Positions 1 through 64,000 of a DNA stretch of 64,000 bases are shown piece after piece. The position numbers and the translations under genes are program-made. The DNA comes from an uncultured Elusimicrobia bacterium (GTDB taxonomy: Bacteria; Elusimicrobiota; Elusimicrobia; UBA1565; UBA9628), in contig CAYHPY010000005.1 of assembly GCA_964358485.1 (NCBI GenBank), forward strand, positions 3,950 through 67,949, read 5' to 3'. Under the pieces are notes generated by a model. The model had not been told where the DNA came from and did not search any database. It worked only from the letters and a program-made list of their open reading frames with translations. Every line of letters begins with the position of its first letter. Positions within the stretch are counted from its first letter, which is position 1.

Positions 1-196
1 CGCGCGCGAGAAAGGTGTTGGCCGTCGTGATCATCCGCGTGTAGACCCCGGACGGGGCGGGATAGTAGGTGGTCAAGGTCACGGTTTCCGACCCGAGCTC
101 AACCGGGGCGCAGAGCATGAGGGCCATGCCGGCCAAGCCCCGGAACCATCCCGAAAACGCCGGAATTTCAAACTGAACTCGGATTTTTCGCGACAT
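1..196 (-). CDS. Exported/membrane protein with a 'TLTTYYPAPSGVY' motif (partial, runs off the left edge; absent from the ORF track)
   Basis: Manual translation from ATG at 196: MSRKIRVQFEIPAFSGWFRGLAGMALMLCAPVELGSETVTLTTYYPAPSGVYTRMITTANTFLAR, with no stop before base 1. A hydrophobic segment precedes the TTYYP motif. Confidence 0.7.
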   Translation of the reverse strand, partial: MSRKIRVQFEIPAFSGWFRGLAGMALMLCAPVELGSETVTLTTYYPAPSGVYTRMITTANTFLAR

Positions 197-396
197 GGGC
201 CGAATGCCTCCCTCTCCAAGTAGTGTAACAGCCCGACGCCCCGGGGGCCATGGCGACCGTCATAGAGGCGGCTCGAGAGCGTGGGATTGTGCACCGGTTT
301 TACTCTAACACTTGGCCGAATGGGCGGCCATTCTCTTTTGCTCCGCAAATTAGATTTCTTTCCCGAGATAGATTGGTGTTTACTGGAAAGCGCCAC

Positions 397-2142
397 ATGC
401 GGAAAGCCCTGATCAAAGTCACCTACCGGTGCAACAACCGGTGCATTTACTGCCATGCCGAGCCTTATCGGGGCCTCCCCGACCTTCCGACCGCGGAAAT
501 CGAGTCCCGGATCCGCTCGGCCGCCGGAAAAGGAGCCGACCTGGCCGTTTTTTCCGGCGGGGAACCGACCCTCCGAAACGACCTGCCGGCCTTGGCGCGG
601 GCCGCGCGCCGAAACGGAATGGCATTCGGAATCATCACCAACGGAAGACGGTTCGTCTATCCCGCCTTCGGCGGGGAATTGGCCCGGCTCGGGCTCCGTT
701 TCGCCTATGTCTCATTCCACTCCACGGACCGGACCGTCCACGCTCAAACCACCCGAACCGATTCCCTGTCCCAGACCCTGGCCGCCATTGAAAATCTGGT
801 GAAACTCGGGGTGGAAGTCGTCGTCAACACGGTGGTCACGCGCCTCAACCTCGAAGGCTTGGCGGCCGTCGCCGACCGCCTGGCGGCAATACGACCCGCG
901 AAAATCAAATTTTCTCTCATCGAGCCGAAAGGGGCCGCCCTCGAGAACCCTCCGGCCATTCCCCCTCCGGGCGAAGCCGCCGCCGCCATCCAAGAGGCGC
1001 TCCGCCGGGGACGGTCCCGCCACCCCGGCCAGGCCTTCGGCTGCGAGGGACTGACCCCCTGCCTGGTGGGGGAGTTCGAATCCCTCAATGACGATTTGAC
1101 GACCAACGGTTTTATCTCCTGCCAGGAGACTTTCGACGCCGCCCCCGGCCCGCCCGATTACTTCAATCGGGCGAAGCCCGACAACTGCTTGGATTGCGCC
1201 CATTGGCCCCGTTGCCCCGGAATTTTCACCGGCTACCTCTCCCGCTCCCCTCTGCCTCCCCTTCAACCGGAAATCATTCCCCGTTCAAATTCCTTCGTCT
1301 TCCTAAAATCCGGAAAGGCGACCCCCGCCCCCTTGAAGCCCTCCCGGTGCCCCGGACGAACGGCCGGTCCTCGGCGGATTTTTCTTCTCTCGGGAAAGTC
1401 GATCCGCTCCTATGACACGCCCACCGGAGATTTTACGATCGGCCAGATCTCGGAGGCTCTCTCCGAGGGGAGGATCTTCGCCGCGGCCTCATCGGCCCCC
1501 GGCGCGTCCGACCGGGGCTCCCTGCGGGAGCTTCAAAGGGCGCCGCTCTGCCGCGCCTGTCCCCGCACGGCCTCCTGCCGCCGCCTCCTCGTGGAAAGTC
1601 CGAAAAAAGGCGCGCCCGGCCTCGAGGAGCGCCTGCGAAAACTGGCGACGGGCCTCAGAGGCGACCTTCTGGAGGTCGGCTGCGGCGGCGTCCGCTTTCG
1701 CCCGGAACTGGCCCGGTCGGCGGCCGCCGGATTGATCCGCTATTTGGGCATCGACCCCTGCGCGCGAGCCGCCTCCTCTCCCGGCCTCCCCGTCCTGCGG
1801 GCGGAGGCCGAATCCTTCGGAATGCCGGACGCCTCCTTCGACCATGCCCTCCTTTTCGGCTCCTACAACCACATCCGCCGCCCCTCCCTGGCTTTCCCCA
1901 ACATCCGCCGCATGCTCAAGCCCGGAGGACGGTTGACGGTGGCCGACAGCGCGGCCTTCGGAGTCCTCCTCCCGGGGCCCCCGGCCCCGGCGCCCCCCGG
2001 GGGCTTCGAGCATTACCGCAATCACGACGCCCTTCAAGCCGAGGCTTTGTTGGTTCGTCTCGGCTTTGAAACCGAACCCGGATCGGGGGAAAGCGGCCGC
2101 GCCGCCGGGCCCGACTGGCTGCTCGAAATGAGGAAGGCATGA
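397..2142 (+). CDS. Radical SAM protein (HxsC-like/SPASM-type auxiliary Cys motif) fused to a C-terminal class I SAM methyltransferase
   Basis: CNNRCIYC, FSGGEPTL, ITNG, auxiliary CLDCAHWPRCPG and C-terminal LLEVGCG...YLGIDP...FDHALL. Start re-placed at ATG 397 (MRKALIKV); the track starts at 250. Confidence 0.88.
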   Translation: MRKALIKVTYRCNNRCIYCHAEPYRGLPDLPTAEIESRIRSAAGKGADLAVFSGGEPTLRNDLPALARAARRNGMAFGIITNGRRFVYPAFGGELARLGLRFAYVSFHSTDRTVHAQTTRTDSLSQTLAAIENLVKLGVEVVVNTVVTRLNLEGLAAVADRLAAIRPAKIKFSLIEPKGAALENPPAIPPPGEAAAAIQEALRRGRSRHPGQAFGCEGLTPCLVGEFESLNDDLTTNGFISCQETFDAAPGPPDYFNRAKPDNCLDCAHWPRCPGIFTGYLSRSPLPPLQPEIIPRSNSFVFLKSGKATPAPLKPSRCPGRTAGPRRIFLLSGKSIRSYDTPTGDFTIGQISEALSEGRIFAAASSAPGASDRGSLRELQRAPLCRACPRTASCRRLLVESPKKGAPGLEERLRKLATGLRGDLLEVGCGGVRFRPELARSAAAGLIRYLGIDPCARAASSPGLPVLRAEAESFGMPDASFDHALLFGSYNHIRRPSLAFPNIRRMLKPGGRLTVADSAAFGVLLPGPPAPAPPGGFEHYRNHDALQAEALLVRLGFETEPGSGESGRAAGPDWLLEMRKA

Positions 2143-4358
2143 GCGGCCCCCGGGTCCTGATCGTCAATCCTCCCTTGGCCGTCGAGGAGGCCTTCATCGA
2201 CGCCCCCCATTTCTCGGTCCTGGGACCGTTGTCCTGCGCCGCGGCCCTGCGCGACCAAGGATTCGAGGTCACGGCCGCCGACGCCTTTTCGTCGGGGCTT
2301 GAGGCCGCCGCGCTTCTGCGCCCGCCCCGGCGAAAATTCGAGGCCGTGGTCGTCGGGCTCCCGCCCTTTTTCAAGCCCCACGCCAAGACCGCCGCCGCCT
2401 CCGAATTTTTCGGCTTGCTCCGAAAAAGATTCCCGAAGGCCAAGCTCATCGCGGCCGACTGCTATTTCGGCGGGATGCACTACATCGAATACGAGCCTCC
2501 GGCTTTTCTTAAGAATTACCCCGAGGTGGACGCGGTGGTCAAATACGAAGGGGAGGCCGCGCTTGGCCGCCTGTTGGGAGATTGGCCCTCGCAACGGCCT
2601 TTGTCCGTTTCGGGCCGGGCGGCCGAAGTCCGCCCGGACGATTTCCCGCCCCCCGCTTGGGACCTCATCGACGTCCCGGCCTATTACCGCGCCCAGAAGG
2701 CCTTTTTCGCGCGCCTTCGCCGCCCGCCCCCCTACCGCAAAGACCTGCCCACCTTGCCGGCCGTCGCCTCCCGCGGCTGCGCGCACCGCTGTTCGTTCTG
2801 CACCGCCAATCCTGGGGAAAAGACCCCCGCCTGGCGGCCCCACGGGCTGGACTACCTGCGGCGGGCCTTTCGGACCCTCAAGGAGCGCCATGGCGCCGGC
2901 CGGGTGGCGATTCTAGACGGCTGCGCCAACCAGGACCCCGCCCGCTTCGAGGAAATTCTGGCCTTGTTGGAATCGTTGGGGCTGGAAGCGGATTTTCCCA
3001 ACGGCCTGCGCGCCGATCTTCTCTCCCGGGACTGCCTGCGCCGGCTCAAAGGTCTGGCGGAGTCGCTCACCGTCAGCGCCGAATCCGGCGACCCCGAGTT
3101 CCTCCGCCGCAAAATCGGCAAGGGCCTGGTTGCCGAAGACGTCGAACGGACCGCGGCCTGGTGCCGGGAACTCGGCCTGCCCCTGAGCGTCCACTATCTC
3201 GTGGGCTTGCCCGGGGAAACCCCGGAGGGCGTCAACAAGACCCTCGCCCACGCCTTGAAAATGAAGGAGGAGTTCGGGGCCGTTCCCCTCCTCCAGAATT
3301 TCACGCCCATTCCGGGCACGGCCCTGCACCGGGAATGCGTCCAAAAGGGCCTCTTGGGAGAATTCGACGCGGAGAACCTCCACCGCCATTTTCAAGGAAC
3401 GCCCGCGCTCGACACGCCGGAGCTTCCGCGGGCCAAGCTCGCCCGCATGACCCGGGCCTTCCAGCGCCGGATCTCGGCGGCCGCCCTGGAGAAAGTCATC
3501 ATCAACCTGACCTACGCCTGCGACAACGCATGCACCTTCTGCGCCGTCGGGGGTCGGGAGAAAGTCCACGGGGAGCCCGGCCGCTACGCCCGCCTTCTGC
3601 GGGATTACCGTCAGCGCGGGGCCTATCTGCTGGACTTGGACGGCGGGGAGCCCACCCTCTACCCCCACCTTTTCCACGTGGTGCGGCTGGCCGACGCGCT
3701 GGGCTACAAAAAAATAGCGCTCACCACCAACGGCCGCCGCCTGGCCGACCGCGCCTTCGCCTCGCGCCTGCTGCTTTCCGGCATCACCGACCTCATGGTG
3801 TCCCTCCATGGCCCCGACTCGGCGGTCCATGAAAGCCACACCAGGCGTCCGGGAAGCTTCGCGCAGACAGTGGCCGGAGTCAAGCACGCCGCGCGCCTGA
3901 AGCCCCGCGGCGTGTCCTTGGCGGTCAACGCCGTCGTGACCCGCGCCAACGCCCCGCGCGCCGCCGATTTTTTCCGATTCGTCCGGGACCTCGGAGTGGA
4001 AACCCTCAACCTCCAATTCGTCACCCCTTTCGGCCGGGCAAAAAACGCCTCCCACGGGGATGCGGCGGACCTTTGCCGCGCTCTGGGACCGGCCGTGGCC
4101 GAGTGGGGAAAAGTCCTCCGCATCCAGTTCGTCAACGCCCTTCCCTGCCGCCTCGAGGGCCTGTTTCCCGAAACGGAGCCGGAACTCGGGAAACATTCGC
4201 GCGAAATGGTGTTCGTCGATTCCCCGGCGCGCAATTTGGCGGCCTACCTGGACGCCCAGCGCCGGAAAAATTCGGAATGCGCCCCCTGCGAACACGCCGT
4301 GGCCTGCGGCGGCCATTACGTTTTCGAGGAAGAACGCCCCCCCGATGAAAAAGATTGA
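2139..4358 (+). CDS. Cobalamin-binding radical SAM protein fused to a second radical SAM domain
   Basis: N-terminal RVLIVNPP...LG...AAAL B12-binding pattern. SRGCAHRCSFC and a second CDNACTFC/DGGEPTL/TTNG. C-terminal CAPCEHAVACGG. ATGA overlap with the previous gene. Confidence 0.9.
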   Translation: MSGPRVLIVNPPLAVEEAFIDAPHFSVLGPLSCAAALRDQGFEVTAADAFSSGLEAAALLRPPRRKFEAVVVGLPPFFKPHAKTAAASEFFGLLRKRFPKAKLIAADCYFGGMHYIEYEPPAFLKNYPEVDAVVKYEGEAALGRLLGDWPSQRPLSVSGRAAEVRPDDFPPPAWDLIDVPAYYRAQKAFFARLRRPPPYRKDLPTLPAVASRGCAHRCSFCTANPGEKTPAWRPHGLDYLRRAFRTLKERHGAGRVAILDGCANQDPARFEEILALLESLGLEADFPNGLRADLLSRDCLRRLKGLAESLTVSAESGDPEFLRRKIGKGLVAEDVERTAAWCRELGLPLSVHYLVGLPGETPEGVNKTLAHALKMKEEFGAVPLLQNFTPIPGTALHRECVQKGLLGEFDAENLHRHFQGTPALDTPELPRAKLARMTRAFQRRISAAALEKVIINLTYACDNACTFCAVGGREKVHGEPGRYARLLRDYRQRGAYLLDLDGGEPTLYPHLFHVVRLADALGYKKIALTTNGRRLADRAFASRLLLSGITDLMVSLHGPDSAVHESHTRRPGSFAQTVAGVKHAARLKPRGVSLAVNAVVTRANAPRAADFFRFVRDLGVETLNLQFVTPFGRAKNASHGDAADLCRALGPAVAEWGKVLRIQFVNALPCRLEGLFPETEPELGKHSREMVFVDSPARNLAAYLDAQRRKNSECAPCEHAVACGGHYVFEEERPPDEKD

Positions 4359-5229
4359 GCTCGTCCTGTGGTTCCGCTGCAACACGCGCTGCCTTTTTTG
4401 CGTGGTGGATCCGCAGGCCGCCGGAGAATCCATGGGGACCGCCGCGGCCCTGCGCCGGTTGGAGCGGGGCCGGGAGGAAGGCGCCGAGGCCGTGGATTTC
4501 GGAGGCGGGGAGCCCACCCTGCGCGACGACCTCCCGGAGCTGGCCCGGGCCGCCGCCCGCCTCGGCTATCGGGACGTCGGCGTCAAATCCAACGGCCTGC
4601 GCCTCTGCTACCCCGACTACCTTGAGAGCCTCATGGCCGCCGGAATCCGCTCCTTCTCGGTCCCGGTCTGGGGCCGTCCGGCCGAGCATGACGCGCTGTG
4701 CGGGGTCAAACGGGCATTCGACATGCTGGAAATGGGCGTCAAGCACGCCTTGGATTTCGGCGCCCAAGTCCAGGCGGACCTGCTCCTCACCAGCTTATCG
4801 GTCGCCCACGCGCCCGCCCTGGCCGCCGATTTCGCCGCCCTCGGAGTCCGCCGGTTCTCGGCCCGGCTTTACTGCCTCTTCGGCTCGGGATTCACCCGCC
4901 CCCATCTGCTCCCCGGCATGACCGAGGCCGGCCGGGCGACAGTGGAAGCGGCCCGGGTCTTGGCCCCGAGCGGGGCGAGCATCGCAACCGGGCACATCCC
5001 CCCCTGCCTGCTGGGGCCGATGCCGGAGCTCTACGATGATATCGCCAAGCAGGAATTGATCGTCGTCACCCCGGGCGGGGAGTTTCCGGCGGAAACTTCG
5101 CCCTTCGAGGCGGGGAATCAAACGCCCCGTTGCGCGGGCTGCGCCTACGCGGGCCGGTGCCGGGGGCCGCGGATCGAATATGTCCGGGAGCGGGGCGACG
5201 GGGAATTCGTCCCGGTTCGGGGAGCTTAA
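4345..5229 (+). CDS. Radical SAM protein (HxsC-like/SPASM-type auxiliary motif)
   Basis: CNTRCLFC, FGGGEPTL, KSNG, IPPCL and CAGCAYAGRCRG. Start re-placed at ATG 4345, overlapping the previous stop region. Confidence 0.88.
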   Translation: MKKIELVLWFRCNTRCLFCVVDPQAAGESMGTAAALRRLERGREEGAEAVDFGGGEPTLRDDLPELARAAARLGYRDVGVKSNGLRLCYPDYLESLMAAGIRSFSVPVWGRPAEHDALCGVKRAFDMLEMGVKHALDFGAQVQADLLLTSLSVAHAPALAADFAALGVRRFSARLYCLFGSGFTRPHLLPGMTEAGRATVEAARVLAPSGASIATGHIPPCLLGPMPELYDDIAKQELIVVTPGGEFPAETSPFEAGNQTPRCAGCAYAGRCRGPRIEYVRERGDGEFVPVRGA

Positions 5230-5468
5230 ATCAACTCAACGGTCCCCTGATTATTCTGTTGCCGATGTTCCCGGCTGTTCACCGTTGTTGCCGCTCCAGC
5301 CGTTCCGAAAACGCGCCGAGTTCTTTAATCAAAATTTTCATCCCTGGTGCCAGGCATGTAGATCTCGGTCCGGACCGAATTCCCATTTTGCCTTTTCTCT
5401 TTAAAGCCCACCGGATGCCAGCGAACGGTGGAACCCCGGAACCAAGCCGATTGAGCCGAAATTTCAAA

Positions 5469-5512
5469 TCAAACTCGCGGCGCCGCGAGTTTGAACCGAA
5501 ATCCCGGTTCAA
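5469..5512. repeat. 26-bp perfect palindrome plus an adjoining 8-bp hairpin between convergent genes; possible terminator
   Basis: TCAAACTCGCGGCGCCGCGAGTTTGA (5469-5494) is its own reverse complement. TTGAACCG (5491-5498) pairs with CGGTTCAA (5505-5512). Confidence 0.8.
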
Positions 5513-5536
5513 CCCCCGGCCAATGCCCCGGCGAAA

Positions 5537-7495
5537 TTAAAAGAACCCCTCTTTATACTGTTTGAACACCTGCGCCAGGAACAGCACCTCCGGGTGCATG
5601 TGCGCCAATTTCGGGAGGACCACCTTGACCCGGGAGCGGAATTCCCCCACCCTGTCGGCCAGCGCCCGGACGGCCGCCGCGTCGGAGGGCTTGAAGTTCT
5701 GCAGGTCCAGCACCAGCTTGTTGCGGCTCTCGGCCAGCGCCGCGCGCAGGTGCTCCCAGACCTCCTTGGCGTGGGCCGCCGAGGCCGCGCCCTCCAGGCG
5801 CATCCAGACCTGGCGGTGGGCGTGCTGGAGCTCCACCTGGACCCTGAGGCCCGGCTTGGAGGCCCGGTGCGGCAAAGTCTCCCAGATGCGGAAATTGCCC
5901 CAGCCCTCTTCCGGCAGGCGGTAGGAGGTCCGGGTCAGGCTGGGGTGCTGGAACAGGTTCAAGCGCCCCGCAACGCCGGTCCAGGCGGCCGCGGCCAGGG
6001 CCGCTCCCGAGGCCAGGCGTTCCTTCAGGGTCGGCGCGCCCAATTCGCCGTAGGCCCGCTCCTCCAGGCTCTCGATGCGCTCGCGCACGGCGGCGTTGAC
6101 GGCCAGGAGTTTTCCCGCCAGGAAGGTCGGGTAGGAGTTTCTCACCTCGCGGGCGAAGCGTTCGGCCTTTTTGCGGAGCATCGGGTTGCCGCTGTCGCGC
6201 AGGGTCCGGTAGCCGGACAGCCAACGGTCGATGACCCGGTACACGCTCGGGCCCAGCCTGCGGTAATCCTCCTCGAAGCACCGGCGCTGGAGCTCCTCGA
6301 TCTCGGCACCGCTCAAGCGCGGGTGCTTGATCATCGCCCGAAACCCGTCCCCCCGCCGGTACAGGTACTCCGGGTCGTTCTTGACTTCGTCGATGAGGCG
6401 TCCCTCCCGCGCCACCCGCGCGTGAAAGGGCGTCCCGGGGATGGGATTGTAGATCAAAAACTGCGAGAGGCAGGGCTCCAGGGAGAGCAGGCCGTCGAGC
6501 TCTTCGGCTACGATTTCCTTGTCCTGGTAATCGAAGCCCACGATCATGGAGGCCAGGACCGTGATCCCGTGCCTTCTCAGTTCGGGGAAGACCTCGGACG
6601 CCGGACGGCCCGCCTGCTTGGCAAACCCTGAGCGGGTCCCTTCATAGCCGATCCAAAGCCCGTCGATGCCCATTTCCAGGAGCTCCGTGACCTTGTACTG
6701 GTTGAGGGCCCGCAGGCTGGCGAAGGCGAAGATGGAGAGCGCCTTGCCGGCCTTGAGGACGCTGTCCCGGAATTCCATGGCCCGGCGCTTGTTCAGGAGG
6801 AAATCCTCGTCCAGGATGGTGAAGGACATGTCGGGGTCCAGGTCCAGGTAGCGCTCGATGACCGCGTGGATGTCCCCTCCGGTCGGGAGGAGCTTGATGT
6901 GCTTGCGCTCGAAAAAATGCGAGGTGCAGCAGAAATCGCAGCCGTTGGGGCATCCCAGCCCCGCGAAGATCATCCCGGTATTGGAGACCGGCAAGGAGAA
7001 GAGCTTCAGTTTGCTGACGATCAACGGGTGGTTGTACGGCATCTCCTTGGGGGTCTCCCCCAAAAGGCGGCGCATGAAGGTCACGCCTTCCTCCCGGCAG
7101 ATGAAGTCCCCGTAGGGTTTGAGGACTTCCTCGCCCAGGATCGTCCCGTAGCCGCCCAGGACGATCTTGGATTTCGGGGCGTACTTGCGGATCAGGGCGA
7201 CCGTTTCCTTCATCCGGTGGAAGACCGGGAGCAGGAAGGAGACCCCGACATAGTCGTAGCCCTTCTTGAGCTCCCGGATGAGCTCCCGCTTGCTGGGATA
7301 CTGGAGGACGACGGCGGGGGCGTCCAGGTTCTGTGCGACGTATTCCAGGGAAAAGTGGAGATGCAGCGCCCGGGGGCTGAAAAGGCCCTGGGCCCGGGTG
7401 ACCTGCCGGAAAAGCAACTCGTAACCGACGGTGGGACCGTCCCCGTGCTCGGGGCCGAGGGGGCGGCAAACGCTGGTGAACAGGACTTTGGGCAT
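5537..7495 (-). CDS. Cobalamin-binding radical SAM protein with a C-terminal STAS-like extension
   Basis: GLGCPNGCDFC, ILDEDF, GLWIGYEG, SMIVGFD. The C-terminus (VWMRLEG...LVLDLQNFK...A...L) resembles STAS. Confidence 0.85.
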   Translation of the reverse strand: MPKVLFTSVCRPLGPEHGDGPTVGYELLFRQVTRAQGLFSPRALHLHFSLEYVAQNLDAPAVVLQYPSKRELIRELKKGYDYVGVSFLLPVFHRMKETVALIRKYAPKSKIVLGGYGTILGEEVLKPYGDFICREEGVTFMRRLLGETPKEMPYNHPLIVSKLKLFSLPVSNTGMIFAGLGCPNGCDFCCTSHFFERKHIKLLPTGGDIHAVIERYLDLDPDMSFTILDEDFLLNKRRAMEFRDSVLKAGKALSIFAFASLRALNQYKVTELLEMGIDGLWIGYEGTRSGFAKQAGRPASEVFPELRRHGITVLASMIVGFDYQDKEIVAEELDGLLSLEPCLSQFLIYNPIPGTPFHARVAREGRLIDEVKNDPEYLYRRGDGFRAMIKHPRLSGAEIEELQRRCFEEDYRRLGPSVYRVIDRWLSGYRTLRDSGNPMLRKKAERFAREVRNSYPTFLAGKLLAVNAAVRERIESLEERAYGELGAPTLKERLASGAALAAAAWTGVAGRLNLFQHPSLTRTSYRLPEEGWGNFRIWETLPHRASKPGLRVQVELQHAHRQVWMRLEGAASAAHAKEVWEHLRAALAESRNKLVLDLQNFKPSDAAAVRALADRVGEFRSRVKVVLPKLAHMHPEVLFLAQVFKQYKEGFF

Positions 7496-7625
7496 TTTAT
7501 TCCTCCAAAAGGACGGCCGTCGTCCGGGTAAGGCGGGAGCGGGACGGCGGCGAGGGGACGAGGCTAGGGACGGCTGGGTGGCGCACTACCTGTGATTCTA
7601 GATTTTGGGGAGCGGGGCCGCGTTC

Positions 7626-7925
7626 TTATTTGCGACGCCCCTGAGAACGAGCCCCCAGGATGCGGTAGACCGACTTCTGTGAGATGCCCAGGTGGTCGGC
7701 GATGGCGGCCGGGGTCCGCCCCCCTTTGCGCCAGTGCCGGATGCAGGCCGGGCGTTCGGCGCAGGCCGCGCAGGGGAGACGGGAGCCCTTCTTGGGGATC
7801 CACATCCGCCGGCCGCCGAAGACTTCCTGCACCAGAAGGAATTTCTTCGGGCCCAGGAGCTTGAGGAGCTCCGCGGCGCCGGAGGAATCGCACCGGTAGC
7901 GGGCGGGACAGCGGAATGTTTTCAT
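7626..7925 (-). CDS. Mor/C-family helix-turn-helix DNA-binding protein
   Basis: 'EVFGGRRMWIPK' followed by the HTH 'PAAIADHLGISQKSVYRIL'. ATGA overlap with the upstream gene. Confidence 0.7.
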   Translation of the reverse strand: MKTFRCPARYRCDSSGAAELLKLLGPKKFLLVQEVFGGRRMWIPKKGSRLPCAACAERPACIRHWRKGGRTPAAIADHLGISQKSVYRILGARSQGRRK

Positions 7926-9118
7926 GCGGCTGAAACGCCGTCATGCAACACATTTGCCTTTACAGAGATTTTTGGCGGGGTTTCGACCCCCAAAATGCGC
8001 CCTCCCGCCCCCAATTGGAACTTGCGGCCCCCCCAAGAGACCGTCCCCCCGGTCCAACCCAGGATCCAAACCAATGAATTCCATAGGTCATGAAGGGGTA
8101 TCAACGGCAGCCAGGCCCGAAAATAGGGGTGATAATTTCCAGAACCGATCCAGGCGGCCGTGGCCACCCGGTTGGCGGCGGTCACAAGCAACGCCGCCCC
8201 GCCAAAAGCCGGCGGGGCGAAAAGGGCGTAGACCGCGGCCCAGGTCACTCCATGGGTGAGGATCATGCCCAAATACCCCCCGGGGGTGGTGAAGCGCATG
8301 GTCCGGACCCAGCGGATTTGGTGGGCCAGATAGGCGCTCCAGCCGTAGCGGTCCATTTCAATGTCGATCCAATAGGGGAGAAGTTGAACCTGAAATCCCA
8401 GCCGTTTGATTTTTTCGGCCAGCCGGAAATCCGAATGGATGCAGTCGGCCAAGGCCTCGAAGCCCCCGAGCCGCTCGAGCAGGTCGCGCTTGACGGCCAA
8501 GGTGGCTCCCAGGCCGAAATCCACGGGAGCGGCCCAAGCCCGCAGGAGCATGGCCGGATTGTAACAGGTCTGGATGTACAGGGATTCCAGGACCGCCCAG
8601 AAACCGCGCGGCTCGCGGCACCGATACGGGCAGGTCACCAGGCCCACCGCCGGGTCCCGCAGGGGCGCCAGGACCCGCTTGAGATAGTCCGGGGCCACCA
8701 TGGTGTCACCGTCCAATAAGACGATCCAGGAATGCTTGGCGCGTTTCAAGGCCCCGGCGTGGTTGGCTTCCTTGGGATTCGGCCATTTTCCCTCCGCCGC
8801 GTAGGCGACCTCGAGGTCCGTTCCCGGAAATTCCTTTTTGATTTGTTCAACCGCGGGAAAGGCCGCGAGGTCCCCCCGCTCGACGGCCACGAGAATTTGA
8901 AAAGAGGGGTAGTCCAGGGAGCACAAACGGCGGAGGGTTTCTTCCAGGGCGCGGGGGGCGCCCTTTAACGGCAAAATAAGACTAACCCCCGCCGAAGGCG
9001 GGTGGAAATCTTTTGGAACGATTTCGGGAACGGAACAAAAAAGACGCCGAACGGCAAAGGCCGAGATCAAGAAATATAGATTCCCAAAAAGAACTGGGAA
9101 CAGGAGAAGGATCTCCAT
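7922..9118 (-). CDS. GT2/GT21 ceramide glucosyltransferase-like (HpnI-like) membrane glycosyltransferase
   Basis: NPKEAN, LLDGD, SDF and the QIRW (QxxRW) motif; N- and C-terminal TM segments. Confidence 0.85.
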   Translation of the reverse strand: MEILLLFPVLFGNLYFLISAFAVRRLFCSVPEIVPKDFHPPSAGVSLILPLKGAPRALEETLRRLCSLDYPSFQILVAVERGDLAAFPAVEQIKKEFPGTDLEVAYAAEGKWPNPKEANHAGALKRAKHSWIVLLDGDTMVAPDYLKRVLAPLRDPAVGLVTCPYRCREPRGFWAVLESLYIQTCYNPAMLLRAWAAPVDFGLGATLAVKRDLLERLGGFEALADCIHSDFRLAEKIKRLGFQVQLLPYWIDIEMDRYGWSAYLAHQIRWVRTMRFTTPGGYLGMILTHGVTWAAVYALFAPPAFGGAALLVTAANRVATAAWIGSGNYHPYFRAWLPLIPLHDLWNSLVWILGWTGGTVSWGGRKFQLGAGGRILGVETPPKISVKANVLHDGVSAA

Positions 9119-9126
9119 AGGAGATC

Positions 9127-10452
9127 TTAAAATTCGCTGAAATCCCGCATCTTATCCAAATTGCGGGCGACCTTCATCTGCAGGAGATTGACGTTCCAGG
9201 ACGCGAAATGGGATTCCCGGTACGGGATCGGCAGGCGGCGGACCGTGGACCGGAGGGAGTAGAATTCCCGGCGGATTTTGGCGACCCTTTCCAGCAGGCC
9301 CTGAGGAGTGAAGCGCAGGGGCTTGAAATGGCAGGACAGGCCGGGCCAGCGCTCCAGGTTTTCCTCGTCGATGATCCGCCCCTCGGCCTTCATCTTTTCA
9401 TAGACCCCGGTTCCCCGCAGGGGCACGAGGATGTTGAAATAGGCGGCCGGGACCTTGTGCTCTTCCAAAAATTCCATGGTCGCCGGAAAGACGCTCTCAT
9501 CGTCGGTGTCGGTCCCGAACACGAAGTTGAGCGAGAAGCTGATATCCCGGCGGCGCAGGTTGCCGATCATATGGACGAACTCGTGGGCCTTGTTGAAATT
9601 CTTGTTCATTCCGCGCAGGGTCCGTTGGTCGATGCTTTCGGCCCCCGTGTTGACGTGGAGCAGGCCCGAGCGCCGGGCCAGATCCATGAATTTCTCATCC
9701 ATGCAGAAATGGGCCGAGAACAAGGTGGACCAGCGGACCTTCAGGGGGATGAGGGCCTCCATCAGCTCCATGGCCTTGGTCTTGTCCCCGGAGAACTGGC
9801 TGGCCGCGAAAAAGATGTGACGGCTGCCGCAGCGCTTGACGTCGTCCACAATCTCCTCGGTCGGGCGCACCCGCCAGCCGTAATCTCCGGACAGGCGGCG
9901 TTCCGCGCAGAAATCGCAAGTGAAGGGACAGCCCCGGGAGTGGAGGATGACGTAGGGCCGGTAGAAGACGTATTTCTTCGGGTCCAGGAGGTCCCAGCGC
10001 GGGGCGGGCATGCCGCGCAGGTCCGCCGGACGGTCCCGGCGGTAGAACTTCTGGAGGCGCCCGGCGGCCGCGTCCTCCAGCATCCGGGGGAAAATCTCCT
10101 CGCCCTCACCGACGCAGATGCCGTCGGCGTGAGGGGCGGCTTCCTCATGGAAGAAGGTCATGTGGGGGCCGCCGAGCAGGACCTTGACCCCCCGCCGGCG
10201 GAACTCATCGGCGATCTCGTAGGCCCGAAGGGAGGTCACCGTGCGCACCGCGATGCCCACGACGTCGGCCCGCGTGTTGTAGTCGACCCTCTCCGTCGCG
10301 TCGTCGATGACCGACACCTCCCAATGCTTGGGCGCCAAGGCGGCCATATAGGGCAGAACGGCCCCGACCAGTTTCCGCTTGGGGAACCGATACGGGACTC
10401 GGACATCGCGGCGGCTGTAGCCCGTCGCTTGGATCAGGAGGAGTTTAGGCAT
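9127..10452 (-). CDS. Cobalamin-binding radical SAM protein
   Basis: B12 domain (LLGGPH...DGICVGEGE), SRGCPFTCDFC, TGAES, FVFG. Confidence 0.9.
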   Translation of the reverse strand: MPKLLLIQATGYSRRDVRVPYRFPKRKLVGAVLPYMAALAPKHWEVSVIDDATERVDYNTRADVVGIAVRTVTSLRAYEIADEFRRRGVKVLLGGPHMTFFHEEAAPHADGICVGEGEEIFPRMLEDAAAGRLQKFYRRDRPADLRGMPAPRWDLLDPKKYVFYRPYVILHSRGCPFTCDFCAERRLSGDYGWRVRPTEEIVDDVKRCGSRHIFFAASQFSGDKTKAMELMEALIPLKVRWSTLFSAHFCMDEKFMDLARRSGLLHVNTGAESIDQRTLRGMNKNFNKAHEFVHMIGNLRRRDISFSLNFVFGTDTDDESVFPATMEFLEEHKVPAAYFNILVPLRGTGVYEKMKAEGRIIDEENLERWPGLSCHFKPLRFTPQGLLERVAKIRREFYSLRSTVRRLPIPYRESHFASWNVNLLQMKVARNLDKMRDFSEF

Positions 10453-10527
10453 GACGGATGAGGAAGAGAAATTTTACCAGGAACCGTCCCCCTGGCCATC
10501 GGACAACTGTGCCGTGGATGAGAAACC

Positions 10528-11274
10528 TCACGACCGGACCCGGAGACTCGCCATCAGGCGCAAAGCCGCCGCCGCGTTGCGCAGACGGGCCCGAAGTCCC
10601 GCCGCGAGCTTGCTTTCCCCCCGCTCCCGCGGCAGGTAGCGGACGGGGAATTCCACGATTCTCAGGCCCTCGACTCGGGCGGCGTGCAGGACGAAAAGGT
10701 CGAAGGTAAAATCCAGCGGCCCCGCCGAGAGCCGCCCGATCAAATCCCGCCCGAAGAGCTTGGGCTGGGCGTTTATGTCGGGGGCCCGGCGAGGACTTCC
10801 GGGACCGGCCTCGGCGCTGGAAAGCCCCAGGCGCCAGGCAGAAAGGCGGCTGAAGCCCCAGGAAACGAACCGCTCCAGGGCGCCCCGCGGACCTTCGCGC
10901 CGTCCCATCACCAGGCATGGACCACTCGGGGTTTCGCGGAGATAAATGTCCCGGGCGGTCCAAATGTCATCGGGCGGGCACTGCAGGTCGGCGTGGGTGA
11001 AGGCCACGATCGGGGCCAGCGCGGACTCCAGCCCCCGGCGCAGTCCGTCCCCGTATCCCCGGTTGATTTCCACGCGCAGGACGCGGAGGAATGAATTCCC
11101 CGGAGACCGCAGAAGCGCGGCGAGGATCTCCGGAGTGGCGTCCTGGGAACCGTTATCGACCAGAATCAGCTCGAAAGCCGCGCGGCCGGAAAGCGCCCGG
11201 AATCGTTCGACGAGCGGCTCTAAGTTTCCCGCCTCGTTGTAGCAAGGGACGACGACTGAAAGTTCAGGCCGCAA
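10528..11274 (-). CDS. Family 2 glycosyltransferase (Dpm1-like)
   Basis: SVVVPCYNE, VDNGSQD, NRGYG, ADLQ, R..GESK. TTG start. Confidence 0.9.
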   Translation of the reverse strand: MRPELSVVVPCYNEAGNLEPLVERFRALSGRAAFELILVDNGSQDATPEILAALLRSPGNSFLRVLRVEINRGYGDGLRRGLESALAPIVAFTHADLQCPPDDIWTARDIYLRETPSGPCLVMGRREGPRGALERFVSWGFSRLSAWRLGLSSAEAGPGSPRRAPDINAQPKLFGRDLIGRLSAGPLDFTFDLFVLHAARVEGLRIVEFPVRYLPRERGESKLAAGLRARLRNAAAALRLMASLRVRS

Positions 11275-12811
11275 CCGGAGGCCTCGTTCCCGTAAAATAG
11301 CCGTGCCAATAGCTATACTCGGCCAAGGCCTCCGGGCTCCCCCAATTCAGGTAGGCCTCGGATTCGAAGGCCCGGACGTCCATGCCGCGCTCCAGGGCCA
11401 ACCCTGGAAGGCTGTCAATTTGAAATTCGCCGTTGACCTTGGGACCGTCGCGAAGAAGGCGCCCGACCAGTTCCCCTAATAGGCGCGCGGTCTTAAAATA
11501 GATCGTTCCAGTCAGCAGGAGATCCTTCCAAGGTTCAGGGCCGAGCGGTTTCTTGACCGAAACCGTTCTCACCCGGCCGCCCGAATCGGCTTCAAAGAAG
11601 GAAAAGCTTGCCGGCGTCCGCCGGGCGCCCGGGTAGCCCCGCTGCCCGACCACCACCATGTCGGGCCCTTGCGCCAGGAGCGCCTCCCACCGGCCCTGGT
11701 CCCAAACCAAGCCGTGGTCGCACGCCGAAACCAGGACCGCTTCGTCCGGCGCCAGGACCCCGAGGGCGGCGGCCACGGTCGCGGCCTCCCCCTCGGTCTC
11801 CGCGTCCAAGCCGATGAGCTCCGCCCCGGGAGCGGCCGAAGCGACCCGCGGACGGATGGAATTGCGACAGATCATGACCGGCGGCCGGGAACCCCGGGGA
11901 AGGCGCTCGACCGCCCGCGCGAACATCGGCCGCCCGGCCACCTCAATGAGCGGCTTGGGGTCGGGAAAAGCCGCGAAACGCGAACCTTTTCCGGCCATGG
12001 GAAGGACCAACCGGGGGCCCGGCCGCCCGTTCCGGGCGTGGGCGAGCGCCGCCGCCTCGAAGGCGCGATGCCAATAGACATAATCCTCAAGATCGGCGGG
12101 AGTGCCCCATTGGAGGAAATGGGCGAGCTCGTAAATCCGCACCGGCCGCCCATCCTGGATCATCGGATTATAGGCCAGGCTGACGAAAAACTCGCCCTGC
12201 GTGGAAAGGCCCTCGGCCACGGCGCGCGAGCAGTATTGCTTGGCCAATTTCCCCGAGGCGAAATAATAAGTCCCGGAGGACGCGTACTCTTGGGTGCGAT
12301 CGGAGGTGAAGCAGGCCTTCTCCCGGACCTCCAGGATCCGCCCGCCGCTTTCCCGGCAATAAGCGTACATGTTGGCGCCCAGGCAATGGGGATGAAAGCC
12401 CCGGTAGCAGAAGATCGCGCCCTCGCAGGCGGTGCGCTCAGCGAAATCCAGGAAATCCCCGGGATCCCAGTCGAAGGAAAAATCGCAGTAGTTGACCAGC
12501 ACCGGGTCCCCGTCGCCAATCGCCGCCGCCCCGTCCAATAGAGTTCGAACCGGCCCCTCCTTATGCCCCTTGATCCCGACGATCTCGGCGGACGGAGCGC
12601 ACTCCAGGAGCACCCGGCGCAGTTCGGTGGCCCTCAAATGCGCCTCGTCGCAGATGAAGACGAAACGCCAGGACGGAGGAAAGCGCTCGATGAGCCGGGC
12701 CACCGCGGGTTTTCCGGCCACGTCAAGCAGAGGTTTGATCTCCCGGTAGCCCTCGCGGCGGAAACGCTCCCCGGAGCCCGCCATCAAAATCACGACCCGA
12801 GGGGCGTTCAT
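11264..12811 (-). CDS. Tandem (two-domain) sugar/alcohol-phosphate nucleotidyltransferase-like protein
   Basis: Two repeats of the NTP-transferase signature (ILMAGSGERF...KPLL and LPMAGKGSRF...KPLI), each ending in L.WG(T/S)P. Start re-placed at ATG 12811 (ATGA overlap). Confidence 0.85.
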   Translation of the reverse strand: MNAPRVVILMAGSGERFRREGYREIKPLLDVAGKPAVARLIERFPPSWRFVFICDEAHLRATELRRVLLECAPSAEIVGIKGHKEGPVRTLLDGAAAIGDGDPVLVNYCDFSFDWDPGDFLDFAERTACEGAIFCYRGFHPHCLGANMYAYCRESGGRILEVREKACFTSDRTQEYASSGTYYFASGKLAKQYCSRAVAEGLSTQGEFFVSLAYNPMIQDGRPVRIYELAHFLQWGTPADLEDYVYWHRAFEAAALAHARNGRPGPRLVLPMAGKGSRFAAFPDPKPLIEVAGRPMFARAVERLPRGSRPPVMICRNSIRPRVASAAPGAELIGLDAETEGEAATVAAALGVLAPDEAVLVSACDHGLVWDQGRWEALLAQGPDMVVVGQRGYPGARRTPASFSFFEADSGGRVRTVSVKKPLGPEPWKDLLLTGTIYFKTARLLGELVGRLLRDGPKVNGEFQIDSLPGLALERGMDVRAFESEAYLNWGSPEALAEYSYWHGYFTGTRPPVAA

Positions 12812-13407
12812 GCCCACAGGTCCGGCCGTTTGGTGCAAACGGCGTCCACGCGGCCCCTCAGTCGCCGGAAATCCCGGATGCGCGACGGAGGATAGCCTTC
12901 CACTTCCGGAGACACCAGGCAAATCTTGAAATGCCGGGAGGCGCGTTCCACCAAGGAAAGCGCGGGCGGCCGGCCCGAGAAGCAATCCAGCCAGAGCCAC
13001 TCCGCCTTTCCTTTGAGGCGCGACGCCGACTCCAGGGATTCGTACTCGGACACCCGCAAGGCCACGCGCCGCTCTCCTTGCCGCAAAGCGAGACGAACCG
13101 TGGAGGGAAAGCTCAGATCGAGGAAGAAAAAACGCTCGATCCCACGCTCCCGCAGAAGCTTCAAGGCGGCCCCGTCCAGGCCGTCCTCCTTCGGATTGAG
13201 AATCAAAGTTCCCGTGCGTCCTTGCCGGGCCCAGAGGGCCAAATAGGCCTCCAACGAAGGCCCCGAAGCTTGAGGGTCGTGGGCTAAAAACACTCGACCT
13301 CCGCGGGAGCGGAGGTCGACTTCGGCTCCAAGTTCCGTCCCCAAATTTTTCAATTCGTTAAGCGTATTGACCCGGTGGGCTACAATTTCCGAGGGATCGT
13401 TTCTCAT
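12808..13407 (-). CDS. Glycerophosphodiester phosphodiesterase-like (PLC-like TIM barrel) protein
   Basis: IVAHRVN, GAEVDLR, FLAHD, LNPKE, WLWLD, VSPE, AVCTK. Confidence 0.75.
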   Translation of the reverse strand: MRNDPSEIVAHRVNTLNELKNLGTELGAEVDLRSRGGRVFLAHDPQASGPSLEAYLALWARQGRTGTLILNPKEDGLDGAALKLLRERGIERFFFLDLSFPSTVRLALRQGERRVALRVSEYESLESASRLKGKAEWLWLDCFSGRPPALSLVERASRHFKICLVSPEVEGYPPSRIRDFRRLRGRVDAVCTKRPDLWA

Positions 13408-15632
13408 TTGACTACTTCGACCGAAACCGTTTTTGATCGGGCTTCGAACCCGTTCTTAGCATAGACCGCTCGCAGGCGGTAAATTCCCAGCCCGTCAAAT
13501 TTAAACTTCGTTTCAAATTCCCGAAACGGATTTTCGGGAACGGATCGGGCCGTCAACAGATATTCCCCCGGCGCCAAGGACAAGTCGAGCGAGTCTTCGG
13601 CCTTGGCGCCGGATTTGGACCTGCACCGCAAGGCCTTTTCATTTCCCCCGGGCGCGGTAACGAAGAACTTGAAACCGTGAAATCCGCAGTTGAACCCCGT
13701 TTTCACAAAAGAGGGAGCCCGCTCCTTGAAAGCCACGGGCGAGTCCCCCGTATTCTGGAACTCCAGACGGTACCGCAAAGGTTCTCCGGCCATGATTTTG
13801 GTCTTTTCGATCAGAAACAAAAGCGTCAGCCTCGGCGCTCCCGACTCGGGAGTCCACCCCGGTCGCGGCTGAAGAACGAGAGCCTTTCGATCTTGAACTT
13901 CCGTCAGACTCGGGGGATCGAAAGGCTCGCCCTCAACCACGGTCAGCCGCCGGTCCGCCGGCACCGCGCCCAAAGACTGCTCGCGCCCGGAGGGCCAGCG
14001 GATGCGGACCTCTTCGACGCGCTCCCAGCGCCCCAGCCCGAAATGGCAGGCCAGGCTGTTCATGGACAAATAGCTTCCCCCCGCCGTGACCAGGCAGGAC
14101 TGGGTCCGCCCGTCGCCGGTCCGCACCGCCACCTTCGCCCCCACCGCATCCCGGTTGGATTTTCGCCCGCTCAAGCGGACTTGGAGCCAGTGATTGGAGT
14201 TTTGGACGGCGTTGCGCAAGAGCAGGGCCGGACCTCCGTTGGCGTTGACCGCGATGTCCAGCCGCCCGTCCCGGTCGTAATCGGCGACCGCCGCCCCGCG
14301 GGCGTTGATCGAAGCCTGGAAGGCGGGGCCCGCCGCCGCCGTGACCTCGGTGAAGGTCCCGTCCCCGTCGTTGCGGAACAACTGCATCCTTTGAGGAACC
14401 AAGAGCTCCGGAGCCTCGCGTTGTTCAAAGGTGGAGCCGTTGACGATCAGGATGTCCTGTCGGCCGTCGTTGTCGTAGTCCAGAAACGCCGTCCCCCAGC
14501 CGACGAAGTCGAGCGTCGTCTCGCCCAGCCCCGCCGGGGTGTTGCCGTCGGAGAAATGCAGGCGCTTGCCCGGGGCGTCCTTGGGGCGCTCGCGTAGGAG
14601 GTTGATGTAGAGGCTTTTTTCATGGGCGATCCATTGGGTCACGATCATGTCCCAATCCCCGTCCCCGTCATAATCCCCCAAGCCCGCCCCCATCGAACTT
14701 TTGACGTCCCCCAGCCAGGCCTCGTAGGTGGCGTCCGTGAAGCGCCCCCCGCCGGCGTTTCGAAACAGCGCGTCGGGCGTCACATCGTCGGCCACGTAGA
14801 TATCCGGGCGCCAGTCCTCATCCAGGTCGGCGAAGAGGCACTGCATGCCTTTGCGATCGTCCGCCGCCACCCCGGCCGAGCGGGCGGCCTCCGCGAAGCG
14901 GCGCCCGCCCAGATTCCGGTAAAGGCTGTTTCCGGCGGAGGGAAAGGCGAAGGGGCTCAAGGTGACCGGGATGCTGAAGCCCCCCCGCTCCACGGCGGAG
15001 GTCCGGGGCGGGTAATTCCGGTCGAACGCCACATAGCGCGGAACGTACAGATCGATCCGGCCGTCGCCGTCATAATCGGCGGCGCAGGCCCCGGCCGACC
15101 AACGGGCATCGGCCAGGCCCGCCTCGCGCGTGATCTCGGTGAATTTCCAATTCCCGTCGTTGCGGTACAGGAGGCTTCCTTCCCAACCCGTGACCAGCAG
15201 ATCCGGTCGGCCGTCATTGGCGAAGTCGGCGAATAAACAGCCCATGCCCGAACCCCGGCCGCCCACCCCGGCCTTCTGCGTGACGTCTTCAAAAGTCCCG
15301 TCGCCCCTATTCCGGTAGAGGGCGTTTTGCGGGTTTGAACCGGGCTCGGCTTTCTTGGCATCCAAGGGCCGCGCGTTGACCAGATACAGATCCTCGCGGC
15401 CGTCCCCGTCCGCGTCCCCCCAACAGGCCCCCGACCCCATGTCCTCCGGGAGCAGGGACGAGCGCCGCCCTTGGAAATGGCGAAAGGAGATTCCGGCCGG
15501 TGTCGCGGCGTCCTCAAAAAACCCCGGCGGCGCGGCCGCCCCCGAGGCGGGCCCCGAGGCGCGCCGGGACAAAAGCGCCCCCCCGGCCAGCAGGGCCGCC
15601 AAGGCCCCCGCCCACGCCCCGGCCTTGCCCAT
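13404..15632 (-). CDS. CRTAC1/ASPIC-UnbV family FG-GAP beta-propeller protein with an extra C-terminal Ig-like domain
   Basis: Repeated DxDxDGxxD loops (DADGDGRED, DYDGDGRID, DYDNDGRQD, DYDRDGRLD); UnbV segment GGSYLS...HFGLG...IRWPSG; N-terminal anchor. Start is ATG 15632 or TTG 15638. Confidence 0.9.
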   Translation of the reverse strand: MGKAGAWAGALAALLAGGALLSRRASGPASGAAAPPGFFEDAATPAGISFRHFQGRRSSLLPEDMGSGACWGDADGDGREDLYLVNARPLDAKKAEPGSNPQNALYRNRGDGTFEDVTQKAGVGGRGSGMGCLFADFANDGRPDLLVTGWEGSLLYRNDGNWKFTEITREAGLADARWSAGACAADYDGDGRIDLYVPRYVAFDRNYPPRTSAVERGGFSIPVTLSPFAFPSAGNSLYRNLGGRRFAEAARSAGVAADDRKGMQCLFADLDEDWRPDIYVADDVTPDALFRNAGGGRFTDATYEAWLGDVKSSMGAGLGDYDGDGDWDMIVTQWIAHEKSLYINLLRERPKDAPGKRLHFSDGNTPAGLGETTLDFVGWGTAFLDYDNDGRQDILIVNGSTFEQREAPELLVPQRMQLFRNDGDGTFTEVTAAAGPAFQASINARGAAVADYDRDGRLDIAVNANGGPALLLRNAVQNSNHWLQVRLSGRKSNRDAVGAKVAVRTGDGRTQSCLVTAGGSYLSMNSLACHFGLGRWERVEEVRIRWPSGREQSLGAVPADRRLTVVEGEPFDPPSLTEVQDRKALVLQPRPGWTPESGAPRLTLLFLIEKTKIMAGEPLRYRLEFQNTGDSPVAFKERAPSFVKTGFNCGFHGFKFFVTAPGGNEKALRCRSKSGAKAEDSLDLSLAPGEYLLTARSVPENPFREFETKFKFDGLGIYRLRAVYAKNGFEARSKTVSVEVVK

Positions 15633-15634
15633 GG

Positions 15635-17584
15635 TCAAAGGCCGACCACCGCCCGGTCCTCGGCCAGATCCGTGACGGGAAAAGTCGTCTTTTTATCGCC
15701 GGTGACAAAATCCGCGATGAATTGGTTGAACTTGCGGTAACGCAGGCGGGCGTTGATCGTCAGCGGCCCACGGACGCCTCTCGGGAGGACCGCCTCGTAG
15801 GAGGCGGCGTCGGAATAGCCGACGAAGATGGCCCGCTTGGTCTTTTGCCCCACCATGTCCCAAAGGTTGTGGTGCTTGATGTCGCTTCCCCCTTTGTCCA
15901 CGCCCAAGGCCCGGAAAAAGAACGCTCCCTTGTCCACGTAATTGCGGGCGTCCAACAGGCCCGACTGGAACACCAGCTTGCCCCGGGCGTCGGAGACGGT
16001 GACCTCCAGCCAGGTTTCGATGATGTCGAGCGGCCCCGTGGGCACGCCGTGCCCGGCTTTGTTGTTGGTCACGAGGACCTGCCACTTCAAACGGCCGCCC
16101 GCCGCCTTCGGCCCGAAGATTCGCACCGGAACCGCCGCCCCCTGGGCCCACCGGTCCCGAATCTCGGGGATTTCCGTTCTTCCCCTCAACCAATCCTCGG
16201 TCTGCCGAACCTGTTCCGCGTCCCCGTTGAGCCATGGGACCGCCTGATTGGCGCCGATGAAACGGTGGGAGCGATGCTTGCCGTCGGCGCCGCGCGCGGG
16301 GTCGCCCCGCGCCGGATCGGTGGAATCGACCAGCCGCATGTGGCAGTCCTTGCAAGCCAGGGATTTTTCGGGATGGCCGTCCACGTTGTACCGGCCTTTG
16401 CGCCAATCGTCGTATTGGTTTTGAAGCTGGACCCAGCCGAAATGGTTGATCTCCTTATCGATGAACTGCTTGTGGCAGGTGGCGCACAACTCGGCCGTCC
16501 CGTGAAAGCTCTTGGAAAAATCCTCCCGATGCGCCCGGGGCAGGGACCGGAGCAGAAAATAATTCAAATTTTTATCCAACACGCCCGAATAGCCCTCGAA
16601 CAGATAGTCCCGGGGCGGTTCGAGGACATAATTTCCGTTGCCGTCGGTCTTTCCGTTGAGGCCCCGAATCGAATGGCAGGCCGCGCAGGAGACGCCTTCC
16701 TCGCTGCCGGGCGCGTCCAGGCTCCGGCCGGGATTGATGTCGCCCGCAAGCAAAGAGACGGGATCGTGGCAGGCGGCGCAATAGCGGGTGGCTTCCCGGC
16801 CGTTTTCTTTCGTCATCTTCGTCTCGACGGCCCGGTAGACCAAATCGGTGGACGACCAACGGTGGGCGTTGCTTTTCCACTCCTTGTAGATTTGTTCGTG
16901 GCAATCTCCGCAAGCCTCCGATCCCATCAGGCGCCTTCGGTCCAGCACCTTCATCCCGTCCGTCGCGGCGTTGCTCGGGGCAAAAGGGTTCTTTCCGTAC
17001 TTGAAGCTGTAATCCGGGGGAGGCTCGTCCTTGTAGACGACGGGACGGTAAACGGCCGAGAGACCCGCCGTCGCCAGGACCAGGGCCGCGCACGCCCCCC
17101 CGCTCCAAGCCGCCAAGCGCCCCGCCGCCCGGGGCCAAGGAGCCGCGTCCTTGAGCCTGGAGATCGACCGGAACAGGTGATAGCCGATCAGCGCGGCGGA
17201 GGCGTAACTGCTCCACAAGTGGAGGGCCGCGGCCGAGGGCGGCAGACGCTCGCCGAAAGCGGAGCCCCACGCGGCCCAGATTCCCGTCACCGCCGAAAGC
17301 GCCGAGGCCGCCAAGGCCGAGTAGCCGATCCACACCATCACGCGTTCCGGCGAATTGTGGGCCCGGCGGGCGTGGGTCCAGCCGAAGGCCGCGAAGGCGG
17401 CGAAAAGAACCAGGCCCCCAGCGGTGTGAAGCAGGACCGAGAATTGGAGCCACGCGCTCAAACCCGGCCAAAAAGTCACCGCCGCGCCGGACGCCAATTC
17501 GAAGGTGTACAACCCGACCACGATTCCCAAAAGGGGCGCCGCCAACCGTTCCGCCTTGAGCCCGAGTTCTTCGTCACCAGACAT
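15635..17584 (-). CDS. Membrane-anchored multiheme c-type cytochrome (c554/c552-like) with an N-terminal His-bearing TM domain
   Basis: Five CxxCH motifs: CGDCH, CAACH, CAACH, CATCH, CKDCH. Conserved HxFxG and AGHxxPTG segments. N-terminal TM helices. Start re-placed at ATG 17584. Confidence 0.88.
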   Translation of the reverse strand: MSGDEELGLKAERLAAPLLGIVVGLYTFELASGAAVTFWPGLSAWLQFSVLLHTAGGLVLFAAFAAFGWTHARRAHNSPERVMVWIGYSALAASALSAVTGIWAAWGSAFGERLPPSAAALHLWSSYASAALIGYHLFRSISRLKDAAPWPRAAGRLAAWSGGACAALVLATAGLSAVYRPVVYKDEPPPDYSFKYGKNPFAPSNAATDGMKVLDRRRLMGSEACGDCHEQIYKEWKSNAHRWSSTDLVYRAVETKMTKENGREATRYCAACHDPVSLLAGDINPGRSLDAPGSEEGVSCAACHSIRGLNGKTDGNGNYVLEPPRDYLFEGYSGVLDKNLNYFLLRSLPRAHREDFSKSFHGTAELCATCHKQFIDKEINHFGWVQLQNQYDDWRKGRYNVDGHPEKSLACKDCHMRLVDSTDPARGDPARGADGKHRSHRFIGANQAVPWLNGDAEQVRQTEDWLRGRTEIPEIRDRWAQGAAVPVRIFGPKAAGGRLKWQVLVTNNKAGHGVPTGPLDIIETWLEVTVSDARGKLVFQSGLLDARNYVDKGAFFFRALGVDKGGSDIKHHNLWDMVGQKTKRAIFVGYSDAASYEAVLPRGVRGPLTINARLRYRKFNQFIADFVTGDKKTTFPVTDLAEDRAVVGL

Positions 17585-18503
17585 GCGCTTGAACCTCCGA
17601 AAGCACGATCGTTTCCCCGGCCTCGGCGCCCACCCGATAGGCGTGCGTGCCGTCCGGCCAGTCCGCCTTGATCGAATCCGCCCGGACGCGCTCCCCGAGT
17701 TCGAAACGGACGGGATTAGCACCGGCCTCTTTCCTCAAGATCAGCTTCCCCGCGAAAACGGTTACGACCGCGTTCCGAGCGGGCTCTTTGGAGGCCGCCC
17801 GGACCTCGAGCCAATGCCCCCCGGCCCGTTCGGTGTCCCCCGCGGATGGAAACGGCTCCAAAGGCTCGTCATAACGGAACGGGCGCCTGGGGCCGCCTTC
17901 GCGGCCCTCCTGCTCGGCAAATCGCCCCAGGAGGGCTTCTCCTTCCGTTTTCCGCCCGGCGGCAACCAGAGAACGCCCCAGACGGTAAAGGGCGGGGCCG
18001 TGCCGGGGGTTGAGTTCCAGGACTTTGCGCAGCTGCTTGCGCGCCGCGGGCTCCCGGCCCCCGGCTAAAAGGGCCTCCGAGAGCCGAAACCAAATGTCCG
18101 CCTCCCCGGGTTCACGCTCCGCCGCTTCCTGGAAGGCTTTGACGGCGTCCTCCGGCCGCCCGGCGCCCAAACGGGAGCGGCCGAGAAGGTAGCGCGGGCG
18201 GGGATTTTTCGGGTCCGCGGCCAGGGCCCCGATCAGGACCCTTTCGGCCTCGGCGGGCCGCCGCCGGATCAGTCGAAGCAGGCCCAGATTGGAAAGAACC
18301 GCCGGATGATTCGGCCGCGACGCCAGGAGCTCGGAGAACTCCCGTTCGGCGGTTTCCATCATCCCCAACCCCCAATGGGCCACGGCCCGGTGGTGCAGGC
18401 CGAGTTCCGCGTCCGAAAGGTCGGAGAAGTCCCCCGCGGTCGCCGGAACCGCCAAAATCAGGGCCGCCGCCGCGGCCCTAAAGAGCGCGTCCGGAGATTT
18501 CAT
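17574..18503 (-). CDS. Exported TPR protein with a C-terminal UnbV-like segment
   Basis: Signal peptide; TPR repeats (NLGLL, YLLGRS, YRLGRS); C-terminal HWLEVR...FELG...ADWPDG. Confidence 0.82.
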   Translation of the reverse strand: MKSPDALFRAAAAALILAVPATAGDFSDLSDAELGLHHRAVAHWGLGMMETAEREFSELLASRPNHPAVLSNLGLLRLIRRRPAEAERVLIGALAADPKNPRPRYLLGRSRLGAGRPEDAVKAFQEAAEREPGEADIWFRLSEALLAGGREPAARKQLRKVLELNPRHGPALYRLGRSLVAAGRKTEGEALLGRFAEQEGREGGPRRPFRYDEPLEPFPSAGDTERAGGHWLEVRAASKEPARNAVVTVFAGKLILRKEAGANPVRFELGERVRADSIKADWPDGTHAYRVGAEAGETIVLSEVQAHVW

Positions 18504-20124
18504 GAGCTTGGGCGGCGGCCGCCCCGCCGCCCGCCCGAACCGCCTGAACGACCTGTTCGGCCTCCTGGATCGACGCGAAACCCCAGGCCATGTTTTTCAA
18601 GGACCCGAGGTGCAGTTCCTCGGAGTGCGCCGCGCAGGCGTCCAGGACCGCGGTCATCCGGATTCCCCGGTCAAAGCCGCTACGCACGGTGGATTCGACG
18701 CACAAATTGGTCGCCACGCCGGCGACCGCCAAATCCTTGACCCCATCCTCGGCCAGGGCCCGGGCCAGCCGGGGGTTGGAGAAGGCGCAGTACCGGTTTT
18801 TCTCGAACACCCGCCGCGCCTCCGGCTTCAAGACTTCCGAAAGGCGGGCCTCGGGAGAACCGCTCCGGCACGCGGTTTTCCACCAATCCGCCATGAGACC
18901 GCCCTCGGCGGGATCATCATGCGCGTAAACGCTGAAATAGACCGGACGGCCCGCCGCCCGAAAGGCCGAAATCAGACGGACCACATTTCCCAGGATGGCC
19001 CGCGCCGAGGGGAGATACGCCGGGCTTTGGGGATCGAGAAACAACTCCTGCATGTCGATTACAATAAGTCCGGCTTTGCCCGGACGAAGAGGAAAGGTCC
19101 GTCTTCGAAATTTTTCAAGTTCCCCCTTCCACGCCGTCGCGCGAGCCGAAAGAGTATCGGCCCGGACATAACTCAGGGCCTCCTTCAGCCGGTTCTTCGC
19201 CATCCGGGCCGCCCGCTCCTTCAAGGCGCCCGACCAAAGCTGGCCGCAGGATGTTTCCGCCTGGATCTCCTCGGGCAGGCTGGGGCTCAGGAGCGTCTCG
19301 AAACCCCTTCGCCGCAGGTCGCGCGCGTTTTCCAGGACCCGGTCCGGCGCCTCCACCCAGACATGGGTGGTCCCGCCGCGGTCGGCCGTTGCGGTCGGAT
19401 TGATCGGGGTGATTTTTACGAAGAATTTCTCCGGGGAGAACAGGGAGGAGAGTTTTTCCCCGTCGATCGTTTCTCCCACCCCGAGCGCGAAATTGAGGGT
19501 CAGCTTCCGGTCCCCCGGCCGGAAAAAAGCCTCGCCATAAGCCGCGATCTCCTCCAAGGACCACTTTTTGATGGGCACGATCTCCCGGCGCTTTTTCTCA
19601 TCCAGCGAGTGGAGCGAGAATTGGAGTTGAAAGCGCCCCCCGGCGTAGAGTTCGTTCTTAAGCTCGATGAGTTCCCGGAAGAAAGGCTCGATGGCGGGAC
19701 TTTTCGGAGCCACCGTGGAAAGGCTGGGCAGAATGCCGCGCGACGGGAACTCCCGGGCCAAAAGCCGCAGAGCCTCCAGGACGGCGGGGTTGAGGGAGGG
19801 CTCCCCCATGCGCGCGAAATGGATCTTCACCTTCGGATGCCGCGCGATGTCCAGGAAAGGATTCTCCCAAACCACGCGCCGGACCTGGCTCAACATTTCC
19901 TCGGCGCTCAAATTTCCCTGGAAGGCCATCGCTCCGGCGTCGCACATGCGACATCCCACCGGGCAGCCGAATTGGGTGGAGATCATCATGACCCACTTCC
20001 TGGAAACGGGAACGCCCGGCTCCCGGGTGTCGACGAATTCGGCCAGCCGGTCCGGGGAGGGTCCCAATTGGGCCAGGTAGAGGGTGGCTAAGCCGGGGAA
20101 ATGCCTCTGATCGACGATGATCAT
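18478..20124 (-). CDS. RlmN/Cfr-like radical SAM domain fused to an isochorismatase-family cysteine hydrolase
   Basis: STQFGCPVGCRMC, RMGEP, QFSLHS and SCGQL, then IVIDMQ, KNRYCAF and VATNLCVEST. Start at ATG 20124 (ATGA overlap). Confidence 0.85.
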   Translation of the reverse strand: MIIVDQRHFPGLATLYLAQLGPSPDRLAEFVDTREPGVPVSRKWVMMISTQFGCPVGCRMCDAGAMAFQGNLSAEEMLSQVRRVVWENPFLDIARHPKVKIHFARMGEPSLNPAVLEALRLLAREFPSRGILPSLSTVAPKSPAIEPFFRELIELKNELYAGGRFQLQFSLHSLDEKKRREIVPIKKWSLEEIAAYGEAFFRPGDRKLTLNFALGVGETIDGEKLSSLFSPEKFFVKITPINPTATADRGGTTHVWVEAPDRVLENARDLRRRGFETLLSPSLPEEIQAETSCGQLWSGALKERAARMAKNRLKEALSYVRADTLSARATAWKGELEKFRRRTFPLRPGKAGLIVIDMQELFLDPQSPAYLPSARAILGNVVRLISAFRAAGRPVYFSVYAHDDPAEGGLMADWWKTACRSGSPEARLSEVLKPEARRVFEKNRYCAFSNPRLARALAEDGVKDLAVAGVATNLCVESTVRSGFDRGIRMTAVLDACAAHSEELHLGSLKNMAWGFASIQEAEQVVQAVRAGGGAAAAQAHEISGRAL

Positions 20125-21011
20125 CCGTTCACCAAAAATTTCTCGCACTCCATCCCCGCCCTGATCCCGTCGGCGGCGGCGGCGGAGACCTGGTGGAAGC
20201 TTTCGGGACGGATGTCGCCCGCCGAGAAAAAACCCGGAGGCGGGTTCCGCCAGCCGGCCGCGACGCGCTCCGGCGCCTTGCCGATCAAAACGAACAGGGC
20301 CGCGACCTCCAGATCCGCCGCCTCCCCCGTTTTCAAATGAAGCGTCTTTACGCGCTCAAGCCCCGCGCGCCCCCCCGGCCCGATGGCCCGGCTCACGACC
20401 GTGTCGGTCAAAAGCCGGACGTTCGGACTTGCCGCGAGGCGGTCTTGCAGGAGCCGGATGGCCCTCAGGCGGTCGCCCCGGTGGATCAGGAAGACCCGGT
20501 CGGCGAACCGGGACAACAGCAAGGCCTGGTGGGCCGCGGTATCCCCTCCACCGACGACCGCCACCCGCTTTCCGGCAAAACGCGGCGCTCGCTCGAAGGC
20601 GCAATGGTAAATCCCGGCCCCCATAAACTTGCCTTCCCCGGGCAGGCCCAAGGTGCGGAAATTGGCTCCGGCGCAGGAAATGACGGCCCGGGCCGCGATG
20701 GAGCCGGCGTCCGTGTCCACCCGAAAGCCCCCGCCCGTTCGGGCGATTTTTTCCGCCCGGGCCCGCTCGGTTTTCAGCCGCCAGCGCCTGCCTTGGAGCT
20801 GGAACCGCCGCATCAGCTCCTTGCCGGAGATTCCGTCCGGAAAGCCGGGGTAATTTTCGATCCAGGCGATGCGGCGCGCCTGCCCGCCCACGGCCCCCTT
20901 TTCCAGGAGGACCGTATTCCACCCCGCCCGGGCCAAATACATCCCGGCGGACAAACCCGCGGGACCTCCCCCGATAATCGCCACGTCCAAGACGCCCTTC
21001 AAATGGCCCAA
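20121..21011 (-). CDS. Thioredoxin reductase-like FAD/NAD(P) oxidoreductase lacking the canonical CxxC
   Basis: IIGGGPAGL, GGQ...IENYPGF, VVGGGDTA, FSAGD. The redox site reads CAFE. Start (TTG) is uncertain. Confidence 0.85.
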   Translation of the reverse strand: MGHLKGVLDVAIIGGGPAGLSAGMYLARAGWNTVLLEKGAVGGQARRIAWIENYPGFPDGISGKELMRRFQLQGRRWRLKTERARAEKIARTGGGFRVDTDAGSIAARAVISCAGANFRTLGLPGEGKFMGAGIYHCAFERAPRFAGKRVAVVGGGDTAAHQALLLSRFADRVFLIHRGDRLRAIRLLQDRLAASPNVRLLTDTVVSRAIGPGGRAGLERVKTLHLKTGEAADLEVAALFVLIGKAPERVAAGWRNPPPGFFSAGDIRPESFHQVSAAAADGIRAGMECEKFLVNG

Positions 21012-21090
21012 ATGTTAACTAATCCCACGACGGCGGTCCGTTCCCAAATGGGCCGTGGATGAGAACTCGATGGCGGGGCTGATTATGTCG

Positions 21091-21135
21091 CGGACGATAA
21101 AATCACCTTCGCCGCGGAGGTGATTTTATCCTCCG
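21091..21135. repeat. Inverted repeat between divergent genes (13-bp perfect core, 18 bp with one mismatch)
   Basis: GATAAAATCACCT (21096-21108) / AGGTGATTTTATC (21118-21130), with outer CGGA/TCCG. Confidence 0.8.
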
Positions 21136-21160
21136 GAACAAATCGGCAAGGCAAACAACC

Positions 21161-21189
21161 TTGACGCCCCCCGGAAGTCGAGCTACACT
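21161..21189 (+). promoter_or_regulatory. sigma70-type promoter
   Basis: TTGACG-N17-TACACT, 20 nt before ATG 21210. Confidence 0.7.
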
Positions 21190-21209
21190 GGACCCAAGCC
21201 CCCAATCCG

Positions 21210-22559
21210 ATGAGAAAAAACCGGCGCGTCCTGCTTTTGGCGATGAGCGGATTGCGCATCCAGGACCCGCGCCTGCGGGAGGCCGGGCTCACCTTGCCGG
21301 GCTTCGTGGAACGAGGGAAAGTCATCGCCAGCCTCCCGAGCCTGTCCTTGCTGACGTTGGCCGCCTTGTGTCCTCCGGACTGGGAGCCGGTCTACCGGGA
21401 ATATGACGAGCTTCCCGAAAACGCCGCCGACTCGATCGCCGCCGAGGGCTTCGACTTGGTCGCCGTCTCCAGCCTGTCGCCGCGAATCCTGGAAACTTTC
21501 GCCCTGGCCGACGCGCTTCGGGCGCGGGGCACGGCCGTGGCGCTGGGCGGGCTTCATGTGTCGGCCCTGCCCGAGGAAGCTTCGGCCCACGCCGACGCCC
21601 TGGTCCTGGGCGAGGGCGAAACGGTTTGGCCCGAACTGCTGGGAGACGCCGCCGCCGGGCGCCTGCGCCCCCGCTACGCGCGCCGCGCGCGCTCCCTCTG
21701 GGAAGATCCCTCCCCCCCGCCCCGCTACGACCTGCTGGAGGTCGAGCGCTACAACCGCCTGACTTTGCAATGCGCCCGGGGCTGCCCTTTGCATTGCTCC
21801 TTCTGCGGCGCCTCGCGGACCATCAGCCCGTACCGGCTCAAGCCGATCCCGCAAGTTCGGCGGGAGCTGGAGGCGCTGCTGTCCCGCTGGCCGAGGCCGT
21901 TTCTCGAACTGGCCGACGACAACACCTTCGCGAGCAAACCGTGGTCCCGGGACCTGGCGCGGCTGTTCGGGGAATACTCCCTGCGCTGGTTCACCGAAAC
22001 CGACATCTCCGCGGCCGACGATCCCCGGCTGCTCGATCTTTTGGCCCAAACCAATTGCGTCCAGCTTCTCATCGGCCTGGAATCGGCCTCCCCGGAGTCC
22101 TTGAAAGGCTTGGACAGCCGGGATTGGAAGCGCCGGCAATTCGACGGCTACCGCGAGAAAATCCGCCGCATTCAGGCCCGCGGGATCAGCGTCAACGGCT
22201 GCTTCATCCTGGGGCTGGATTCCGACGGCCCCGAGTGTTTCGAGGAAACCGCGCGTTTCGTGGAGGACAGCGGCCTGGCCGAGGTTCAGATCACGGTCCC
22301 GACCCCGTTTCCCGGAACCGGCCTATTCCGCCGGCTCGAGGACGAGGGACGGCTTCCCAAGGCCCCGTTCTGGGACCGGCTCACTTTGTTTGACCCCGTT
22401 TTCGCGCCCAAGCGAATGAGCCAAGACGAGCTTCGGGCGGGCTTTCTATCCTTGATGGGAGGGCTCTATGGCAAATCGGCGGTGGACCGCCGCCGCCGCG
22501 CCTTTCGCGCGTGTCGGCGGTCCCGGAGGCTTCATGAACGAACCCCAAGCGGCGCCTGA
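21210..22559 (+). CDS. Cobalamin-binding radical SAM protein
   Basis: LGGLHVS...VLGEGE, ARGCPLHCSFC, LADDN, IGLES, FILGLD. Confidence 0.9.
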   Translation: MRKNRRVLLLAMSGLRIQDPRLREAGLTLPGFVERGKVIASLPSLSLLTLAALCPPDWEPVYREYDELPENAADSIAAEGFDLVAVSSLSPRILETFALADALRARGTAVALGGLHVSALPEEASAHADALVLGEGETVWPELLGDAAAGRLRPRYARRARSLWEDPSPPPRYDLLEVERYNRLTLQCARGCPLHCSFCGASRTISPYRLKPIPQVRRELEALLSRWPRPFLELADDNTFASKPWSRDLARLFGEYSLRWFTETDISAADDPRLLDLLAQTNCVQLLIGLESASPESLKGLDSRDWKRRQFDGYREKIRRIQARGISVNGCFILGLDSDGPECFEETARFVEDSGLAEVQITVPTPFPGTGLFRRLEDEGRLPKAPFWDRLTLFDPVFAPKRMSQDELRAGFLSLMGGLYGKSAVDRRRRAFRACRRSRRLHERTPSGA

Positions 22560-23256
22560 GCGGCCGGGCCTGCCCTGGGACGCGATCGCGCGCGTCCTGT
22601 TCTTGCGGGCCGGGGCCGAGGAAATCCGCCTCTTCGGGAACCGGGAACTGGCGGTGGGCGCGGTTTCCTGCTGGATCGTGGGGCTCGGACGCTGGTGGGA
22701 CGATCCGAAAGCCGAGCTTCTCCAAAAACTGGGGTTGGGCTCCGTGGTCTACCCTTTCGCGTTGGGCGCGTTGATTTGGCTTTTATTTTGGCCGTGGCGC
22801 CTGACCCATTGGCGCTACAAGGCCCTGGTCGCCTACATATCCCTCTGCGCCGCGCCCGGCCTTCTGTACGCGGTTCCGGTGGAGATGTTCCTTTCGGGGG
22901 ACGCCGCGCTTTCCTACAACGCCGTCGCCCTTTCGATCGTCGCCCTTTGGCGCGTGGTTCTGATCATGCGCTACCTGCTCCTGGCCCCGCCGCTCGGCTT
23001 CGGCCTGACGATGGTCGCGACGCTGATCCCAGTCGGCGCGATCGCCATCGGATTGACCATGTTCAACGTCTCGACCGGCGTGATCGAGGGAATGGGAGGC
23101 TTCCGCGGCAGTCCCAAGGACGCCTTCGCGGCCCAGGTCGGGATTATGGCCAGCATCCTTCTGTTTTGGCCGCTGGTCGGGGCGGTCCTGGTCCACCTCG
23201 GCTATACCATCAAGGTCTGGTTCTGGCCCAAGCCGCCGGATCAAAGCCCTTTGTAG
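22534..23256 (+). CDS. Multi-pass membrane protein of unknown function
   Basis: About six hydrophobic segments. Start re-placed at ATG 22534, overlapping the upstream gene. Confidence 0.7.
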   Translation: MNEPQAAPERPGLPWDAIARVLFLRAGAEEIRLFGNRELAVGAVSCWIVGLGRWWDDPKAELLQKLGLGSVVYPFALGALIWLLFWPWRLTHWRYKALVAYISLCAAPGLLYAVPVEMFLSGDAALSYNAVALSIVALWRVVLIMRYLLLAPPLGFGLTMVATLIPVGAIAIGLTMFNVSTGVIEGMGGFRGSPKDAFAAQVGIMASILLFWPLVGAVLVHLGYTIKVWFWPKPPDQSPL

Positions 23257-24236
23257 GTCGTCAGGGTGCGGATGTACTGCTGGCGCTCGAAGGCGCTGGG
23301 ATCGGAGCAATTGCGCTGGCTCATGCTGCCCCGCAGCTGCGTGACGGAGGCGTATTCCCGCTCCTCAAGCCACCGGACGAGCTCCCCTTCCATGACCTTG
23401 AGATGGTCGATGCCGAATTTATAGAGGACCGAACAGAGCATGGTGACGCTGGCCCCCGCCATGAGAAGCTTGAGGGCGTCGGTGGCGGCGTGGACCCCGC
23501 TGGTGGCGGCCAAATCGGCCTTGATCCGCCCGGAAAGCACCGCCGTCCAATGAAGCGGCAGGCGCAGGGCCTGGGGCGTGCTCAAAAGCAGGTTGGGCCG
23601 CACCTCCAGGGCGTCGAGGTCGAAATCCGGCTGGTAAAAGCGGTTGAAAAGGACCAGGGCCCCGGCCCCCGCATCGTCGAGCTGTTTGGCCATGTGCGCC
23701 ATGTTGCTGAAAAAGGGGCTGACCTTGACGGCCACCGGAATGCTCACCGCCGCGCGCACGGCCCGCAGGATCTCGACATGGGTCCGCTCCACCTCGGCAC
23801 CGTCGACGGAGGGGTCGGTGGGAATGTAATAAATGTTGAGCTCCAGCGCGTCGGCCCCGGCCGTTTGCATGTCCTTGGCGTGCCCGGTCCAACCGCCCAG
23901 CGAGGTTCCGTTGAGGCTGGCGATGATCGGGATTTTCGCCGCTTCCTTGGCCTTGCGGATGTGGTTGAGATAGGCCTCCGGCCCCCAATGGAAGGTTTCC
24001 ACCGCGGGAAAGAAGCTCTGCGCCTCGGCGTAGGCGTTGGTGTGCTCGGTCAGGCGCGTCAAAAGCTCGTCGCGGTCGCGCGTCAACTGTTCCTCGAACA
24101 ACGAACTCAGGACCACGGCGGAGGCCCCGGCGTCCTCCATCTTCCTGATTCCGTCGAGCGTTTCCGACAGGGGGCTGGCCGAGCAGACCAGCGGCGTGCG
24201 CAATTTCATTCCGAGATAGGAAGTGCTCAGGTCCAT
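23241..24236 (-). CDS. Dihydroorotate dehydrogenase-like FMN protein (PFOR-associated type)
   Basis: GAVV..SLFEEQ, IPIIASLNG, AVKVSPF, LVLFNRF, ATSGVH. ELNIYY is found where true class 1 DHODH has NxSCPN. Confidence 0.85.
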   Translation of the reverse strand: MDLSTSYLGMKLRTPLVCSASPLSETLDGIRKMEDAGASAVVLSSLFEEQLTRDRDELLTRLTEHTNAYAEAQSFFPAVETFHWGPEAYLNHIRKAKEAAKIPIIASLNGTSLGGWTGHAKDMQTAGADALELNIYYIPTDPSVDGAEVERTHVEILRAVRAAVSIPVAVKVSPFFSNMAHMAKQLDDAGAGALVLFNRFYQPDFDLDALEVRPNLLLSTPQALRLPLHWTAVLSGRIKADLAATSGVHAATDALKLLMAGASVTMLCSVLYKFGIDHLKVMEGELVRWLEEREYASVTQLRGSMSQRNCSDPSAFERQQYIRTLTTYKGL

Positions 24237-24246
24237 GGCCGGTTGC

Positions 24247-27783
<3,537 letters not shown>

Positions 27784-27862
27784 GGTAGTGGGAGTCCCTT
27801 TGCTTTGCAACGGTATGGCCAAACCCCGGCCGCTAAGAAATTTCTCAGTCGTGAAGGCGGGA

Positions 27863-27880
27863 AATGATGGCGCCATCATT
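27863..27880. promoter_or_regulatory. 18-bp perfect palindrome in the AT-rich PFOR upstream region; candidate operator
   Basis: AATGATGGCGCCATCATT, 80 nt upstream of the PFOR start, next to A/T tracts. Confidence 0.5.
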
Positions 27881-28048
27881 CTCAACAAAAAAAACTTTAA
27901 AAACATGGATAATCACCAAACAGGGTCGATTTTTTTTTGACAGGAAATATTCCCAAGGGACCGGCATGGGCCCCGGGTCCTTTTCCTGCGGCGTTCTGGG
28001 TCCTTGGTCCCTCCTGCGCCGTCCCTCCTTGGAGTACAATAGGAAACC

Positions 28049-28792
28049 ATGAAAACCTCCCCTCTCTTTCTTGCCGCCGGTTTTTTTGCGGCCCTCGCCC
28101 GCGCCGCGTCCGCCGCCCCCAGCCTCCCCTGGGACTCGGCCGACCCGGTCGCCGCTTTGCGCTGCGAACTGGCCGCCCCTTCCCCCGCCCCCGAATTCGT
28201 CGCCGCGCCCGTGGCGGCCCCCAAGACCCCGCCCAAACCTTTCGCCGCCGGGGCCGAGGGCGGCTACGGCGCCTGCGTGGCCAAGGGCTACTCCCACTCC
28301 TCCTGCAAAGACGCCCAAACCGGCTACGCGGCCTGCTCGGCCAACGGTTACTCCCACGCCTCCTGCAAGGACGCCAAGGGCGGCTACGCGGCCTGCACGG
28401 CCAACGGCTACTCCCACGCCTCCTGCAAGGACGCCGATGTGGGTTATTCCGCCTGTTCAGCCAACGGCTATTCCCACGCCTCGTGCAAGGACGCCAAGGG
28501 CGGCTACGCGGCCTGCACCTCCAACGGCTACTCCCACGCTTCCTGCAAGGACGCCGATGTGGGTTATTCGGCCTGTTCGTCCAACGGCTATTCCCACGCC
28601 TCGTGCAAGGACGCCAAGGGGGGCTACGCGGCCTGCACGGCCAACGGCTATTCGCATGCCTCGTGCAAGGACGCCGACCTGGGCTACGCGGCGTGCATCT
28701 CCAACGGCTATTCGCACGCGTCCTGCAAAGACGCCCGGGAAGGCTACAAGGACTGCGTCGCCAACGGCTACTCGCACGCCTCCTGCAAATAG
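28049..28792 (+). CDS. Secreted protein with nine 20-aa Cys/His/Tyr repeats (GYxACxxNGYSHASCKDA)
   Basis: Signal peptide, Pro/Ala linker and nine tandem repeats; TACAAT -10 at 28035-28040. Confidence 0.85.
   Translation: MKTSPLFLAAGFFAALARAASAAPSLPWDSADPVAALRCELAAPSPAPEFVAAPVAAPKTPPKPFAAGAEGGYGACVAKGYSHSSCKDAQTGYAACSANGYSHASCKDAKGGYAACTANGYSHASCKDADVGYSACSANGYSHASCKDAKGGYAACTSNGYSHASCKDADVGYSACSSNGYSHASCKDAKGGYAACTANGYSHASCKDADLGYAACISNGYSHASCKDAREGYKDCVANGYSHASCK
28259..28789 (+). repeat. Coding tandem repeat, 60-nt unit x9 (last unit truncated), with 120-nt higher-order alternation
   Basis: Units alternate ...DAK-GGY and ...DAD-(V/L)GY. Differences between units are largely synonymous (e.g. 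TAC TCC CAC vs TAT TCG CAT). Confidence 0.95.
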
Positions 28793-28801
28793 CCGCGCGG
28801 C

Positions 28802-29401
28802 CTAGGCCGCGGCCACCGTCAGCTTAAGGACGCTCTCGCCGTCGCCCAGCCGCGCCTCGATCCGGTCTCCGGCGGCCACCGGCCCCACCCCGGCGGGCGT
28901 GCCGGTGTAAAGCAGATCGCCCTCCTCCACCGCGAAATGGCGGTTCAGGTAGTCCAGCAGCCGCTCGACGGGCCAGAGCATGGCGTTCGGATCGCCTTGC
29001 TGGCGCGGGGCTCCGTTGACCGACAGGAAAAACGCCGCGCCGGGGCGCAAGGGCACGAAATTTCCCACGGCCGCGAACCCCGGCCGCGCCTTGGCCATGG
29101 TCCACGGCAGGCCCTTGTTTTTGGCGGATTGTTGAATATCGCGCGCGGTGAAATCCACGCCCACGGCCATCCCGCGCTTCGCCCCGACGGCCAGGACCAA
29201 CTCAACCTCATGCTCCACCCGCTTGCTGTCGGCGGGCAGGCGCAAAGTCCCGCCGTCGAAAAGCAGGGACGAGGCGGGTTTGAGGAAGATGAGGGGCGCC
29301 TCGGGAACCGGATTGCCCAGCTCGCGCGCGTGCTCGGCATAGTTGCGCCCCACGCACCAGATCGTGCCGACTGGGCGGGAGAGTCCGGGCGGGGTTTTCA
29401 T
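28802..29401 (-). CDS. Fumarylacetoacetate hydrolase family protein
   Basis: CVGRNYAEH, FLKP, EHEVEL, DFTARD, K, GDLLYTGTPAGVG. Confidence 0.92.
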   Translation of the reverse strand: MKTPPGLSRPVGTIWCVGRNYAEHARELGNPVPEAPLIFLKPASSLLFDGGTLRLPADSKRVEHEVELVLAVGAKRGMAVGVDFTARDIQQSAKNKGLPWTMAKARPGFAAVGNFVPLRPGAAFFLSVNGAPRQQGDPNAMLWPVERLLDYLNRHFAVEEGDLLYTGTPAGVGPVAAGDRIEARLGDGESVLKLTVAAA

Positions 29402-29432
29402 GGCGCTTGGCTTTCGGCGCGGGTCCGGCTGA

Positions 29433-29460
29433 GGCGACTGTGTTCAAACACAGTCCGCCC
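29433..29460. repeat. Intergenic hairpin, related to the element at 31298-31323
   Basis: GGCGACTGTGTTCAAACACAGTCCGCCC, with an 8-bp perfect GACTGTGT/ACACAGTC stem. Confidence 0.65.
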
Positions 29461-29468
29461 CGAAGATT

Positions 29469-30596
29469 TCAGCGGGCCAAGTAATCCAAGACGAAGGAAT
29501 AATCCCGTCCCGCGGGGATGACCTGCGAGCCGACGACCTTGAGGCCGGCGGCATCGAAGGCGGCGACCTTCTCTTTCATGGCGGTTTCGGCCTCGCTCTC
29601 GAAAGAGAAAGTCTCCTGCGCCTGATAGGTTTTTACCGTAACGGAAGGGTAGGAAGAAGAACCTCGGTAAATGAACTCCACCAGGAAATCCACCGCGAAG
29701 GAATAGTCCCGCCCGGCCTTGCGGACATAAGAAGAAATGGGCGCGACCCCGGCGGAAGCAAAGACGGCCAAGCTTCGGCGGGCCGCTTCCTCGGCGCCGC
29801 TCTCGAAGGAAAAAATCCCGCGGGCCTGGTAGGACGCGGACGCGTAGCGCGGGCGCGGGCCGTGGCGGTTGGTCCTCAAAGCATATTCGATCTCCACGGA
29901 ATAATCCCGGTCGGGGCGGCGGACCGCGCGCGTGCGCAGGACCGGAATGCCGGCTTGGCGAAAGCGCCCCGCCATTTCCTGGGCGGCGGCCTCGGCCCCG
30001 CTCTCGAAGGTATGTTTGCCCGAGAGGTGCTTCTCGATGCGGACCTCGTCGGTCTGGGCCGGGCGCAGGAGATTGGGAACAAAATAAGCCAGCTCGAAGC
30101 CGTGGTCGCGGCCCGCGGGGACCAGGGCGGAGGCGACGACCGTCAACCCGGCCGAGCGGAGATTGGCCTCGGCCGCGTTCAAGGCCTCCTGGGCGTCGCT
30201 TTCCCGCCAAAAAGACGCGGGGCCGCGATAGGCGCTCAGGATCAGCGCCTGAGGATTTCCAGAGCCGGGCTGGAGCGTGGGAAGGTATTCGACGGCAAAG
30301 CCGTGCTTGCGGTTGGCCTTCTGCGTGGTGCGGCCGCCCAGCACCGTGATTCCGGCCGCGCGAAACGCCGCCAGGCGGTTTTCCAGCTCCTCCCGCGCGT
30401 CGCTTTCGAAGGTGAATTCTTCCTCGGTCTCGTAGACCGCGATCTCGACGGGCCGGGGCGGCTCCGGGGAAGGGCGCTCGTAGCCCGAGGGGGCGAGGCT
30501 CTCCAACTGGACCATGGCCGGGATCGCCCCCGACGGAGTCGAGAAAGCGGGAGTCGAGAAGGCGAGGACGGCGGCCGCGAGGATTGTCGATTTCAT
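29469..30596 (-). CDS. Secreted protein with five ~55-65 aa repeats (F.FES.A...AAG..V...RD(Y/H).F...Y)
   Basis: Signal peptide MKSTILAAAVLAF; five visible repeat units; GGAG SD and TG-G-TACAAT promoter upstream. Confidence 0.8.
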   Translation of the reverse strand: MKSTILAAAVLAFSTPAFSTPSGAIPAMVQLESLAPSGYERPSPEPPRPVEIAVYETEEEFTFESDAREELENRLAAFRAAGITVLGGRTTQKANRKHGFAVEYLPTLQPGSGNPQALILSAYRGPASFWRESDAQEALNAAEANLRSAGLTVVASALVPAGRDHGFELAYFVPNLLRPAQTDEVRIEKHLSGKHTFESGAEAAAQEMAGRFRQAGIPVLRTRAVRRPDRDYSVEIEYALRTNRHGPRPRYASASYQARGIFSFESGAEEAARRSLAVFASAGVAPISSYVRKAGRDYSFAVDFLVEFIYRGSSSYPSVTVKTYQAQETFSFESEAETAMKEKVAAFDAAGLKVVGSQVIPAGRDYSFVLDYLAR

Positions 30597-30686
30597 GAAA
30601 TTCTCCAAAGACTGCTCGGGAAGATTGTACCACAGGACCGGCCCCCCGGAGAGGCGGGAGCGCGGCGGACGTGTTCCTGGGAAGGC

Positions 30687-31133
30687 CTAGGCCGGAGGGC
30701 GTTGCCGGCGGGCCCGGAGGCGCTCAACGAAGAGCTCGAGGTATTTTTCCTCCTTGCAGACCTCGCTGAGGATTTTGGCCGCGTCGCTGAGGCTGACGAT
30801 CCCGACCAGTTTCCCCATTTCCGTGATGGGAATATGGCGGAAGTCGTTCTTGGCGAAGACCGAGAAGACCGTCGCCAGGGGAGCCTCGGTGACGAGGGAT
30901 ACGGGCTTCTCCGTCATGACCTCGACGAGCCTGGTTTTTGCCGGATCCTTCCCGGCCGACACCACCCGGTTGAGCAGGTCGCGTTCGGAGAAAATCCCCA
31001 CCGGCCTGCCGCCGTCGAGAATGACCGCGCAGCCGACCTTGGCTTTGGTCATCATCTGGCAGGTCTGGAGAACCGTATCGGACATCGTCGCCGCGAGGAC
31101 TTCGCAGGCGAGCAGGCTGGCGTCGTGAGACAT
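30687..31133 (-). CDS. CBS domain pair protein
   Basis: VGCAVILD...VGIFSERD and FRHIPI...LVGIVS..D. Start re-placed at ATG 31133. Confidence 0.9.
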   Translation of the reverse strand: MSHDASLLACEVLAATMSDTVLQTCQMMTKAKVGCAVILDGGRPVGIFSERDLLNRVVSAGKDPAKTRLVEVMTEKPVSLVTEAPLATVFSVFAKNDFRHIPITEMGKLVGIVSLSDAAKILSEVCKEEKYLELFVERLRARRQRPPA

Positions 31134-31297
31134 AAACCACCTCCACGCTCGGGACATTCCGAGGAGGCGGTCTCGGGCGCCGGCGGCGCCCCGGGGCCTG
31201 GACAGGGGTTGCGTCCCCATGAGTTTAGCCGGATTTCTCCGACGGCGCAAGGCCCCCTCCCCGACGAGGCGGGAGCGCCCCGTAAGATCCCCCGGAA

Positions 31298-31323
31298 GGG
31301 CGACTGTTTGAATACAGTCGCCC
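31298..31323. repeat. Intergenic hairpin (10-bp arms), inverted relative of 29433-29460
   Basis: GGGCGACTGT-TTGAAT-ACAGTCGCCC. Confidence 0.7.
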
Positions 31324-31379
31324 CCCGTTCACACCTTAAACCTGGAAACTTCCGTCTTTACCTCTTATACTATCGAGGC

Positions 31380-32216
31380 ATGAGCCCCTCCGACCCGGAA
31401 CCGGAAAGACAAAACCCCCGCCCCGGCGCGGGGGACTCTGATTCCCAAGCAAACCGGGGCGGGGCGTATGTTCCTCTCCCTCCAAACCCAACCCCAACTC
31501 CCTCTAAGAAACTAGCCCTGGCGGCGGGAGCTCTGGCCGCTCTGCTGGCCGGCACCGGGATTTTTCAGATGCTGCGCGCGCCCGCGCCGCCGGTCCAGCC
31601 GCCGGCCGAAACGGGACTGGCCCTGGCCGCGAAAACCAAAAAAGTTTTTCTGGTCAGCATGAAAGACTTGGACGCGCAGGCCACCTCCCGCGCGCGCCAG
31701 ACCATGGGCGCTCCCGGAACGGCCTCGGCCGGGGAGCCCTCCCGGGATCCGTCGATGTTGTCGGCCCCCGGCCCGGGGGTGGTTCGGACCGACGGGCTCC
31801 GCGCGCCCGAACTCCGCCCGGCTCCGGCGCCGCCCGCCCAAGCCCCGGACGGTTCGGGCGTGCTGGACGCCCTCTCCGCCGCGCCGCAAACCGTCAAAGA
31901 GCAGGTCCGCAACGGGTCCATGAGCCTGTTCACCTTCCACTTCGTGGATTTCGTGGCCGAGGATGGAGACATCGTGGGCGTGAGCGTGGACGGCCGGGAC
32001 CTGGGGCGGGTGACCTTGAGCCACGCCGGGGCCAGCCTCACCATCCCGCTCAAGCCCGGGGAACAGCACGTCATCCGCTTCACGGCTCTGCACGACGGCG
32101 GGGGCGGAGTGACCTTCGGCGCGGTGTCCTCCGTGGGACGGCTCAAGACCAAGGTCATGACGGTGGGCGAATATGACGAGTGGGTCATCGCCTTCCAAAG
32201 CGAGCTCGGCCGGTGA
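31380..32216 (+). CDS. Single-pass membrane protein with Pro-rich linker and C-terminal beta-rich domain
   Basis: ATG 31380, 8 nt after TATACT. TM segment LALAAGALAALLAGTGIF; C-terminal EDGDIVGVSVDG...GGGGVTFG. Confidence 0.75.
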   Translation: MSPSDPEPERQNPRPGAGDSDSQANRGGAYVPLPPNPTPTPSKKLALAAGALAALLAGTGIFQMLRAPAPPVQPPAETGLALAAKTKKVFLVSMKDLDAQATSRARQTMGAPGTASAGEPSRDPSMLSAPGPGVVRTDGLRAPELRPAPAPPAQAPDGSGVLDALSAAPQTVKEQVRNGSMSLFTFHFVDFVAEDGDIVGVSVDGRDLGRVTLSHAGASLTIPLKPGEQHVIRFTALHDGGGGVTFGAVSSVGRLKTKVMTVGEYDEWVIAFQSELGR

Positions 32217-32227
32217 CCAAGACCTCG

Positions 32228-33343
32228 ATGCATCCGCTGTTCATGCTCATGGCGGTCGTGGGCATCGGCTCCGGGCTGTACTCCCTTTACCAGCGCGTCC
32301 CGGTGGTGGCTCCCGCGACCCTTTTTATCAGTCTGGTCGGCCTGATGGTCCGAACCTGGCAGCTCACCCGCGAGAAGAGCCAGGACGCCTCCCCCTCCGG
32401 AGGAATCGACTTCGCGGCCCTCCGGGCCAAGGATTTCCGGCGCTACGCCCCGTGGCTCAAGGACAACGTCCGCGGCCACGATCCGGTGATCGATTCCCTG
32501 ACCCGGCGGCTCCAGCAGGGGTTGGAGCTGGCCGGCGCCAACCGGACCTTGGGAACCTTTCTTTTGGTGGGGCCGACGGGAACCGGCAAGACTTTCCTGG
32601 CGGAGATGGCGGCCCGGGCGCTTTATCCGGGCAGCGAGCCGCTGATCCTGCGCATGAACCAGTACAAGCACTCCGACGACGTGTTCACCCTCCTGGGCCC
32701 CCCGCCCGGCTCGGCGGGCTACGAGGTCGGCGGGGCCCTGACGCGGCCGGTCCTGGAGAATCCCCAGCGGGTCATTCTTCTTGATGAAATCGACAAGTGC
32801 CACCCCGACATCCGGGACTGCCTCTACAACATCCTGGACACCGCCCAGTGCCGGGAGAAGAGCTCGGGGCGCCCGGTGCATTTCCACGCCTGCGCCTTTT
32901 TCGCCACCTGCAACTCCGGCGTGGAAAGCCTCCGCCAATTGGAGCTGACCAAGCCCGACGCGGCCACCCGCATCGGGCGGGCCCGGGACGCCTTGGCGCG
33001 CTCCGGGGGCTTCGAGAAATCCTTCCTGGCGCGTTTCGACGAGATCTTCCTCATGGACGAGCTCCCCCTCATGAGCGTGGCCGAGGTCGCCTGCCTGCAA
33101 TTGGCCAAGCATTGGAAGGAGTACGGCATCGAGGTGACCTACGCCTCCCCCGAGATCCTGGTGGACGCCATCCGCCGCAACTCCGAGTTCTCCGAGTACG
33201 GGGTGCGCCAGCTTTCTCATCTGATCCAAGGCATGGCCGATCCCTGGATCGAGGCCGCGCGCAAGGGAGGGGCGAGCAAGGTCCGGCTGGACGTGGAGCC
33301 CGGGACCGGGAAGATCAACGTCGTCCTCCAGGACGCCGCGTGA
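32228..33343 (+). CDS. Membrane-anchored single-domain AAA+ ATPase, ClpB NBD2 (AAA_2) type
   Basis: Two N-terminal hydrophobic segments; GPTGTGKT; pore loop GYEVGG; LLDEIDKCH; ATCN; LARFD; GVRQL. Confidence 0.88.
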   Translation: MHPLFMLMAVVGIGSGLYSLYQRVPVVAPATLFISLVGLMVRTWQLTREKSQDASPSGGIDFAALRAKDFRRYAPWLKDNVRGHDPVIDSLTRRLQQGLELAGANRTLGTFLLVGPTGTGKTFLAEMAARALYPGSEPLILRMNQYKHSDDVFTLLGPPPGSAGYEVGGALTRPVLENPQRVILLDEIDKCHPDIRDCLYNILDTAQCREKSSGRPVHFHACAFFATCNSGVESLRQLELTKPDAATRIGRARDALARSGGFEKSFLARFDEIFLMDELPLMSVAEVACLQLAKHWKEYGIEVTYASPEILVDAIRRNSEFSEYGVRQLSHLIQGMADPWIEAARKGGASKVRLDVEPGTGKINVVLQDAA

Positions 33344-34647
33344 CCAAGGAACTTCACGAAGACCCCTGGATCCAGGTCTTCGCCCTCCTGGCCCTGCTCT
33401 CCGGGGCGCTGACCTTGCACGGTTTGACCCAGCGGATCATCGGCATCGGCGCGGGACGCCCGTCCCCCGCGCCTTCCGGGCCGCGGCCTACCGGCGCGGG
33501 CGCCGAGGACGCCTCGGAAAGCCGCATGAAAATCCTCGCCCCCGGCGGGAGCCTGGCCGAGGTCGGCGCTCCTTCCCTCACCGGCCAGCCGTCCCTGGAG
33601 GACGTCCTGCTCGGCCGCTCGCCCACGGCGTCCTCCCCCGCGGCGGCGCCCTTGCTGGGAGGAACGGGCGTGCAAAAAACCATCCACGCCAAGACTCCGG
33701 GCAAATGGATCGTGGACGCCGCCAAGGGGGCCGACTCCGATACCGACGACCTCTCCGCGGCGCTGGCCAGCGTATCCGCCGGGGACTCCGTGAAGGTCCG
33801 GCCCGGAACCTACAAGGGCAATCTGCTCATCGACAAGCCCGTCACGGTCGAAGGGCTGGGGTCCTCTCCCGGGGCCGTCATCGTGCAGGGCTCCCAATCC
33901 CAAACCGTGAGCGTGGCCGGCGCCGCCGTCGTTCTGCGCAACCTGACCGTCAAGCACGACGGCCTCAAGGCCACGCGCGCCATTCTCAATCAAAAAGGAA
34001 CTTTGACTCTGGACCGCGTGACCATCCAATCGGCCCCCGGCGCCCTGGGGGTGGAAACCCGCGGCGGGATCGTGGACGCCACGGGCCTCAAGGTCGAATC
34101 GTCCTATGTCGGCGTCGGGGGCTCGGAGGGCGCCACCCTCAAGCTCGCCTCCACGGAGATTTCCGCGCCGGAGGCCGTCGGGGTGGCCCTGGCCCGGGGC
34201 GGATTGCTGGAACTCTCCGCCTCGACCATCCGGGGCTCCGGCGGCCACGGAATCCTCCTTTACGAAGGGGCCGAGGCCAAGGTCGTAAAAACCTCGGTCA
34301 GCGGCAGCAAGAACTGCGCCTTGAGCATCCAGAACGCCTCGGCCAAGCTCGACGGGGTCCGCTTCAACGACAACGATTGCGGCGTCATCTTCCCGGCCGG
34401 GGGCTCCTTGGAGTCCGACCGAGGGGATTTCGGCAGGAATGCCAAGGGGCCGCTCTCCTACCAAGAGGCTTTTCGCGCCCTCATCGAGGTCAAGGGCACG
34501 GCCAACCGCCCGGCGTTGGCGCTCGGGCAAATCGCCGGTTTCGACCAGGGCCCCGCGGGCGCCGCCCCCAGCCTGGGAAGCCGCCGGGACTTCGGGCGTT
34601 TCGACATTTTCAAAGCGGATCCTCTCCGAAAAAAGAAACGCCAGTGA
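33340..34647 (+). CDS. Membrane-anchored right-handed beta-helix protein (paralogue 1)
   Basis: GTG start overlapping the previous stop. N-terminal TM, 'VKVRPGTYKG.L.I' pectin-lyase-fold cap and repetitive beta strands. Confidence 0.82.
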   Translation: MTKELHEDPWIQVFALLALLSGALTLHGLTQRIIGIGAGRPSPAPSGPRPTGAGAEDASESRMKILAPGGSLAEVGAPSLTGQPSLEDVLLGRSPTASSPAAAPLLGGTGVQKTIHAKTPGKWIVDAAKGADSDTDDLSAALASVSAGDSVKVRPGTYKGNLLIDKPVTVEGLGSSPGAVIVQGSQSQTVSVAGAAVVLRNLTVKHDGLKATRAILNQKGTLTLDRVTIQSAPGALGVETRGGIVDATGLKVESSYVGVGGSEGATLKLASTEISAPEAVGVALARGGLLELSASTIRGSGGHGILLYEGAEAKVVKTSVSGSKNCALSIQNASAKLDGVRFNDNDCGVIFPAGGSLESDRGDFGRNAKGPLSYQEAFRALIEVKGTANRPALALGQIAGFDQGPAGAAPSLGSRRDFGRFDIFKADPLRKKKRQ

Positions 34648-35849
34648 AGCGCCTTGCCGAGGACGCCTGGTTTCAAATCTTCCTGCTTCTGGCCCTGCTC
34701 TCCGGGGCGATGACGGCGCATAGCGGACTGCTGAGGGTCGGGCGGGCCGGCGCGCCGCGCGCATTTTGGCGCTCCTGGACGGGGCGCGCGCTGGAACCCC
34801 GGGTGCCGGGCAAGTGGGTGGTGGACGCGGCCTCCGGCGCGGGCGCCGACACCTCCAACCTGGAAGAGGCGCTCGAGGCGGCCCGCCCGGGAGGCGAGAT
34901 CCTGATCCGGCCCGGCGCCTACTCCCTGAGCGCGGCGCTCAACCGCCCCCTGACTTTGACCGGACAAGGGGCGGGGCCGGAGGAAACGACCCTGACGGCA
35001 TCCTCCTCCACGGCGCTGGCGGTGACCATGGGCAAGGTGACCCTGCGCAACCTGACCGTGGCCGTCGACGGTTCGGGAGGCGCCGCCCTGCGGGTGGACG
35101 GCGGAGAATTGTCCCTGTCGCGGGTGCGCCTGCGCGCCGCCGCGGGTTCCCTCGGGGCGGAGGTCCTCCGCGGGCGGCTGAGCGCGGAGGAAACCGTTTT
35201 CGACGGAGAAGGGACGGGAGCCCTTATCCTCGGACGCGCGTCCCGCGGCGAATTCAACGGCGCATTGTTCTATAATACGGGCCATGCCTTGCGCGTCTCG
35301 GACGGAGCCCAAGCGATGGTGAGCAGTTCCACCTTTAAGGACAACGCCGGGGCCTTCTCCGCCGACGCCGAGGGCTCCATCTCGGACCTCGGCTCGACCT
35401 TGCGCAACAGCCGGGAATCGGCCGTGCTCGCGGTGGACCGTTCCAAGGTCCAGCTTTCGGGCACCCGCATCGAGGGGTCGGGCAAGCACGGGGTCTCCCT
35501 GGGCCAAGGCGCCACCGCGGCCCTGCACCGGGTCTCGATCACCGGCAGCGGCGGGGCGGCCGTGTCGGTCTCGGGAAAGGCGGAGCTTCACGCCATCACC
35601 ATCCAGCTCCGGGACAACCGAAGCTGCGCCCTGGAGCTCGAAAACGCCGAGGCCTTCCTCGACGCCGCCGTCGTCCAGGGAAATCAATGCGGCGTGGCCT
35701 TTTTCGGCCGGGGCGCCCTGCAGTCCAACGCCGGGGATTTTACCGGAAACTCCCGCGGCGCCCTGCTTTACTCGGAAAAATTCAAATCCAAGATCTTTTT
35801 GAAAGGCGCCGGGAATCTTCCCCCGGATTTCCAAGGCCTGTTCCGCTAA
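34644..35849 (+). CDS. Membrane-anchored right-handed beta-helix protein (paralogue 2)
   Basis: GTG start overlapping the previous stop. Shares D.W.Q.F.LLALLSGA, PGKW.VDAA and IRPG.Y with paralogue 1. Confidence 0.82.
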   Translation: MKRLAEDAWFQIFLLLALLSGAMTAHSGLLRVGRAGAPRAFWRSWTGRALEPRVPGKWVVDAASGAGADTSNLEEALEAARPGGEILIRPGAYSLSAALNRPLTLTGQGAGPEETTLTASSSTALAVTMGKVTLRNLTVAVDGSGGAALRVDGGELSLSRVRLRAAAGSLGAEVLRGRLSAEETVFDGEGTGALILGRASRGEFNGALFYNTGHALRVSDGAQAMVSSSTFKDNAGAFSADAEGSISDLGSTLRNSRESAVLAVDRSKVQLSGTRIEGSGKHGVSLGQGATAALHRVSITGSGGAAVSVSGKAELHAITIQLRDNRSCALELENAEAFLDAAVVQGNQCGVAFFGRGALQSNAGDFTGNSRGALLYSEKFKSKIFLKGAGNLPPDFQGLFR

Positions 35850-35859
35850 GAGGAAAACC

Positions 35860-36909
35860 ATGTCCGACCTGAACAAGATGACCGACTGGGACAAGCTCAA
35901 GGGGATGCTGGAGAAGGAGCCCCTCGACAAGAAAAGCGAGGTGATCGACGAGGCCAAGCTCTTGGACCACCTCCAGTCCCGGGTCAAGGGGCAGGACGAG
36001 GTCCTCCGGGACGTGGCGCGCCTGATCCGCCTGAGCTGGATGAAGGAGAAGCGCGGCGCCCCCATCTGCAACCTCCTCTTCCTGGGCCCGACCGGCACCG
36101 GCAAGACGGAGCTGGCCAAGGCCATCACCGAGTACCTTTACGAGGACGAGAAGAACATGCTGCGCTTCGACTGCTCGGAGCTGGCCAGCCCCGAGATGGC
36201 GGCCAACCGCCTGACCGGCTCGGCGCAGGGCTACAAGGGTTCCGACCAGGGCGGACAGCTCACGCGGCCGATGTTCGCCAACCCCAAGCGCGTGGTACTT
36301 TTCGATGAAATCGAAAAGGCCCATCCGCTGGTGTTCGACCTTTTCCTTCAAATGATGGGCGAGGGGCGCCTCTCCGAGCAGAGTACGGGCAAGACTGCGG
36401 ATTTCACCCAGTCGATCATCATCATGACCTCCAACGCCCACGCCGAGGAAATCACCAAGCTGGTCGAGGGCATCGACGACTACCACAAGATCCTCAACGC
36501 CATCAAGGGCTACCTGGCCGAGGCGCAGGTCTTCCGGCCGGAGATCCTGGGACGCATCGACAAGGTCTACATCTTCAAGCCCCTGCAGGGCATGGTCATC
36601 GCCGAGATCGCCCTGCTCAAGATCGCCAAGCTCGCCAAGGAATACGGAATGAGCGTGGAGTTCGTCGCGCCGGAGCTCCTCATCCAGGCACTGGAAGCCA
36701 ACGTCAAGGTCAGCCGCTTCGGCATCCGGGAGCTGGAGCGGATCCTGTTCGACCTCTTCGCCAACCTCCTGGTCGAAGCCCGCGCCAAGGGCGCCAAGAA
36801 GGTGGCCTTCGACGTGGACGACGCCGGGACAATCCAGTGCCGCGACGCCACCCCCAAGCCGCCGCCGGCGGCCGGGAAGGCGCAGGCCGACGGCGCCCCT
36901 AAGAAATAG
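35860..36909 (+). CDS. Soluble single-domain AAA+ ATPase, ClpB NBD2 (AAA_2) type
   Basis: RVKGQD; LFLGPTGTGKT; GYKGSDQGG; LFDEIEKAH; MTSN; FRPEILGRID; GIREL. Confidence 0.9.
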   Translation: MSDLNKMTDWDKLKGMLEKEPLDKKSEVIDEAKLLDHLQSRVKGQDEVLRDVARLIRLSWMKEKRGAPICNLLFLGPTGTGKTELAKAITEYLYEDEKNMLRFDCSELASPEMAANRLTGSAQGYKGSDQGGQLTRPMFANPKRVVLFDEIEKAHPLVFDLFLQMMGEGRLSEQSTGKTADFTQSIIIMTSNAHAEEITKLVEGIDDYHKILNAIKGYLAEAQVFRPEILGRIDKVYIFKPLQGMVIAEIALLKIAKLAKEYGMSVEFVAPELLIQALEANVKVSRFGIRELERILFDLFANLLVEARAKGAKKVAFDVDDAGTIQCRDATPKPPPAAGKAQADGAPKK

Positions 36910-37657
36910 CCTTTTCCGCCGCGGCGCGGGCCATGACCACGTCGTCGGACCAGATCGAGCGGATGCCCCGGGCCACCAGCCACTCCACTTGCTCGGGCGT
37001 GTTGGCCACCCCCCCGCTGACCGGAATGCCCGCGGCCTGGGTGCGGCCCACCTCCCCCGGCAGGTCGGCCAGGGCGCAGGCCGACTGAAACAGGTGGCGG
37101 GTAAACCCCCGTTGGTCCCAGCCCACGCAGGCGGCCGACACCCCCAAGGCCGTACAGCGCTCGGCCATCCTCCACGGCAGTTGGGGCATCACCGCGGTCC
37201 GGATGCGTGGGTCGAATTTCTTGGCCAAGCGCAGGAGGCGCCCGGAGGTCCAGAAGGCCAGCACGAAGGTCCGGGCCCAGGCTCGCGCGGCCTCCAGCCG
37301 GCGGGCGACGGCCTCGACCAGTCGCTCGTCGTCCTCGTGAAAATCGATGAAACACTCCACGGAAGGACGGGCCGCCAGCCACGAAAGCAGGTCGTCCAGG
37401 TGCGGGATGGCGCAACGGCCGCCCACCCGCAGCTCGCGCAATCGCGCCCAGGAAAGGCCGCGTACGGGCCCCGCCCTCCCCGTCAACCGCCCGGCGTCGT
37501 CGTCATGGAATAGCACGGGCTCCCCGTCGCCGGTCAGGCGGACGTCCACCTCCAGCGAATCGGCCCCGTCCCGGAGCGCGGCCTGGGCCCCCTCCAGGGT
37601 GTTTTCGATTCCGCGCGCTTTGCCGCAGCGGTGGGCGAGAATCTTGACCCCGCTCAC
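36899..37657 (-). CDS. Glycerophosphodiester phosphodiesterase
   Basis: AHR, ENT, LEVDVRLT.DG..VLFHD. GTG start overlapping the upstream stop. Confidence 0.85.
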   Translation of the reverse strand: MSGVKILAHRCGKARGIENTLEGAQAALRDGADSLEVDVRLTGDGEPVLFHDDDAGRLTGRAGPVRGLSWARLRELRVGGRCAIPHLDDLLSWLAARPSVECFIDFHEDDERLVEAVARRLEAARAWARTFVLAFWTSGRLLRLAKKFDPRIRTAVMPQLPWRMAERCTALGVSAACVGWDQRGFTRHLFQSACALADLPGEVGRTQAAGIPVSGGVANTPEQVEWLVARGIRSIWSDDVVMARAAAEKAIS

Positions 37658-39093
37658 AAACGGCCGGGTTGCAGGATCCCGCGAGGATCGCGCTCGGCTT
37701 TCAGGCGCCGCTGCGCCTCCAGGCGGGGGCCCAGGCATTGCGCCCGCCAGGGCCGCTTGGCCAGGCCCACGCCGTGGTGGTGGTTGGGGGAAGCGCCCGC
37801 GGCCACTGCGGCGTCGATGAGCGTCCGCCAGGTTTCCGAATGCGCCTGCCGGGTGGCTTCGGGACCTGAGCGGCGCCCGGCCGCGCTCACATAGAGGCAC
37901 CCCCCCCCCTTCTCGAAATGGGCGAAATGGCCCATGGCCAGCACGCCTTCCGGGCGGGCCTTGAGCACCGCCTCGTAAAGGATCCCGAGCCGCTCCCAGG
38001 AGGCGGAGAGATCGATGGTGTCCACGAAACAGGCCCGGGCCATGAGCCCGGTCAACTTTTTATGATCCCAGTGGTAGCGCCGATTCCACCAGCGGCGGGC
38101 CGGCCGTTCGTCGAGCAAACCCCCCTCTTTCAACAGAGTCTCCCGGACCCGCGCGGACTCGCCGGGCTCGGCGTCCTCCAGCACCACCACGAGCCACCAA
38201 TGCGTCCCGCCCAAGGCCCGCTCCACCAAACCCGGGTGTCCCAGCGCCCAGGCCCGCAGGGACAAGGACCAAGCCTCCGGAAGAAAGCCCGCCCCGTCCT
38301 CCTTGGTCAGGCCCATGGCGTTGGCCTCCAGGGCGTCGTAAAGCCGGGCCACCGCCGGAGGACGCCCCCCGGTCTGGAGCGCGCGCGCCGCCGCCAAGGC
38401 CGGTCCCAAGGCGGGGAAGCGAGCCGCGAAAAATTCCCGGTTTTTGGGCAGAGAGCGCACGCGCAAGCCCGCCTGCGTGACGACGCCCAAAGCGCCCTCG
38501 CTCAAATACGCCGCGTCCACCCCTTCCTCGACCCTTTGGCCGTCGCCCAGAATCGTGCGCGCGCTCAGAACCTGGCTCCCGATGTCGCCGTAGAGCGTGG
38601 ACATCTGCCCGGAGGACCCCGACGCGATCCAGCCTCCGACCGTCGAAATGTCCAAGGAGGCGGGAAAGTGCATCAGGGAAAGACCGAGCGCGTTGAGCCG
38701 GCGCTCCAACTCTCCACCCAACAGCCCCCCGCCCACAACGGCCACCGAGCCGGCCCCCTCGGCCCGGACCGAGAAGTCCGCGAGGTCCAATGTTTCGAGC
38801 ACGACGCAGTCGGGGCGGTCGGGCACGGCCGCCCCGCACACCCCGGAGCCGTTGCCCCGCGTCACGACCGCCACGCCCTGGCGGGACGCCCAGGACAGCA
38901 GGGCCGACACCTCGTCTTCGTCGCGCGGGCGGGCGACGGCCGAAGGCGCGCGGCGGGTGAGCTCGCCCTGGTCCCACCACAAGGCCTGGGGCCACAGATC
39001 GCGCGAGCGCGCGGCCCGCTCGGCCGGGTCCTCGATGAAAACGCCGCGCGTCATGGCGCGCAGGTCCCGCCGCAGCCCTTCAGAGATCGGCAT
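37654..39093 (-). CDS. FAD-linked oxidase, alkyl-DHAP synthase-like (VAO/PCMH fold)
   Basis: RGNGSGVCG, HFPAS...STVGGW..., SEG..GVVT, GHFAH, HHHGVG. Confidence 0.82.
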   Translation of the reverse strand: MPISEGLRRDLRAMTRGVFIEDPAERAARSRDLWPQALWWDQGELTRRAPSAVARPRDEDEVSALLSWASRQGVAVVTRGNGSGVCGAAVPDRPDCVVLETLDLADFSVRAEGAGSVAVVGGGLLGGELERRLNALGLSLMHFPASLDISTVGGWIASGSSGQMSTLYGDIGSQVLSARTILGDGQRVEEGVDAAYLSEGALGVVTQAGLRVRSLPKNREFFAARFPALGPALAAARALQTGGRPPAVARLYDALEANAMGLTKEDGAGFLPEAWSLSLRAWALGHPGLVERALGGTHWWLVVVLEDAEPGESARVRETLLKEGGLLDERPARRWWNRRYHWDHKKLTGLMARACFVDTIDLSASWERLGILYEAVLKARPEGVLAMGHFAHFEKGGGCLYVSAAGRRSGPEATRQAHSETWRTLIDAAVAAGASPNHHHGVGLAKRPWRAQCLGPRLEAQRRLKAERDPRGILQPGRL

Positions 39094-39241
39094 AAGTCCT
39101 CCGCGCCAGCTCCAAGCCCCGCCGCCCGGGTCCCGCCGCGCGCAGCGCCCAATGGCGCAGGAAATACGCCGCGAGCAGCAAAGCCGAGCAAGGCAGGGCC
39201 GCGCGCCCGGCGAAGGCGGCGATCAAACGCTGGACGCGCAT
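39080..39241 (-). CDS. Possible small membrane protein (53 aa)
   Basis: Fills the gap between two same-strand genes, overlapping both by a few codons; has a hydrophobic core. Confidence 0.35.
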   Translation of the reverse strand: MRVQRLIAAFAGRAALPCSALLLAAYFLRHWALRAAGPGRRGLELARRTYADL

Positions 39242-40329
39242 AGTTTCCTCTCGGCGGCCGCGACGGCCTCCTCCCCCATTTTGCGAAAGAGCACGAGCTT
39301 TCCCCCGGTGACGGTGACCAGACCCTCGATGCCCTCGGCGGAGTGATCGAAGACGCGGTAATCGCGCGAGAGGAGCCACCCCACGGGGCCTCCCGCGACG
39401 ATGGGCCGCACCCCCGCGACGCCTGAATCCTCGGGAGCCGACAAGCCGGGAAGGGCCCTGCGGACGGCGCGGCGCAGGCGGGCAAGTTCGGCCTCGGTCG
39501 CCACGGCCGATTCGGGGTCCCCCGTGAAGGCATCGTCGGTGGGCCCGACCCAGGCCGTGCCCGGGCGGGGATAGAGCCCGACCGTGCGCCCCGTTTCGTC
39601 GGCGAAGAGCACGGCCCAGGGACCATGGTCGCCGGGCAAGACGAGATGCACGCCCTTGCGCAAAGTCAGCGGCGCGCGCCCCCCCGCCAGGGCGGCGACG
39701 CGGTCGGCCCAAGGTCCGGCGGCGTTGATCACGACCCGCGCCGCAAGCGCGGTCCCGTCGGCCAGGCGCGCCCCCGTCACGCGCCCCCCCTCCATGTCGA
39801 AGGCCGTCACTTCCCCCTTCAAGACGCGCGTCTCACCATGGGAGGTCTCGGCGATGACCGCAGCGACCAGCGCCCGCGCGTCCACCGCCCACTCATCGAA
39901 GGTCACCCCCCCGCGCAAACCGTCTCCGGAGAGCGCCGGCACCAGGACCCGCGCCTCGGCGGCGGTGAGCCGCACGTGGGGCCGCCCGCCCTTCAGAGGC
40001 TGAAGCTCGTCATAAAGTTCCAGGAGAGTCTCGGCGGTGTCCACGCCGTGGCCCCCCTCGAAGGATGGCCAAAGGAAGGGTTGCCGCCGCAGAAGCGGGC
40101 GAAAGCGTTCCAGAATCCAGCCGCTTTCCTGGCAGCACTCAAGGGTCACCGGGGCGTCGTAGGGCAGGTAACGCAATCCGCCATGGATGAGCCCGCTGGA
40201 GGCGGCGGTCGTTACCCCTCCGGGCCGCCCGCGCTCCAGAAGGACGGCGGAAAGCCCCCGGCGCGCACAGGCCAAGAGCACCCCCGCCCCGGTGATTCCT
40301 CCTCCGATGATGAGCACATCCGTCGCCAC
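39223..40329 (-). CDS. glpD: FAD-dependent glycerol-3-phosphate dehydrogenase-like protein (short form)
   Basis: DVLIIGGGITG, SSGLIHGGLRY, VINAAGPWAD, KGVHL, GVRP, GGKL. GTG start; ~368 aa, apparently lacking the usual C-terminal domain. Confidence 0.78.
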   Translation of the reverse strand: MATDVLIIGGGITGAGVLLACARRGLSAVLLERGRPGGVTTAASSGLIHGGLRYLPYDAPVTLECCQESGWILERFRPLLRRQPFLWPSFEGGHGVDTAETLLELYDELQPLKGGRPHVRLTAAEARVLVPALSGDGLRGGVTFDEWAVDARALVAAVIAETSHGETRVLKGEVTAFDMEGGRVTGARLADGTALAARVVINAAGPWADRVAALAGGRAPLTLRKGVHLVLPGDHGPWAVLFADETGRTVGLYPRPGTAWVGPTDDAFTGDPESAVATEAELARLRRAVRRALPGLSAPEDSGVAGVRPIVAGGPVGWLLSRDYRVFDHSAEGIEGLVTVTGGKLVLFRKMGEEAVAAAERKLCASSV

Positions 40330-40404
40330 TGGAGAGGCGTGGTTGCAACGGTGCGGCCATGGGTGAGGCTGGATTTGTTCGGCCCGAGGGGCTACACTTT
40401 CCTT

Positions 40405-41439
40405 GTGGCCCCCGAGAAACAATCTTTTCCCGATCCGGAGCGGGAACACCGGACGCAAATCCCGGCCGGGGCCCCGGCGGCCCCGCAAGTTCCGGCTTGG
40501 CTGAGAAACGGCGCCTTCGTGGCCGGCCTGGCTTTGATGGGCTACTTGGGGGTGGCCGACACTTCCCATCTTTTCCGAGCGCCCCCCGAGCCCGCTCCCG
40601 GGGTGGAACCGATCATCGACCCCTTTCCCGGCGAGGTCCGGGCCACGGCGGAATTAGTCTCTCCCTTCGATAAGCCCGGGCCGTCCTCCTTGGGGATGCT
40701 CAAAACCGGCCCCGAGGAAAAAGGGATCGACTTCACGCAGTCCGAGCTTTCGATCGCCCCGGACCCGGCCGAACCGCCCATGGCCCCCGATGGGACCTTC
40801 GGCGTTTCCGCGCCGAAAGCGGCGGCCGCGCCGGTCCGGGGAGAAACCATTGACGTTCTCGCGCCGGGCGCCAAAACCCTCCCCGACCGGCCCCGCCTGC
40901 GACCCTTCGAGTCCGGGGCTTCCAGCCGCGTCCGAAGTTGGCAGGCGCCGCCGCCCGGAGAAGCCGGCGAGGAACAAGGAACGCAAACTTCGGCCTTCTA
41001 TCAACGCCCAGCCGATCTTCCCGCCCCAGGCGCCTCTCCCGCCTCGGGCCAAACCGTCGCCCCGGCCCCCCGGGCTCCCCTTCGATCGCCTCTGCGCGCC
41101 CACGCGGGCGGACGCTCCTCCGGCCCGACGGTTTACGCCAAGAACCAAGGCCAGCTGCCGGGCGCGGCCCCCGCCGGTCCTGCGGGGCCCATGGATCCCC
41201 TCCTGGCCCAACTCAACAGCGCCATCGCCGGATTGGCGGGCGCCTCCCGACAAGGGCAAAACCAACAATCCTTCATCAATCTCCGGGTGGGAGCGGAAGT
41301 CCAAGTCCGCTACCGCTGTCCCAACGGCTATTGGCTCAATTCCATCGCCCGCACCTGCTGTCCGAAAAAGGAATTCTGCGAAAGGCGGGACCCCCGCGGA
41401 ACCTGCACCCAGCAGGCCGAGGGCGGTTTAGGGCGTTAA
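40405..41439 (+). CDS. Single-pass membrane protein, Pro/Ala-rich, with a C-terminal Cys cluster
   Basis: GTG 6 nt after TACACT; TM GAFVAGLALMGYLGV; C-terminal CPNGYW...CCP...C...C. Confidence 0.65.
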   Translation: MAPEKQSFPDPEREHRTQIPAGAPAAPQVPAWLRNGAFVAGLALMGYLGVADTSHLFRAPPEPAPGVEPIIDPFPGEVRATAELVSPFDKPGPSSLGMLKTGPEEKGIDFTQSELSIAPDPAEPPMAPDGTFGVSAPKAAAAPVRGETIDVLAPGAKTLPDRPRLRPFESGASSRVRSWQAPPPGEAGEEQGTQTSAFYQRPADLPAPGASPASGQTVAPAPRAPLRSPLRAHAGGRSSGPTVYAKNQGQLPGAAPAGPAGPMDPLLAQLNSAIAGLAGASRQGQNQQSFINLRVGAEVQVRYRCPNGYWLNSIARTCCPKKEFCERRDPRGTCTQQAEGGLGR

Positions 41440-41603
41440 CCGAGGGCGAAGCGGGACACCAAGGCCCCGGCGCAGAAGAAGCCGAGCCTCATGATCCGTC
41501 CCGAATTATTGACCAGGAACCTCATACCCCTAATATAGCCGCCATCCCCCGTCCCTTACAGGGCCCAAGGACCCACCCCCCACCCGCCAAAAGTCCCACC
41601 TCT

Positions 41604-41668
41604 TGGTGCCAGGTATCCACTTTCTAAACATTTCGGAGGAAAGTTTAGAAAGTGGATACCTGGCACCA
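41604..41668. repeat. 26-bp perfect inverted repeat (REP/MITE-like)
   Basis: TGGTGCCAGGTATCCACTTTCTAAAC (41604-41629) / GTTTAGAAAGTGGATACCTGGCACCA (41643-41668), with a 13-nt loop. Confidence 0.9.
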
Positions 41669-41689
41669 TTCGATTGGTATACTTTTGCG

Positions 41690-42307
41690 ATGATTTTTGT
41701 TTCGTTGTTGTTCGTGGCCCTGCCGGTGGTGGCCGCTCAGCCGGAACTGCCTGCGGATCATCTGCGCGTCCCGTTGATCCGGCAATCGACCGATTATTCC
41801 TGCGGGGCGGCGGCATTATTGTCCACCCTTTACTATTGGAAGGCGTTTGACGGGATGGAATCCAGCCTTTACCCTTTGCTGGCCACGACCCCGGCCGACG
41901 GGACGCAACCCGAGAAATTGGCGGAAGGGGCCCGTTCCTTCGGCCTGGACGCGGCCTTGCGGGAAAACATGTCTTTGGAGGACCTTCGGGCTTCTTTGAG
42001 GAAGGGTGAAACCGTCATCTTGGACATTCAAGCCTGGCGGACACCCGGGTCCACGATCGCCTGGAGCGCCGCCTGGGAGGACGGGCATTACGTGGTCCTG
42101 GTCGGAATGGACAAGTCCCGCCTTTATGTCATGGACCCGTCCACCCCGGCCTCCTACGCCTATCTCCCCTTGGCCGAGTTCCTGGACCGCTGGCACGACT
42201 ACGAGAATCGGAGCGGCATGCGGAGGGAATACCTCCATGCCGGCATCGTCATTCGGGGGAAAAAGTCCGTCCGTTCTTATCCCGAAAAGCCCGGACCAAT
42301 GGACTGA
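41690..42307 (+). CDS. Exported stand-alone C39-like cysteine peptidase
   Basis: Signal peptide; RQSTDYSCGAAAL; GHYVVLVG; VMDP. Confidence 0.85.
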   Translation: MIFVSLLFVALPVVAAQPELPADHLRVPLIRQSTDYSCGAAALLSTLYYWKAFDGMESSLYPLLATTPADGTQPEKLAEGARSFGLDAALRENMSLEDLRASLRKGETVILDIQAWRTPGSTIAWSAAWEDGHYVVLVGMDKSRLYVMDPSTPASYAYLPLAEFLDRWHDYENRSGMRREYLHAGIVIRGKKSVRSYPEKPGPMD

Positions 42308-43585
42308 TCAGCGCCCGCGGGGCTCGGCCCCGGCGGCCGCCCGCAGGGGATCGTCCGCCAAGCCGATGAGGTAGAGGATGGCCGGGATGTTTTTGGCCAC
42401 GGTGGGCGCGATGACTCCGGCTCCGGGATAAAACCCGCCGCCCGACCCCGATCTCGGAGTCAGCTCAAAGGTAAAACAATAGATTCCCCGGGCTTCCCAA
42501 GCCCAGTCGCAGGTGTCGCCGCTGGAAGCGTAGAGGTCCGAGGATTGCTGAGGGGTGTAGCCGGTCCACTGCGCCATCTTGCGGGCCATGGCCTGGAAAG
42601 CCTTGAGCGGCGGGCCGGCGGGCAAGGGCTGGTCGGTGTAGCTCCAGGGATAAAGGATCAGCTCCGAATAGGTGTGATAGCTCACCATGGTCTTGAGGTT
42701 GGGGCGGGCCAGGACGAAATCCCGCACGGCCCTGCTCTCGGGCTCCGAAAACGGGCCCGTGCCTCGGTAGGTGTCGTCGCCGGGACTGCGGGAGGACCCG
42801 CTTTCCCCCCAATGGTGGTCGTAATTGCGGTTGAGATCGGTCCCGACGGTTCCGTCCGCGTTGGGGCTGAGATTCTTGCGTTGCCAGCGATAATCGCCGT
42901 CCTCGACATCGTACTCGGAACCGTCCGGATTGAGAAGGGGGACGAAATAAACATCCCGGGTCTCCAGCAGGGAACGGACCTCCGGCTTGGCCCGATTTTC
43001 GGCCAGCCATTGGGCCGCGAGCAGAGGCACCTCGGTGGACAGATGCTCCCGCGCATGATGCGTGCCCAGGAAAAACGCCCCCGGCTTGGAGCTGGGCTCG
43101 GAGCCCTTGGCCGTGGTGTTCAAGCGCAAGCCGGTGATGCTCAAGCCCTTGTGACTGCGGCCCAACTCCACCAAGGACGCCAGGTCCGGATGAGCCTGGA
43201 CCACGGCCGCCAACCCCGCCCGGACCTCGGCGTAGTCGTGGTACGCCTCATCGGGCTTGGGAAAACCCATCGGGAAGGCGTCCTTGAGCTTGACGCGGCT
43301 TCGGATCACAAATCCCGCGGCCCGCAGGCGCTCCAGCGCCTCGGGCGTCGCCACGCCCGCCGCAATCCCCGGCGAGACCTCCTCGATGGAAAGCCCGAGA
43401 TCGGCCGCCCTGGTGCGGGCCTCACGGTCGGGCGCTTCGACCTCAACCCAGGCCCGGTCCTCCACCCTGGCGCCGGCGGGCGCCTCGATCTCGTCCGGGC
43501 CGGCTTCGCGGGCCGCGCCGGGGACAGCGCACCCAAGGGCCAGAAGGGTCGCAACGGTTAAAATCCGGCCGGCGCGAGGGCTCAT
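42308..43585 (-). CDS. Secreted M14 zinc carboxypeptidase (carboxypeptidase T-like)
   Basis: HHAREH, NPDG, RKN, DLNRN, FSEPE, SYHTYSE, FTFEL. Confidence 0.92.
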   Translation of the reverse strand: MSPRAGRILTVATLLALGCAVPGAAREAGPDEIEAPAGARVEDRAWVEVEAPDREARTRAADLGLSIEEVSPGIAAGVATPEALERLRAAGFVIRSRVKLKDAFPMGFPKPDEAYHDYAEVRAGLAAVVQAHPDLASLVELGRSHKGLSITGLRLNTTAKGSEPSSKPGAFFLGTHHAREHLSTEVPLLAAQWLAENRAKPEVRSLLETRDVYFVPLLNPDGSEYDVEDGDYRWQRKNLSPNADGTVGTDLNRNYDHHWGESGSSRSPGDDTYRGTGPFSEPESRAVRDFVLARPNLKTMVSYHTYSELILYPWSYTDQPLPAGPPLKAFQAMARKMAQWTGYTPQQSSDLYASSGDTCDWAWEARGIYCFTFELTPRSGSGGGFYPGAGVIAPTVAKNIPAILYLIGLADDPLRAAAGAEPRGR

Positions 43586-43932
43586 CGTTTTTCCTTGAAA
43601 TAAATGATGGTCGCGACCACCGCGATGATCCCCACCATCATCAGGATCCCGCCGAGGCGGGATTTTCGGATCAATTCGGGGTCGTCCTTGACCCGGCGGC
43701 TGAGAAATTGGGTCGCCCCCATGGTGGCGCCGGTGAGTTTATACCGGTAGCAACCGACGGGGGTGGCGGGAAATCCGAGGAACATCTTCCACAGGACGGT
43801 CTCGTAGGAATTACAGGCCGAACACCGCCGGGTCTCTCCCTTGAATTCATGGCCGAAATAGCCCTCCTGGATGCCGCCCGAGGACTCGTCCGAGGAATCG
43901 GCCACGCACTTTTCGCAGAAACCGTCCGCCAT
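43582..43932 (-). CDS. Small membrane protein with two CxxC motifs
   Basis: CEKC, CSAC and a C-terminal TM. Start re-placed at ATG 43932. Confidence 0.6.
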   Translation of the reverse strand: MADGFCEKCVADSSDESSGGIQEGYFGHEFKGETRRCSACNSYETVLWKMFLGFPATPVGCYRYKLTGATMGATQFLSRRVKDDPELIRKSRLGGILMMVGIIAVVATIIYFKEKR

Positions 43933-43994
43933 GAGCGCCCTCCTAAATATCAAGGCGATTATACTAGAATCTCGGCCATGCGAATGACGCCCCG

Positions 43995-44525
43995 ATGAAA
44001 AGCGTCGCCACCTACCGCGGCCGGGGCCTGTTGGCCGGAGTCGTCCTTCCATTTTTGATGGGCCTGGCGGCTTGGGGCGCGACCCTGGCCGTCCCTTTCT
44101 TCATCCACTCCGAGGTTTCCCGGGGCTCGGGCTCCTGGATCCTGCTGATCCTGGCCGTCATGCCTCTGGGACTGGGCTGGCTGTTTCTCTCGGAGGGGAC
44201 GCGGCGTCTGCGCGCCTCGGGGGAAAGGGATTGCTTCCTGAAGGCGGGCCCGGACGGCCTGTCCATGCGCCTGCCGGGCAACGCGACCCGCGCCTCGGCT
44301 TATTTTTCCTACGCCGTCTGGGAATACTCTTTCCGCTGGGACGAAGTCTCCAGCCTGAGCTGGACCGTGGAATCCGGCTCAAAGCGCAATCTCCTCGTCA
44401 CGGCCCGGGGCGGCTCCCTGGAAATCCCGGGCCGCTACTTCAAGGAAGACTCCCGAAAAATCCTGGACAATATCCGCGCCGCCGCCGCGCCCGTCCAGCC
44501 GCCGATCCCCAAGACCACGCTCTAA
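43995..44525 (+). CDS. Membrane protein (two TM plus a PH-like beta domain)
   Basis: Two hydrophobic helices followed by a 'FRWDEVSSL' beta-rich region. Confidence 0.6.
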   Translation: MKSVATYRGRGLLAGVVLPFLMGLAAWGATLAVPFFIHSEVSRGSGSWILLILAVMPLGLGWLFLSEGTRRLRASGERDCFLKAGPDGLSMRLPGNATRASAYFSYAVWEYSFRWDEVSSLSWTVESGSKRNLLVTARGGSLEIPGRYFKEDSRKILDNIRAAAAPVQPPIPKTTL

Positions 44526-44568
44526 ATCTCTTTCTCGTCGGACGGGCGGCATGCTATCATCTCTGCGG

Positions 44569-45516
44569 ATGAATCGTCTTCTGCCCTTGGCCGCCGCGCT
44601 TCCGGCCGCCCTGTCCAACCTGGTCTGGCAGACCCAGCGCTCCGAAGCCCTCCTTGCCCTCCCGGCCCCCGCGCCCCATGAGTTTCGCCAAATCCTCCTG
44701 GACCAGCGATCGCGGGGCCCCTCCCACGAGGACCCCGCCATGCCCCGTCCCGATGGGGCCTCGTTTCAGCGCAAGAAGCTTTCCGACGACATCTGGGAGC
44801 TGACCTTCAATTTCCGCAATTTCAACCGGGACGAACTGGAGGTGGAGTTCACCGTGGTCCGGGAGGAATTGGAAGGCTCCCTCCGGGAATTCGGCTATTC
44901 CAAGAAGGACCTGGGCGACATCTTCGAGAAATACAAGACCGCGGGGCAGGCGACTTACGAGGAAAAAGTCCGCGAGTACTTCATGGCCCGGGGCTTCCGG
45001 AGCGTGGACAAGAACACCGTCATGGTGGACATCCCCCTGCTCATCCGCCGCAACATGAAGCGCATGAACGGGGCGGCCTACGCCATCCAGAAGGTGGCCC
45101 AGCAGCAGGGTTACGACTCCGAGGACACCATCGGCATGGCGATCGCCATGATCCAGACCGCGGTGGCCTACCGGATTCCCCCTCCCGAGGAGAGGGGCCG
45201 CCACATCGGCGGCGTGCATACCCCCCCACAGGCCCTCATCGACGGCTGGGGCGACTGCGACACCAAGAGCGCGGCCTTGGCCTCGATCCTGGCCAATTGG
45301 CGCGGCATCCGGGGCGTGGGGGTGTCTTTGCCCCGCCATTACCTGATCGGCCTGGCCCGCATCCCGCGCCAGGGCGACGTTTTCCTGGAGTTCAACGGCG
45401 TCCAATACGTCCTCATCGAGCCCGCCGGACCGGCCTGGCTGCCGATCGGCAGCGTCTCGGAAGGCACCCAGGCCATGCTCGACAGCGCGGGCAGCATTCC
45501 GATCCAACCCTTTTGA
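44569..45516 (+). CDS. Exported transglutaminase-like (papain-fold) protein
   Basis: WGDCDTKS, HYLIG, IEPAGP. Start at ATG 44569, after an extended -10 TGCTATCAT. Confidence 0.65.
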   Translation: MNRLLPLAAALPAALSNLVWQTQRSEALLALPAPAPHEFRQILLDQRSRGPSHEDPAMPRPDGASFQRKKLSDDIWELTFNFRNFNRDELEVEFTVVREELEGSLREFGYSKKDLGDIFEKYKTAGQATYEEKVREYFMARGFRSVDKNTVMVDIPLLIRRNMKRMNGAAYAIQKVAQQQGYDSEDTIGMAIAMIQTAVAYRIPPPEERGRHIGGVHTPPQALIDGWGDCDTKSAALASILANWRGIRGVGVSLPRHYLIGLARIPRQGDVFLEFNGVQYVLIEPAGPAWLPIGSVSEGTQAMLDSAGSIPIQPF

Positions 45517-45541
45517 TGAAGCACGCGACAAGGAGAATAAA

Positions 45542-46081
45542 ATGTTTCTGACCAGAATCATGGTAAGCGCCCTGGAATTCGGACTGACCGTCGTCATGGC
45601 CATCGTCGTGGTCTATTTCAACTTTCAAGTCCTGGGCTTCATGAACAAGGACTACAACGAAGAGGACGAGATCAACAAGAACAACCTCTCGGTGGCGATT
45701 CTGACGGCCGGCAAGCTCGTGGCCTCCGGCCTCATGGTGCAGAAAGGCATCTACCCGGTGACCAGCCTGGCGCGCATGTACTTCCTCACGCCGATGTCCG
45801 AAAGCATGAGCCTGGGCCGGATGGCGCTCTACGCCCTTTCCCATCTGGTCATGTCCTTCGCGATCTCGGCCTTCACAATCTCCTTCACCCTCCGCCTCTA
45901 CGGAAGGCTGACGGTCCGGATCAAAGAGGGCGAGGAACTCAAGAAAGGAAACGTCTCGGTCGGCCTCATGCTGGCCAGCGTCCTGGTGGTGGTGGCGCTT
46001 TACGTCAGCGAAGGCATCGGCAGCCTCTCCAAGGCCCTCATTCCCCAGCCCTCGATCGGCCGGGTGGAGATCATGCGCTGA
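45542..46081 (+). CDS. DUF350-like membrane protein
   Basis: Duplicated 'E.E(I/L).K.N.(S/A)V(A/G)' motifs between TM pairs; AGGAG SD. Confidence 0.7.
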   Translation: MFLTRIMVSALEFGLTVVMAIVVVYFNFQVLGFMNKDYNEEDEINKNNLSVAILTAGKLVASGLMVQKGIYPVTSLARMYFLTPMSESMSLGRMALYALSHLVMSFAISAFTISFTLRLYGRLTVRIKEGEELKKGNVSVGLMLASVLVVVALYVSEGIGSLSKALIPQPSIGRVEIMR

Positions 46082-46096
46082 GGGCGGGGTGGTCGG

Positions 46097-46519
46097 TCAG
46101 CGAAAAGCGAATGCGGTGATCTGGGTGCAGAGCCGCCGGTAGATCCCCAACACGGTCGTCGTCCGCAGGTCCACCTTGACGTCGTAAATCCCGCGAAGTC
46201 CGGGGTGGCGCTTGAGGATGTCCTCGAAGGCCTTGCCGTAGCCGCCCCGCCCCCCGGCCCCGCTGACCCGCTGGGCCCGGAGGTTTCCGGCGATGGGGAT
46301 GGAGATTCCGTGCTGGCAACTCCGGCCGCGCACCTCCCCGGCCAAAACGGCGTCCTTGGGAATTTCCCGGGGAGTCATGGTTTGGAAGGAGAGAGGCGCG
46401 TCGCCGTGCTGAAAAAGGTTGATCCCCCCGGGAGACAGGATGGCCGGGTCGGCCTCCCAGGCCTCGCGGCCCTGCGCGCCGAGCGGCGACGCCAGGGCCA
46501 TGAGCAGGAGAAAATTCAC
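46097..46519 (-). CDS. TRL-like exported protein
   Basis: G.SCQ...G.GGY..A...I...YDVKVD....VLGIY...CT. GTG start overlapping the upstream stop. Confidence 0.6.
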   Translation of the reverse strand: MNFLLLMALASPLGAQGREAWEADPAILSPGGINLFQHGDAPLSFQTMTPREIPKDAVLAGEVRGRSCQHGISIPIAGNLRAQRVSGAGGRGGYGKAFEDILKRHPGLRGIYDVKVDLRTTTVLGIYRRLCTQITAFAFR

Positions 46520-46851
46520 GGCAGGCCCACCCGCCCGGTCACCACCGTGCAGGCCTTGGCGTAAAGGCCCAGAACATAGGCCCGGGTCTTGATGTCGGTC
46601 CGGACGTCGTAAAGGATTTTCCCTTCCCGGCCCGAGAGGGCCTTGCGGGTCGCGGCCGCGAAGCCGGAATCTCCCCAGGCGAACAAATAAAGGACGGATT
46701 GCATGCAGGCCTCCCCGGAGACCAGTTCGTCGGTCCCGGCGGCCTTCACGTCCGACGGCCCCGCGGTCCGGTACGCCCGCGGGCGGACGACGTTGGAGTA
46801 CAAACAGCCCGATAGGGCAAGAAGAGCGCACACCGGGAGAAATCTCATCAT
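46516..46851 (-). CDS. TRL-like lipoprotein
   Basis: Lipobox LSGC; GEAC.QSVL.LFAWGDSG...A...YDV..D....VLG.Y...CT.V.G. Confidence 0.75.
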   Translation of the reverse strand: MMRFLPVCALLALSGCLYSNVVRPRAYRTAGPSDVKAAGTDELVSGEACMQSVLYLFAWGDSGFAAATRKALSGREGKILYDVRTDIKTRAYVLGLYAKACTVVTGRVGLP

Positions 46852-46869
46852 GGGAGGTTCCTTTGGATT

Positions 46870-47559
46870 TTATTTTTTTCGAAAAGTCAGGATTTGAATC
46901 ATGCACAAGGGACGCAAAGCCGGAAGCTTCTCGGTCATCCCGTTAAAGAAGGCGCTCACAAGCGGGATTTTCTTGGGAACGAGCATCCGGCCGACGGCCT
47001 CCTCAAGAACGTAACCGTGGACTTCGAGCAGAGCTCGAAGGTCCGCCAGGCCGATCCACTGGTGGTCGCCTTCCGGGAGCTTGAGGCCCAGCGCCTCGGC
47101 CAAGTGCATGACCGGCGCCCAGAGCGGGTTGATGCAGGTGGCCACATAGCGGGTCTTGGGGCCGCCGTAGGCCTTGAGGCCCTCCAGCGCCGCGTCCACG
47201 TCCGGCAGATGCTCCACCACGTCCGAGAGCAGGACGTAGTCGTAGGGAGGATCGGCCACGCCCGCGGGCTTGGCGATGTCCTCGGCCCGGAATTCGAGGC
47301 CGGGATGCTTGGACCTGGCCAATTCCACCATCCGGGGGCTCAAATCCAGCCCGAGGCCCCGGGCGGGCTTCAAGGCTTCCAAAATGGCGCCCGTGCCGCA
47401 GCCCACGTCCACGACCGAGGCCCCCGGGGGAATCCGTTCCTTGTAGATCCGGATCAGGTATTCGTAATAGTAGCCCTGGCGCTCCTTGCCCGCGTCGTAA
47501 TCGTCGGCGAGCTTGTCGAAAAATCCTTGAACCCGGCCCGGATCGAAACGCTGGCTCAT
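46870..47559 (-). CDS. Class I SAM-dependent methyltransferase
   Basis: VVDVGCGTG, GLDLS, YDYVLLSDVVEH. Confidence 0.9.
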   Translation of the reverse strand: MSQRFDPGRVQGFFDKLADDYDAGKERQGYYYEYLIRIYKERIPPGASVVDVGCGTGAILEALKPARGLGLDLSPRMVELARSKHPGLEFRAEDIAKPAGVADPPYDYVLLSDVVEHLPDVDAALEGLKAYGGPKTRYVATCINPLWAPVMHLAEALGLKLPEGDHQWIGLADLRALLEVHGYVLEEAVGRMLVPKKIPLVSAFFNGMTEKLPALRPLCMIQILTFRKK

Positions 47560-49883
47560 GCCACGCCCCCGACCGCCGTGGTCGAATCCGCCAGAAAGGA
47601 GTAAGCCGCGATCTGGTCATGAATGTCGTCCGGCAGGGGATGGCCCGGGACCGCCTCCGGAACCCCGACCTCCGCGCGGACCTTCCCGATCCACTCCAAG
47701 GCCTCGGCGTCCAGGCCGAGCCGGAAATAGCAGGCCGCCAGCTCATAATAGAGGCCGGCCCGCCGAGCGGGCTGAAGCGGCCCGGAGCACCCGCAGGAGA
47801 CCGCGATCTTGAGGGTTTCCACCGCGCGCTCCGGCTCCCCTTTAATAAGGAGGATCCGGCTCATCTTGCGGTGCGCCTCGCTTTTGAGGGGATCGGAATT
47901 ATCGAGCAGTTCGGAGCAGCGCTCATAATACCCCAGGGCCGCGTCCACCTCGTTGGCGGGGATGTGGCAGTCCCCCAGGCGGCTGAGGATCCTGGCCTTG
48001 GAGACTCCCGCCGACTCCTTGCGCTCCCCCAGCAATTCCAGGGAGCGCTTGTCCCAATGGGCGGCCTGGTCGAAGGAAAAGCGCCGGGCCGCGTCCGCGG
48101 CGATGCGGTTGAGAATCGGCAGGGCCTTTTCCGCGTCGCCGGCTTCATAAAGGTGGTCCGCGGCGCATTCGGACCCGATTTTTCCGGCGGCCAGCGCCCA
48201 GTCGGCGGCGCGGCGATGGAACTCCCGGCGCTGTTCCCGGAGCAGGCTGTCGCGCCCCGCGTCCTGAAAAAGGCAGTGGGCGAAGGAGAAGCGATCCTCC
48301 GCCTCCCCCGGACGAATGGACTTGGCCAACAGGCGCTTGGTCACCAAGGCCTCCAGGACCCGGGAGGTCCCCCCGGCCCCGAACACCGCCTCGAATTCCC
48401 CGGGCGGAAATTCCGTCCCCAGGATGCTGGCGGCCTGGACGGCTTTTTTCTCCTCGGCCGGAAGCTGGTCCAGGCGGGACAACAACAGGGCCTGGACGGT
48501 GGAGGGAATTTTCAAGCTGACATCGCCGGCCGACAAGGTCCAGGCCCCTTTCCTGCGGATCAGTTTCTCCCTTTCCGCCAGGCTCCAGACCAGTTCGGTC
48601 AGAAAAAACGGGTTGCCTCCGGCCGAACCAATCAACCGCGCCCGAAAGGGCGCGGTCAAATTATTTTTTCCGAGAGTTTTTTCCAAAATGTCGTTGCTCT
48701 CTTTTTCCAGAAACGGTTTCAGAGAAACCTGCACGAAGTTCTCCGCCGCCGGCCAGTACGCATTGCGCTCCGCCGAGGGACGGAAGGCGCACAGCAGGAG
48801 AATCCGCGCGCCCCGCAGGCGGTTCATCAGAAATCCCAGCAATTCCCAGGATCCGGCGTCCGAAAAATGAAGGTCCTCGAGCACCACCGCCAGCGGCGAG
48901 GCGGCCGCGGCGCGAACCAATCCCGACTCCAGACCGATGAAAAACCGGTCCTTCCACCGCGCGTCGTTGTCCGGCGGCAGGCCCGAGGCCTCCGGCAGCT
49001 TCCTGGCCAAATCGCGGAAAATCCCGTAGGGGCCGAGCCCCTGGGGCGGGCAGGTGATCCGGAAAATCCGAACCGCCTCTTTTTCCCCCCGCGCCCGGGC
49101 CTTGCCCAGGAATTTCTCAAGCAAGGTGGTCTTGCCCATTCCCGCGTCCCCGATCAAGGCCGCCGTGGTGCAGTCTCCGGAGAGCGCGGAGTCCAAGGCG
49201 TTTTCCAGCAGGGCCAACTCCCGCTTTCTGCCGATGAAGGCCGGGCGGATGGCCGCCGGACGCGCGCCGGTGTACTCCCCTTCGGCGGGGCCCAGCACCT
49301 CATGCAAATGAAGCGGCTTGACCTTGCCCTTGACCGCCACCGGCTTGAGCGCTTTGAGCCGAAACCGGCCCCCCACGAGCCGGGCCGTTTCGGCCCCGAC
49401 CCACACCCGTCCGGCCTGGGCGTGGTGCTCGATGCGGGACGCCGTGTTGACCGAATCTCCCATCACCGTGAAGGAGCTTTTCTGAAGGGAACCGACTTTC
49501 CCCGCCACCGCCTCCCCGGTATTGAGGCCGATCCTCATGGAGACGGTCAGTCCCCGGGTGTTGCGCAGCTCCGCGCTGAACGCCGCCAGCACGGTCTGCA
49601 TGCGCAGGGCCGCCTCCACCGCGCGCACGGCGTCGTCCTCCCGGGCGGAAGGAACCCCGAACAGGGCCATCAGGCAGTCCCCGACGTACTTGTCCACCAT
49701 GCCGCCGTGGTCATAGACCACCTGGGAGAGCAGTCCGAAGCAATGGTTCATGACCGCCCGAACGTCCTCGGAGTCCAGCTTCTCGGACATGGCGGTAAAT
49801 CCGCTCACGTCGGCGAACATCACCGTGACCAAGCGGCGCTCGGCTTGGCCCAACGCCTCCGTTTCCACCCGGGGGTCGGCCAT
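47556..49883 (-). CDS. Class III adenylate cyclase with STAND-type ATPase and TPR domains
   Basis: VTVMFADVSGFT, DKYVGD, RIGLNTG, GDSVNTASR; Walker A GDAGMGKT; Walker B VVLEDLH; GNPFFL; TPR-like tail. Confidence 0.92.
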   Translation of the reverse strand: MADPRVETEALGQAERRLVTVMFADVSGFTAMSEKLDSEDVRAVMNHCFGLLSQVVYDHGGMVDKYVGDCLMALFGVPSAREDDAVRAVEAALRMQTVLAAFSAELRNTRGLTVSMRIGLNTGEAVAGKVGSLQKSSFTVMGDSVNTASRIEHHAQAGRVWVGAETARLVGGRFRLKALKPVAVKGKVKPLHLHEVLGPAEGEYTGARPAAIRPAFIGRKRELALLENALDSALSGDCTTAALIGDAGMGKTTLLEKFLGKARARGEKEAVRIFRITCPPQGLGPYGIFRDLARKLPEASGLPPDNDARWKDRFFIGLESGLVRAAAASPLAVVLEDLHFSDAGSWELLGFLMNRLRGARILLLCAFRPSAERNAYWPAAENFVQVSLKPFLEKESNDILEKTLGKNNLTAPFRARLIGSAGGNPFFLTELVWSLAEREKLIRRKGAWTLSAGDVSLKIPSTVQALLLSRLDQLPAEEKKAVQAASILGTEFPPGEFEAVFGAGGTSRVLEALVTKRLLAKSIRPGEAEDRFSFAHCLFQDAGRDSLLREQRREFHRRAADWALAAGKIGSECAADHLYEAGDAEKALPILNRIAADAARRFSFDQAAHWDKRSLELLGERKESAGVSKARILSRLGDCHIPANEVDAALGYYERCSELLDNSDPLKSEAHRKMSRILLIKGEPERAVETLKIAVSCGCSGPLQPARRAGLYYELAACYFRLGLDAEALEWIGKVRAEVGVPEAVPGHPLPDDIHDQIAAYSFLADSTTAVGGVA

Positions 49884-51070
49884 CAATCCCCCAGCACGAC
49901 GAAGGCGGTGCTGGCGTGGGTGTAGCGGCTGACGCCCCGCCCCCCAGGCCCTTTGAGCACCCCGATCTCGCTGCCCGAATACATTCCCACCAGGGGAGCC
50001 GAGCCGGCGGCCTCGGCGAGCGCCTTGAGCTCGGCTTGAATCAAGCCCTGGGACCCGAGCTGGATTTTCCGGCCGTAGCAGTCGAAAACGAGGGCGAGCC
50101 GCGCCGTCGAGGGCTTAAGCGCGCGCGCCGCCTCCCGGGCGGCCCGGCGCGTGTCTTCCAGGATGGAATCGCTCCGGGTCCGGACGAAGACGTAGCGGCG
50201 GCCCTCCTGGATCGGGGTTCCGCACAGCACCGTCTTGCGGGCCCGGTCGGCGCCCCAGAAACCCATCAGCGGGAATTCCTCAAAGCCCTCCTCGAGCTTG
50301 CCGCAAGAGACGGAGAACGCCGAGAAGGGAAGGCCGCTGGAACAGGCGACGCCGAGGGTCTCCTCCAAAACTTCCAATGCCGGCCGGCCGTCGAGTTCCA
50401 CGAGGATGTTTCCCTTGGCCTTGGTCAAAGTGAACGGTTTGCCCACCGCGACGGCCCCATGGGAGAAACCGAAGGATAAACGGAATTCCCCTCCCAGCAA
50501 CATGGCCGCGCAGCCCCCCGCCAGGACCCGCGTCCCCAGGAATTGTTTGGACACGGGGCTTTGCTCCATGATCAAGCCCGTTCCCGTGCCTCCGCCCACG
50601 ACCGGGAAATTCTCCCCCAAAACGGAGCGGACTCCGTCCACCAAGCGGGCGCAATCGCCCATCTGCGGCTCATGAAAGAGGATCAGCAGTTTTCCCGGCC
50701 CCTCGAGGGCCGCGGCCGCCCGCTGCGCCGCCGACCGCCCGGCGGCGAAAGCGTCGTGGGCCAGGCCCGTCCCCAGGCCGAGGCCGGCCCGGATGTCCCC
50801 CGACAGGGCCAACAGGACATGAGCCTCTTCCTCCAACGAAGAGCCCAGGATCGCGCCGTAGGTCGTGCCCCCGATCAAGGGGCAGCCGCCGGAAAGCCGG
50901 GATAATTCGGCGACGACTCCCAGGTGCTCCTTTCCGGAGAAAGGGCTGAAAAGAATCAGAGCCCGGGGCGGGGCGGAAAGGTTGGCGGTCGCGCCTTTCC
51001 AGAGCTCGGCGGCCTGGGTGGAAGCCGAGCCCCGCGAGGACGCGCGGCCGACGCCGGCGGAAAGCGCCAT
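49883..51070 (-). CDS. FIST N/C domain protein (NosP-like sensor)
   Basis: LIGGTT, VVGGG, FDCYGRK, GMYSGSEIG, HAST. Confidence 0.85.
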   Translation of the reverse strand: MALSAGVGRASSRGSASTQAAELWKGATANLSAPPRALILFSPFSGKEHLGVVAELSRLSGGCPLIGGTTYGAILGSSLEEEAHVLLALSGDIRAGLGLGTGLAHDAFAAGRSAAQRAAAALEGPGKLLILFHEPQMGDCARLVDGVRSVLGENFPVVGGGTGTGLIMEQSPVSKQFLGTRVLAGGCAAMLLGGEFRLSFGFSHGAVAVGKPFTLTKAKGNILVELDGRPALEVLEETLGVACSSGLPFSAFSVSCGKLEEGFEEFPLMGFWGADRARKTVLCGTPIQEGRRYVFVRTRSDSILEDTRRAAREAARALKPSTARLALVFDCYGRKIQLGSQGLIQAELKALAEAAGSAPLVGMYSGSEIGVLKGPGGRGVSRYTHASTAFVVLGD

Positions 51071-51079
51071 GGATCCCGG

Positions 51080-51862
51080 TCAGGCCGCGTCGTAACGGTC
51101 GACGCGGGCGGCGAGATCCTCCAGCCATTCATGGAGGCCGGACGCCGCCGACCGGACCTCCTCGGGGTCCAACGGGGGCGCCTTGAGACGGAGCTGGAGG
51201 ACGGCTTGAACGGGACCCGCCTCCAGCTTGAGGCGGGAGCAGGCTTCCCGGATGACGGCCGCGGCATATTCGGGAACGTCCTGCTGTTCCAACCTAAGCA
51301 GGCTTTTGAGGATGATCAAGGCGGAGTTGAAGGTTTTCATCAGCCCCCGCTCCAAGGCCTCCGGCTCGGCCCCCGCGGTAAGCCAGGACCGCAGCATCAG
51401 CAGGCGCCCGCGCAGTTCGTATTCCAGTTGATGGCGGAGATTCACCGGATTGATCGTCAAGCCGGAGAGAAAATCCTTGCCGGCCAGGACGCGCCGGCGT
51501 TTCTGCATTTCCAGGAACTCCATCGGGAAGACGTCCTGGGCCTGGGTGATTTCCTGATCGGTGAGAAACAGAGGGGACACCCGATTGCTCTCGATCCATT
51601 CCCGGAACCCCTTGCGGCTGAAGGATCCATGCCCGGGGTCGACGGAGTCGAGCACGGCCAAAACGTTGATGTCGGATATGTCGGGGCGATATTCCAGGCC
51701 CGCGGCGCTCCCGTAGAGGATGAGGGCTTTGAGGTTCAGGCCGAAATTGCTTTCAAAAACCTTCTTCAACTCCATCAGCCGGCTTTCGGGAATCGTCTCC
51801 GCTTCTTGCGTTTCGGTGCCCATCGTCGCAGGAACCTCCTCGTCCGGGGCCGACTTTACCAT
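51080..51862 (-). CDS. Pol-beta superfamily nucleotidyltransferase with C-terminal helical domain
   Basis: LILYGSAA...SDINVL, DVFPME, R..L.G.D. Confidence 0.75.
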   Translation of the reverse strand: MVKSAPDEEVPATMGTETQEAETIPESRLMELKKVFESNFGLNLKALILYGSAAGLEYRPDISDINVLAVLDSVDPGHGSFSRKGFREWIESNRVSPLFLTDQEITQAQDVFPMEFLEMQKRRRVLAGKDFLSGLTINPVNLRHQLEYELRGRLLMLRSWLTAGAEPEALERGLMKTFNSALIILKSLLRLEQQDVPEYAAAVIREACSRLKLEAGPVQAVLQLRLKAPPLDPEEVRSAASGLHEWLEDLAARVDRYDAA

Positions 51863-51908
51863 TTATCCTGGCGCCCCGGCGATAGAGATGATATCATTGC
51901 TTCCGTCA

Positions 51909-52586
51909 ATGAAATCCAGGAATATTTCGGCTGCGGCCCTGCTCTTTCTGGCCCTGGGACCCGCCCCCCGGGCCTTCGCAGCCCCGGGGCAATGGTCCCT
52001 CACGCTGACCCCGGGCTGGGCCGCGCCGGCGGGCCACAGCGGCAAGGGAGACCGCTTCCAGGATGAAAACGGCGGGTCCTTCCACATGGGCGCCGGGCTT
52101 AATTACGAGCTGGAGGAATTCGGCTGGTTCGGGGTGGAAATGGGCCTCTCCACCGGCCACAAGTTCGAGGGCCGCTTCGACCGCCTGGACCTCGACGGCG
52201 ACCGGACCAACGATTCGGTCACCTACACCTCGGACATGAAGACCGTCTCGTTTCACCTCACCCCGATCATGAAGGTCGGGGGAAGCTTCGATGCGGACAT
52301 CCGCTACTACTTCAGCCTTGGGGCGGGACCTTATTTTTATTGGAGGGACGCGGGAACGGCCGTGGTCTCGGGCGCGGGAACCACCGGGGCCAGCCTGGAC
52401 GGGAGGACCGTCCCCTTCGCGAACTCCTCCCACGCCTACATGGGCTTCAACATCGGCCACGGCCTGGGATATGAGGTGGCCGATCACGTGGAGCTGGGGA
52501 TGGACATCCGCTACCACATGGTCTTCCGCCCCGGAGAGCTCTCCGGGATCATCATCCCGGGCGGGCGGCTGACGGTGCTTTTCTGA
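51909..52586 (+). CDS. Outer-membrane beta-barrel protein (OmpA/OmpW-like TM domain)
   Basis: Signal peptide, alternating beta strands and C-terminal Phe. Start re-placed at ATG 51909. Confidence 0.82.
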   Translation: MKSRNISAAALLFLALGPAPRAFAAPGQWSLTLTPGWAAPAGHSGKGDRFQDENGGSFHMGAGLNYELEEFGWFGVEMGLSTGHKFEGRFDRLDLDGDRTNDSVTYTSDMKTVSFHLTPIMKVGGSFDADIRYYFSLGAGPYFYWRDAGTAVVSGAGTTGASLDGRTVPFANSSHAYMGFNIGHGLGYEVADHVELGMDIRYHMVFRPGELSGIIIPGGRLTVLF

Positions 52587-53068
52587 TGAATACTCCCAAG
52601 GCCAAGCCCGTCCGCGAGTCGGTCACCCGCGTGGCCGACCTGATGTCCCCCCCGGACGCCAACATCCGCGGCTCGGTCTTCGGGGGCAAGATTCTCCAGA
52701 TGGTCGACAAGGCGGCCGCCGTTTGCGCCATGCGCCATTCGGGCATGTCCTGCGTGACCGTCGCCATGGACCGCGTGGAGTTCCTGGTTCCGATCACGAT
52801 CAGTGATTTCGTGATCGTTGAGGCCCGCCCGAACTTCGCGGGCAAGACCTCCCTGGAGATCGGCGTGGAGGTGTACGCGGAAAATCTGACGACCGGGGAG
52901 CGCCGGCACGCCAACTCCTGCCTGGTCACCATGGTCGCGGTGGATTCCGAAGGCCGGCCGGCCTCCGTTCCCGGCCTGATCCTGGAGACGCCCGAGGAAA
53001 AGGAGCGGCACGCCGCGGCCGAGGCCCGCCGCCGGGCCCGCCACGCCCCGCCCGGGCCGGGAAAATGA
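52586..53068 (+). CDS. Acyl-CoA thioesterase (HotDog fold, YciA-like)
   Basis: P.DAN..G.VFGG..L...D; VT......F..PI; G.TSLEIGV. Confidence 0.9.
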   Translation: MNTPKAKPVRESVTRVADLMSPPDANIRGSVFGGKILQMVDKAAAVCAMRHSGMSCVTVAMDRVEFLVPITISDFVIVEARPNFAGKTSLEIGVEVYAENLTTGERRHANSCLVTMVAVDSEGRPASVPGLILETPEEKERHAAAEARRRARHAPPGPGK

Positions 53069-53484
53069 AGCGCCCCCGCTTCATCTCGAAATTCGGCTGG
53101 GAGGGCGACGGGGGGATCGGAGAAAAGCTCATCCAGCAGATCCAGCACGGCATCAAGACCGCCACCGCCTGCCCGAAACTGCTCTACACCGCCCAGGAGC
53201 TCAAGGAGCTCCACGCCAGCGTCGGAAAGATCGTCACCGTCGTGGACAAGCGCGACCAGCCCCGGGCCCAGATCAAACAGCTCGAGATTTTCGAAACCCC
53301 CTTCGGAAATCCGGACCTCCGGCTCGTCAAAGGGGAAGGCTGCTCGGAGCCGGGCCAATGGCGCCGCAAACACCGCCATGTCTGGGACGACCTGTTCGAG
53401 AAGGCCGGTAAGACCCTGGACAACGACACCATCCTGGTCGTCGAGCTTTTCATGCGCTGGCCGCCCATCGCGGGACACAATTGA
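53065..53484 (+). CDS. ASCH domain protein
   Basis: G.KTAT, VG....V.D, EG......W...H..W... Confidence 0.7.
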   Translation: MKRPRFISKFGWEGDGGIGEKLIQQIQHGIKTATACPKLLYTAQELKELHASVGKIVTVVDKRDQPRAQIKQLEIFETPFGNPDLRLVKGEGCSEPGQWRRKHRHVWDDLFEKAGKTLDNDTILVVELFMRWPPIAGHN

Positions 53485-53485
53485 A

Positions 53486-54316
53486 ATGATTTCGCTCTTC
53501 CTGCCCCTGCTCCTCGGCGCCTGCGCCCAGGAACCCTCCCCGGCGGTCCTGCTCCGCGCTTACTCGCACAACGACTACCTCCAGGCCCGGCCCCTGCTGG
53601 ACGCCCTGGACCGGGGCTTTTTCGGAGTCGAGGCCGACGTCCATCTTAAGGACGGGGAACTCCTGATCGGACATGAGGCGGGGGACCTCAAGGCCGGCGT
53701 CACGCTGAAAAAACTTTACCTGGACCCGCTTCTGGCTCGGGCGCGGGCGACCGGCGGCAAGATCCACCCCGGGGGCCCGAAAGGTTTTTTGCTCATGGTC
53801 GAATTCAAGTCCGACGGGGACGCCTCCTACCGGGTCCTGCGGGAACAGCTCAAGGACTACGAGGAAATGCTGACGGTCTTCACCGACGACGCCGTCGAGG
53901 AGCGCGCGATCACCATTCTCATTTCCGGAAAGCGCCCGGAACGCCTGCTCCTGGAGGAACCGGCCCGTCCCGCCGCCTTGGACGGGAATTTCGGGGATTT
54001 CGACCGGACGGAAAAAACCCTGTTTCCCGTCATCAGCGACTACTGGTGGAAAATCCTCGGCCCCAAGGGAACCTTGGACCGGATCGCCCTGGCCCGGCTC
54101 AAGCACTTCGCGCAACGGGCCCACGACCGCGGCCGCCAAATCCGTTTTTACGGCGCGCCGAACGCCGAATGGTCCTGGCGGCTGCTCTACGAGGCGGGGA
54201 TCGACCGGATCAACGCCGACGATCTGGAGGGCCTGCGGAAATTCCTCCTGTCCCGGGAGCCCCGCCCCATCGACCGCGCGGAAAACGCGGTCGGCCTTAT
54301 CGCCGCGCCGCTTTGA
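53486..54316 (+). CDS. PLC/GDPD-like phosphodiesterase lipoprotein (Aim6-like)
   Basis: Lipobox LLGAC; SHNDY; GVEADV; LIGH; LYLDPL. Start at ATG 53486. Confidence 0.75.
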   Translation: MISLFLPLLLGACAQEPSPAVLLRAYSHNDYLQARPLLDALDRGFFGVEADVHLKDGELLIGHEAGDLKAGVTLKKLYLDPLLARARATGGKIHPGGPKGFLLMVEFKSDGDASYRVLREQLKDYEEMLTVFTDDAVEERAITILISGKRPERLLLEEPARPAALDGNFGDFDRTEKTLFPVISDYWWKILGPKGTLDRIALARLKHFAQRAHDRGRQIRFYGAPNAEWSWRLLYEAGIDRINADDLEGLRKFLLSREPRPIDRAENAVGLIAAPL

Positions 54317-55358
54317 CCGCCCGCTCCAAAGCCAGTTCCACCCCGGTCGCGTTCCAATGCGTGTCGGCCGGATAATACACCGGCTCCGGGGCGGACTTAA
54401 AAGGCTCCCAAAGACGAATCACCTTCACCCCCCGCTTTTCCACCACGTCGCACAGGCGCGATAAAAAACCGTCGTAGGCGCCATGAACCTTGGGGTCGTG
54501 GTAGAGGCTCATGGCGTTGGGGACCGGCATGAAGACCAAGGTCGCGTCGAACCGGTGCCGAAGCTGGGCGGCCTGGGAGGCCACGGTGTCGGCCATGCGG
54601 GCCACGGCGTCCTCGGGATGGGGCCGGTAAAAACTGGAGAGCAAGGACGGCTCCGCCTCCTGGCGGGAGAACAGGCGCGGCGGGTTCACGGTGTAAGCGG
54701 GGGTCTGGGCGGGCATCCGGCCGAACCAGCGGTACAGGGCGGTGTTGACGGCCTCGATATACGGCGCGGTCGCGTCGCTGTTGTACAGAAGAAAACGCTG
54801 TCGCTTGTCGGTTTCCCCGAGCCAGCGTTCCCAGACTTGAGCGACGAAGGGAAACAACGGGTCCCGCCCCGGCCCTTCGCGCCCCGGGCAGGCGGCGGGC
54901 GTCTCAAAACGCTCCACCAAGGACCGCTCCACGCTTTCCATGATCAGGACGCGGGGGCGGCGGGGTTTGCCCGCCAGGGCCTCCTCCATCATGCAGACCG
55001 GAGACGGCGCGGCCCAGCCGCCGAAATAGACCGGCTCCCTTAGGCGGGCCCCCAGCATCAACGGCAGGGCCGGATGCCCGCGCCGGTCGGCCATGAAGCT
55101 GTCCCCCAGGACGAAGACCCGGTGAGCGTCCGCCAGTTCCGCGGGCGTGTTCTCCAGGCGCGGCCCCACCTCCGGGGGCAGGCGGACGGGGCGAAAGTCC
55201 CGCACCTTGGCCTCCCGGTAAAGGTCGCCGTAGTCCATGCTGGCCTTGCAGAGGGTCTTCATGGTGTAGGAGTAGGGCGACTTGCTCATCACGAACACCC
55301 AGAGCGCTCCGGCGGCGGCCAGGCGAAAGAGATTGAGGAGTATGGAGTCGGCGATCAT
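54297..55358 (-). CDS. SGNH-type O-acetyltransferase (AlgJ/AlgX-like)
   Basis: GDSF, ESVER, VPN, DTHW. Coupled to the upstream MBOAT gene. Confidence 0.8.
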   Translation of the reverse strand: MIADSILLNLFRLAAAGALWVFVMSKSPYSYTMKTLCKASMDYGDLYREAKVRDFRPVRLPPEVGPRLENTPAELADAHRVFVLGDSFMADRRGHPALPLMLGARLREPVYFGGWAAPSPVCMMEEALAGKPRRPRVLIMESVERSLVERFETPAACPGREGPGRDPLFPFVAQVWERWLGETDKRQRFLLYNSDATAPYIEAVNTALYRWFGRMPAQTPAYTVNPPRLFSRQEAEPSLLSSFYRPHPEDAVARMADTVASQAAQLRHRFDATLVFMPVPNAMSLYHDPKVHGAYDGFLSRLCDVVEKRGVKVIRLWEPFKSAPEPVYYPADTHWNATGVELALERAVKAARR

Positions 55359-56746
55359 TAAAATTGAAAGTAGATGAAGCTCTGGGACTCCATGACCCCG
55401 AACGCCCCCAGGGCCAGCGCCAGCCCGCCCGCGAAAGCCCAGCGCAGGCTCCGGGGGTGCTTGGCGCCGAATTCCCCGATCCCGCGGCCGTTTTCCGAAT
55501 GATCCACGATCCACAGAAGAGCCAATCCCGCCAGGCACACCGCCGCGCGCCGGGGCTCCAAGCCGAAACTCCCGTCCCAGGTCCGCGGGTCGAAGGTCCG
55601 CGCCAGGATCGTGAAGGCCTCCCCCACGCTCCTAGCCCGGAAGAAGACCCAGGCAAGAGCCACGGCGTGGAAGGTGGCCGCGACCCCCAACCAACGGGGC
55701 GGCGCCCGCTTGGTCCCTTCGGAAGTCAACCGGTAAAGCCCGTGCAGCAGCCCCCAGCACACAAAGGTCCAGTTGGCCCCGTGCCACAGCCCGCTCACCA
55801 GAAACACGATCATGACATTGGCCGCCCACCGCCGAGGGCCGACCTGATTGCCCCCCAAGGGCAGGTACAGGTAATCCCGGAACCAGGAGGACAGGGAGAT
55901 GTGCCAGCGCCGCCAGAACTCCCCGATGGAGGCCGAGCCGTAGGGCGCGTCGAAATTCTTCATGAGGTCGATGCCCAGAACCTTGGCGACGCCGCGGGCG
56001 ACGTCGGAGTAGCCTGAGAAGTCGCAGTAGATTTGGAAGGTAAAGGCGTAGGTGGCCAGGGCCAAAGCCCCCCCGGAGGCTTGGACGGGGTGTCCGTAGG
56101 CGGCGTCCACGAGGGGAGACAGGTTATCGGCCACCACCATCTTTTTGAACAGGCCCCACAGCATCAACCCCATGCCGGCCAGCGCGCGGCGGTGCTCGAA
56201 CTTCTGTTCCGCGCGAAATTGCCCGATCAAGTGGCCCGGACGCTCGATGGGGCCGGCCACCAACTGGGGAAAGAACAGAACATAGAGCGCGAAAATGCCG
56301 GGATGGCGCTCCGCCTTGACCTTGCCGCGGTAGAGGTCGATGGTGTAGGCCATGGACTGGAAGGTATGGAAGGAGAGGCCGATGGGCAGGGCCACTTTCA
56401 GGGCGGGCGCGGCGTAATCCAGCCCAAGGCGGCCGAGCGCGGGCGCCAGGCTCTCGGCGAAAAAGCCGAAGTACTTGAACCAGCACAAAATCCCCAGGTT
56501 GCAGGCCAGGCTGACGGCCAAGGTCAGGCGCCGCTCCAGACCTTGGGCCCGCTCCAGGACCAATCCGGCCATGTAGTCCACCGCGATGACCAGAAAGAGG
56601 ATGAGGATGTACTTGGGGATGAAGACCATGTAGAAATAACAGCTGGCGGCCAGGAGGAAGGCCCAACGGAAGCGATGCGGCATGGAGAAGTGGGCCGCGA
56701 CGACCATGATGAAGTAAAGGGCGAATTCTAGGGAGTTGAACAGCAC
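55358..56746 (-). CDS. MBOAT family O-acyltransferase (AlgI/PatA/DltB-like)
   Basis: LPIGLSFHTFQ, FFPQLVAGPIER, YCDFSGYSD, EFWRRWHISLS, GLWHGANW, FIYFQF. Confidence 0.93.
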   Translation of the reverse strand: MLFNSLEFALYFIMVVAAHFSMPHRFRWAFLLAASCYFYMVFIPKYILILFLVIAVDYMAGLVLERAQGLERRLTLAVSLACNLGILCWFKYFGFFAESLAPALGRLGLDYAAPALKVALPIGLSFHTFQSMAYTIDLYRGKVKAERHPGIFALYVLFFPQLVAGPIERPGHLIGQFRAEQKFEHRRALAGMGLMLWGLFKKMVVADNLSPLVDAAYGHPVQASGGALALATYAFTFQIYCDFSGYSDVARGVAKVLGIDLMKNFDAPYGSASIGEFWRRWHISLSSWFRDYLYLPLGGNQVGPRRWAANVMIVFLVSGLWHGANWTFVCWGLLHGLYRLTSEGTKRAPPRWLGVAATFHAVALAWVFFRARSVGEAFTILARTFDPRTWDGSFGLEPRRAAVCLAGLALLWIVDHSENGRGIGEFGAKHPRSLRWAFAGGLALALGAFGVMESQSFIYFQF

Positions 56747-56756
56747 GGGCAGTTCA

Positions 56757-56786
56757 AGTATAGCGGTCCGGGCGAGGGGGCGTCAA
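56757..56786 (-). promoter_or_regulatory. sigma70-type promoter immediately upstream of the MBOAT start
   Basis: Minus strand TTGACG-N18-TATACT, with -10 ending 10 nt before the GTG. Confidence 0.65.
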
Positions 56787-56840
56787 ACGGGGAGGCGCGT
56801 CCACGCGGGGTCGAGGGGGGCCGCCCAGAAGGGGCGTTTT

Positions 56841-56899
56841 ACCAAACGCGGGCAGTTTGGCGTTTGGTTTTACTAAACGCGAATGTGCCGGCGTTTAGT
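56841..56899. repeat. Two tandem 9-bp-stem hairpins with 31-nt period
   Basis: ACCAAACGC-N10-GCGTTTGGT-TTT followed by ACTAAACGC-N10-GCGTTTAGT-TTT. Confidence 0.85.
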
Positions 56900-57020
56900 T
56901 TTAACGCAACCATGCGGGGACGCTCTTCGGAAGGGTTACGGCCTGCCGCTGGGCTCTCCGTTCATTTTTTCATGATGCTCCCTACAAACTCGATGGGAAA
57001 GCTCATCAAGGAGAACTGCC

Positions 57021-59348
57021 TCACTCCCCCAGCACGTCGAAGCCCCGCGCCGACTCGTTGCCCCACTGATCCACCACCGTGACCAGGTGGCGGCCCGCCG
57101 GGATGTCGAGGGCCTGCTGGTGGAGGGTCTCGGTCTCGCCCAGATAGCGGCCGTCAAGATGCCATTGAAGGACCGCGTCGCGCTGGCTGTGCGCGGCCTC
57201 AAAAACCGTCCTTCCCCGCCCCCCGTCGAGTTCGGTCGGGATAAAGAGGCGCGTGCGTGCGTGGGGGTAGAGCCACGCGATGGGAGACTCCCCTTCGGCC
57301 TGGGGTCCGCGGCAGTCCGGCCGCCACGGCGGCGGGGAGCGGTACTCGGGATGGCGGGACCGGTAGTAATGCTCCTGGTGCGGGGGCAGGATGAACCAGG
57401 TCCGGTGGGTCATGTCGGAGACCCGCTCGCAGCCCGCGTGCACCCGCCAGCGCCCCGTCCCTTCGAGGTGCACCAGCCGGTGATGCGGGCTGGGCCGCCC
57501 GAAGGGCAAGCCGGCCGGGGCCCAAACCTCCTCGGTCGGGCAATCCCGCGCCGGCAGGAAGCCGTCGTCCCGGCAGACGCGCAGGCGGGTCAGTCCCGCC
57601 TCCGGGACGGCAAACCAGCCGCCCGGCCCCAGGCGGTTGAAGATGTCGAAGAGGATGGGCGCGGCAGCGCCGGTCCCGGTCAAATCCGGGCGCCCTTCAC
57701 CCGAGGCGTTGCCGGTCCACACCCCGACCGTGCGCGTCGCATCGACCCCCACCGCCCAGCCGTCCCGAAAGCCCAGGCTGGTCCCGGTCTTCCAGGCGAT
57801 CGGCGCGGCCCCGGCGAACCTCTTCCAGTGAGCCGCCGTTTCGGGACGCGCCACATCCACGAGGGCCTCCAAGGTCAGCCACGCCGCGCCGGAGCCCAAC
57901 TCGCAGGCCCGGCCCGGGTCGGGGCTCTCGCCCAAGAGCAGCGCGGGGAGCCTCACGCGGCATTCGTGGGCTGGACTTGCGGCGGCTCCGGCAAGGCCCG
58001 CGTACATCCCCGTCAGCTCCCATAAAGTCCCTTCCGCTCCCCCGAGGATCAGGGCCAGGCCGTAATCCTCGGGCGCCCGCCATAGAGTGGACATCCCCAA
58101 ACCCCGGAGCTCGGCCTGGAAGCGGGCCACGCCGTGCTCGCGCAGGAGCCGGACAGCCGGGACGTTGAGCGAGCGCGCCAGCGCTTCCCGGGCCGGCACC
58201 GCGCCGCGGTAGCGGCGGTCGTTGTTTTCGGGCATGAAGCCGTCCAACTGCGTGGGGATATCGGCGACCAGCGTCGAAGGGAGGAGCTCCCCGGCCTCCA
58301 GCATCGACGCGTAGAGGAATGGCTTGAGGAGGCTCCCCGTGCTGCGCGGGCGCCGCACCAAGTCCACGGCGTAGCCGAAGCTCTCGGTGTCGTCGAGGCG
58401 GCTGTTGCCGGCATAGGCCCGCACGGAGAGGTCGCGGTGTTCCACCACGAGCGCGGCCGCGTTGCGTATGCCGCGCAGGCCGAGCGCCGCCGAGTGGCGC
58501 GCGACGAGCTCCGAGACGGCGCGCTGAAGGCCGGCTTCCAGCGTCGTCTCGAAGCGCGGAGGACCCGGACGGCGCCGCGCCAGCAAAGCCTCCAGCAGAT
58601 GCGGGGCCTGCCGGGGGAAGCGCTTGGGCCTGGACGGCAGGGGCTCCCGCAGGGCCAGGCGAAGCTCCAGGGCGTCGAGCCGGCCCGCGGCGTGGAGAGC
58701 GGCCAGCAAGCGGTCGCGCTTGGCCTTGAGGGCGCGGCGGTTGCGGCCGGGATGGATGAGGCCCGGGCTGTTGGGAAGCACGGCGAGCGTGCAGCTCTCC
58801 GCCCAGCTCAGACCCTCAGGGCCGCGTCCGAAATTGCGCCAGGACGCGGCTTCCAGGCCCACCACGTTCTCGCCGAAGGGGGCATGGGCGGAGTAAAGCT
58901 CGAGAATCTCCCGCTTGGCATGCGAACGATCCAACCGGAGAGCCAGCCATGCCTCGAGGACTTTCTCCATGGGCGTGCGCGGAGGATTCTTTCGCGCCAG
59001 CCGGACCACCTGCATCGTGAGGGTGCTGCCGCCGCTCACCACGCGGCCGCGCTTCCAGTTAAGGACCAGGGCCCGGGCCAGCGCCAGCGGGTCCACCCCG
59101 GGGTGGCGCTCGAAGCGCTTGTCCTCCTGGACGATCAGGGCTGCCGCGAATTTCTTCGGCACGCCCGTCCCCGGCGGGAAACGCCATTGGCCGTCGGCCG
59201 CGAGCTTGGCGTCCAAGAGTTCCCCTTCCCGGCTCAACAGGATCGGGGAGAAGGGATCCAGGAACACCGCCCCCTTGGGGCCGGCGCAGAAGGCCAGCCA
59301 GAGGCCGGCCGCCGCCCCGATCAGGGCCCGCCGCGAACGACGACCCAT
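57021..59348 (-). CDS. pbpC: Penicillin-binding protein 1C
   Basis: EDKRF..H.GVD, SGGSTLTMQ, GS..KPF.Y, SLN, KTGTS, C-terminal BiPBP region. Directly downstream of alpha-2-macroglobulin. Start re-placed at ATG 59348. Confidence 0.93.
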   Translation of the reverse strand: MGRRSRRALIGAAAGLWLAFCAGPKGAVFLDPFSPILLSREGELLDAKLAADGQWRFPPGTGVPKKFAAALIVQEDKRFERHPGVDPLALARALVLNWKRGRVVSGGSTLTMQVVRLARKNPPRTPMEKVLEAWLALRLDRSHAKREILELYSAHAPFGENVVGLEAASWRNFGRGPEGLSWAESCTLAVLPNSPGLIHPGRNRRALKAKRDRLLAALHAAGRLDALELRLALREPLPSRPKRFPRQAPHLLEALLARRRPGPPRFETTLEAGLQRAVSELVARHSAALGLRGIRNAAALVVEHRDLSVRAYAGNSRLDDTESFGYAVDLVRRPRSTGSLLKPFLYASMLEAGELLPSTLVADIPTQLDGFMPENNDRRYRGAVPAREALARSLNVPAVRLLREHGVARFQAELRGLGMSTLWRAPEDYGLALILGGAEGTLWELTGMYAGLAGAAASPAHECRVRLPALLLGESPDPGRACELGSGAAWLTLEALVDVARPETAAHWKRFAGAAPIAWKTGTSLGFRDGWAVGVDATRTVGVWTGNASGEGRPDLTGTGAAAPILFDIFNRLGPGGWFAVPEAGLTRLRVCRDDGFLPARDCPTEEVWAPAGLPFGRPSPHHRLVHLEGTGRWRVHAGCERVSDMTHRTWFILPPHQEHYYRSRHPEYRSPPPWRPDCRGPQAEGESPIAWLYPHARTRLFIPTELDGGRGRTVFEAAHSQRDAVLQWHLDGRYLGETETLHQQALDIPAGRHLVTVVDQWGNESARGFDVLGE

Positions 59349-62300
59349 CGCCCCCCGGCGCTCGCGTTGAGCGTCGCCTCGTACATGGCTTCCACGGACG
59401 CGGCGGGAAGATAGAAGCGGCCCCGGTAGGCCGCGGTGAAGCGCAGGAGCACGGGCCTCTCCTCTCCCGGCGCAAGCCCGAAATAGGAGTGGACGCGGTC
59501 GTCGCGCACGTCCTGATAGTCGAGCCGGGTGCCGGTCGAAGCCGAGCCCTCCCAGCGGGGGTTGCGGATCTCCCACCCGGACGGGGACATCACCGTCAGT
59601 GCCAGGTTCTCGAGCCGGCGCCCGGTGAGATTCCTGACCGAGAGTCGCGCCGTCACCTCGGCACCCTGCGCCAGCTCCGCCGGGTCCAGGGTCTCCCCGC
59701 GGCCGTTGGCGTAATCGACCGCGAGCGCCAATCCCGCGGAGGAGCCTTCCTCGGAGCCCGCAGGCGGCACGCCTCGGGAGACGAGCATGGCGAACAACCG
59801 GCGGTCGCTCAAATTACGAAAGACCAGTTCGCCGCCCGAATCCCCCAGACCCGGAAGGGGACGCCGCACGACCGGCTCCCGCGAGGACGCGCGTTGCGGC
59901 GGCACGGTGCCCAGCGAGACCTCGTAGTCGAAGCCCGCCACCTCCTGCGCGCCGTAGAATTGGGTGAGGCCCAGCAGGGCGTGGGCGAGGGCCTGGGTAT
60001 GGTGCCATTGCTCCGAGCTGAGCGATCCCGAGATATCCTCGGCGAGTTCCTTTCCGCGGGACACGTCCCGGCGCAGTGCGAGCATCTGGAGCACGAGGCC
60101 CTTGTCCCGCAGGGGCGAGGCGAAGGTGGAACCGCTCGCGGGGTCTCCGGCCGCGGGGGCCAGGGGAGAGAGCCCCGCGGATTGGGAGAGGACGTCGGCG
60201 GCGTCTCTGACGCCCGCGGCATGGTAGGCCCCGCTCAAGAGCCACTGGGCGAGACCCTCGGGGCGCTCCTCGCGGAGGCGGTTCATCGCTCCCAGTTCCG
60301 GCTCTCCGGCCACGGCCAAGGTGTAGAGGCGGTAGGCCTGCTCTACGACGCTCTCCGACTTGCCCGGCGCCCAGGACTGCGCGCGGGTCCTTTGGAACTG
60401 CGTCCACCGGGACCGCATCTCGGGTGGCAAGGGATATCCCCGGCGCTCGGCCTCGATGAGGAAATGGCCGACGTAGCTGGTCACCCAGAGTTGGACCCCG
60501 GCCCCGCCTCCTCCCGGCCAGTACTGAAATCCGCCCTCGGCGCCCTGGAAGGCGCGCATGCGCTCCAGTCCGGCCTTGACGTTTTTATCAATCTCGGCCT
60601 TCTGGGCCGAACTGAGCTGCATCAAGCCGGGGAGGAAAAACTGCGGGAAGAGCGCGGAGGTCGTCTGCTCCAGACAGCCGTGCGGGTAGCGGATGAGCTC
60701 GCCCAGCCGCGACTCCAGGCTCAGCGGCGGCAGGGAGGAGATTTCGAGGGTGGCCTCGTTCGTCCCGGGCAGGCCGTGGGGCCTCACCCGGTGGCGCCAC
60801 GAAGCGCCGGGCTCAACCCAGGCCCCGGTCTGCCGCGAGGTGGAGGGATTGGGGGAGCGCACGCTCAGGTTCGTCGTCGCGCGGGCCCGGTGCGGGCCGC
60901 TCGCGGCCGTGAGGCGGATCGTCCCCCGCCCGAGGCGCGAGCCGGTGCGCAGCCTGAAATTGACCGTCGCCTCTCCGGGCTTGTGGAATCTCACGACGGC
61001 GCGCGACGACCCGACGACGGTGAACAGCGAATCACCCTCGATCGAGAGGCTCGCCTCGCGGATGGACTCGCTCATTGAGAATGCGGACACGGGCACGACC
61101 AGCTCTTCCTCGGGCCCCGCCACGCGCGGCAGGGTGGCTTGGAGCATGAGGGCTTGGCGCACGGGGACCAATTTTTCCACGCGCCCGTAGCCCCCGCGCG
61201 CACCGGCCACGACCATCACCCTCACCGCGCCGACGTATTGAGGCAGGCTGAAGGCGTGACGCCGTGTCTTCCCCGCCCCCAGGCGAAACGGCCCGAAGTA
61301 CCTCACCACGGGCGGGAAGCGCCGGGAAGAGTCCTTCTCGCGCAGGTCTCCCAAGTCCTCGCCCCCGCCCAAAGCCAAGAGCCGTTCGAGAGCCCCGCCG
61401 TAGGCTCCTACCACGTGGTCGAAGAGGTCCCAAGTGATCACCCCGAGCGCCTCTTTCTTGTAGAAATGCGACCGCGGGTCGGGAGTCGCGAAATTGGTCA
61501 ACCCCAGCAGGCCCTCGTCGACCACGGCCAGCGTGTAGGTCATGTCCCGGCCCGCGGCCTCCGACACGCTCACGCGGGCCTCGGACTCCGGCTTCCACTC
61601 GGCGGCGGTCTCGATGACGGGCGAGAGCTGGGTCGCCGGGTCCGTCACCGACACGGGCACGATTCCGTAGAGGCGGATGGGCAGGTCGCTCTTCTTGCCG
61701 CGGTGCGGTTGAAGCAGGACCGCGGAGATATAGACGTTGGGGCTCATGGCGCGTGTCACGGCCAGCGGCACGCTCACGGCTTGAGTGGAAAGCTCCACCC
61801 AGCGCTGGGAGAGCACCCGCGTGCCATTCTCCACCGAAACCAGGGCGCGGCCCTGGGCCGCAGCGGGCAGACGGATGAGGGCGGTCTCCCCGACCTGATA
61901 GGCCGGCTTGTCGGTATCGAAGACCAAGGTTTTGGCCCCCGGCCCGGCGCCCTCGCGCGGACGGCCGGCCCACCCCGGCCAGTCCATAAAGAAGATTTGG
62001 CCCGCGCAGTGGCCTCCGTCCAAATCGCAGACGCGCAGGAGGTAGCGGCCCCACTCCGGGTAGTTGATCCGAAGGGTCCACGTGCCGCGCCCGTCCTTGG
62101 TCGAGGCGTTTCCCCCGAGGAGCTGGACGGCGTGGGGCGAATTGGCGAACTGGGCAAGGGACTCTCCCGACTGATCCCACCACCACTTCCAACCGAGCTT
62201 GTGCACCGTCGCCTGAAGCCGCGGCGCCGACACCGGGCTTCCCGAGCTGTCGAGGCTCACGAGGGAAATCGCATGCGTGGTGTCGGTCAGGAGCATCCCG

Positions 62301-64000
62301 CGCGCCAGGTCCCCCTTGGAAAGTTTGATGCCGATGTAGCGGTCGTAGGGGTGATAAAGGACGGCGTCGCGCATGGAACTGAAGGCCCCGCCTTCCTCGA
62401 AGACGCGCATGTGAAACTGGGCCGAGAGCATCCCCGGCGCGGGGCCCGCGGGCAGGGCCACGGGAAACGACGCCCGCCCGCCGGCATCGAGATTTCCCTC
62501 GAAGATCACGGCCGCCTCGCCGGAAGCCTCGCGGGCCGGGTCGTCGAAGGCGTGATCCGCGAAGCGCCCGAAACGCGTGGGAATGGCCGAGAGCTTGACC
62601 GAGACTTCCGCCCTGAGCCCCCCGGCCTTGGCCCCGTGAAGCCATGCCGCCGACAGACGCGCCCGCCGGTCCGCGTCGGAGGCGCGCAGCCCCTTTTTTC
62701 CGCCGAGGTCCAACTCCAAACGCAGGCGGTTGGGCAGGATGGTCTCGATAGGCAGGTCCTTGGCGAACTCGGCCCCGCCGACCCGCGCCTTGGCGGTCCA
62801 CGTGCCGGTGGGGGCGTCCTCGGGAGTGCGCAGGCTGAAGCGGTAGAAGCCGTTCACCGGCCGGCTGTTGGTCACGCTACCGGCCAAGCGGCCCCTCGGA
62901 TCGAATAGGCGCAGGGTCGCGGGGTGCCGCGGCGGCAGGCGCCCGCCCTTGTCCTCGACAATGAGAGTCAGGAAGACCTCGTCTCCCGGCCGCCAGACCC
63001 CGCGCTCGCCGTAGAGGAGGCCCTTGAGCCCCTCCGAGACCCGCTCTCCCCCCACGTCGAAATGGCTCACGGGCAAGGCCAGGCCGTCGCTGAGCTTGAG
63101 AGTGCCGCGGTCGGAACCGCGGACGGCGCTGAGATAAAAGGGCTTGGCCGACGGGGCCATGCGGACGAACCCCCGTTCGCCCGTGGTGCCGGAGGCGATC
63201 ACGACGCCTTGAAAGTTGTGGACGCCGACCTGAACCCCGGGAAGGGGCTCGGCGGTCTGTAGGTTGGAGGCCGCGACGAGCAGTCCGCCGCCGGCCTCGG
63301 CTTTGGCCAGGAGGCCGATGTTGGAGGCCAGGAAATTGCGGCTCTCGCGCGTCCCGGGGGCGAACTGGTAGTAGGCGTCCTTGCAGGGATCCTCGCGCTC
63401 GGACCAATTCGTTCGGGGCTCCTGGTAGGACTCCTCGACCCCGTCCCACAGGCTGGCCGAGACCGCGTTGAGATCGTCGTTGTTCGTGAGCGGCTCCTCG
63501 GGCGCGGCCTCGGGTCCCTGCCCGCCGCCCCCTGGGCCGCCGGGACAGGCGTAGGCGGAATCCTCCCGGCGGAGGGAGAGCGTCAGCCGCAGGACGGCGC
63601 CGCGGTTTTGGCGCAGGAGAGGGCCCGCGTCCAAGGCGAAGCGCCGCCACCGGTCGGCGGGGCCCGGCGGGAGGAGGATGGTCTTGCGGCTCACAAAGCG
63701 CCCCACCCGGCCCAATTCTTGGTCCCCGCCGAGATTGTTGACCTGGAGGAACTGGCCCACGTTGTCGGCGTAGACGCGAAAGACCGTCACGCGCACCGCG
63801 CGGGCATTGAGGACCTCGATGGGGATTTCCAAAGTCTCGTTCTCGGGAAGGATCACACCGGTCCCCGCGAAGCGCACCTGGGGCTTCTGGATGGGGAAAT
63901 GCAGGTCGATCCCGAACGCGCTTCCCAAGCGCCGTCCGTCGGCGCTGCGCAGGCCGGCCTCCACCGAGACCTTCACGGGGCCGGGGACGCGCCGCTGGGG
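59321..64000 (-). CDS. yfhM: Bacterial alpha-2-macroglobulin (5'-partial)
   Basis: ERGVWRPG, AVVDEG, YPHGCLEQ thioester motif, RDDR, AMY. No stop before the right edge. Confidence 0.93.
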   Translation of the reverse strand, partial: PQRRVPGPVKVSVEAGLRSADGRRLGSAFGIDLHFPIQKPQVRFAGTGVILPENETLEIPIEVLNARAVRVTVFRVYADNVGQFLQVNNLGGDQELGRVGRFVSRKTILLPPGPADRWRRFALDAGPLLRQNRGAVLRLTLSLRREDSAYACPGGPGGGGQGPEAAPEEPLTNNDDLNAVSASLWDGVEESYQEPRTNWSEREDPCKDAYYQFAPGTRESRNFLASNIGLLAKAEAGGGLLVAASNLQTAEPLPGVQVGVHNFQGVVIASGTTGERGFVRMAPSAKPFYLSAVRGSDRGTLKLSDGLALPVSHFDVGGERVSEGLKGLLYGERGVWRPGDEVFLTLIVEDKGGRLPPRHPATLRLFDPRGRLAGSVTNSRPVNGFYRFSLRTPEDAPTGTWTAKARVGGAEFAKDLPIETILPNRLRLELDLGGKKGLRASDADRRARLSAAWLHGAKAGGLRAEVSVKLSAIPTRFGRFADHAFDDPAREASGEAAVIFEGNLDAGGRASFPVALPAGPAPGMLSAQFHMRVFEEGGAFSSMRDAVLYHPYDRYIGIKLSKGDLARGMLLTDTTHAISLVSLDSSGSPVSAPRLQATVHKLGWKWWWDQSGESLAQFANSPHAVQLLGGNASTKDGRGTWTLRINYPEWGRYLLRVCDLDGGHCAGQIFFMDWPGWAGRPREGAGPGAKTLVFDTDKPAYQVGETALIRLPAAAQGRALVSVENGTRVLSQRWVELSTQAVSVPLAVTRAMSPNVYISAVLLQPHRGKKSDLPIRLYGIVPVSVTDPATQLSPVIETAAEWKPESEARVSVSEAAGRDMTYTLAVVDEGLLGLTNFATPDPRSHFYKKEALGVITWDLFDHVVGAYGGALERLLALGGGEDLGDLREKDSSRRFPPVVRYFGPFRLGAGKTRRHAFSLPQYVGAVRVMVVAGARGGYGRVEKLVPVRQALMLQATLPRVAGPEEELVVPVSAFSMSESIREASLSIEGDSLFTVVGSSRAVVRFHKPGEATVNFRLRTGSRLGRGTIRLTAASGPHRARATTNLSVRSPNPSTSRQTGAWVEPGASWRHRVRPHGLPGTNEATLEISSLPPLSLESRLGELIRYPHGCLEQTTSALFPQFFLPGLMQLSSAQKAEIDKNVKAGLERMRAFQGAEGGFQYWPGGGGAGVQLWVTSYVGHFLIEAERRGYPLPPEMRSRWTQFQRTRAQSWAPGKSESVVEQAYRLYTLAVAGEPELGAMNRLREERPEGLAQWLLSGAYHAAGVRDAADVLSQSAGLSPLAPAAGDPASGSTFASPLRDKGLVLQMLALRRDVSRGKELAEDISGSLSSEQWHHTQALAHALLGLTQFYGAQEVAGFDYEVSLGTVPPQRASSREPVVRRPLPGLGDSGGELVFRNLSDRRLFAMLVSRGVPPAGSEEGSSAGLALAVDYANGRGETLDPAELAQGAEVTARLSVRNLTGRRLENLALTVMSPSGWEIRNPRWEGSASTGTRLDYQDVRDDRVHSYFGLAPGEERPVLLRFTAAYRGRFYLPAASVEAMYEATLNASAGGRWVVVRGGP

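Follow-up and report, generated by a model that had tools for sequence, protein, structure and literature searches.

The locus considered here poses a plain question: what is the substrate of three overlapping genes that together encode four radical-SAM domains, one B12-type Rossmann domain and one class I methyltransferase? The genes (g1, g2 and g3) lie at the left end of the stretch of DNA that was analysed, a 64,000-nucleotide window of contig C5 from an uncultured Elusimicrobia bacterium (positions 3,950 to 67,949 of CAYHPY010000005.1). The original prediction, made from the sequence of this window, proposed a multi-enzyme peptide/protein maturation or cofactor pathway, with no visible substrate.

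The three overlapping genes were recovered as predicted, all on the plus strand: g1 at 397-2142 (581 aa), g2 at 2139-4358 (739 aa) and g3 at 4345-5229 (294 aa), with a 4-nt overlap (ATGA) between g1 and g2 and a 14-nt overlap between g2 and g3. A GGAAG-type ribosome-binding site precedes each of the two overlaps, and the three genes are translationally coupled. A promoter/terminator scan of positions 1-5700 yielded none exceeding shuffled expectation. Orthologue alignment supports the ATG at 397 as the start of g1; the upstream ATG at 250 would add an in-frame extension of 49 codons (250-396), which was rejected as coding because it is unconserved among orthologues. The true start of g3 is the ATG at 4345 (MKKIELV), matching its orthologues, and not that of the listed 389-aa ORF from 4060.

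In the g1 protein, residues 1-296 form an HxsC-like radical-SAM domain and residues ∼406-581 a class I SAM methyltransferase, joined by a small, beta-rich linker domain; the Pfam matches are to Radical_SAM (E 1.8e-23), Methyltransf_11 (E 1.6e-12) and Methyltransf_23/25. Motif I of the methyltransferase, LLEVGCGGV, forms the SAM-binding glycine loop (1654-1686, plus strand; orthologue and 31-sequence alignments); in the 31-sequence alignment G422 and G428 are invariant and C429 and G430 are at least 90% conserved. Foldseek searches with the AF2 model of g1 (pLDDT 90) returned generic radical-SAM cores only, with no informative match for the linker or for methyltransferase specificity. Some g2 homologues (P0030, P0034) carry the methyltransferase as a direct fusion. 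The g2 protein matches Radical_SAM over two stretches (Pfam, E 1.6e-36): its N-terminal half (2139-3473, plus strand) combines a B12-type Rossmann domain with a class-B-like radical-SAM core, and its C-terminal half (3474-4358, plus strand) is a second, HxsC-like radical-SAM domain. The g3 protein is a stand-alone HxsC-like radical-SAM protein.

The prediction that the three non-B12 radical-SAM domains (g1, the C-terminal half of g2, and g3) are paralogues sharing a P-C...CxxC-x5-C-x-G ending was borne out. They are collinear over ∼275 residues, 28–35% identical and related at BLASTP E values of 1e-17 to 1e-27, with a common layout of CX3CX2C at 12-16, Pro-Cys at 221-225 and CX2CX5CxG at 263-269. 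The CX3CX2C radical-SAM cluster motif lies at 430-453 in g1 (CNNRCIYC), 3519-3542 in the C-terminal half of g2 (C461/465/468) and 4378-4401 in g3, and again at 2778-2801 in the N-terminal half of g2 (C214/C218/C221), all on the plus strand. The putative auxiliary-cluster motifs, likewise on the plus strand, are CLDCAHWPRCPG (CX2CX5CxG) in g1 (1186-1221; the fourth cysteine is that of the conserved Pro-Cys, residue 222), CAPCEHAVACGG together with C670 in g2 (4278-4313), and CAGCAYAGRCRG in g3 (5131-5166). C214/218/221, C461/465/468, C670/714/717/723 and G725 are invariant in 43 homologues of g2; C222/264/267/273 and G275 are invariant in 31 homologues of g1, where C12/16/19 are at least 90% conserved. 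As judged from these alignments, conservation of the cysteines is far above chance expectation. A second CX2CX5C in the g1 linker was discarded, being unconserved and deleted in two of the related loci (L024 and L027).

All three domains carry the four-Cys tail (PC ... CX2CX5C) with no Pfam SPASM match, and likeness to BlsE, SkfB and PqqE suggests a single, putative twitch-like cluster. Both sequence-profile and Foldseek comparisons relate the C-terminal half of g2 to BlsE, PqqE, SkfB and SuiB, of which SuiB and SkfB are peptide maturases. The top NCBIfam match of all three domains is HxsC4 (NF038332; 88 bits for g1, 134 for g2 and 69 for g3), scores that fall far under the family cut-off of 500 bits and mark all three as distantly paralogous to HxsC4. 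Two of the domains, in g1 and g2, are joined to further catalytic domains. Scores against HxsC (TIGR03977) were 63.6, 65.7 and 46.1 bits, respectively. The paralogues fall into separate orthologue groups: each scores 320-374 bits to its positional orthologue, against 54-128 bits for the other radical-SAM genes of HxsC-like type in the same loci.

The predicted four radical-SAM domains, B12 domain and methyltransferase are thus all present, with the B12 domain standing as a fold only. Pfam B12-binding (PF02310) scores 16.4 bits in g2, below its cut-off of 32.1, while P0004, a homologue 71% identical to g2, carries a precomputed PF02310 match. The N-terminal half of g2 matches HpnJ, TIGR04013 and NF038361 among NCBIfam models, AprD4, 9ccb, TokK and TsrM by sequence profile, and AprD4 (best), MgmA, TsrM, TokK, CysS and OxsB by Foldseek (AF2 model of g2, pLDDT 92.8). 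It therefore shows, in the model, the Rossmann-plus-radical-SAM architecture of class B radical-SAM enzymes such as MgmA (PDB 9ccb), which uses cobalamin and C-methylates a glutamine in a protein, and of the look-alike AprD4 (6fd2), with Foldseek E values of 1e-14 to 6e-15 and a target TM-score of 0.65-0.70. It differs in that a further radical-SAM domain, itself complete, is fused to it, and in its sub-threshold B12-binding score, and cobalamin use by g2 is putative. AprD4 is a cobalamin-free enzyme acting on an aminoglycoside sugar.

The statement that no substrate is visible holds inside the window and fails on the contig. The "missing substrate" is an artefact of the window edge, because genes for HxsD, HxsB and HxsA4 lie on the minus strand of the same contig, ∼1.9-4 kb upstream of the trio (C5:3-2410) and outside the window; the earlier view that no convincing precursor is adjacent is not supported. 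Each of the three scores above its NCBIfam cut-off: the radical-SAM/SPASM protein HxsB (C5:381-1757, minus strand) with 515 bits (TIGR03978, cut-off 370), HxsD (C5:2114-2374, minus strand) with 55.3 and 58.7 bits (TIGR03976, cut-off 50) and HxsA4 with 75.4 bits (NF038313, cut-off 55). The HxsA4 gene is cut by the contig end after at least 14 HxS units. Its product opens with a conserved leader, ∼60 residues long and containing a single hydrophobic helix, and continues as (His-Gly-Ser)n; its orthologues share this leader, contain 14-34 HxS units and end in HGSW*. Beyond leader and repeats it shows no peptidoglycan-binding domain and no Arg/Lys-rich repeats. At the start of a second contig, C119, stands an HxsA4 C-terminus bearing the HGSW* end canonical for the orthologue group of the C5 protein, followed by nitrogenase-like genes; repeat DNA comparison gave no usable overlap for joining the start of C5, whose junction with C119 or C43 is putative. 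No RRE/PqqD family appeared among the best 25 NCBIfam families per protein, nor among Pfam matches, for g1-g3, HxsB or HxsD, so that the suggested search for RRE domains came back negative for the trio; by analogy with the canonical system (PMC13128918), HxsD is the likely adaptor in place of an RRE.

No HxsC or HxsC4 above cut-off was found anywhere in the genome, where the best scores were 155.7 bits for TIGR03977 (on contig C52; cut-off 267.9) and 146.8 bits for HxsC4 (cut-off 500). Since a canonical HxsC/HxsC4 is missing, yet HxsC4 is the best match of all three trio domains, the trio would most likely fill and expand the HxsC role on HxsA4.

The gene order in relatives points in the same direction. 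Neighbourhoods of g2 homologues were taken from searches for encoding contigs and genomes (a single-protein contig scan with g2 gave one relative). In this genome HxsD, HxsB and HxsA4 are divergent from g1-g3, whereas a contiguous, one-strand HxsD-HxsB-HxsA4-g1-g2-g3 order is found in seven other Elusimicrobiota-type loci, including L014, L023, L024, L025, L027 and the P0172 locus, where a gene for a Cys-rich protein stands in front. In every locus of a close orthologue (at least 50% identity to g2), g1 begins 30-110 bp past the HxsA4 stop, in one operon. Two more distant loci, L016 (Myxococcota) and L031, also contain HxsD, HxsB, HxsA4 and g1/g2-like genes. Within 10 kb, 9 of the 16 g2-type loci have the full Hxs core, 2 a partial one and 5 none (L018, L026, L029, L030 and L032; two on short contigs). 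The original prediction had named, as evidence against it, that no peptide would co-occur across genomes; it stands on this point, because HxsA4 does co-occur with the trio. At the level of the phylum, the g2 fusion is found in 5 of 401 genomes and HxsB in 89 (22%), often in 2-3 copies. All five g2 genomes carry HxsB, against a background of 90/401 (hypergeometric ∼5e-4), but this co-occurrence is confounded by phylogeny and was excluded as independent evidence because all five belong to one family.

We therefore consider it probable that g1-g2-g3 does the tailoring in a His-Xaa-Ser (HXS-like) protein-maturation system of the HxsA4 type, with the (His-Gly-Ser)n protein HxsA4 as the likely substrate. 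Of the earlier proposal, multi-enzyme peptide/protein maturation with HxsC-like enzymes is the part sustained. Several observations weigh on the other side: the divergent arrangement here, the truncated precursor gene, the five loci with no Hxs gene within 10 kb, and the phylogeny-dependence of the genome-level co-occurrence.

Further such observations favour a different substrate, namely a sugar, glycolipid, glycan or tetrapyrrole-like cofactor, with the Hxs linkage reflecting a shared larger pathway or island. In L032, the trio takes the order g2-g3-carbamoyltransferase-g1 among DegT, epimerase, GT1, GT2 and PMT_2 genes, that is, among sugar, carbamoyl and glycosyl transferases, with neither an Hxs gene nor an HxS-repeat ORF within 10 kb; L030 and L026 also have no Hxs genes. 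Glycosyltransferase or NTP-transferase genes recur near g2 homologues in the window (7922-13000), L015, L016, L028, L029 and the P0172 locus, and the sugar-modifying enzymes AprD4 (which heads the structural matches for the N-terminal half of g2), BlsE and DesII are among the closest solved structures. A tetrapyrrole has been proposed for the radical-SAM suites near group VI nitrogenase-like genes (bioRxiv 10.1101/765248; Chem Rev 2026, PMC13474568). However, the close spacing of g1 behind HxsA4 in every close orthologue locus, the best scores of all three domains against the protein-modifying partners HxsC4 and HxsC, and a cluster without tetrapyrrole genes argue against a non-peptide substrate, which we regard as unlikely. 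The glycosyltransferase and B12 genes downstream in the window argue against it as well, being convergent to the trio and non-syntenic in close relatives.

These convergent genes (5537-13000) encode a B12-rSAM-STAS protein, an HpnI-like GT21, a B12-rSAM protein, a GT2 and a double NTP-transferase. They were rejected as part of the system and are treated as a separate lipid or glycan module because they show no synteny with g1-g3 in close relatives. Glycosyltransferase genes recur loosely near distant g2 homologues. A His-x-Ser repeat protein at 28049, put forward originally as a speculative substrate, was also rejected: it matches no Hxs family and has no homologue in four g2-bearing relatives.

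The left-hand minus-strand cluster also encodes two secreted proteins ahead of HxsD, HxsB and HxsA4: a Cys-rich protein of ∼390 aa and the TTYYP protein, whose gene (C5:3489-4145, 218 aa) enters the window with its 5' end (first 65 codons, 2-196, minus strand). The latter has a signal peptide, the conserved segment SETVTLTTYYPAPSGVYTRMITTxNTFLARD and a YCC tail, with no match to a Pfam or NCBIfam family. Either protein, TTYYP with its Tyr-rich N-terminal motif TLTTYYPAPSGVY or the Cys-rich one, could be the substrate of the whole trio or of some of its enzymes. The TTYYP gene divergently adjoins g1; the genome has just two copies with the motif, each at an Hxs cluster (C5 and C52); in L014 and L025 a homologue stands at the head of the cluster; and each of the five g2-bearing genomes has a member of the family. 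Directly behind the homologue in L014, in L025 and on C52 comes a small radical-SAM gene of HxsC-like type, which is missing beside the C5 copy. In relatives, though, TTYYP thus has an adjacent radical-SAM gene of its own, and the operons of L023, L024, L027 and the P0172 locus keep g1-g3 but have no TTYYP gene; in G269 and G178 that gene lies on other contigs. Furthermore, a folded-looking secreted protein of 218-290 aa is unlike a leader-core peptide. The earlier suggestion of TTYYP as a candidate did identify a real co-conserved neighbour of trio clusters; a substrate role gained no support, and we judge modification of either secreted protein very unlikely.

If HxsA4 is the substrate, HxsB would install a core modification and the product would then be exported. 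The three HxsC-like domains would jointly assume and diversify the job of HxsC, each using its own radical-SAM cluster and a four-Cys auxiliary cluster for H-abstraction, and each targeting a separate position within the His-Gly-Ser repeat unit; cross-linking, epimerisation or oxidation could result. The B12-type radical-SAM domain of g2 may transfer a methyl group onto an unactivated carbon, and the g1 methyltransferase may methylate a heteroatom, e.g. an imidazole N or Ser O. H-abstraction or cross-linking combined with C- and N/O-methylation is the chemistry that we infer for the trio.

The canonical HXS system, HxsD-HxsB-HxsC-HxsA (TIGR03976-03979), blocks phage DNA entry in E. coli; HxsB and HxsC mature HxsA, with an HxsC-HxsD complex acting on the HxS motif, and 99.7% of the systems were placed in Pseudomonadota (Li et al., Nat Commun 2026, PMC13128918). 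The locus described here shares with it HxsB and HxsD equivalogs above cut-off, a tandem His-Xaa-Ser precursor with an N-terminal segment suited to processing/export, and radical-SAM partners related to HxsC. It differs in that the place of HxsC is taken by three proteins, which between them contain three paralogous HxsC-like domains together with a B12-type radical-SAM domain and a methyltransferase; in a D-B-A-(g1 g2 g3) order in relatives, divergent in this genome, instead of D-B-C-A; in a precursor that passes the NCBIfam type 4 model, (HGS)14-34 ending in W; in its additional conserved Cys-rich and TTYYP secreted proteins; and in its host phylum, Elusimicrobiota. It is thus likely to be an HXS variant that is enlarged and so far unstudied.

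By analogy with the protection of E. coli, the whole locus might serve in anti-phage defence, the matured and exported HxsA4 blocking phage DNA entry. Such a role is compatible with tailoring of HxsA4 and competes only with other roles (metal-binding peptide, envelope material or cofactor precursor). The patchy distribution of the g1-g3 module and the export-compatible hydrophobic leader helix of HxsA4 are in line with it. However, HxsA4 has no peptidoglycan-binding domain and lacks the Arg/Lys-rich repeats needed by the published DNA-binding model, the frequency and copy number of HxsB in the phylum suggest a lineage trait rather than a mobile defence island, PADLOC yields generic viperin-type radical-SAM matches only, and in relatives the operon runs on into nitrogenase-like reductase genes. 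We feel that defence is possible but doubtful.

These reductase genes connect the locus to a second body of work. Meheust et al. 2020 (bioRxiv 10.1101/765248) described radical-SAM suites beside group VI nitrogenase-like (Nfl) genes and proposed a tetrapyrrole-like cofactor; the hosts are groundwater Elusimicrobia, Gracilibacteria and Myxococcales (bioRxiv 10.1101/765248; PMC13474568). Both sources propose tetrapyrrole or cofactor chemistry, and a His-Xaa-Ser peptide is unmentioned. The lineages are the same as here, and those suites likewise abound in radical-SAM genes, of which some are fusions with B12-binding domains. Directly after g3, the operon of L014 leads into NifH/NifD/NifK-like genes, and on C119 such genes follow the HxsA4 C-terminus. 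Unlike in the Nfl suites, the conserved partner here is a ribosomal repeat protein, and the Nif-like genes are only putatively group VI.

The function of HXS was assigned only in 2026 and reported as almost exclusive to Pseudomonadota, while HxsB equivalogs are found here in 22% of Elusimicrobiota species genomes. With Elusimicrobiota HxsB accompanied by HxsA4 and by variable radical-SAM sets that replace HxsC, the known HXS system therefore appears as a small branch of a much larger family. With four radical-SAM active sites and a methyltransferase in three coupled genes, and a three-residue repeat as their putative target, g1-g2-g3 is a well-delimited test case, suited to finding new radical reactions of His, Gly or Ser residues. 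A wider reading, which we hold to be rather unlikely, is that a HxsD-HxsB-HxsA4 core common in Elusimicrobiota has its (His-Gly-Ser)n made into an imidazole-rich, heavily cross-linked and methylated polymer or cofactor precursor by interchangeable radical-SAM modules, g1-g2-g3 being one of several, and that this modified peptide, not a tetrapyrrole, is the substrate of the putative group VI Nfl reductases. The physical linkage of HxsA4 to nitrogenase-like genes makes this a testable alternative to the tetrapyrrole hypothesis for an uncharacterised family and, if true, it would provide the first peptide substrate for any nitrogenase-family enzyme.

The window lies at positions 3950-67949 of contig CAYHPY010000005.1 (C5) in a metagenome-assembled genome (MAG) of 4.4 Mb and 246 contigs. 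Three genes, all on the plus strand, were found within 250-5229: g1 (397-2142), g2 (2139-4358) and g3 (4345-5229). The starts of g1 (397, MRKALIKV) and g3 (4345, MKKIELV) were fixed by orthologue alignment; g1 and g2 overlap by 4 nt (ATGA), g2 and g3 by 14 nt, and a GGAAG-type ribosome-binding site precedes each overlap. In domain searches, g1 combined Radical_SAM (E 1.8e-23) with a methyltransferase domain of class I (Methyltransf_11, E 1.6e-12), while g2 showed two Radical_SAM stretches (E 1.6e-36) and g3 a single Radical_SAM domain. Three domains, at the N-terminus of g1 (residues 1-296), at the C-terminus of g2 (residues 446-739) and over the entire g3 protein, align collinearly as paralogues (28-35% identity; BLASTP E 1e-17 to 1e-27) sharing CX3CX2C at residues 12-16, Pro-Cys at 221-225 and CX2CX5CxG at 263-269. 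The motif cysteines are invariant across 43 g2 homologues. No variation was seen at the four tail cysteines of 31 g1 homologues, in which those of CX3CX2C reach at least 90% conservation. The radical-SAM trio and the motifs quoted in the original prediction were thereby confirmed.

The B12-binding match in g2 was weak (16.4 bits; cut-off 32.1). Based on structure and profile comparison, the N-terminal half of the confident g2 model (pLDDT 92.8) matches AprD4, MgmA, TsrM, TokK, CysS and OxsB, and thus shows a B12-type fold in the predicted structure, with cobalamin use putative. MgmA, a cobalamin radical-SAM enzyme, acts on methyl-coenzyme M reductase by C-methylating one of its glutamines; AprD4 is not known to use cobalamin. 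The C-terminal half of g2 matches SuiB, SkfB and BlsE. For g1 (pLDDT 90), structural matches were to generic radical-SAM proteins only.

The best NCBIfam family for all three paralogous domains was HxsC4, a radical-SAM protein of the His-Xaa-Ser (Hxs) system (88, 134 and 69 bits for g1, g2 and g3, respectively; cut-off 500). The HxsC model matched them as well (46-70 bits; cut-off 268), and no gene genome-wide reached the HxsC or HxsC4 cut-off. The trio most likely takes the place of HxsC. Each paralogue scored 320-374 bits against its positional orthologue and 54-128 bits against the remaining radical-SAM genes of HxsC-like type at these loci. Since each paralogue has a separate orthologue group, sequence comparison indicates an old triplication of the HxsC-like domain, with redundancy among the three copies unlikely.

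The original prediction had found no visible substrate for the trio. This proved to be a window-edge effect, as HxsA4, HxsB and HxsD are encoded on the same contig just left of the window. Within the 3.9 kb read there, the Hxs-block genes are all on the minus strand, heading away from g1: the TTYYP protein, a secreted protein named after its motif (C5:3489-4145); a Cys-rich secreted protein of ∼390 aa (C5:2407-3579); HxsD (C5: ∼1811-2410; TIGR03976, 55 bits, cut-off 50); HxsB (C5: ∼342-1811; TIGR03978, 515 bits, cut-off 370); and the HxsA4 repeat protein (C5:3-323; NF038313, 75 bits, cut-off 55), within whose ...HGSHGSHGS repeat the contig starts. The block is inverted relative to g1-g3 in this genome. 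The Cys-rich protein, which has a Lys/Glu-rich coiled-coil tail, matched no Pfam or NCBIfam family; its homologue is always directly upstream of HxsD in five Elusimicrobiota loci (L014, L023, L024, L025 and L027).

About 70 full-length homologue clusters of g2 were identified, all metagenomic, with the methyltransferase fused to g2 in some. Neighbourhoods were mapped using phmmer queries plus called genes. All loci at least 50% identical to g2, namely L014 (an Elusimicrobiota MAG), L023, L024 and L025 (three genomes of the same GTDB family), L027 and the P0172 locus, carry a contiguous, single-strand arrangement of [Cys-rich protein]-HxsD-HxsB-HxsA4-g1-g2-g3. The HxsA4 orthologues have in common a leader (MGKDIIPKIKKDLTRFLTSEEGKILKKD..., with a hydrophobic helix after it), an array of 14-34 HxS units and a terminal HGSW at the stop codon; one full-length orthologue, from the Elusimicrobiota MAG GCA_044450905.1, measures 107 aa. 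HxsD, HxsB and HxsA4 also accompany g1/g2-like genes in L016 (Myxococcota) and L031. Overall, the full Hxs core was present within 10 kb at 9 of 16 g2-type loci and a partial core at two; at the other five (L026, L030, L032 and the short contigs L018 and L029) Hxs genes were absent within 10 kb. We consider HxsA4 the likely substrate of g1-g2-g3.

Further Hxs-like clusters occur elsewhere in this genome. Contig C119 (1-10735) opens with the canonical HxsA4 C-terminus, (HGS)n-HGSW-stop (bases 1-84), followed on the same strand by genes for a TPR protein (65-2140) and a NifH-like protein (2144-2968; PF00142, 261 bits), two NifD/K-like genes (Oxidored_nitro) and three radical-SAM genes of HxsC-like type, with a second NifH-like gene at the contig end. 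In L014, g3 is followed within one operon by a gene tail of the C119 type. An HxS-repeat peptide is thus physically linked to nitrogenase-like reductases. Contig C43 opens with (GSH)n-CRGGWCCPRCF-stop, with genes for HxsB-like SPASM enzymes and an ORF of 1484 aa behind it. C52 opens inside a second HxsA4-like gene adjoining two HxsB genes above cut-off, and also carries HxsD-like genes, a TTYYP paralogue and four radical-SAM genes of HxsC-like type. With HxS-repeat genes at three contig starts, these repeats evidently break the assembly.

In the main rival explanation the trio acts on a non-peptide substrate. Tetrapyrrole chemistry has been proposed for radical-SAM suites beside group VI nitrogenase paralogues (Meheust et al., bioRxiv 10.1101/765248; PMC13474568), the former report mentioning neither Hxs nor peptides. 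In L032 the genes surrounding the trio encode sugar, glycosyl and carbamoyl transferases, and the neighbourhood lacks Hxs genes; GT and NTP-transferase genes recur around distant g2 homologues and downstream in this window. However, close g2 orthologues invariably share an operon with HxsA4, and synteny of this window's downstream GT genes is lacking in close relatives; for these reasons we regard a non-peptide substrate as improbable.

Convergent with the trio is a five-gene minus-strand block (5537-13000), non-syntenic with g1-g3 in close relatives. Its genes encode a B12-type radical-SAM protein that ends in a STAS domain (5537-7495), an HpnI-like GT21 glycosyltransferase (7922-9118; TIGR03472, 267 bits, under the cut-off of 310) and a B12 radical-SAM protein (9127-10452) whose closest family is TIGR04072, 'ladderane-type lipid'. 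A GT2 gene (10528-11274) and one for a double NTP-transferase (11264-13000) complete the block, which resembles a module for tailoring lipids or glycolipids.

Two other candidate substrates had been suggested. The secreted 247-aa protein at 28049-28792 (plus strand) carries about ten 19-residue GYAACxxNGYSHASCKDA repeats with two cysteines each and has one paralogue, on contig C44. It was rejected as the substrate, as it matches no family, Hxs families included, and four relatives with g2 lack a homologue. The TTYYP protein does genuinely accompany Hxs clusters, but is missing from several operons that retain g1-g3. Its motif has only two copies in the genome, each at an Hxs cluster; the family occurs in all five g2-bearing genomes, and in L014 and L025 a homologue stands first in the cluster, with a small radical-SAM gene of its own directly after it. 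Polytopic membrane proteins of ∼390 aa lie inside or beside clusters in L014 (3495-4670) and L032 (6479-7651). The L014 protein has a weak prepilin-peptidase match (Peptidase_A24, E 1e-4) and might cleave the leader of HxsA4 or of the TTYYP protein.

In E. coli, HxsA is matured by HxsB and HxsC, with +8 Da on an SHRSS motif, and HxsC binds HxsD (PMC13128918). By analogy, HxsD would present HxsA4 to the three HxsC-like domains. These might abstract hydrogen or form cross-links at three positions of the His-Gly-Ser unit; two methylations, one on carbon and one on a heteroatom, may also take place.

A published survey that used canonical HxsA as its query placed 99.7% of HXS systems in Pseudomonadota (PMC13128918). 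In contrast to that view, HxsB passed its cut-off in 89 of the 401 Elusimicrobiota species genomes searched, often in 2-3 copies, whereas g2 was found in five, all of one family. Elusimicrobiota thus commonly carry the D-B-A4 core, to which g1-g2-g3 adds a tailoring module that is rare: a real, conserved and previously uncharacterised variant of HXS.

Follow-up and report, generated by a model that had tools for sequence, protein, structure and literature searches.

An RlmN-fold radical SAM enzyme lacking the resolving cysteine belongs to a conserved module with a CxxC-less flavoprotein and an isochorismatase-fold hydrolase

RlmN and Cfr, which methylate C2 or C8 of A2503 in 23S rRNA or of A37 in tRNA, are, to our knowledge, the only class A radical SAM methyl synthases characterised so far, and Cfr is an antibiotic-resistance enzyme of clinical importance. 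The mechanism of RlmN needs two cysteines, the roles of both being established, and this two-cysteine mechanism is regarded as a defining feature of class A: RlmN frees its product by means of Cys118 and ends the reaction with a disulfide. The methyl-carrier cysteine of RlmN, C355, has been termed essential (10.1101/2025.09.18.677109), and the reference list of PMC5062987 includes McCusker et al. (2012), 'Covalent intermediate ... trapped by mutagenesis'. We herein analyse an RlmN-like gene from an uncultured Elusimicrobia bacterium, located in a window of 64,000 nucleotides (the whole stretch of DNA that was analysed), which the original prediction had described as a radical SAM enzyme without the resolving cysteine, fused to a cysteine hydrolase. 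The gene represents the form taken in Elusimicrobia by a conserved module of an RlmN-fold radical SAM enzyme, a CxxC-less flavoprotein and an Asp-Lys-Cys hydrolase; the two-part picture of the original prediction overlooked the third component, the flavoprotein.

The fusion gene encodes a protein of 548 aa, from ATG 20124 to a stop codon at 18478-18480 of the minus strand (Table 1), and its residues are numbered here from that ATG. The longest open reading frame opens at GTG 20148 (556 aa), but all homologues begin instead at ATG 20124, which also overlaps the upstream stop codon, and we take it as the start. The domains follow one another in the order radical SAM core, helical linker and isochorismatase-fold cysteine hydrolase (codon positions checked), and AlphaFold2 gave a confident two-domain model of the protein (pLDDT 95, pTM 0.89). 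In some of the homologues, the linker between the two domains is reduced or missing in the alignment. Every sequence string quoted in the original prediction was found in the fusion protein.

Table 1. Coordinates of the fusion gene, its domains and motifs, and the upstream flavoprotein gene within the window
Feature	Position	Strand	Evidence
RlmN-like radical SAM::hydrolase fusion gene	18478..20124	minus	ORF, homologue alignment, ATGA overlap, domain searches, AlphaFold2
Radical SAM core, RlmN/Cfr fold, without the RlmN N-terminal helical domain	19234..20124 (aa 1-297)	minus	TIGR00048, PDB matches, Foldseek
Met47 at the RlmN Cys118 position, 7 residues before the first cluster Cys	19984..19986	minus	phmmer alignment to 3rf9
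CX3CX2C motif (C54, C58, C61), radical SAM [4Fe-4S] ligands	19942..19965	minus	invariant in 115/115 homologues
Cys293 in TSCGQLW, equivalent of the RlmN Cys355 methyl carrier	19246..19248	minus	aligned to RlmN 'aaCGQL'
Linker, ~48 residues, two long predicted helices (299-316, 322-339)	19090..19233	minus	AlphaFold2 model
Isochorismatase-fold cysteine hydrolase domain (aa 346-530)	18535..19089	minus	PF00857, triad conservation, Foldseek
Thioredoxin-reductase-like FAD/NAD(P)H flavoprotein, 296 aa	20121..21011	minus	TIGR01292, PDB TrxR matches, motifs

The likeness of the radical SAM core to RlmN is weak but real. Against TIGR00048 the core scores 61 bits (E 1e-16; cut-off 290), with profile positions 100-353 only being covered, and against the Cfr models 51-52 bits (cut-offs 468-550). 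RlmN and Cfr structures of the PDB match it at E 1e-9 to 2e-11 (phmmer), and Foldseek aligned the model with TM 0.68 to 6fz6 and 0.60-0.63 to E. coli RlmN; the PDB titles among the Foldseek matches include 'C118A RlmN ... cross-linked tRNA'. As had been predicted, the MGEP and SLH motifs and the C-terminal SCGQL are all retained, the cysteine of the latter being the C355 equivalent by alignment. Profile coverage and the alignment to the genome's own RlmN show that the N-terminal helical (HhH-like) RNA-binding domain of RlmN is missing from the core, and the fusion protein is ~50 residues shorter than that RlmN before the cluster motif, while the beta-strand segment preceding the RlmN core is retained (as seen in the model and in the same alignment). 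Moreover, the same genome encodes a separate, canonical RlmN (331 bits) with both cysteines (Cys at -7) and the N-terminal domain, hence the fusion gene is not the housekeeping A2503 methylase. On sequence grounds, then, we agree with the original prediction that this is probably not a standard rRNA A2503 methylase: it has neither the C118-type cysteine nor the N-terminal domain, it lies far under the family cut-offs, and a canonical RlmN is present elsewhere in the genome.

An RlmN paralogue that C-methylates a new target in RNA (or DNA), with resolution of the adduct given over to partners in trans, would agree with RlmN and Cfr being the closest characterised relatives in both sequence and fold, with the retained beta-strand segment, and with the JGI label of the homologues, 23S rRNA (adenine2503-C2)-methyltransferase. 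We consider such a nucleic acid methylase quite improbable, given that the N-terminal helical domain is missing, that a canonical RlmN is already at hand, and that the module is patchily spread, in ~6% of the phylum genomes sampled. The pI of the radical SAM cores is not consistently basic (5.2 to 11.7, median 7.2, as against 9.7 for the genome's own RlmN), a scatter too wide to decide on nucleic-acid binding from charge. Nor are we aware of any case of base C-methylation in which an amidohydrolase takes part.

The phmmer alignment to E. coli RlmN (3rf9), in which 'vmmistqfgcpvgcrmc' pairs with 'tlcvssqvgcaleckfc' and 'etscgql' with 'aacgql', places Met47 at the Cys118 position, exactly where the original prediction had put a methionine. 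This Met is found in 114 of 115 fused homologues (50-80% identity, all of them from Elusimicrobia wherever the source names the organism), hence the substitution is neither unique to this read nor a read artefact, and the fusion is likewise kept among these homologues. In the wider family, however, 83 loci from many phyla carry Ile (40), Met (28), Leu (6), Thr, Gln or others at this position, and never Cys, so that Met has no special role; the Cys-to-Met change is thus conserved within the fused clade but is one of several forms in which the position occurs. The C-terminal cysteine behaves in the opposite way: Cys293 is invariant in 115/115 fused homologues, a Cys-Gly motif occupies its place in 79 of the 83 loci (CGQ 75, CGM 3, CGE 1), and remoter, QueT-fused proteins also have the cysteine, as CGK or CGN.

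These patterns also bear on another explanation, namely that we are dealing with a decayed or inactive remnant of RlmN, or with an artefact of assembly or gene calling. The gene does lack a residue which RlmN cannot do without, and its scores on curated models are weak, yet none of the 115 homologues departs from the cluster cysteines, GEP, SxH or the C-terminal Cys, numerous independent contigs of several sources bear the same fusion, the family extends to >545 species, the model is confident (pLDDT 95), and no frameshifts or signs of relaxed selection were seen in the homologues. Hence, we regard a remnant or artefact as hardly credible, and as effectively refuted by conservation.

The gene directly upstream encodes the flavoprotein, and its stop codon overlaps the start of the fusion gene as ATGA; the fusion gene is translationally coupled to it. 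The flavoprotein scores 234 bits against TIGR01292, under the TrxB cut-off of 343, and matches TrxR structures of the PDB at E 1e-54 (4zn0). It has CAFE in place of CxxC, whereas the genome's own TrxB has CAPC, and among 71 members of the flavoprotein family the first Cys of the motif is kept in 2 and the second in none. The nucleotide-binding motifs are well kept: each of the three Gly of GxGxxG is present in 64-67 of 67 aligned rows, GxG(D/E)xA in 69-71 of 71, Arg178 in 68/71 and GD in 70-71 of 71.

The flavoprotein is also the most tightly linked member of the module. Among the 59 loci with full flanks, its gene adjoins the radical SAM gene on the same strand in 55 (93%), the hydrolase lies beside the radical SAM enzyme or is joined to it in 49, and both partners are so placed in 47, in the gene orders I-T-R (30), T-R-I (15) and R-I-T (2). 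Natural TrxR-like::radical SAM fusions exist as well (P0142, P0147), and the hydrolase fusion is one lineage's form of the three-component module. Relatives are encoded by >545 GTDB species, and the module is spread over hundreds of anaerobic bacteria and archaea; the spread is patchy, with 12 of 201 genomes sampled from the phylum (~6%) carrying it. All-against-all ORF clustering of the 83 loci revealed no further conserved neighbours beyond the three components, and no transporter, regulator or other gene travelling with the module was found in these loci; synteny with other radical SAM genes was seen as an exception, almost confined to Elusimicrobia loci. A riboswitch was detected neither in the window nor in any of 11 diverse loci, PADLOC gave no meaningful matches to anti-phage defence systems, and our literature searches found no paper describing the three-component module. 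Public labels of the homologues are inconsistent, ranging between 'isochorismatase family protein' and '23S rRNA (adenine2503-C2)-methyltransferase', the latter of which is probably wrong.

The prediction that an isochorismatase-family domain with Asp/Lys/Cys motifs follows in frame proved right: the hydrolase domain matches PF00857 with 141 bits (E 4.9e-41; cut-off 27), and its triad is intact, with Asp357 present in 115/115, Lys442 in 114/115 and Cys475 in 115/115 fused homologues. The triad is likewise found in 60-61 of 61 cassette hydrolases, in all phyla sampled, and an M-x-x-W-W motif is specific to the module. Foldseek aligned the domain with 3irv (TM 0.84, rmsd 1.7), and no NCBIfam model of known function matched the hydrolase domain above its cut-off.

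Could another cysteine stand in for the resolving one? The radical SAM domain offers none, as its only four cysteines are the three cluster ligands and C293. We considered the single Cys of the flavoprotein, in its CAFE motif, which is kept in just 2/71 family members, C427 of the hydrolase, which is specific to Elusimicrobia, and the Cys adjoining the hydrolase nucleophile, which is absent in Elusimicrobia; none of these was retained as a candidate. Besides the hydrolase nucleophile itself, no universally conserved second Cys was found in any of the three proteins.

The original prediction had offered three options, i.e., a different resolution route, a stable adduct, or action on a small molecule that the hydrolase then processes. 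Given the flavoprotein gene directly upstream and the conserved module, the different resolution route is the most concrete of these, and no evidence was found for a stable, dead-end adduct. We tentatively favour, as possible rather than probable, a reading of the module as a methyl synthase of the class A type with a small-molecule substrate, where the electrons that RlmN draws from its second Cys, Cys118, would come from the flavoprotein. One SAM would methylate Cys293, as in RlmN/Cfr; a second SAM would yield the 5'-deoxyadenosyl radical, which would turn the Cys293 S-methyl group into a methylene radical, and this would attach to an sp2 carbon of the substrate. The flavoprotein would then draw on NAD(P)H to deliver two electrons or, alternatively, a hydride, releasing the methylated product from the Cys-CH2-substrate adduct, and would probably prime the cluster too. 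ThyX and TrmFO, in which FADH2 reduces an exocyclic methylene, provide a model for this release step. The substrate would be likelier a small amide- or enol-ether-bearing metabolite than RNA, and the hydrolase would either produce this substrate or use up the product; a small-molecule substrate is plausible. We infer the methylation of Cys293, the methyl transfer and the role of the flavoprotein from homology and gene linkage. With more doubt, we propose a split class A radical SAM methyl synthase, in which an NAD(P)H-dependent, disulfide-less flavoprotein of the TrxR fold might substitute for the resolving Cys of RlmN by delivering a hydride or two electrons.

Other roles can be envisaged for each of the three components. 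Because it is also kept in the remoter QueT-fused relatives, the C-terminal Cys may serve another purpose, e.g., as a hydrogen-atom donor; the flavoprotein could simply be a dedicated cluster reductase; and since the hydrolase is absent from about one in six loci, it may be peripheral. Combined, such roles would amount to non-methylating radical chemistry in a catabolic or salvage route: the enzyme would take a hydrogen atom off a small molecule, e.g., as a lyase or isomerase or in a reductive step, Cys293 would act as hydrogen-atom donor or thiyl relay, the flavoprotein would be no more than a dedicated NAD(P)H:[4Fe-4S] reductase or would reduce an unsaturated intermediate, and the hydrolase would open an amide or enol-ether bond before or after. 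The family lies far under the RlmN/Cfr cut-offs, its hydrolase fold is nearest to isochorismatases and small-molecule amidases, and its spread is patchy and accessory-like (12/201 genomes of the phylum), all of which would fit such chemistry. So would the C-terminal Cys of distant relatives that carry, as fusion partners, a QueT-type transporter domain and an MTA/SAH nucleosidase (P0197), an architecture that recalls the QueT/QueK/QueL set of C. difficile, in which QueL is a radical SAM lyase. However, a scan with this distant QueT-type group recovered no C. difficile locus, and the neighbours around the group are heterogeneous; furthermore, in the only relatives that have been characterised, the CGQ loop is the hallmark of methyl-carrier chemistry, and the 93% linkage together with the fusions suggests a stoichiometric role of the flavoprotein, because most radical SAM enzymes do without a reductase gene of their own. 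Hence, we deem non-methylating chemistry unlikely, albeit a serious contender.

The family keeps the methyl-carrier Cys, never had or has lost the resolving Cys, and nearly always comes with its own flavoprotein, so the module would mean either that class A chemistry can be completed in a second way or that the RlmN fold has been put to a new use. Should the enzyme indeed be a split methyl synthase, an RlmN-fold protein would C-methylate an sp2 carbon of a small metabolite which the attached hydrolase makes or consumes. Deprived of the flavoprotein, the enzyme may become covalently linked to its substrate, as happens with C118A RlmN, hence mass spectrometry could identify the substrate.

Among described systems, one likeness is to the queuosine salvage set of C. 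difficile, QueT/QueK/QueL, in which QueL acts as queuine lyase. It is echoed by the distant relatives in which a QueT-type transporter domain and a nucleosidase are fused to the enzyme (~31% identity to the query core, no flavoprotein or isochorismatase partners), a likeness of architecture that we treat as a lead only; it gives a hint that free nucleobase-like molecules can be substrates of RlmN-fold enzymes other than RlmN/Cfr. The hydrolase domain shares its fold with the isochorismatase-like hydrolases (PF00857; 3irv, EntB/VibB/AngB/PhzD, RutB, BiuH/TrtA, maleamate amidase) and its Asp-Lys-Cys triad with the amidase members of PF00857, and its lid, GGLMxxWW, resembles the xLLxDFWG segment of EntB-type enzymes; unlike the known members, it has a radical SAM enzyme as its fusion partner or gene neighbour, and it bears the M-x-x-W-W motif. 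With TrxB (TIGR01292) and the TrxR-type ferredoxin-NADP+ reductases, the flavoprotein has in common the two-domain TrxR architecture and the motifs for FAD (GxGxxG, GD) and NAD(P)H (GxGxxA, HRRxxxR), but it differs from TrxB in lacking the redox-active CxxC, in its shortened C-terminal part, in scoring below the TrxB cut-off, and in forming, in some organisms, a single protein with the radical SAM enzyme. Finally, the radical SAM enzyme and RlmN/Cfr (TIGR00048, TIGR04432; PDB 3rfa, 5hr7, 6fz6, 9p0p) both possess the partial TIM-barrel radical SAM fold (TM 0.60-0.68), CX3CX2C, GEP, SxH and a Cys in the C-terminal CGQ loop at the C355 place. In contrast to RlmN/Cfr, the module family lacks both a Cys at the C118 position and the N-terminal helical RNA-binding domain, is tied to a flavoprotein (55/59 loci) and usually also to a hydrolase, and is distributed as a patchy, accessory trait that coexists with a canonical RlmN in this genome.

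The fusion of an RlmN-like radical SAM core to an isochorismatase-fold hydrolase is encoded in one long open reading frame, in which the ATG at 20124 is the start in all aligned homologues and overlaps the preceding gene's stop codon as ATGA. Hence, the product has 548 residues; numbering begins at this ATG, and codon positions have been verified. Pfam places an isochorismatase domain in the C-terminal part (E 4.9e-41), whereas the N-terminal part matches Radical_SAM below threshold. Among the NCBIfam models, that for RlmN (TIGR00048) matched over profile positions 100-353 only (E 1e-16; 61 bits versus a cut-off of 290), and the Cfr models, with cut-offs at 468-550, gave about 51-52 bits. In phmmer comparisons with PDB sequences, the N-terminal part aligned to S. 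thermophilus RlmN, E. coli RlmN and Cfr (E 2e-11 to 5e-9), with 'vmmistqfgcpvgcrmc' over RlmN 'tlcvssqvgcaleckfc' and 'etscgql' over 'aacgql'; Met47 and Cys293 therefore occupy the positions of the resolving (C118) and methyl-carrier (C355) cysteines of E. coli RlmN. An AlphaFold2 model built with 115 homologues as input (pLDDT 95, pTM 0.89) consists of a first domain similar to RlmN-type structures (Foldseek: 6fz6, TM 0.68; E. coli RlmN, 0.60-0.63) and a second similar to isochorismatase-fold hydrolases (3irv, TM 0.84, rmsd 1.7; further matches VibB, AngB, PhzD, EntB, RutB and BiuH). The original prediction, i.e., a Met at the C118 position, retention of MGEP, SLH and the C-terminal Cys, and an in-frame isochorismatase-family domain with Asp, Lys and Cys motifs, was thus correct in all details.

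A search of 5.8 billion proteins yielded more than 100 full-length fused homologues (48-80% identity), and all those with a source-given organism name belong to Elusimicrobia. Their annotation is inconsistent ('isochorismatase family protein' at NCBI, '23S rRNA (adenine2503-C2)-methyltransferase' at JGI), and neither label captures the two-domain architecture or the flavoprotein partner. The Cys-to-Met change and the fusion, for which an alignment had been proposed as the check, are conserved: Met47 is kept in 114 of 115 fused homologues, as is Lys442, and the cluster cysteines C54, C58 and C61, Cys293, Asp357 and Cys475 are kept in all 115. Since the radical SAM domain contains exactly four cysteines, no other could assume the role of C118 there. 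Such conservation contradicts, and effectively excludes, gene decay or an artefact. Nor is the fusion gene the housekeeping enzyme; a canonical RlmN lies on another contig of the same genome (331 bits, over the cut-off), with the N-terminal domain, Cys at -7 ('TTCISSQVGC') and 'GACGQL'. The fused gene or a split version occurs in 12 of 201 sampled genomes of the phylum (9 of 77 genera) and was not found in the small-genome lineages among them, a patchy distribution typical of an accessory trait.

An exhaustive HMMER search queried with just the radical SAM part returned 73 clusters (50% identity) at E values under 1e-30 and 355 at values under 1e-10, the majority being stand-alone proteins of about 300-325 aa with the common signature 'EKWV.I.ST..GCPV.C..CDA ... 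IGSNCGQ'. Scanning GTDB species genomes with a sequence pattern, we confirmed at least 545 loci, in Elusimicrobia, Chloroflexota, Planctomycetota, Acidobacteriota, Aminicenantes, Zixibacteria, Thermoplasmata, Methanomassiliicoccales, Heimdallarchaeota and Lokiarchaeum, among others. The C118 position was never Cys in 83 loci (Ile 40, Met 28, Leu 6, the rest Thr, Gln, Ser, Asn or Pro), so Met is merely one hydrophobic option, and the C-terminal Cys-Gly motif was present in 79 of the 83. The family hallmark is the presence of one RlmN catalytic cysteine without its counterpart. About 50 N-terminal residues, corresponding to the helical domain of RlmN, are absent from the family as well.

The radical SAM gene is seldom alone. 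Searches by tblastn, with the product of the neighbouring gene and with the hydrolase domain, showed that in 59 loci with sufficient flanks a thioredoxin reductase (TrxR)-like gene is adjacent on the same strand in 55, an isochorismatase-type gene is adjacent or fused in 49, and both are present in 47. The order is hydrolase-flavoprotein-radical SAM in 30 loci, flavoprotein-radical SAM-hydrolase in 15 (the fused Elusimicrobia loci plus a few more) and radical SAM-hydrolase-flavoprotein in two. Given this linkage, along with natural TrxR-like::radical SAM fusions (P0142, P0147 and P0154), the radical SAM::hydrolase fusion is one lineage's form of a three-part system. The flavoprotein encoded directly upstream of the fusion gene is similar to true thioredoxin reductases (PDB 4zn0, E 1.5e-54) but falls under the TrxB cut-off (234 versus 343 bits) and has CAFE at the site of CAPC in the genome's own TrxB. 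Across 71 family members, the first Cys of CxxC is found in two and the second in none, while the FAD (GxGxxG, GD) and NAD(P)H (GxG(D/E)xA, Arg178) motifs are kept in at least 67, except for single GxGxxG glycines (64-67 of the 67 rows aligned there). This combination points to a partner that is most likely an NAD(P)H-dependent flavoprotein incapable of dithiol-disulfide reductase function. The module hydrolases of all sampled phyla share the catalytic triad and a specific M-x-x-W-W motif; an extra Cys427 (numbered from the GTG start) occurs only in Elusimicrobia.

Features of the window around the fusion gene
Feature	Coordinates	Strand	Remark
B12-binding radical SAM protein	2139..4358	+	fused to HxsC4-like radical SAM domain
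B12-binding radical SAM protein	5537..7495	-	652 aa
B12-binding radical SAM protein	9127..10452	-	
TPR protein, multihaem c-type cytochrome (695 aa), FG-GAP/ASPIC-repeat protein (744 aa)	13404..18503	-	downstream of fusion gene, same strand
Fusion gene ORF	18478..20148	-	
TrxR-like flavoprotein gene	20121..21011		
B12-binding radical SAM protein	21210..22559	+	
Pyruvate:ferredoxin oxidoreductase (1219 aa; TIGR02176, 1711 bits), adjoining dihydroorotate-dehydrogenase-like protein (PRK07565, 482 bits)	23241..27906	-	
2-kb stretch	38001..40000		top G+C of window (0.72), strong AT skew (0.20)

Radical SAM genes are unusually frequent in this neighbourhood, which encodes four B12-binding proteins of this type. 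In other Elusimicrobia loci (L004, L008, L012, L013, L019 and L020) the fused gene adjoins a gene for a B12-binding radical SAM protein of about 650 aa, whose window orthologue (59-62% identity) lies at 5537..7495; outside those loci an orthologue was seen only once, as a non-adjacent copy (L058), hence we read the adjacency as lineage synteny. The start of the TPR gene overlaps the last 26 nt of the fusion gene, and neither it nor the cytochrome and FG-GAP/ASPIC genes accompany the module in other genomes. The oxidoreductase and dehydrogenase-like genes look like ordinary anaerobe metabolism.

Comparison of loci across phyla revealed no conserved gene beyond the three components, no riboswitch was found in the window and 11 diverse loci, and PADLOC gave no defence-system signature; we therefore derive a mechanism from the module parts. 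In RlmN and Cfr, SAM methylates C355, the 5'-deoxyadenosyl radical generates a Cys-S-CH2 radical that adds to the adenine carbon, and the covalent adduct is resolved by C118 at the cost of a disulfide, which has to be reduced; mutation of C118 traps the adduct. McCusker et al. in 2012 (cited in PMC5062987) reportedly trapped a covalent intermediate by mutagenesis, and the PDB titles of 5hr7 and 5hr6 are consistent with a trapped RlmN adduct. C355 has been described as essential in RlmN (10.1101/2025.09.18.677109). The present family has the carrier but no resolver, and its close partner is a two-electron NAD(P)H flavoprotein. Our preferred reading, held tentatively, is that the flavoprotein would supply the electrons or hydride releasing the methylated product, and probably also reduce the cluster. 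To us, a small molecule seems a likelier substrate than RNA, since there is no RNA-binding domain, the radical SAM cores are not consistently basic in charge and the module contains a small-molecule-type hydrolase; a nucleic-acid (RNA or DNA) methylase with a novel target seems improbable.

A full-text literature search found no paper on the three-part module. The novelty lies in the different partner logic of this RlmN-fold enzyme, which is of real interest for radical SAM enzymologists. In the main rival to flavoprotein-assisted methylation, the radical chemistry would not be methylating: the Cys would donate a hydrogen atom and the flavoprotein would act simply as a reductase. We consider it somewhat less probable; some weight is added to it by the retention of the Cys, as CGK or CGN, in more distant relatives, including some fused to other domains. 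Stand-alone members of this distant group neighbour a Clp protease in L090, a CHAP domain protein in L092 and a DNA methylase in L155, which may be prophage or mobile-element contexts. Three others (P0197, P0207 and P0233; radical SAM core about 31% identity) carry an N-terminal QueT-type transporter domain, and P0197 also a C-terminal MTA/SAH nucleosidase. In its domain make-up, three-part P0197 brings to mind QueT/QueK/QueL, a queuosine salvage set whose radical SAM lyase, QueL, is a possible member of this clade.

Follow-up and report, generated by a model that had tools for sequence, protein, structure and literature searches.

Gene content of the locus

The window, a 64,000-nucleotide stretch of DNA from an uncultured Elusimicrobia bacterium, carries five co-directional genes on the + strand (g1 to g5, positions 31380–36909), which represent one copy of a conserved and apparently hitherto undescribed bacterial cassette. 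The gene coordinates bear out the same-strand operon described in a sequence-only reading of this DNA, with gaps of 11 nt and 10 nt and two 4-nt GTGA overlaps. The single -10 box that it had placed upstream corresponds to a predicted promoter-like site, which is the sole sigma-70-like match across positions 30500–37600 (mean in shuffled sequences, 0.3). The features are as follows:

31343–31371, + strand: promoter-like site TGGAAA-17-TATACT, predicted from a consensus match, ending 9 nt upstream of the g1 ATG
31380–32216, + strand: g1, class-A bitopic partner, 278 aa (gene call, hydropathy, AF2)
32228–33343, + strand: g2, membrane-hairpin AAA_2 ATPase, 371 aa (Pfam, hydropathy, motifs)
33340–34647, + strand: g3, class-B partner 1, anchored beta-helix, 435 aa, GTG start (Pfam Beta_helix)
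34644–35849, + strand: g4, class-B partner 2, anchored beta-helix, 401 aa, GTG start (Pfam, AF2)
35860–36909, + strand: g5, soluble AAA_2 ATPase, 349 aa (Pfam, motifs)

The cassette appears to combine two ClpB-like ATP motors, one of them fixed in the inner membrane, with single-pass membrane proteins that share an anchor and carry an exchangeable repeat domain. It is nowhere described in the literature, in PADLOC or under database names, and the earlier remark that no named system has this architecture holds in all three.

The two ATPases

Both g2 and g5 were matched by Pfam AAA_2 (1e-27 and 5e-43, respectively), and the Pfam search detected in neither of them an NBD1, N, M or protease domain, in agreement with the earlier reading. 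The NCBIfam matches cover only positions ~550–840 of ClpB, ClpA and ClpV, with scores far under the cut-offs. Two adjoining hydrophobic segments, at residues 3–21 and 23–44, form an N-terminal hairpin in the hydropathy profile of g2. The g5 protein is without any hydrophobic segment or IGF/L loop, and it carries the conserved N-terminal peptide MTDWDKL (aa 7–13).

In g2, Walker A GPTGTGKT is located at aa 115–122 (nt 32570–32593), Walker B LLDEID at aa 184–189, sensor-1 TCN at aa 227–229, the Arg finger R269 in FEKSFLARFDE (nt 33011–33043) and sensor-2 at R327. The corresponding elements in g5 are Walker A at aa 76–83, Walker B LFDEIE at aa 147–152, sensor-1 TSN at aa 190–192, the Arg finger R232 in FRPEILGRIDK and sensor-2 at R290. 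Inspection of 36 g2-family and 31 g5-family sequences, numbered via an alignment to E. coli ClpB, showed that both families keep Walker A, Walker B, the sensor-1 Asn, the Arg finger (ClpB R756) and the sensor-2 Arg. The position of the GYVG tyrosine (ClpB Y653) holds Y or F in 31 out of 31 g5-family sequences, and the GYKG loop of g5 in the window is intact (aa 124–127, nt 36229–36240), whereas the window's g2 has a degenerate GSAG loop (aa 161–164, nt 32708–32719) with Ser at this position, which is mixed in the g2 family (S9, Y6, M6, Q3, others; n=36).

The sequence-only reading had credited both ATPases with the full set of motifs, including a GY-type pore loop. Its account of the gene structure, the domains, the anchor and the other shared motifs stood, but the pore loop is a property of g5 and not of g2. 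A GY seen in g2 was rejected as the pore loop, since it aligns with ClpB Y656 rather than Y653. Because g2 has no conserved pore-loop tyrosine, it is, judging from the alignments, unlikely to be a threading equal of g5.

In the phylogeny, the g2 and g5 families make up one clade apiece (support 100/99), and both clades lie outside the canonical D2 cluster with E. coli ClpB, E. coli ClpA and two ClpV proteins. The two ATPases are thus not fragments from within the ClpA, ClpB or ClpV clades.

The anchor proteins and the bitopic partner

The g3 and g4 proteins are 39% identical, and each has one N-terminal hydrophobic segment according to hydropathy. In g3, the anchor EDPWIQVFALLALLSGALTLHGL (aa 7–29, nt 33358–33426) comes after a short acidic tail and is followed by an 88-aa linker rich in P/A/S/G, with a right-handed beta-helix beginning at PGKWIVDAA (aa 120). 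In g4, the anchor EDAWFQIFLLLALLSGAMTAHSGLL (aa 6–30, nt 34659–34733) is followed by a short Arg-rich linker and a beta-helix that extends from PGKWVVDAA (aa 55) to ~aa 390. Sequence alignments confirmed the common anchor and the PGKW.VDAA pattern. Pfam Beta_helix matched both proteins (8e-6 for g3 and 4e-10 for g4), as did the NosD N-cap model TIGR04247 (E values of 9e-15 for g3 and 2e-8 for g4; the g3 match scored 54 bits versus a cut-off of 300). The AF2 model of g4 (pLDDT 92, pTM 0.84) consists of a helix at 2–33, a disordered segment at 33–44 and a beta-helix at 53–390, and its Foldseek matches include GH87, AlgE4/6, tailspikes, PL6 and NosD (7o0y, 7osf).

The conserved element of these proteins is the N-terminal anchor, with the motif D/N-x-W-x-Q...S-G, and the domain that follows can be exchanged. 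The cassette is thus not defined by the beta-helix, which corrects the sequence-only reading: Sel1 repeats stand behind the same anchor in the Pirellulales and in one Verrucomicrobiota locus, and a BNR/Ycf48-type propeller in the Gemmatimonadales. A search of the 4.4-Mb genome with an anchor HMM recovered just three proteins, all encoded by cassettes, and loci carry between 1 and at least 3 copies of the anchor protein. No conserved polar residues were found in the beta-helix body, which makes a conserved active site there unlikely. The tails that precede the anchor in g3 and g4 are 8–14 residues long. The Arg-rich stretch behind the anchor in this window would favor a beta-helix in the cytoplasm; the kinds of domain (NosD/CAZyme-like beta-helix, Sel1, BNR propeller) favor the periplasm, and the charge bias flanking the anchor is inconsistent over 28 orthologues.

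One explanation of the shared anchor is that it serves as a recognition tag for a biogenesis chaperone, such that the ATPases hold the aggregation-prone repeat proteins unfolded or soluble in the cytoplasm and pass them on to the membrane to be inserted or exported. These clients, long solenoids with differing folds, have the anchor as their sole strongly conserved part, which is confined to the cassette, and the nearest kin of the ATPases are disaggregase and unfoldase D2 modules, all of which is consistent with such a role. However, most beta-helix, Sel1 and BNR proteins that are secreted are exported unaided, the flanking ORFs of the cassette include no Sec or YidC genes, and the need for g1 and for a second, membrane-anchored ATPase would be left unexplained. 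We consider this explanation unlikely.

Since homologues of g1 are found in 27 cassette loci, it is a member of the cassette, although it is missing from about one third of the loci. The protein has a single TM helix (aa 44–66; 44–65 by hydropathy) and a disordered cytoplasmic tail of ~43 aa with the conserved RGGAYVPLPP (aa 26–35, nt 31455–31484), which fits the motif G-x-A-Y-x-P-x-P; the family alignment comprises 23 sequences. Beyond the TM helix are a small alpha/beta element (aa 88–110), a Pro-rich insert and an Ig-like beta-sandwich (aa 182–272), for which the AF2 model has a pLDDT above 90 (mean for g1, 72). No match to g1 was found in Pfam, NCBIfam or PADLOC, and Foldseek gave weak matches only, to the ChiA N-domain, CARDB, CBM and MmpS5.

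Distribution and co-inheritance

The cassette was identified in ~30 loci from five phyla, the Elusimicrobiota, Verrucomicrobiota, Planctomycetota, Gemmatimonadota and Bdellovibrionota. All 12 loci from relatives and ~30 of 37 cassette loci over the five phyla share the order g2, anchor protein(s), g5, in which g1 may be present or absent, so that the gene order, whose conservation the earlier reading had left to be checked, is retained at this distance. The Pirellulales and Gemmatimonadales have the permuted order g5-g1-g2-anchor protein, and g5 is not nearby in a few loci (L030, L032 and L039). The same gene order in ~30 independent loci argues that the five-gene arrangement is not due to chance. 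The flanks are unrelated between loci (103 ORFs and 97 Pfam families, each in at most 3 loci). Furthermore, the pairwise identities of g2 and g5 are strongly correlated (Mantel r=0.91; 0 of 2000 permutations as high) and their phylogenies are congruent; such co-inheritance is also expected from simple linkage and is no proof of contact.

These patterns bear on the idea that there is no system here at all, and that two orphan ClpB-like proteins act as chaperones in general proteostasis and merely lie beside unrelated envelope genes. The database labels would suit this idea, being "ATP-dependent Clp protease ATP-binding subunit" or "AAA family ATPase", and every name is generic among the g2 relatives, which form at least 381 clusters of 90% identity at E<=1e-60. 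It is nevertheless already contradicted by the conserved linkage, that is, by the synteny over five phyla together with the translational coupling and the congruent phylogenies, and canonical Clp proteins are encoded separately in the same genome. We regard it as very improbable.

In comparison with the nearest relative, the ATPases are 89–95% identical (g5, 95%) versus 71% for the beta-helix proteins, and within the latter the anchors are 85–90% identical versus 69–73% for the beta-helix. The outer domain evolves ~3x faster than the ATPases. The dN/dS values are 0.035 for g5, 0.10 for g2, 0.08 for g1, 0.21 for g3 and 0.25 for g4; the values for g3 and g4 indicate purifying selection overall, not diversification.

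A role in envelope conflict or defence, in which fast-evolving repeat domains sense or decoy molecules from phages or competitors and the ATPases respond, could account for the rapid evolution of the outer domain and for the spread across phyla with unrelated flanks. The patchy distribution (16 of 41 related genomes), the presence of two copies in two genomes and the likeness of the ATPase cores to PADLOC PDC-M37B and DolB (g5 E values of 8e-30 and 4e-22) also point in this direction; in the window's own genome the second copy is truncated. However, the PADLOC matches are limited to the common AAA core and a DolA-type partner is absent, Pfam identified no effector domain of any kind in the cassette, be it a nuclease, a toxin or a protease, and the flanking genes are housekeeping genes rather than defence islands. 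Likewise, the dN/dS values speak against it, and no close relative was found in the plasmids searched. A defence role seems quite unlikely to us.

A possible membrane machine

We tentatively favor the hypothesis that the cassette encodes a self-contained inner-membrane machine for ATP-driven extraction or force transmission, to which we assign a probability of about 0.4. The N-terminal hydrophobic hairpin would fix g2 in the membrane and pack on the anchor helices of g3 and g4 and on the TM helix of g1, and the soluble g5 may be recruited by g2 into a mixed ring or a stacked ring. As the sole subunit with a conserved pore-loop tyrosine, g5 would be the force-generating translocase, whereas g2, which has kept all ATPase motifs and lost the tyrosine, could be a membrane adaptor or regulatory ATPase. 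ATP hydrolysis might then pull on the cytoplasmic ends of the partners, namely the g1 tail and the short g3 and g4 tails, with the outcome that the partners are extracted from the membrane for turnover or release, or that force is passed to the repeat domain on the far side. The contacts, the ring composition, the pulling direction, the topology of g3 and g4 and the purpose of the machine are all conjectural in this scheme, and so are the heteromeric ring and the insertion, extraction or remodeling of the beta-helix proteins that the sequence-only reading proposed.

Clp/Hsp100 D2 rings use the GYVG tyrosine to thread polypeptides, and FtsH, Msp1 and other AAA+ proteins that are anchored in the membrane pull membrane proteins out by the tail. 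We take the synteny, the unrelated flanks, the co-inheritance, the division of labor at the pore loop and the conservation of the anchor to speak for the machine, as we do the beta-helix without conserved polar residues, the varying anchor-protein copy number and the evolutionary rates. Against it, FtsH requires a tail of ~20 residues, and with 8–14 residues the tails of g3 and g4 offer little length for an AAA+ pore to engage. The inconsistent charge bias leaves the topology of g3 and g4 unsettled, and g1 and g5 are not part of every locus. The cassette also has no protease or obvious channel that would account for what becomes of an extracted protein.

An alternative is mechanotransmission without extraction, in which the partners are never threaded and the ATP cycle instead shifts the membrane helices and thereby switches the conformation or binding of the periplasmic repeat domain. 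NosFY acts in this manner on NosD, as do FtsEX and MacB-type ABC systems on their periplasmic partners. The matches of g3 and g4 to the NosD N-cap, the NosD structures in the Foldseek list and the very short partner tails are consistent with this explanation, as are the intact ATPase motifs of a g2 without the threading tyrosine and outer domains that resemble binding scaffolds with no conserved catalytic residues. Yet a canonical threading loop in all 31 g5 sequences would be needless for mere conformational coupling, NosF/NosY-like genes are absent, the NosD family score is far under its cut-off, and we know of no case of mechanotransmission by Clp-D2 modules. We therefore regard it as rather unlikely.

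Comparison with known systems

Both ATPases align over the whole D2/NBD2 module of ClpB/Hsp104 and ClpA/ClpC, with which they share Walker A/B, sensor-1, the Arg finger and sensor-2, and ClpC/ClpB structures are matched by g5 at E ~1e-48 and by g2 at ~1e-33. They differ in having one AAA module without an N domain, NBD1, M-domain or ClpP-binding loop, in forming separate clades outside the canonical D2 and, for g2, in the hairpin and the lack of a conserved pore tyrosine. Stand-alone ClpB-like ATPases are also found in Dodola (DolA/DolB) and the PADLOC candidate PDC-M37 (g5 core E values of 4e-22 to 8e-30), but the match to g5 is limited to the AAA core, ~170 of 375–518 model positions, and the cassette has neither DolA/DUF6414 or another such partner nor a defence context.

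In NosDFY(L), a cytoplasmic ATPase is coupled across the membrane to a right-handed beta-helix of the NosD type. However, its motor is an ABC transporter rather than an AAA+ protein, NosD is without this anchor helix, and no nos genes are located near the cassette. Torsin with LAP1/LULL1 resembles the cassette in pairing an AAA+ protein related to D2 with an AAA-like partner anchored in the membrane, an asymmetric arrangement where one of the two falls short of a full motor. Torsins, which work in the ER lumen, have no Arg finger of their own and obtain it from LAP1, whereas both cassette ATPases keep the finger, and the Pfam Torsin score for the cassette is 21.9 versus a cut-off of 27.

Skd3 (human CLPB), which is among the sequence matches of the ATPases (8zrs, 7ttr), is a relative of Hsp100 that functions as a single ring with D2 alone and no NBD1. 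It carries ankyrin repeats, which the cassette lacks, and serves as a soluble disaggregase in the intermembrane space of mitochondria; the cassette instead has two paralogous ATPases, one of them membrane-anchored, and co-encoded partners. Finally, FtsH and Msp1/ATAD1 have an N-terminal membrane anchor followed by one AAA+ ring on the cytoplasmic face. They belong to the classical AAA clade rather than to AAA_2, FtsH carries an M41 protease domain that is absent from the cassette, and they consist of one ATPase species with no dedicated co-encoded clients, whereas the cassette has two ATPases. For the pulling of bitopic proteins, FtsH and Msp1/ATAD1 provide the best functional analogy.

Organization of the cassette

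The cassette consists of five open reading frames, defined by an ORF listing and frame checks:

31380-32216, + strand: g1, class-A bitopic partner
32228-33343, + strand: g2, membrane-hairpin AAA_2 ATPase
33340-34647, + strand: g3, class-B partner with an N-terminal anchor and a beta-helix
34644-35849, + strand: g4, class-B partner of the same type
35860-36909, + strand: g5, soluble AAA_2 ATPase

The tight packing on one strand that was first noticed in the sequence was borne out by the frame checks, with gaps of 11 and 10 nt and two GTGA start/stop overlaps. Furthermore, the sigma-70-like site located 9 nt upstream of the g1 ATG is the sole one in the segment 30500-37600, and the adjoining genes are both on the opposite strand, the upstream one encoding a CBS-domain protein and the downstream one a GDPD phosphodiesterase. 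Because of the spacing, the overlaps, the single promoter-like site and the orientation of the neighbors, we consider g1-g5 to be one compact unit. The GC content is uniform at about 0.67. In the same region, a 379-aa protein encoded at 29469-30608 on the minus strand begins with a stretch resembling a signal peptide and contains about four repeats of about 90 aa with the signature F.FES.AEA...AG..V...AGRDYSF, to which Pfam gives no match.

Searches against Pfam identified AAA_2 in g2 and g5 and Beta_helix in g3 and g4, and gave no match for g1. By hydropathy, g1 is predicted to have one transmembrane segment and g2 an N-terminal two-segment hairpin; g3 and g4 have a single N-terminal segment apiece, and g5 is devoid of such segments. 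The AlphaFold2 model of g4 (pLDDT 92) starts with a long helix, from which a disordered linker leads to a right-handed beta-helix; the structural neighbors are glycanases, alginate epimerases, tailspikes and NosD. The predicted model of g1 contains a disordered tail, a transmembrane helix and a C-terminal Ig-like sandwich with weak matches in the PDB to a chitinase N-domain, CARDB and MmpS5.

Two ATPases, each with a single Clp module

The D2 module begins at about residue 33 in g5 (349 aa) and residue 75 in g2 (371 aa), with PDB matches to the D2 of ClpC and ClpB at about 1e-48 and 1e-33, respectively. In NCBIfam, the similarity of both proteins to ClpB, ClpA and ClpV is confined to the second AAA module and reaches one tenth to one fifth of the family cut-offs.

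The motifs were compared in an alignment of 36 g2-type and 31 g5-type sequences with canonical Clps, for which aligned E. coli ClpB supplied the numbering. Walker A, Walker B, the sensor-1 asparagine, the arginine finger (R756) and the sensor-2 arginine are kept in both families. A GY-type pore loop had also been attributed to both ATPases, which holds for g5, where position Y653 is Tyr or Phe in all 31 sequences, but not for g2, where this position is Ser in the window and variable across the family. The GY of g2 instead aligns with ClpB Y656, and not with the threading tyrosine Y653. We also considered a loss of the arginine finger in g2, which has FEKS where ClpB has FRPE. This was rejected, since the residue changed at FEKS is R750, and R756, as located through the HMMER alignment with E. 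coli ClpB, corresponds to the arginine of INRID, which is kept in 36/36 g2 sequences.

The N-terminus of g5 carries a peptide, M-x-D-L-x-x-M-T-D-W-x-x-L, that is near-invariant in five phyla (residues 7-13 correspond to window positions 35878-35898). This peptide and the partner anchors (D-x-W-x-Q-L) have a D-W-x-x-L core in common. As pure speculation, the g5 peptide might serve for docking or imitate the partner tails.

Partner proteins with a conserved anchor and exchangeable outer domains

The proteins encoded in the middle of the cassette follow a common plan, with a short tail, a helix of the type D/N-x-W-x-Q...S-G (the anchor), a linker of low complexity and a repeat domain. When all six-frame ORFs from the genome to which the window belongs were searched with an anchor HMM, the three cassette-encoded proteins were the sole matches, and a genome-wide sorting signal of the PEP-CTERM or T9SS CTD type was therefore rejected.

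The domain scan showed that the repeat domain is exchangeable between lineages. It is a beta-helix in the Elusimicrobiota and Verrucomicrobiota, a set of 8-17 Sel1 repeats in the Pirellulales and at one locus in the Verrucomicrobiota, and a BNR/Ycf48-type propeller at one locus in the Gemmatimonadales. The beta-helix has glycanases, epimerases and tailspikes as neighbors, but an enzymatic function is unlikely because no conserved polar residue was found in its body and the fold is replaced elsewhere. One verrucomicrobial locus (L039) encodes two anchor proteins (8107-9144 and 9216-10697) with identical anchors and different outer domains, one with 8 Sel1 repeats and the other without a Pfam match; the g5 gene at this locus is a 38-aa remnant.

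At two elusimicrobial loci without an upstream g1 (L027:5734-6693 and L031:10417-11334), a g1-like protein is encoded just after g5, with the tail motif EYAPPP or QYGAPPP, one transmembrane helix, Sel1 repeats and paired cysteines (C-x7-8-C). The combination of a g1-like tail and transmembrane helix with Sel1 repeats suggests that the class-A partner may likewise have an exchangeable, periplasmic outer domain.

The nearest relative, a 4.5-kb Logan contig, carries all five genes, with both paralogs among them.

Divergence of the cassette proteins between the window and its nearest relative (dS 0.65-1.05, near saturation)
g5: 95% amino acid identity, dN/dS 0.035
g2: 89% amino acid identity, dN/dS 0.10
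g1: 88% amino acid identity, dN/dS 0.08
g3: 71% amino acid identity, dN/dS 0.21
g4: 71% amino acid identity, dN/dS 0.25

In this comparison the anchors are 85-90% identical, as against 69-73% for the beta-helices. Thus, the identity and dN/dS values indicate that the outer domains evolve about three times faster, and they are still under purifying selection.

Distribution and phylogeny

Among 41 related genomes searched, 16 contain the beta-helix gene, and at every locus retrieved from these relatives it lies between the homologs of g2 and g5. A second copy of the cassette is present in the window's own genome, on contig C175 (about 227-2745, minus strand), where a single anchored beta-helix gene (27%) comes after a g2 paralog (60% identical) and the contig ends where g5 would lie; tblastn gave no g1 homolog at this locus.

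Scanning about 186,000 species genomes with the g2 profile identified orthologs of 48-62% identity in four phyla, the Elusimicrobiota, Verrucomicrobiota, Planctomycetota and Gemmatimonadota, and diverged copies in the Bacteriovoracaceae. At about 30 of these loci, g2 is followed by the anchor protein(s) and then g5, or the genes stand in the permuted order g5-g1-g2-anchor protein; g1 homologs were found at 27 loci. In an elusimicrobial MAG (L019/L067, about L019:7310-8470), an in-frame stop splits g2 into two ORFs, which marks either a pseudogene or an error of assembly.

The phylogeny is split three ways, into a g2 family (100/99), a g5 family (100/99) and a canonical D2 clade (98/96) that includes E. 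coli ClpB and ClpA and two ClpV modules. For g2 and g5, the matrices of pairwise identity are correlated (r=0.91). Two outcomes had been named in the sequence-only reading as counting against it, a gene order not conserved in other genomes and ATPases that are mere fragments from the ClpA/B/V clades. The order or its permutation is kept in several phyla and both ATPase families fall outside the canonical D2 clade, and therefore neither of these computable tests refutes the reading. That the genes form no system at all is, in our judgment, extremely improbable. The window's genome also contains long, unusual frames with double-ring Clp modules, on contigs C85 (about 13462-14436), C25 (about 29507-30397) and C16. 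A frame of 2436 aa bears long extensions at both termini, another of 1428 aa starts with a stretch resembling a secretion signal and has a hydrophobic region at its C-terminus, and the third is a ClpC-like protein of 787 aa, all three lengths being those of the open frames.

All-against-all clustering of the loci revealed no further conserved neighbor beyond the cassette, and 103 flanking ORFs matched 97 different Pfam families. With such heterogeneous flanks, a defense island or a larger conserved cluster was dismissed. A plasmid-borne element was also considered and rejected: the best plasmid matches, at less than 35% identity, are ClpK, TssH and ClpA, and no close relatives of the cassette were found on known plasmids.

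A putative membrane-tethered machine

The host belongs to an uncultured lineage represented by MAGs. The data fit a two-part machine, in which a conserved engine at the cytoplasm and membrane (g2, g5 and often g1) would serve dedicated bitopic partners through their anchors. We hypothesize, with a probability of roughly 0.4, that g5 is the motor and g2 a membrane adaptor or regulatory ATPase, and that g1, g3 and g4 are attacked at their cytoplasmic tails, with partner extraction or force transmission as the outcome. A biogenesis chaperone is an improbable alternative.

The charge bias around the anchor is inconsistent among orthologs and in the window would even favor a cytoplasmic beta-helix. 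The types of repeat domain found in the partners favor a periplasmic location. We also thought of an ATP-powered trans-envelope machine of a kind not described so far in bacteria, although we regard this as decidedly unlikely. In an ERAD-like version with retro-translocation, membrane-anchored periplasmic receptors with a beta-helix, Sel1 (as in Hrd3/Sel1L) or propeller domain would capture a ligand, and a cytoplasmic Clp-type motor would pull on the receptors. In a version analogous to Ton/Tol, force generated with ATP at the inner membrane would reach the outer envelope by way of the anchored partners.

Clp/Hsp100 motors are known as soluble double-ring unfoldases, and the membrane-tethered AAA+ extractors FtsH and Msp1 belong to another clade. 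If true, a g5 motor paired with a g2 adaptor would represent a new class of bacterial envelope machine, consisting of a conserved mobile pair of single-ring Clp-D2 ATPases with dedicated bitopic partners, where g2 serves as membrane adaptor after loss of the threading tyrosine and the partners have in common a conserved anchor with an exchangeable repeat domain. Asymmetric AAA+ pairs such as Torsin-LAP1 would then have a bacterial model. Annotation would also benefit, because the g2 family comprises at least 381 clusters in public data (E<=1e-60) and the source names of the g2 and g5 families are those of generic Clp or AAA ATPases only.

Comparison with known systems

ClpB/Hsp104 (TIGR03346) has NBD1 and NBD2 in one chain, an M-domain and Clp_N, whereas g2 and g5 each contain one AAA_2 domain and match neither Clp_N nor any other N-terminal domain, so that the absence of NBD1 and the N/M domains noticed at the outset was upheld by Pfam and NCBIfam. 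Their TIGR03346 matches are restricted to positions 558-840 of 853; where the cut-off is 1232 bits, g5 scores 202 and g2 scores 117. The catalytic motifs of the ClpB D2 are present in both; the GYVG tyrosine (Y653) is present in g5, but not in g2. As for the IGF/IGL-type ClpP-docking loop of ClpA, ClpC and ClpX, there is no [ILMV]G[FL] tripeptide in g5, the only one in g2 is VGL at residue 37 within the membrane hairpin, and the cassette contains no clpP gene. ClpV/TssH (TIGR03345), with its cut-off of 885 bits, gave scores of 133 and 156, the two ClpV D2 modules cluster with the canonical Clps away from g2 and g5, and no tss genes are located nearby. Likewise, Peptidase_M41, a trait of FtsH, gave no match, and the FtsH model TIGR01241 (E 0.006) matched the Walker A region only.

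Torsin (PF06309) reached 21.9 bits in g5 against a cut-off of 27 and did not match g2; furthermore, Torsin is without an intrinsic arginine finger, whereas both families here keep theirs. The single D2 is a feature in common with Skd3/CLPB, but the ankyrin-repeat domain of that protein has no Ank match here.

An envelope conflict system appears quite unlikely to us. In PADLOC, the DolB and PDC-M37B matches (Dodola/PDC-M37) cover the AAA core only, at model positions of about 127-302, and g1, g3 and g4 gave no match; no DolA/M37A partner gene was matched. Toastrack/PSP and MoxR-vWA conflict systems were rejected as candidates, because their published domains and ATPase clades differ from those of the cassette.

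Conformational coupling of the NosDFY or FtsEX type, another possible reading, seems rather unlikely. The similarity to NosD (TIGR04247) amounts to 54 and 33 bits, where the family cut-off is 300, and is limited to profile positions 1-72, the Pfam NosD model (PF05048) scored 19.8 against 23.6, and there are no nos genes (nosFYL/nosZ) in the window region.

We found no description of the cassette in the literature, and the initial impression that no named system has this architecture agrees with our comparisons, in which none of the tested families or systems fits. What defines the cassette in the window is a linked set of a g2-type hairpin ATPase, a soluble g5-type ATPase that has the N-terminal MTDW peptide, and one or more proteins bearing the D/N-x-W-x-Q anchor, and the same set recurs in other phyla.
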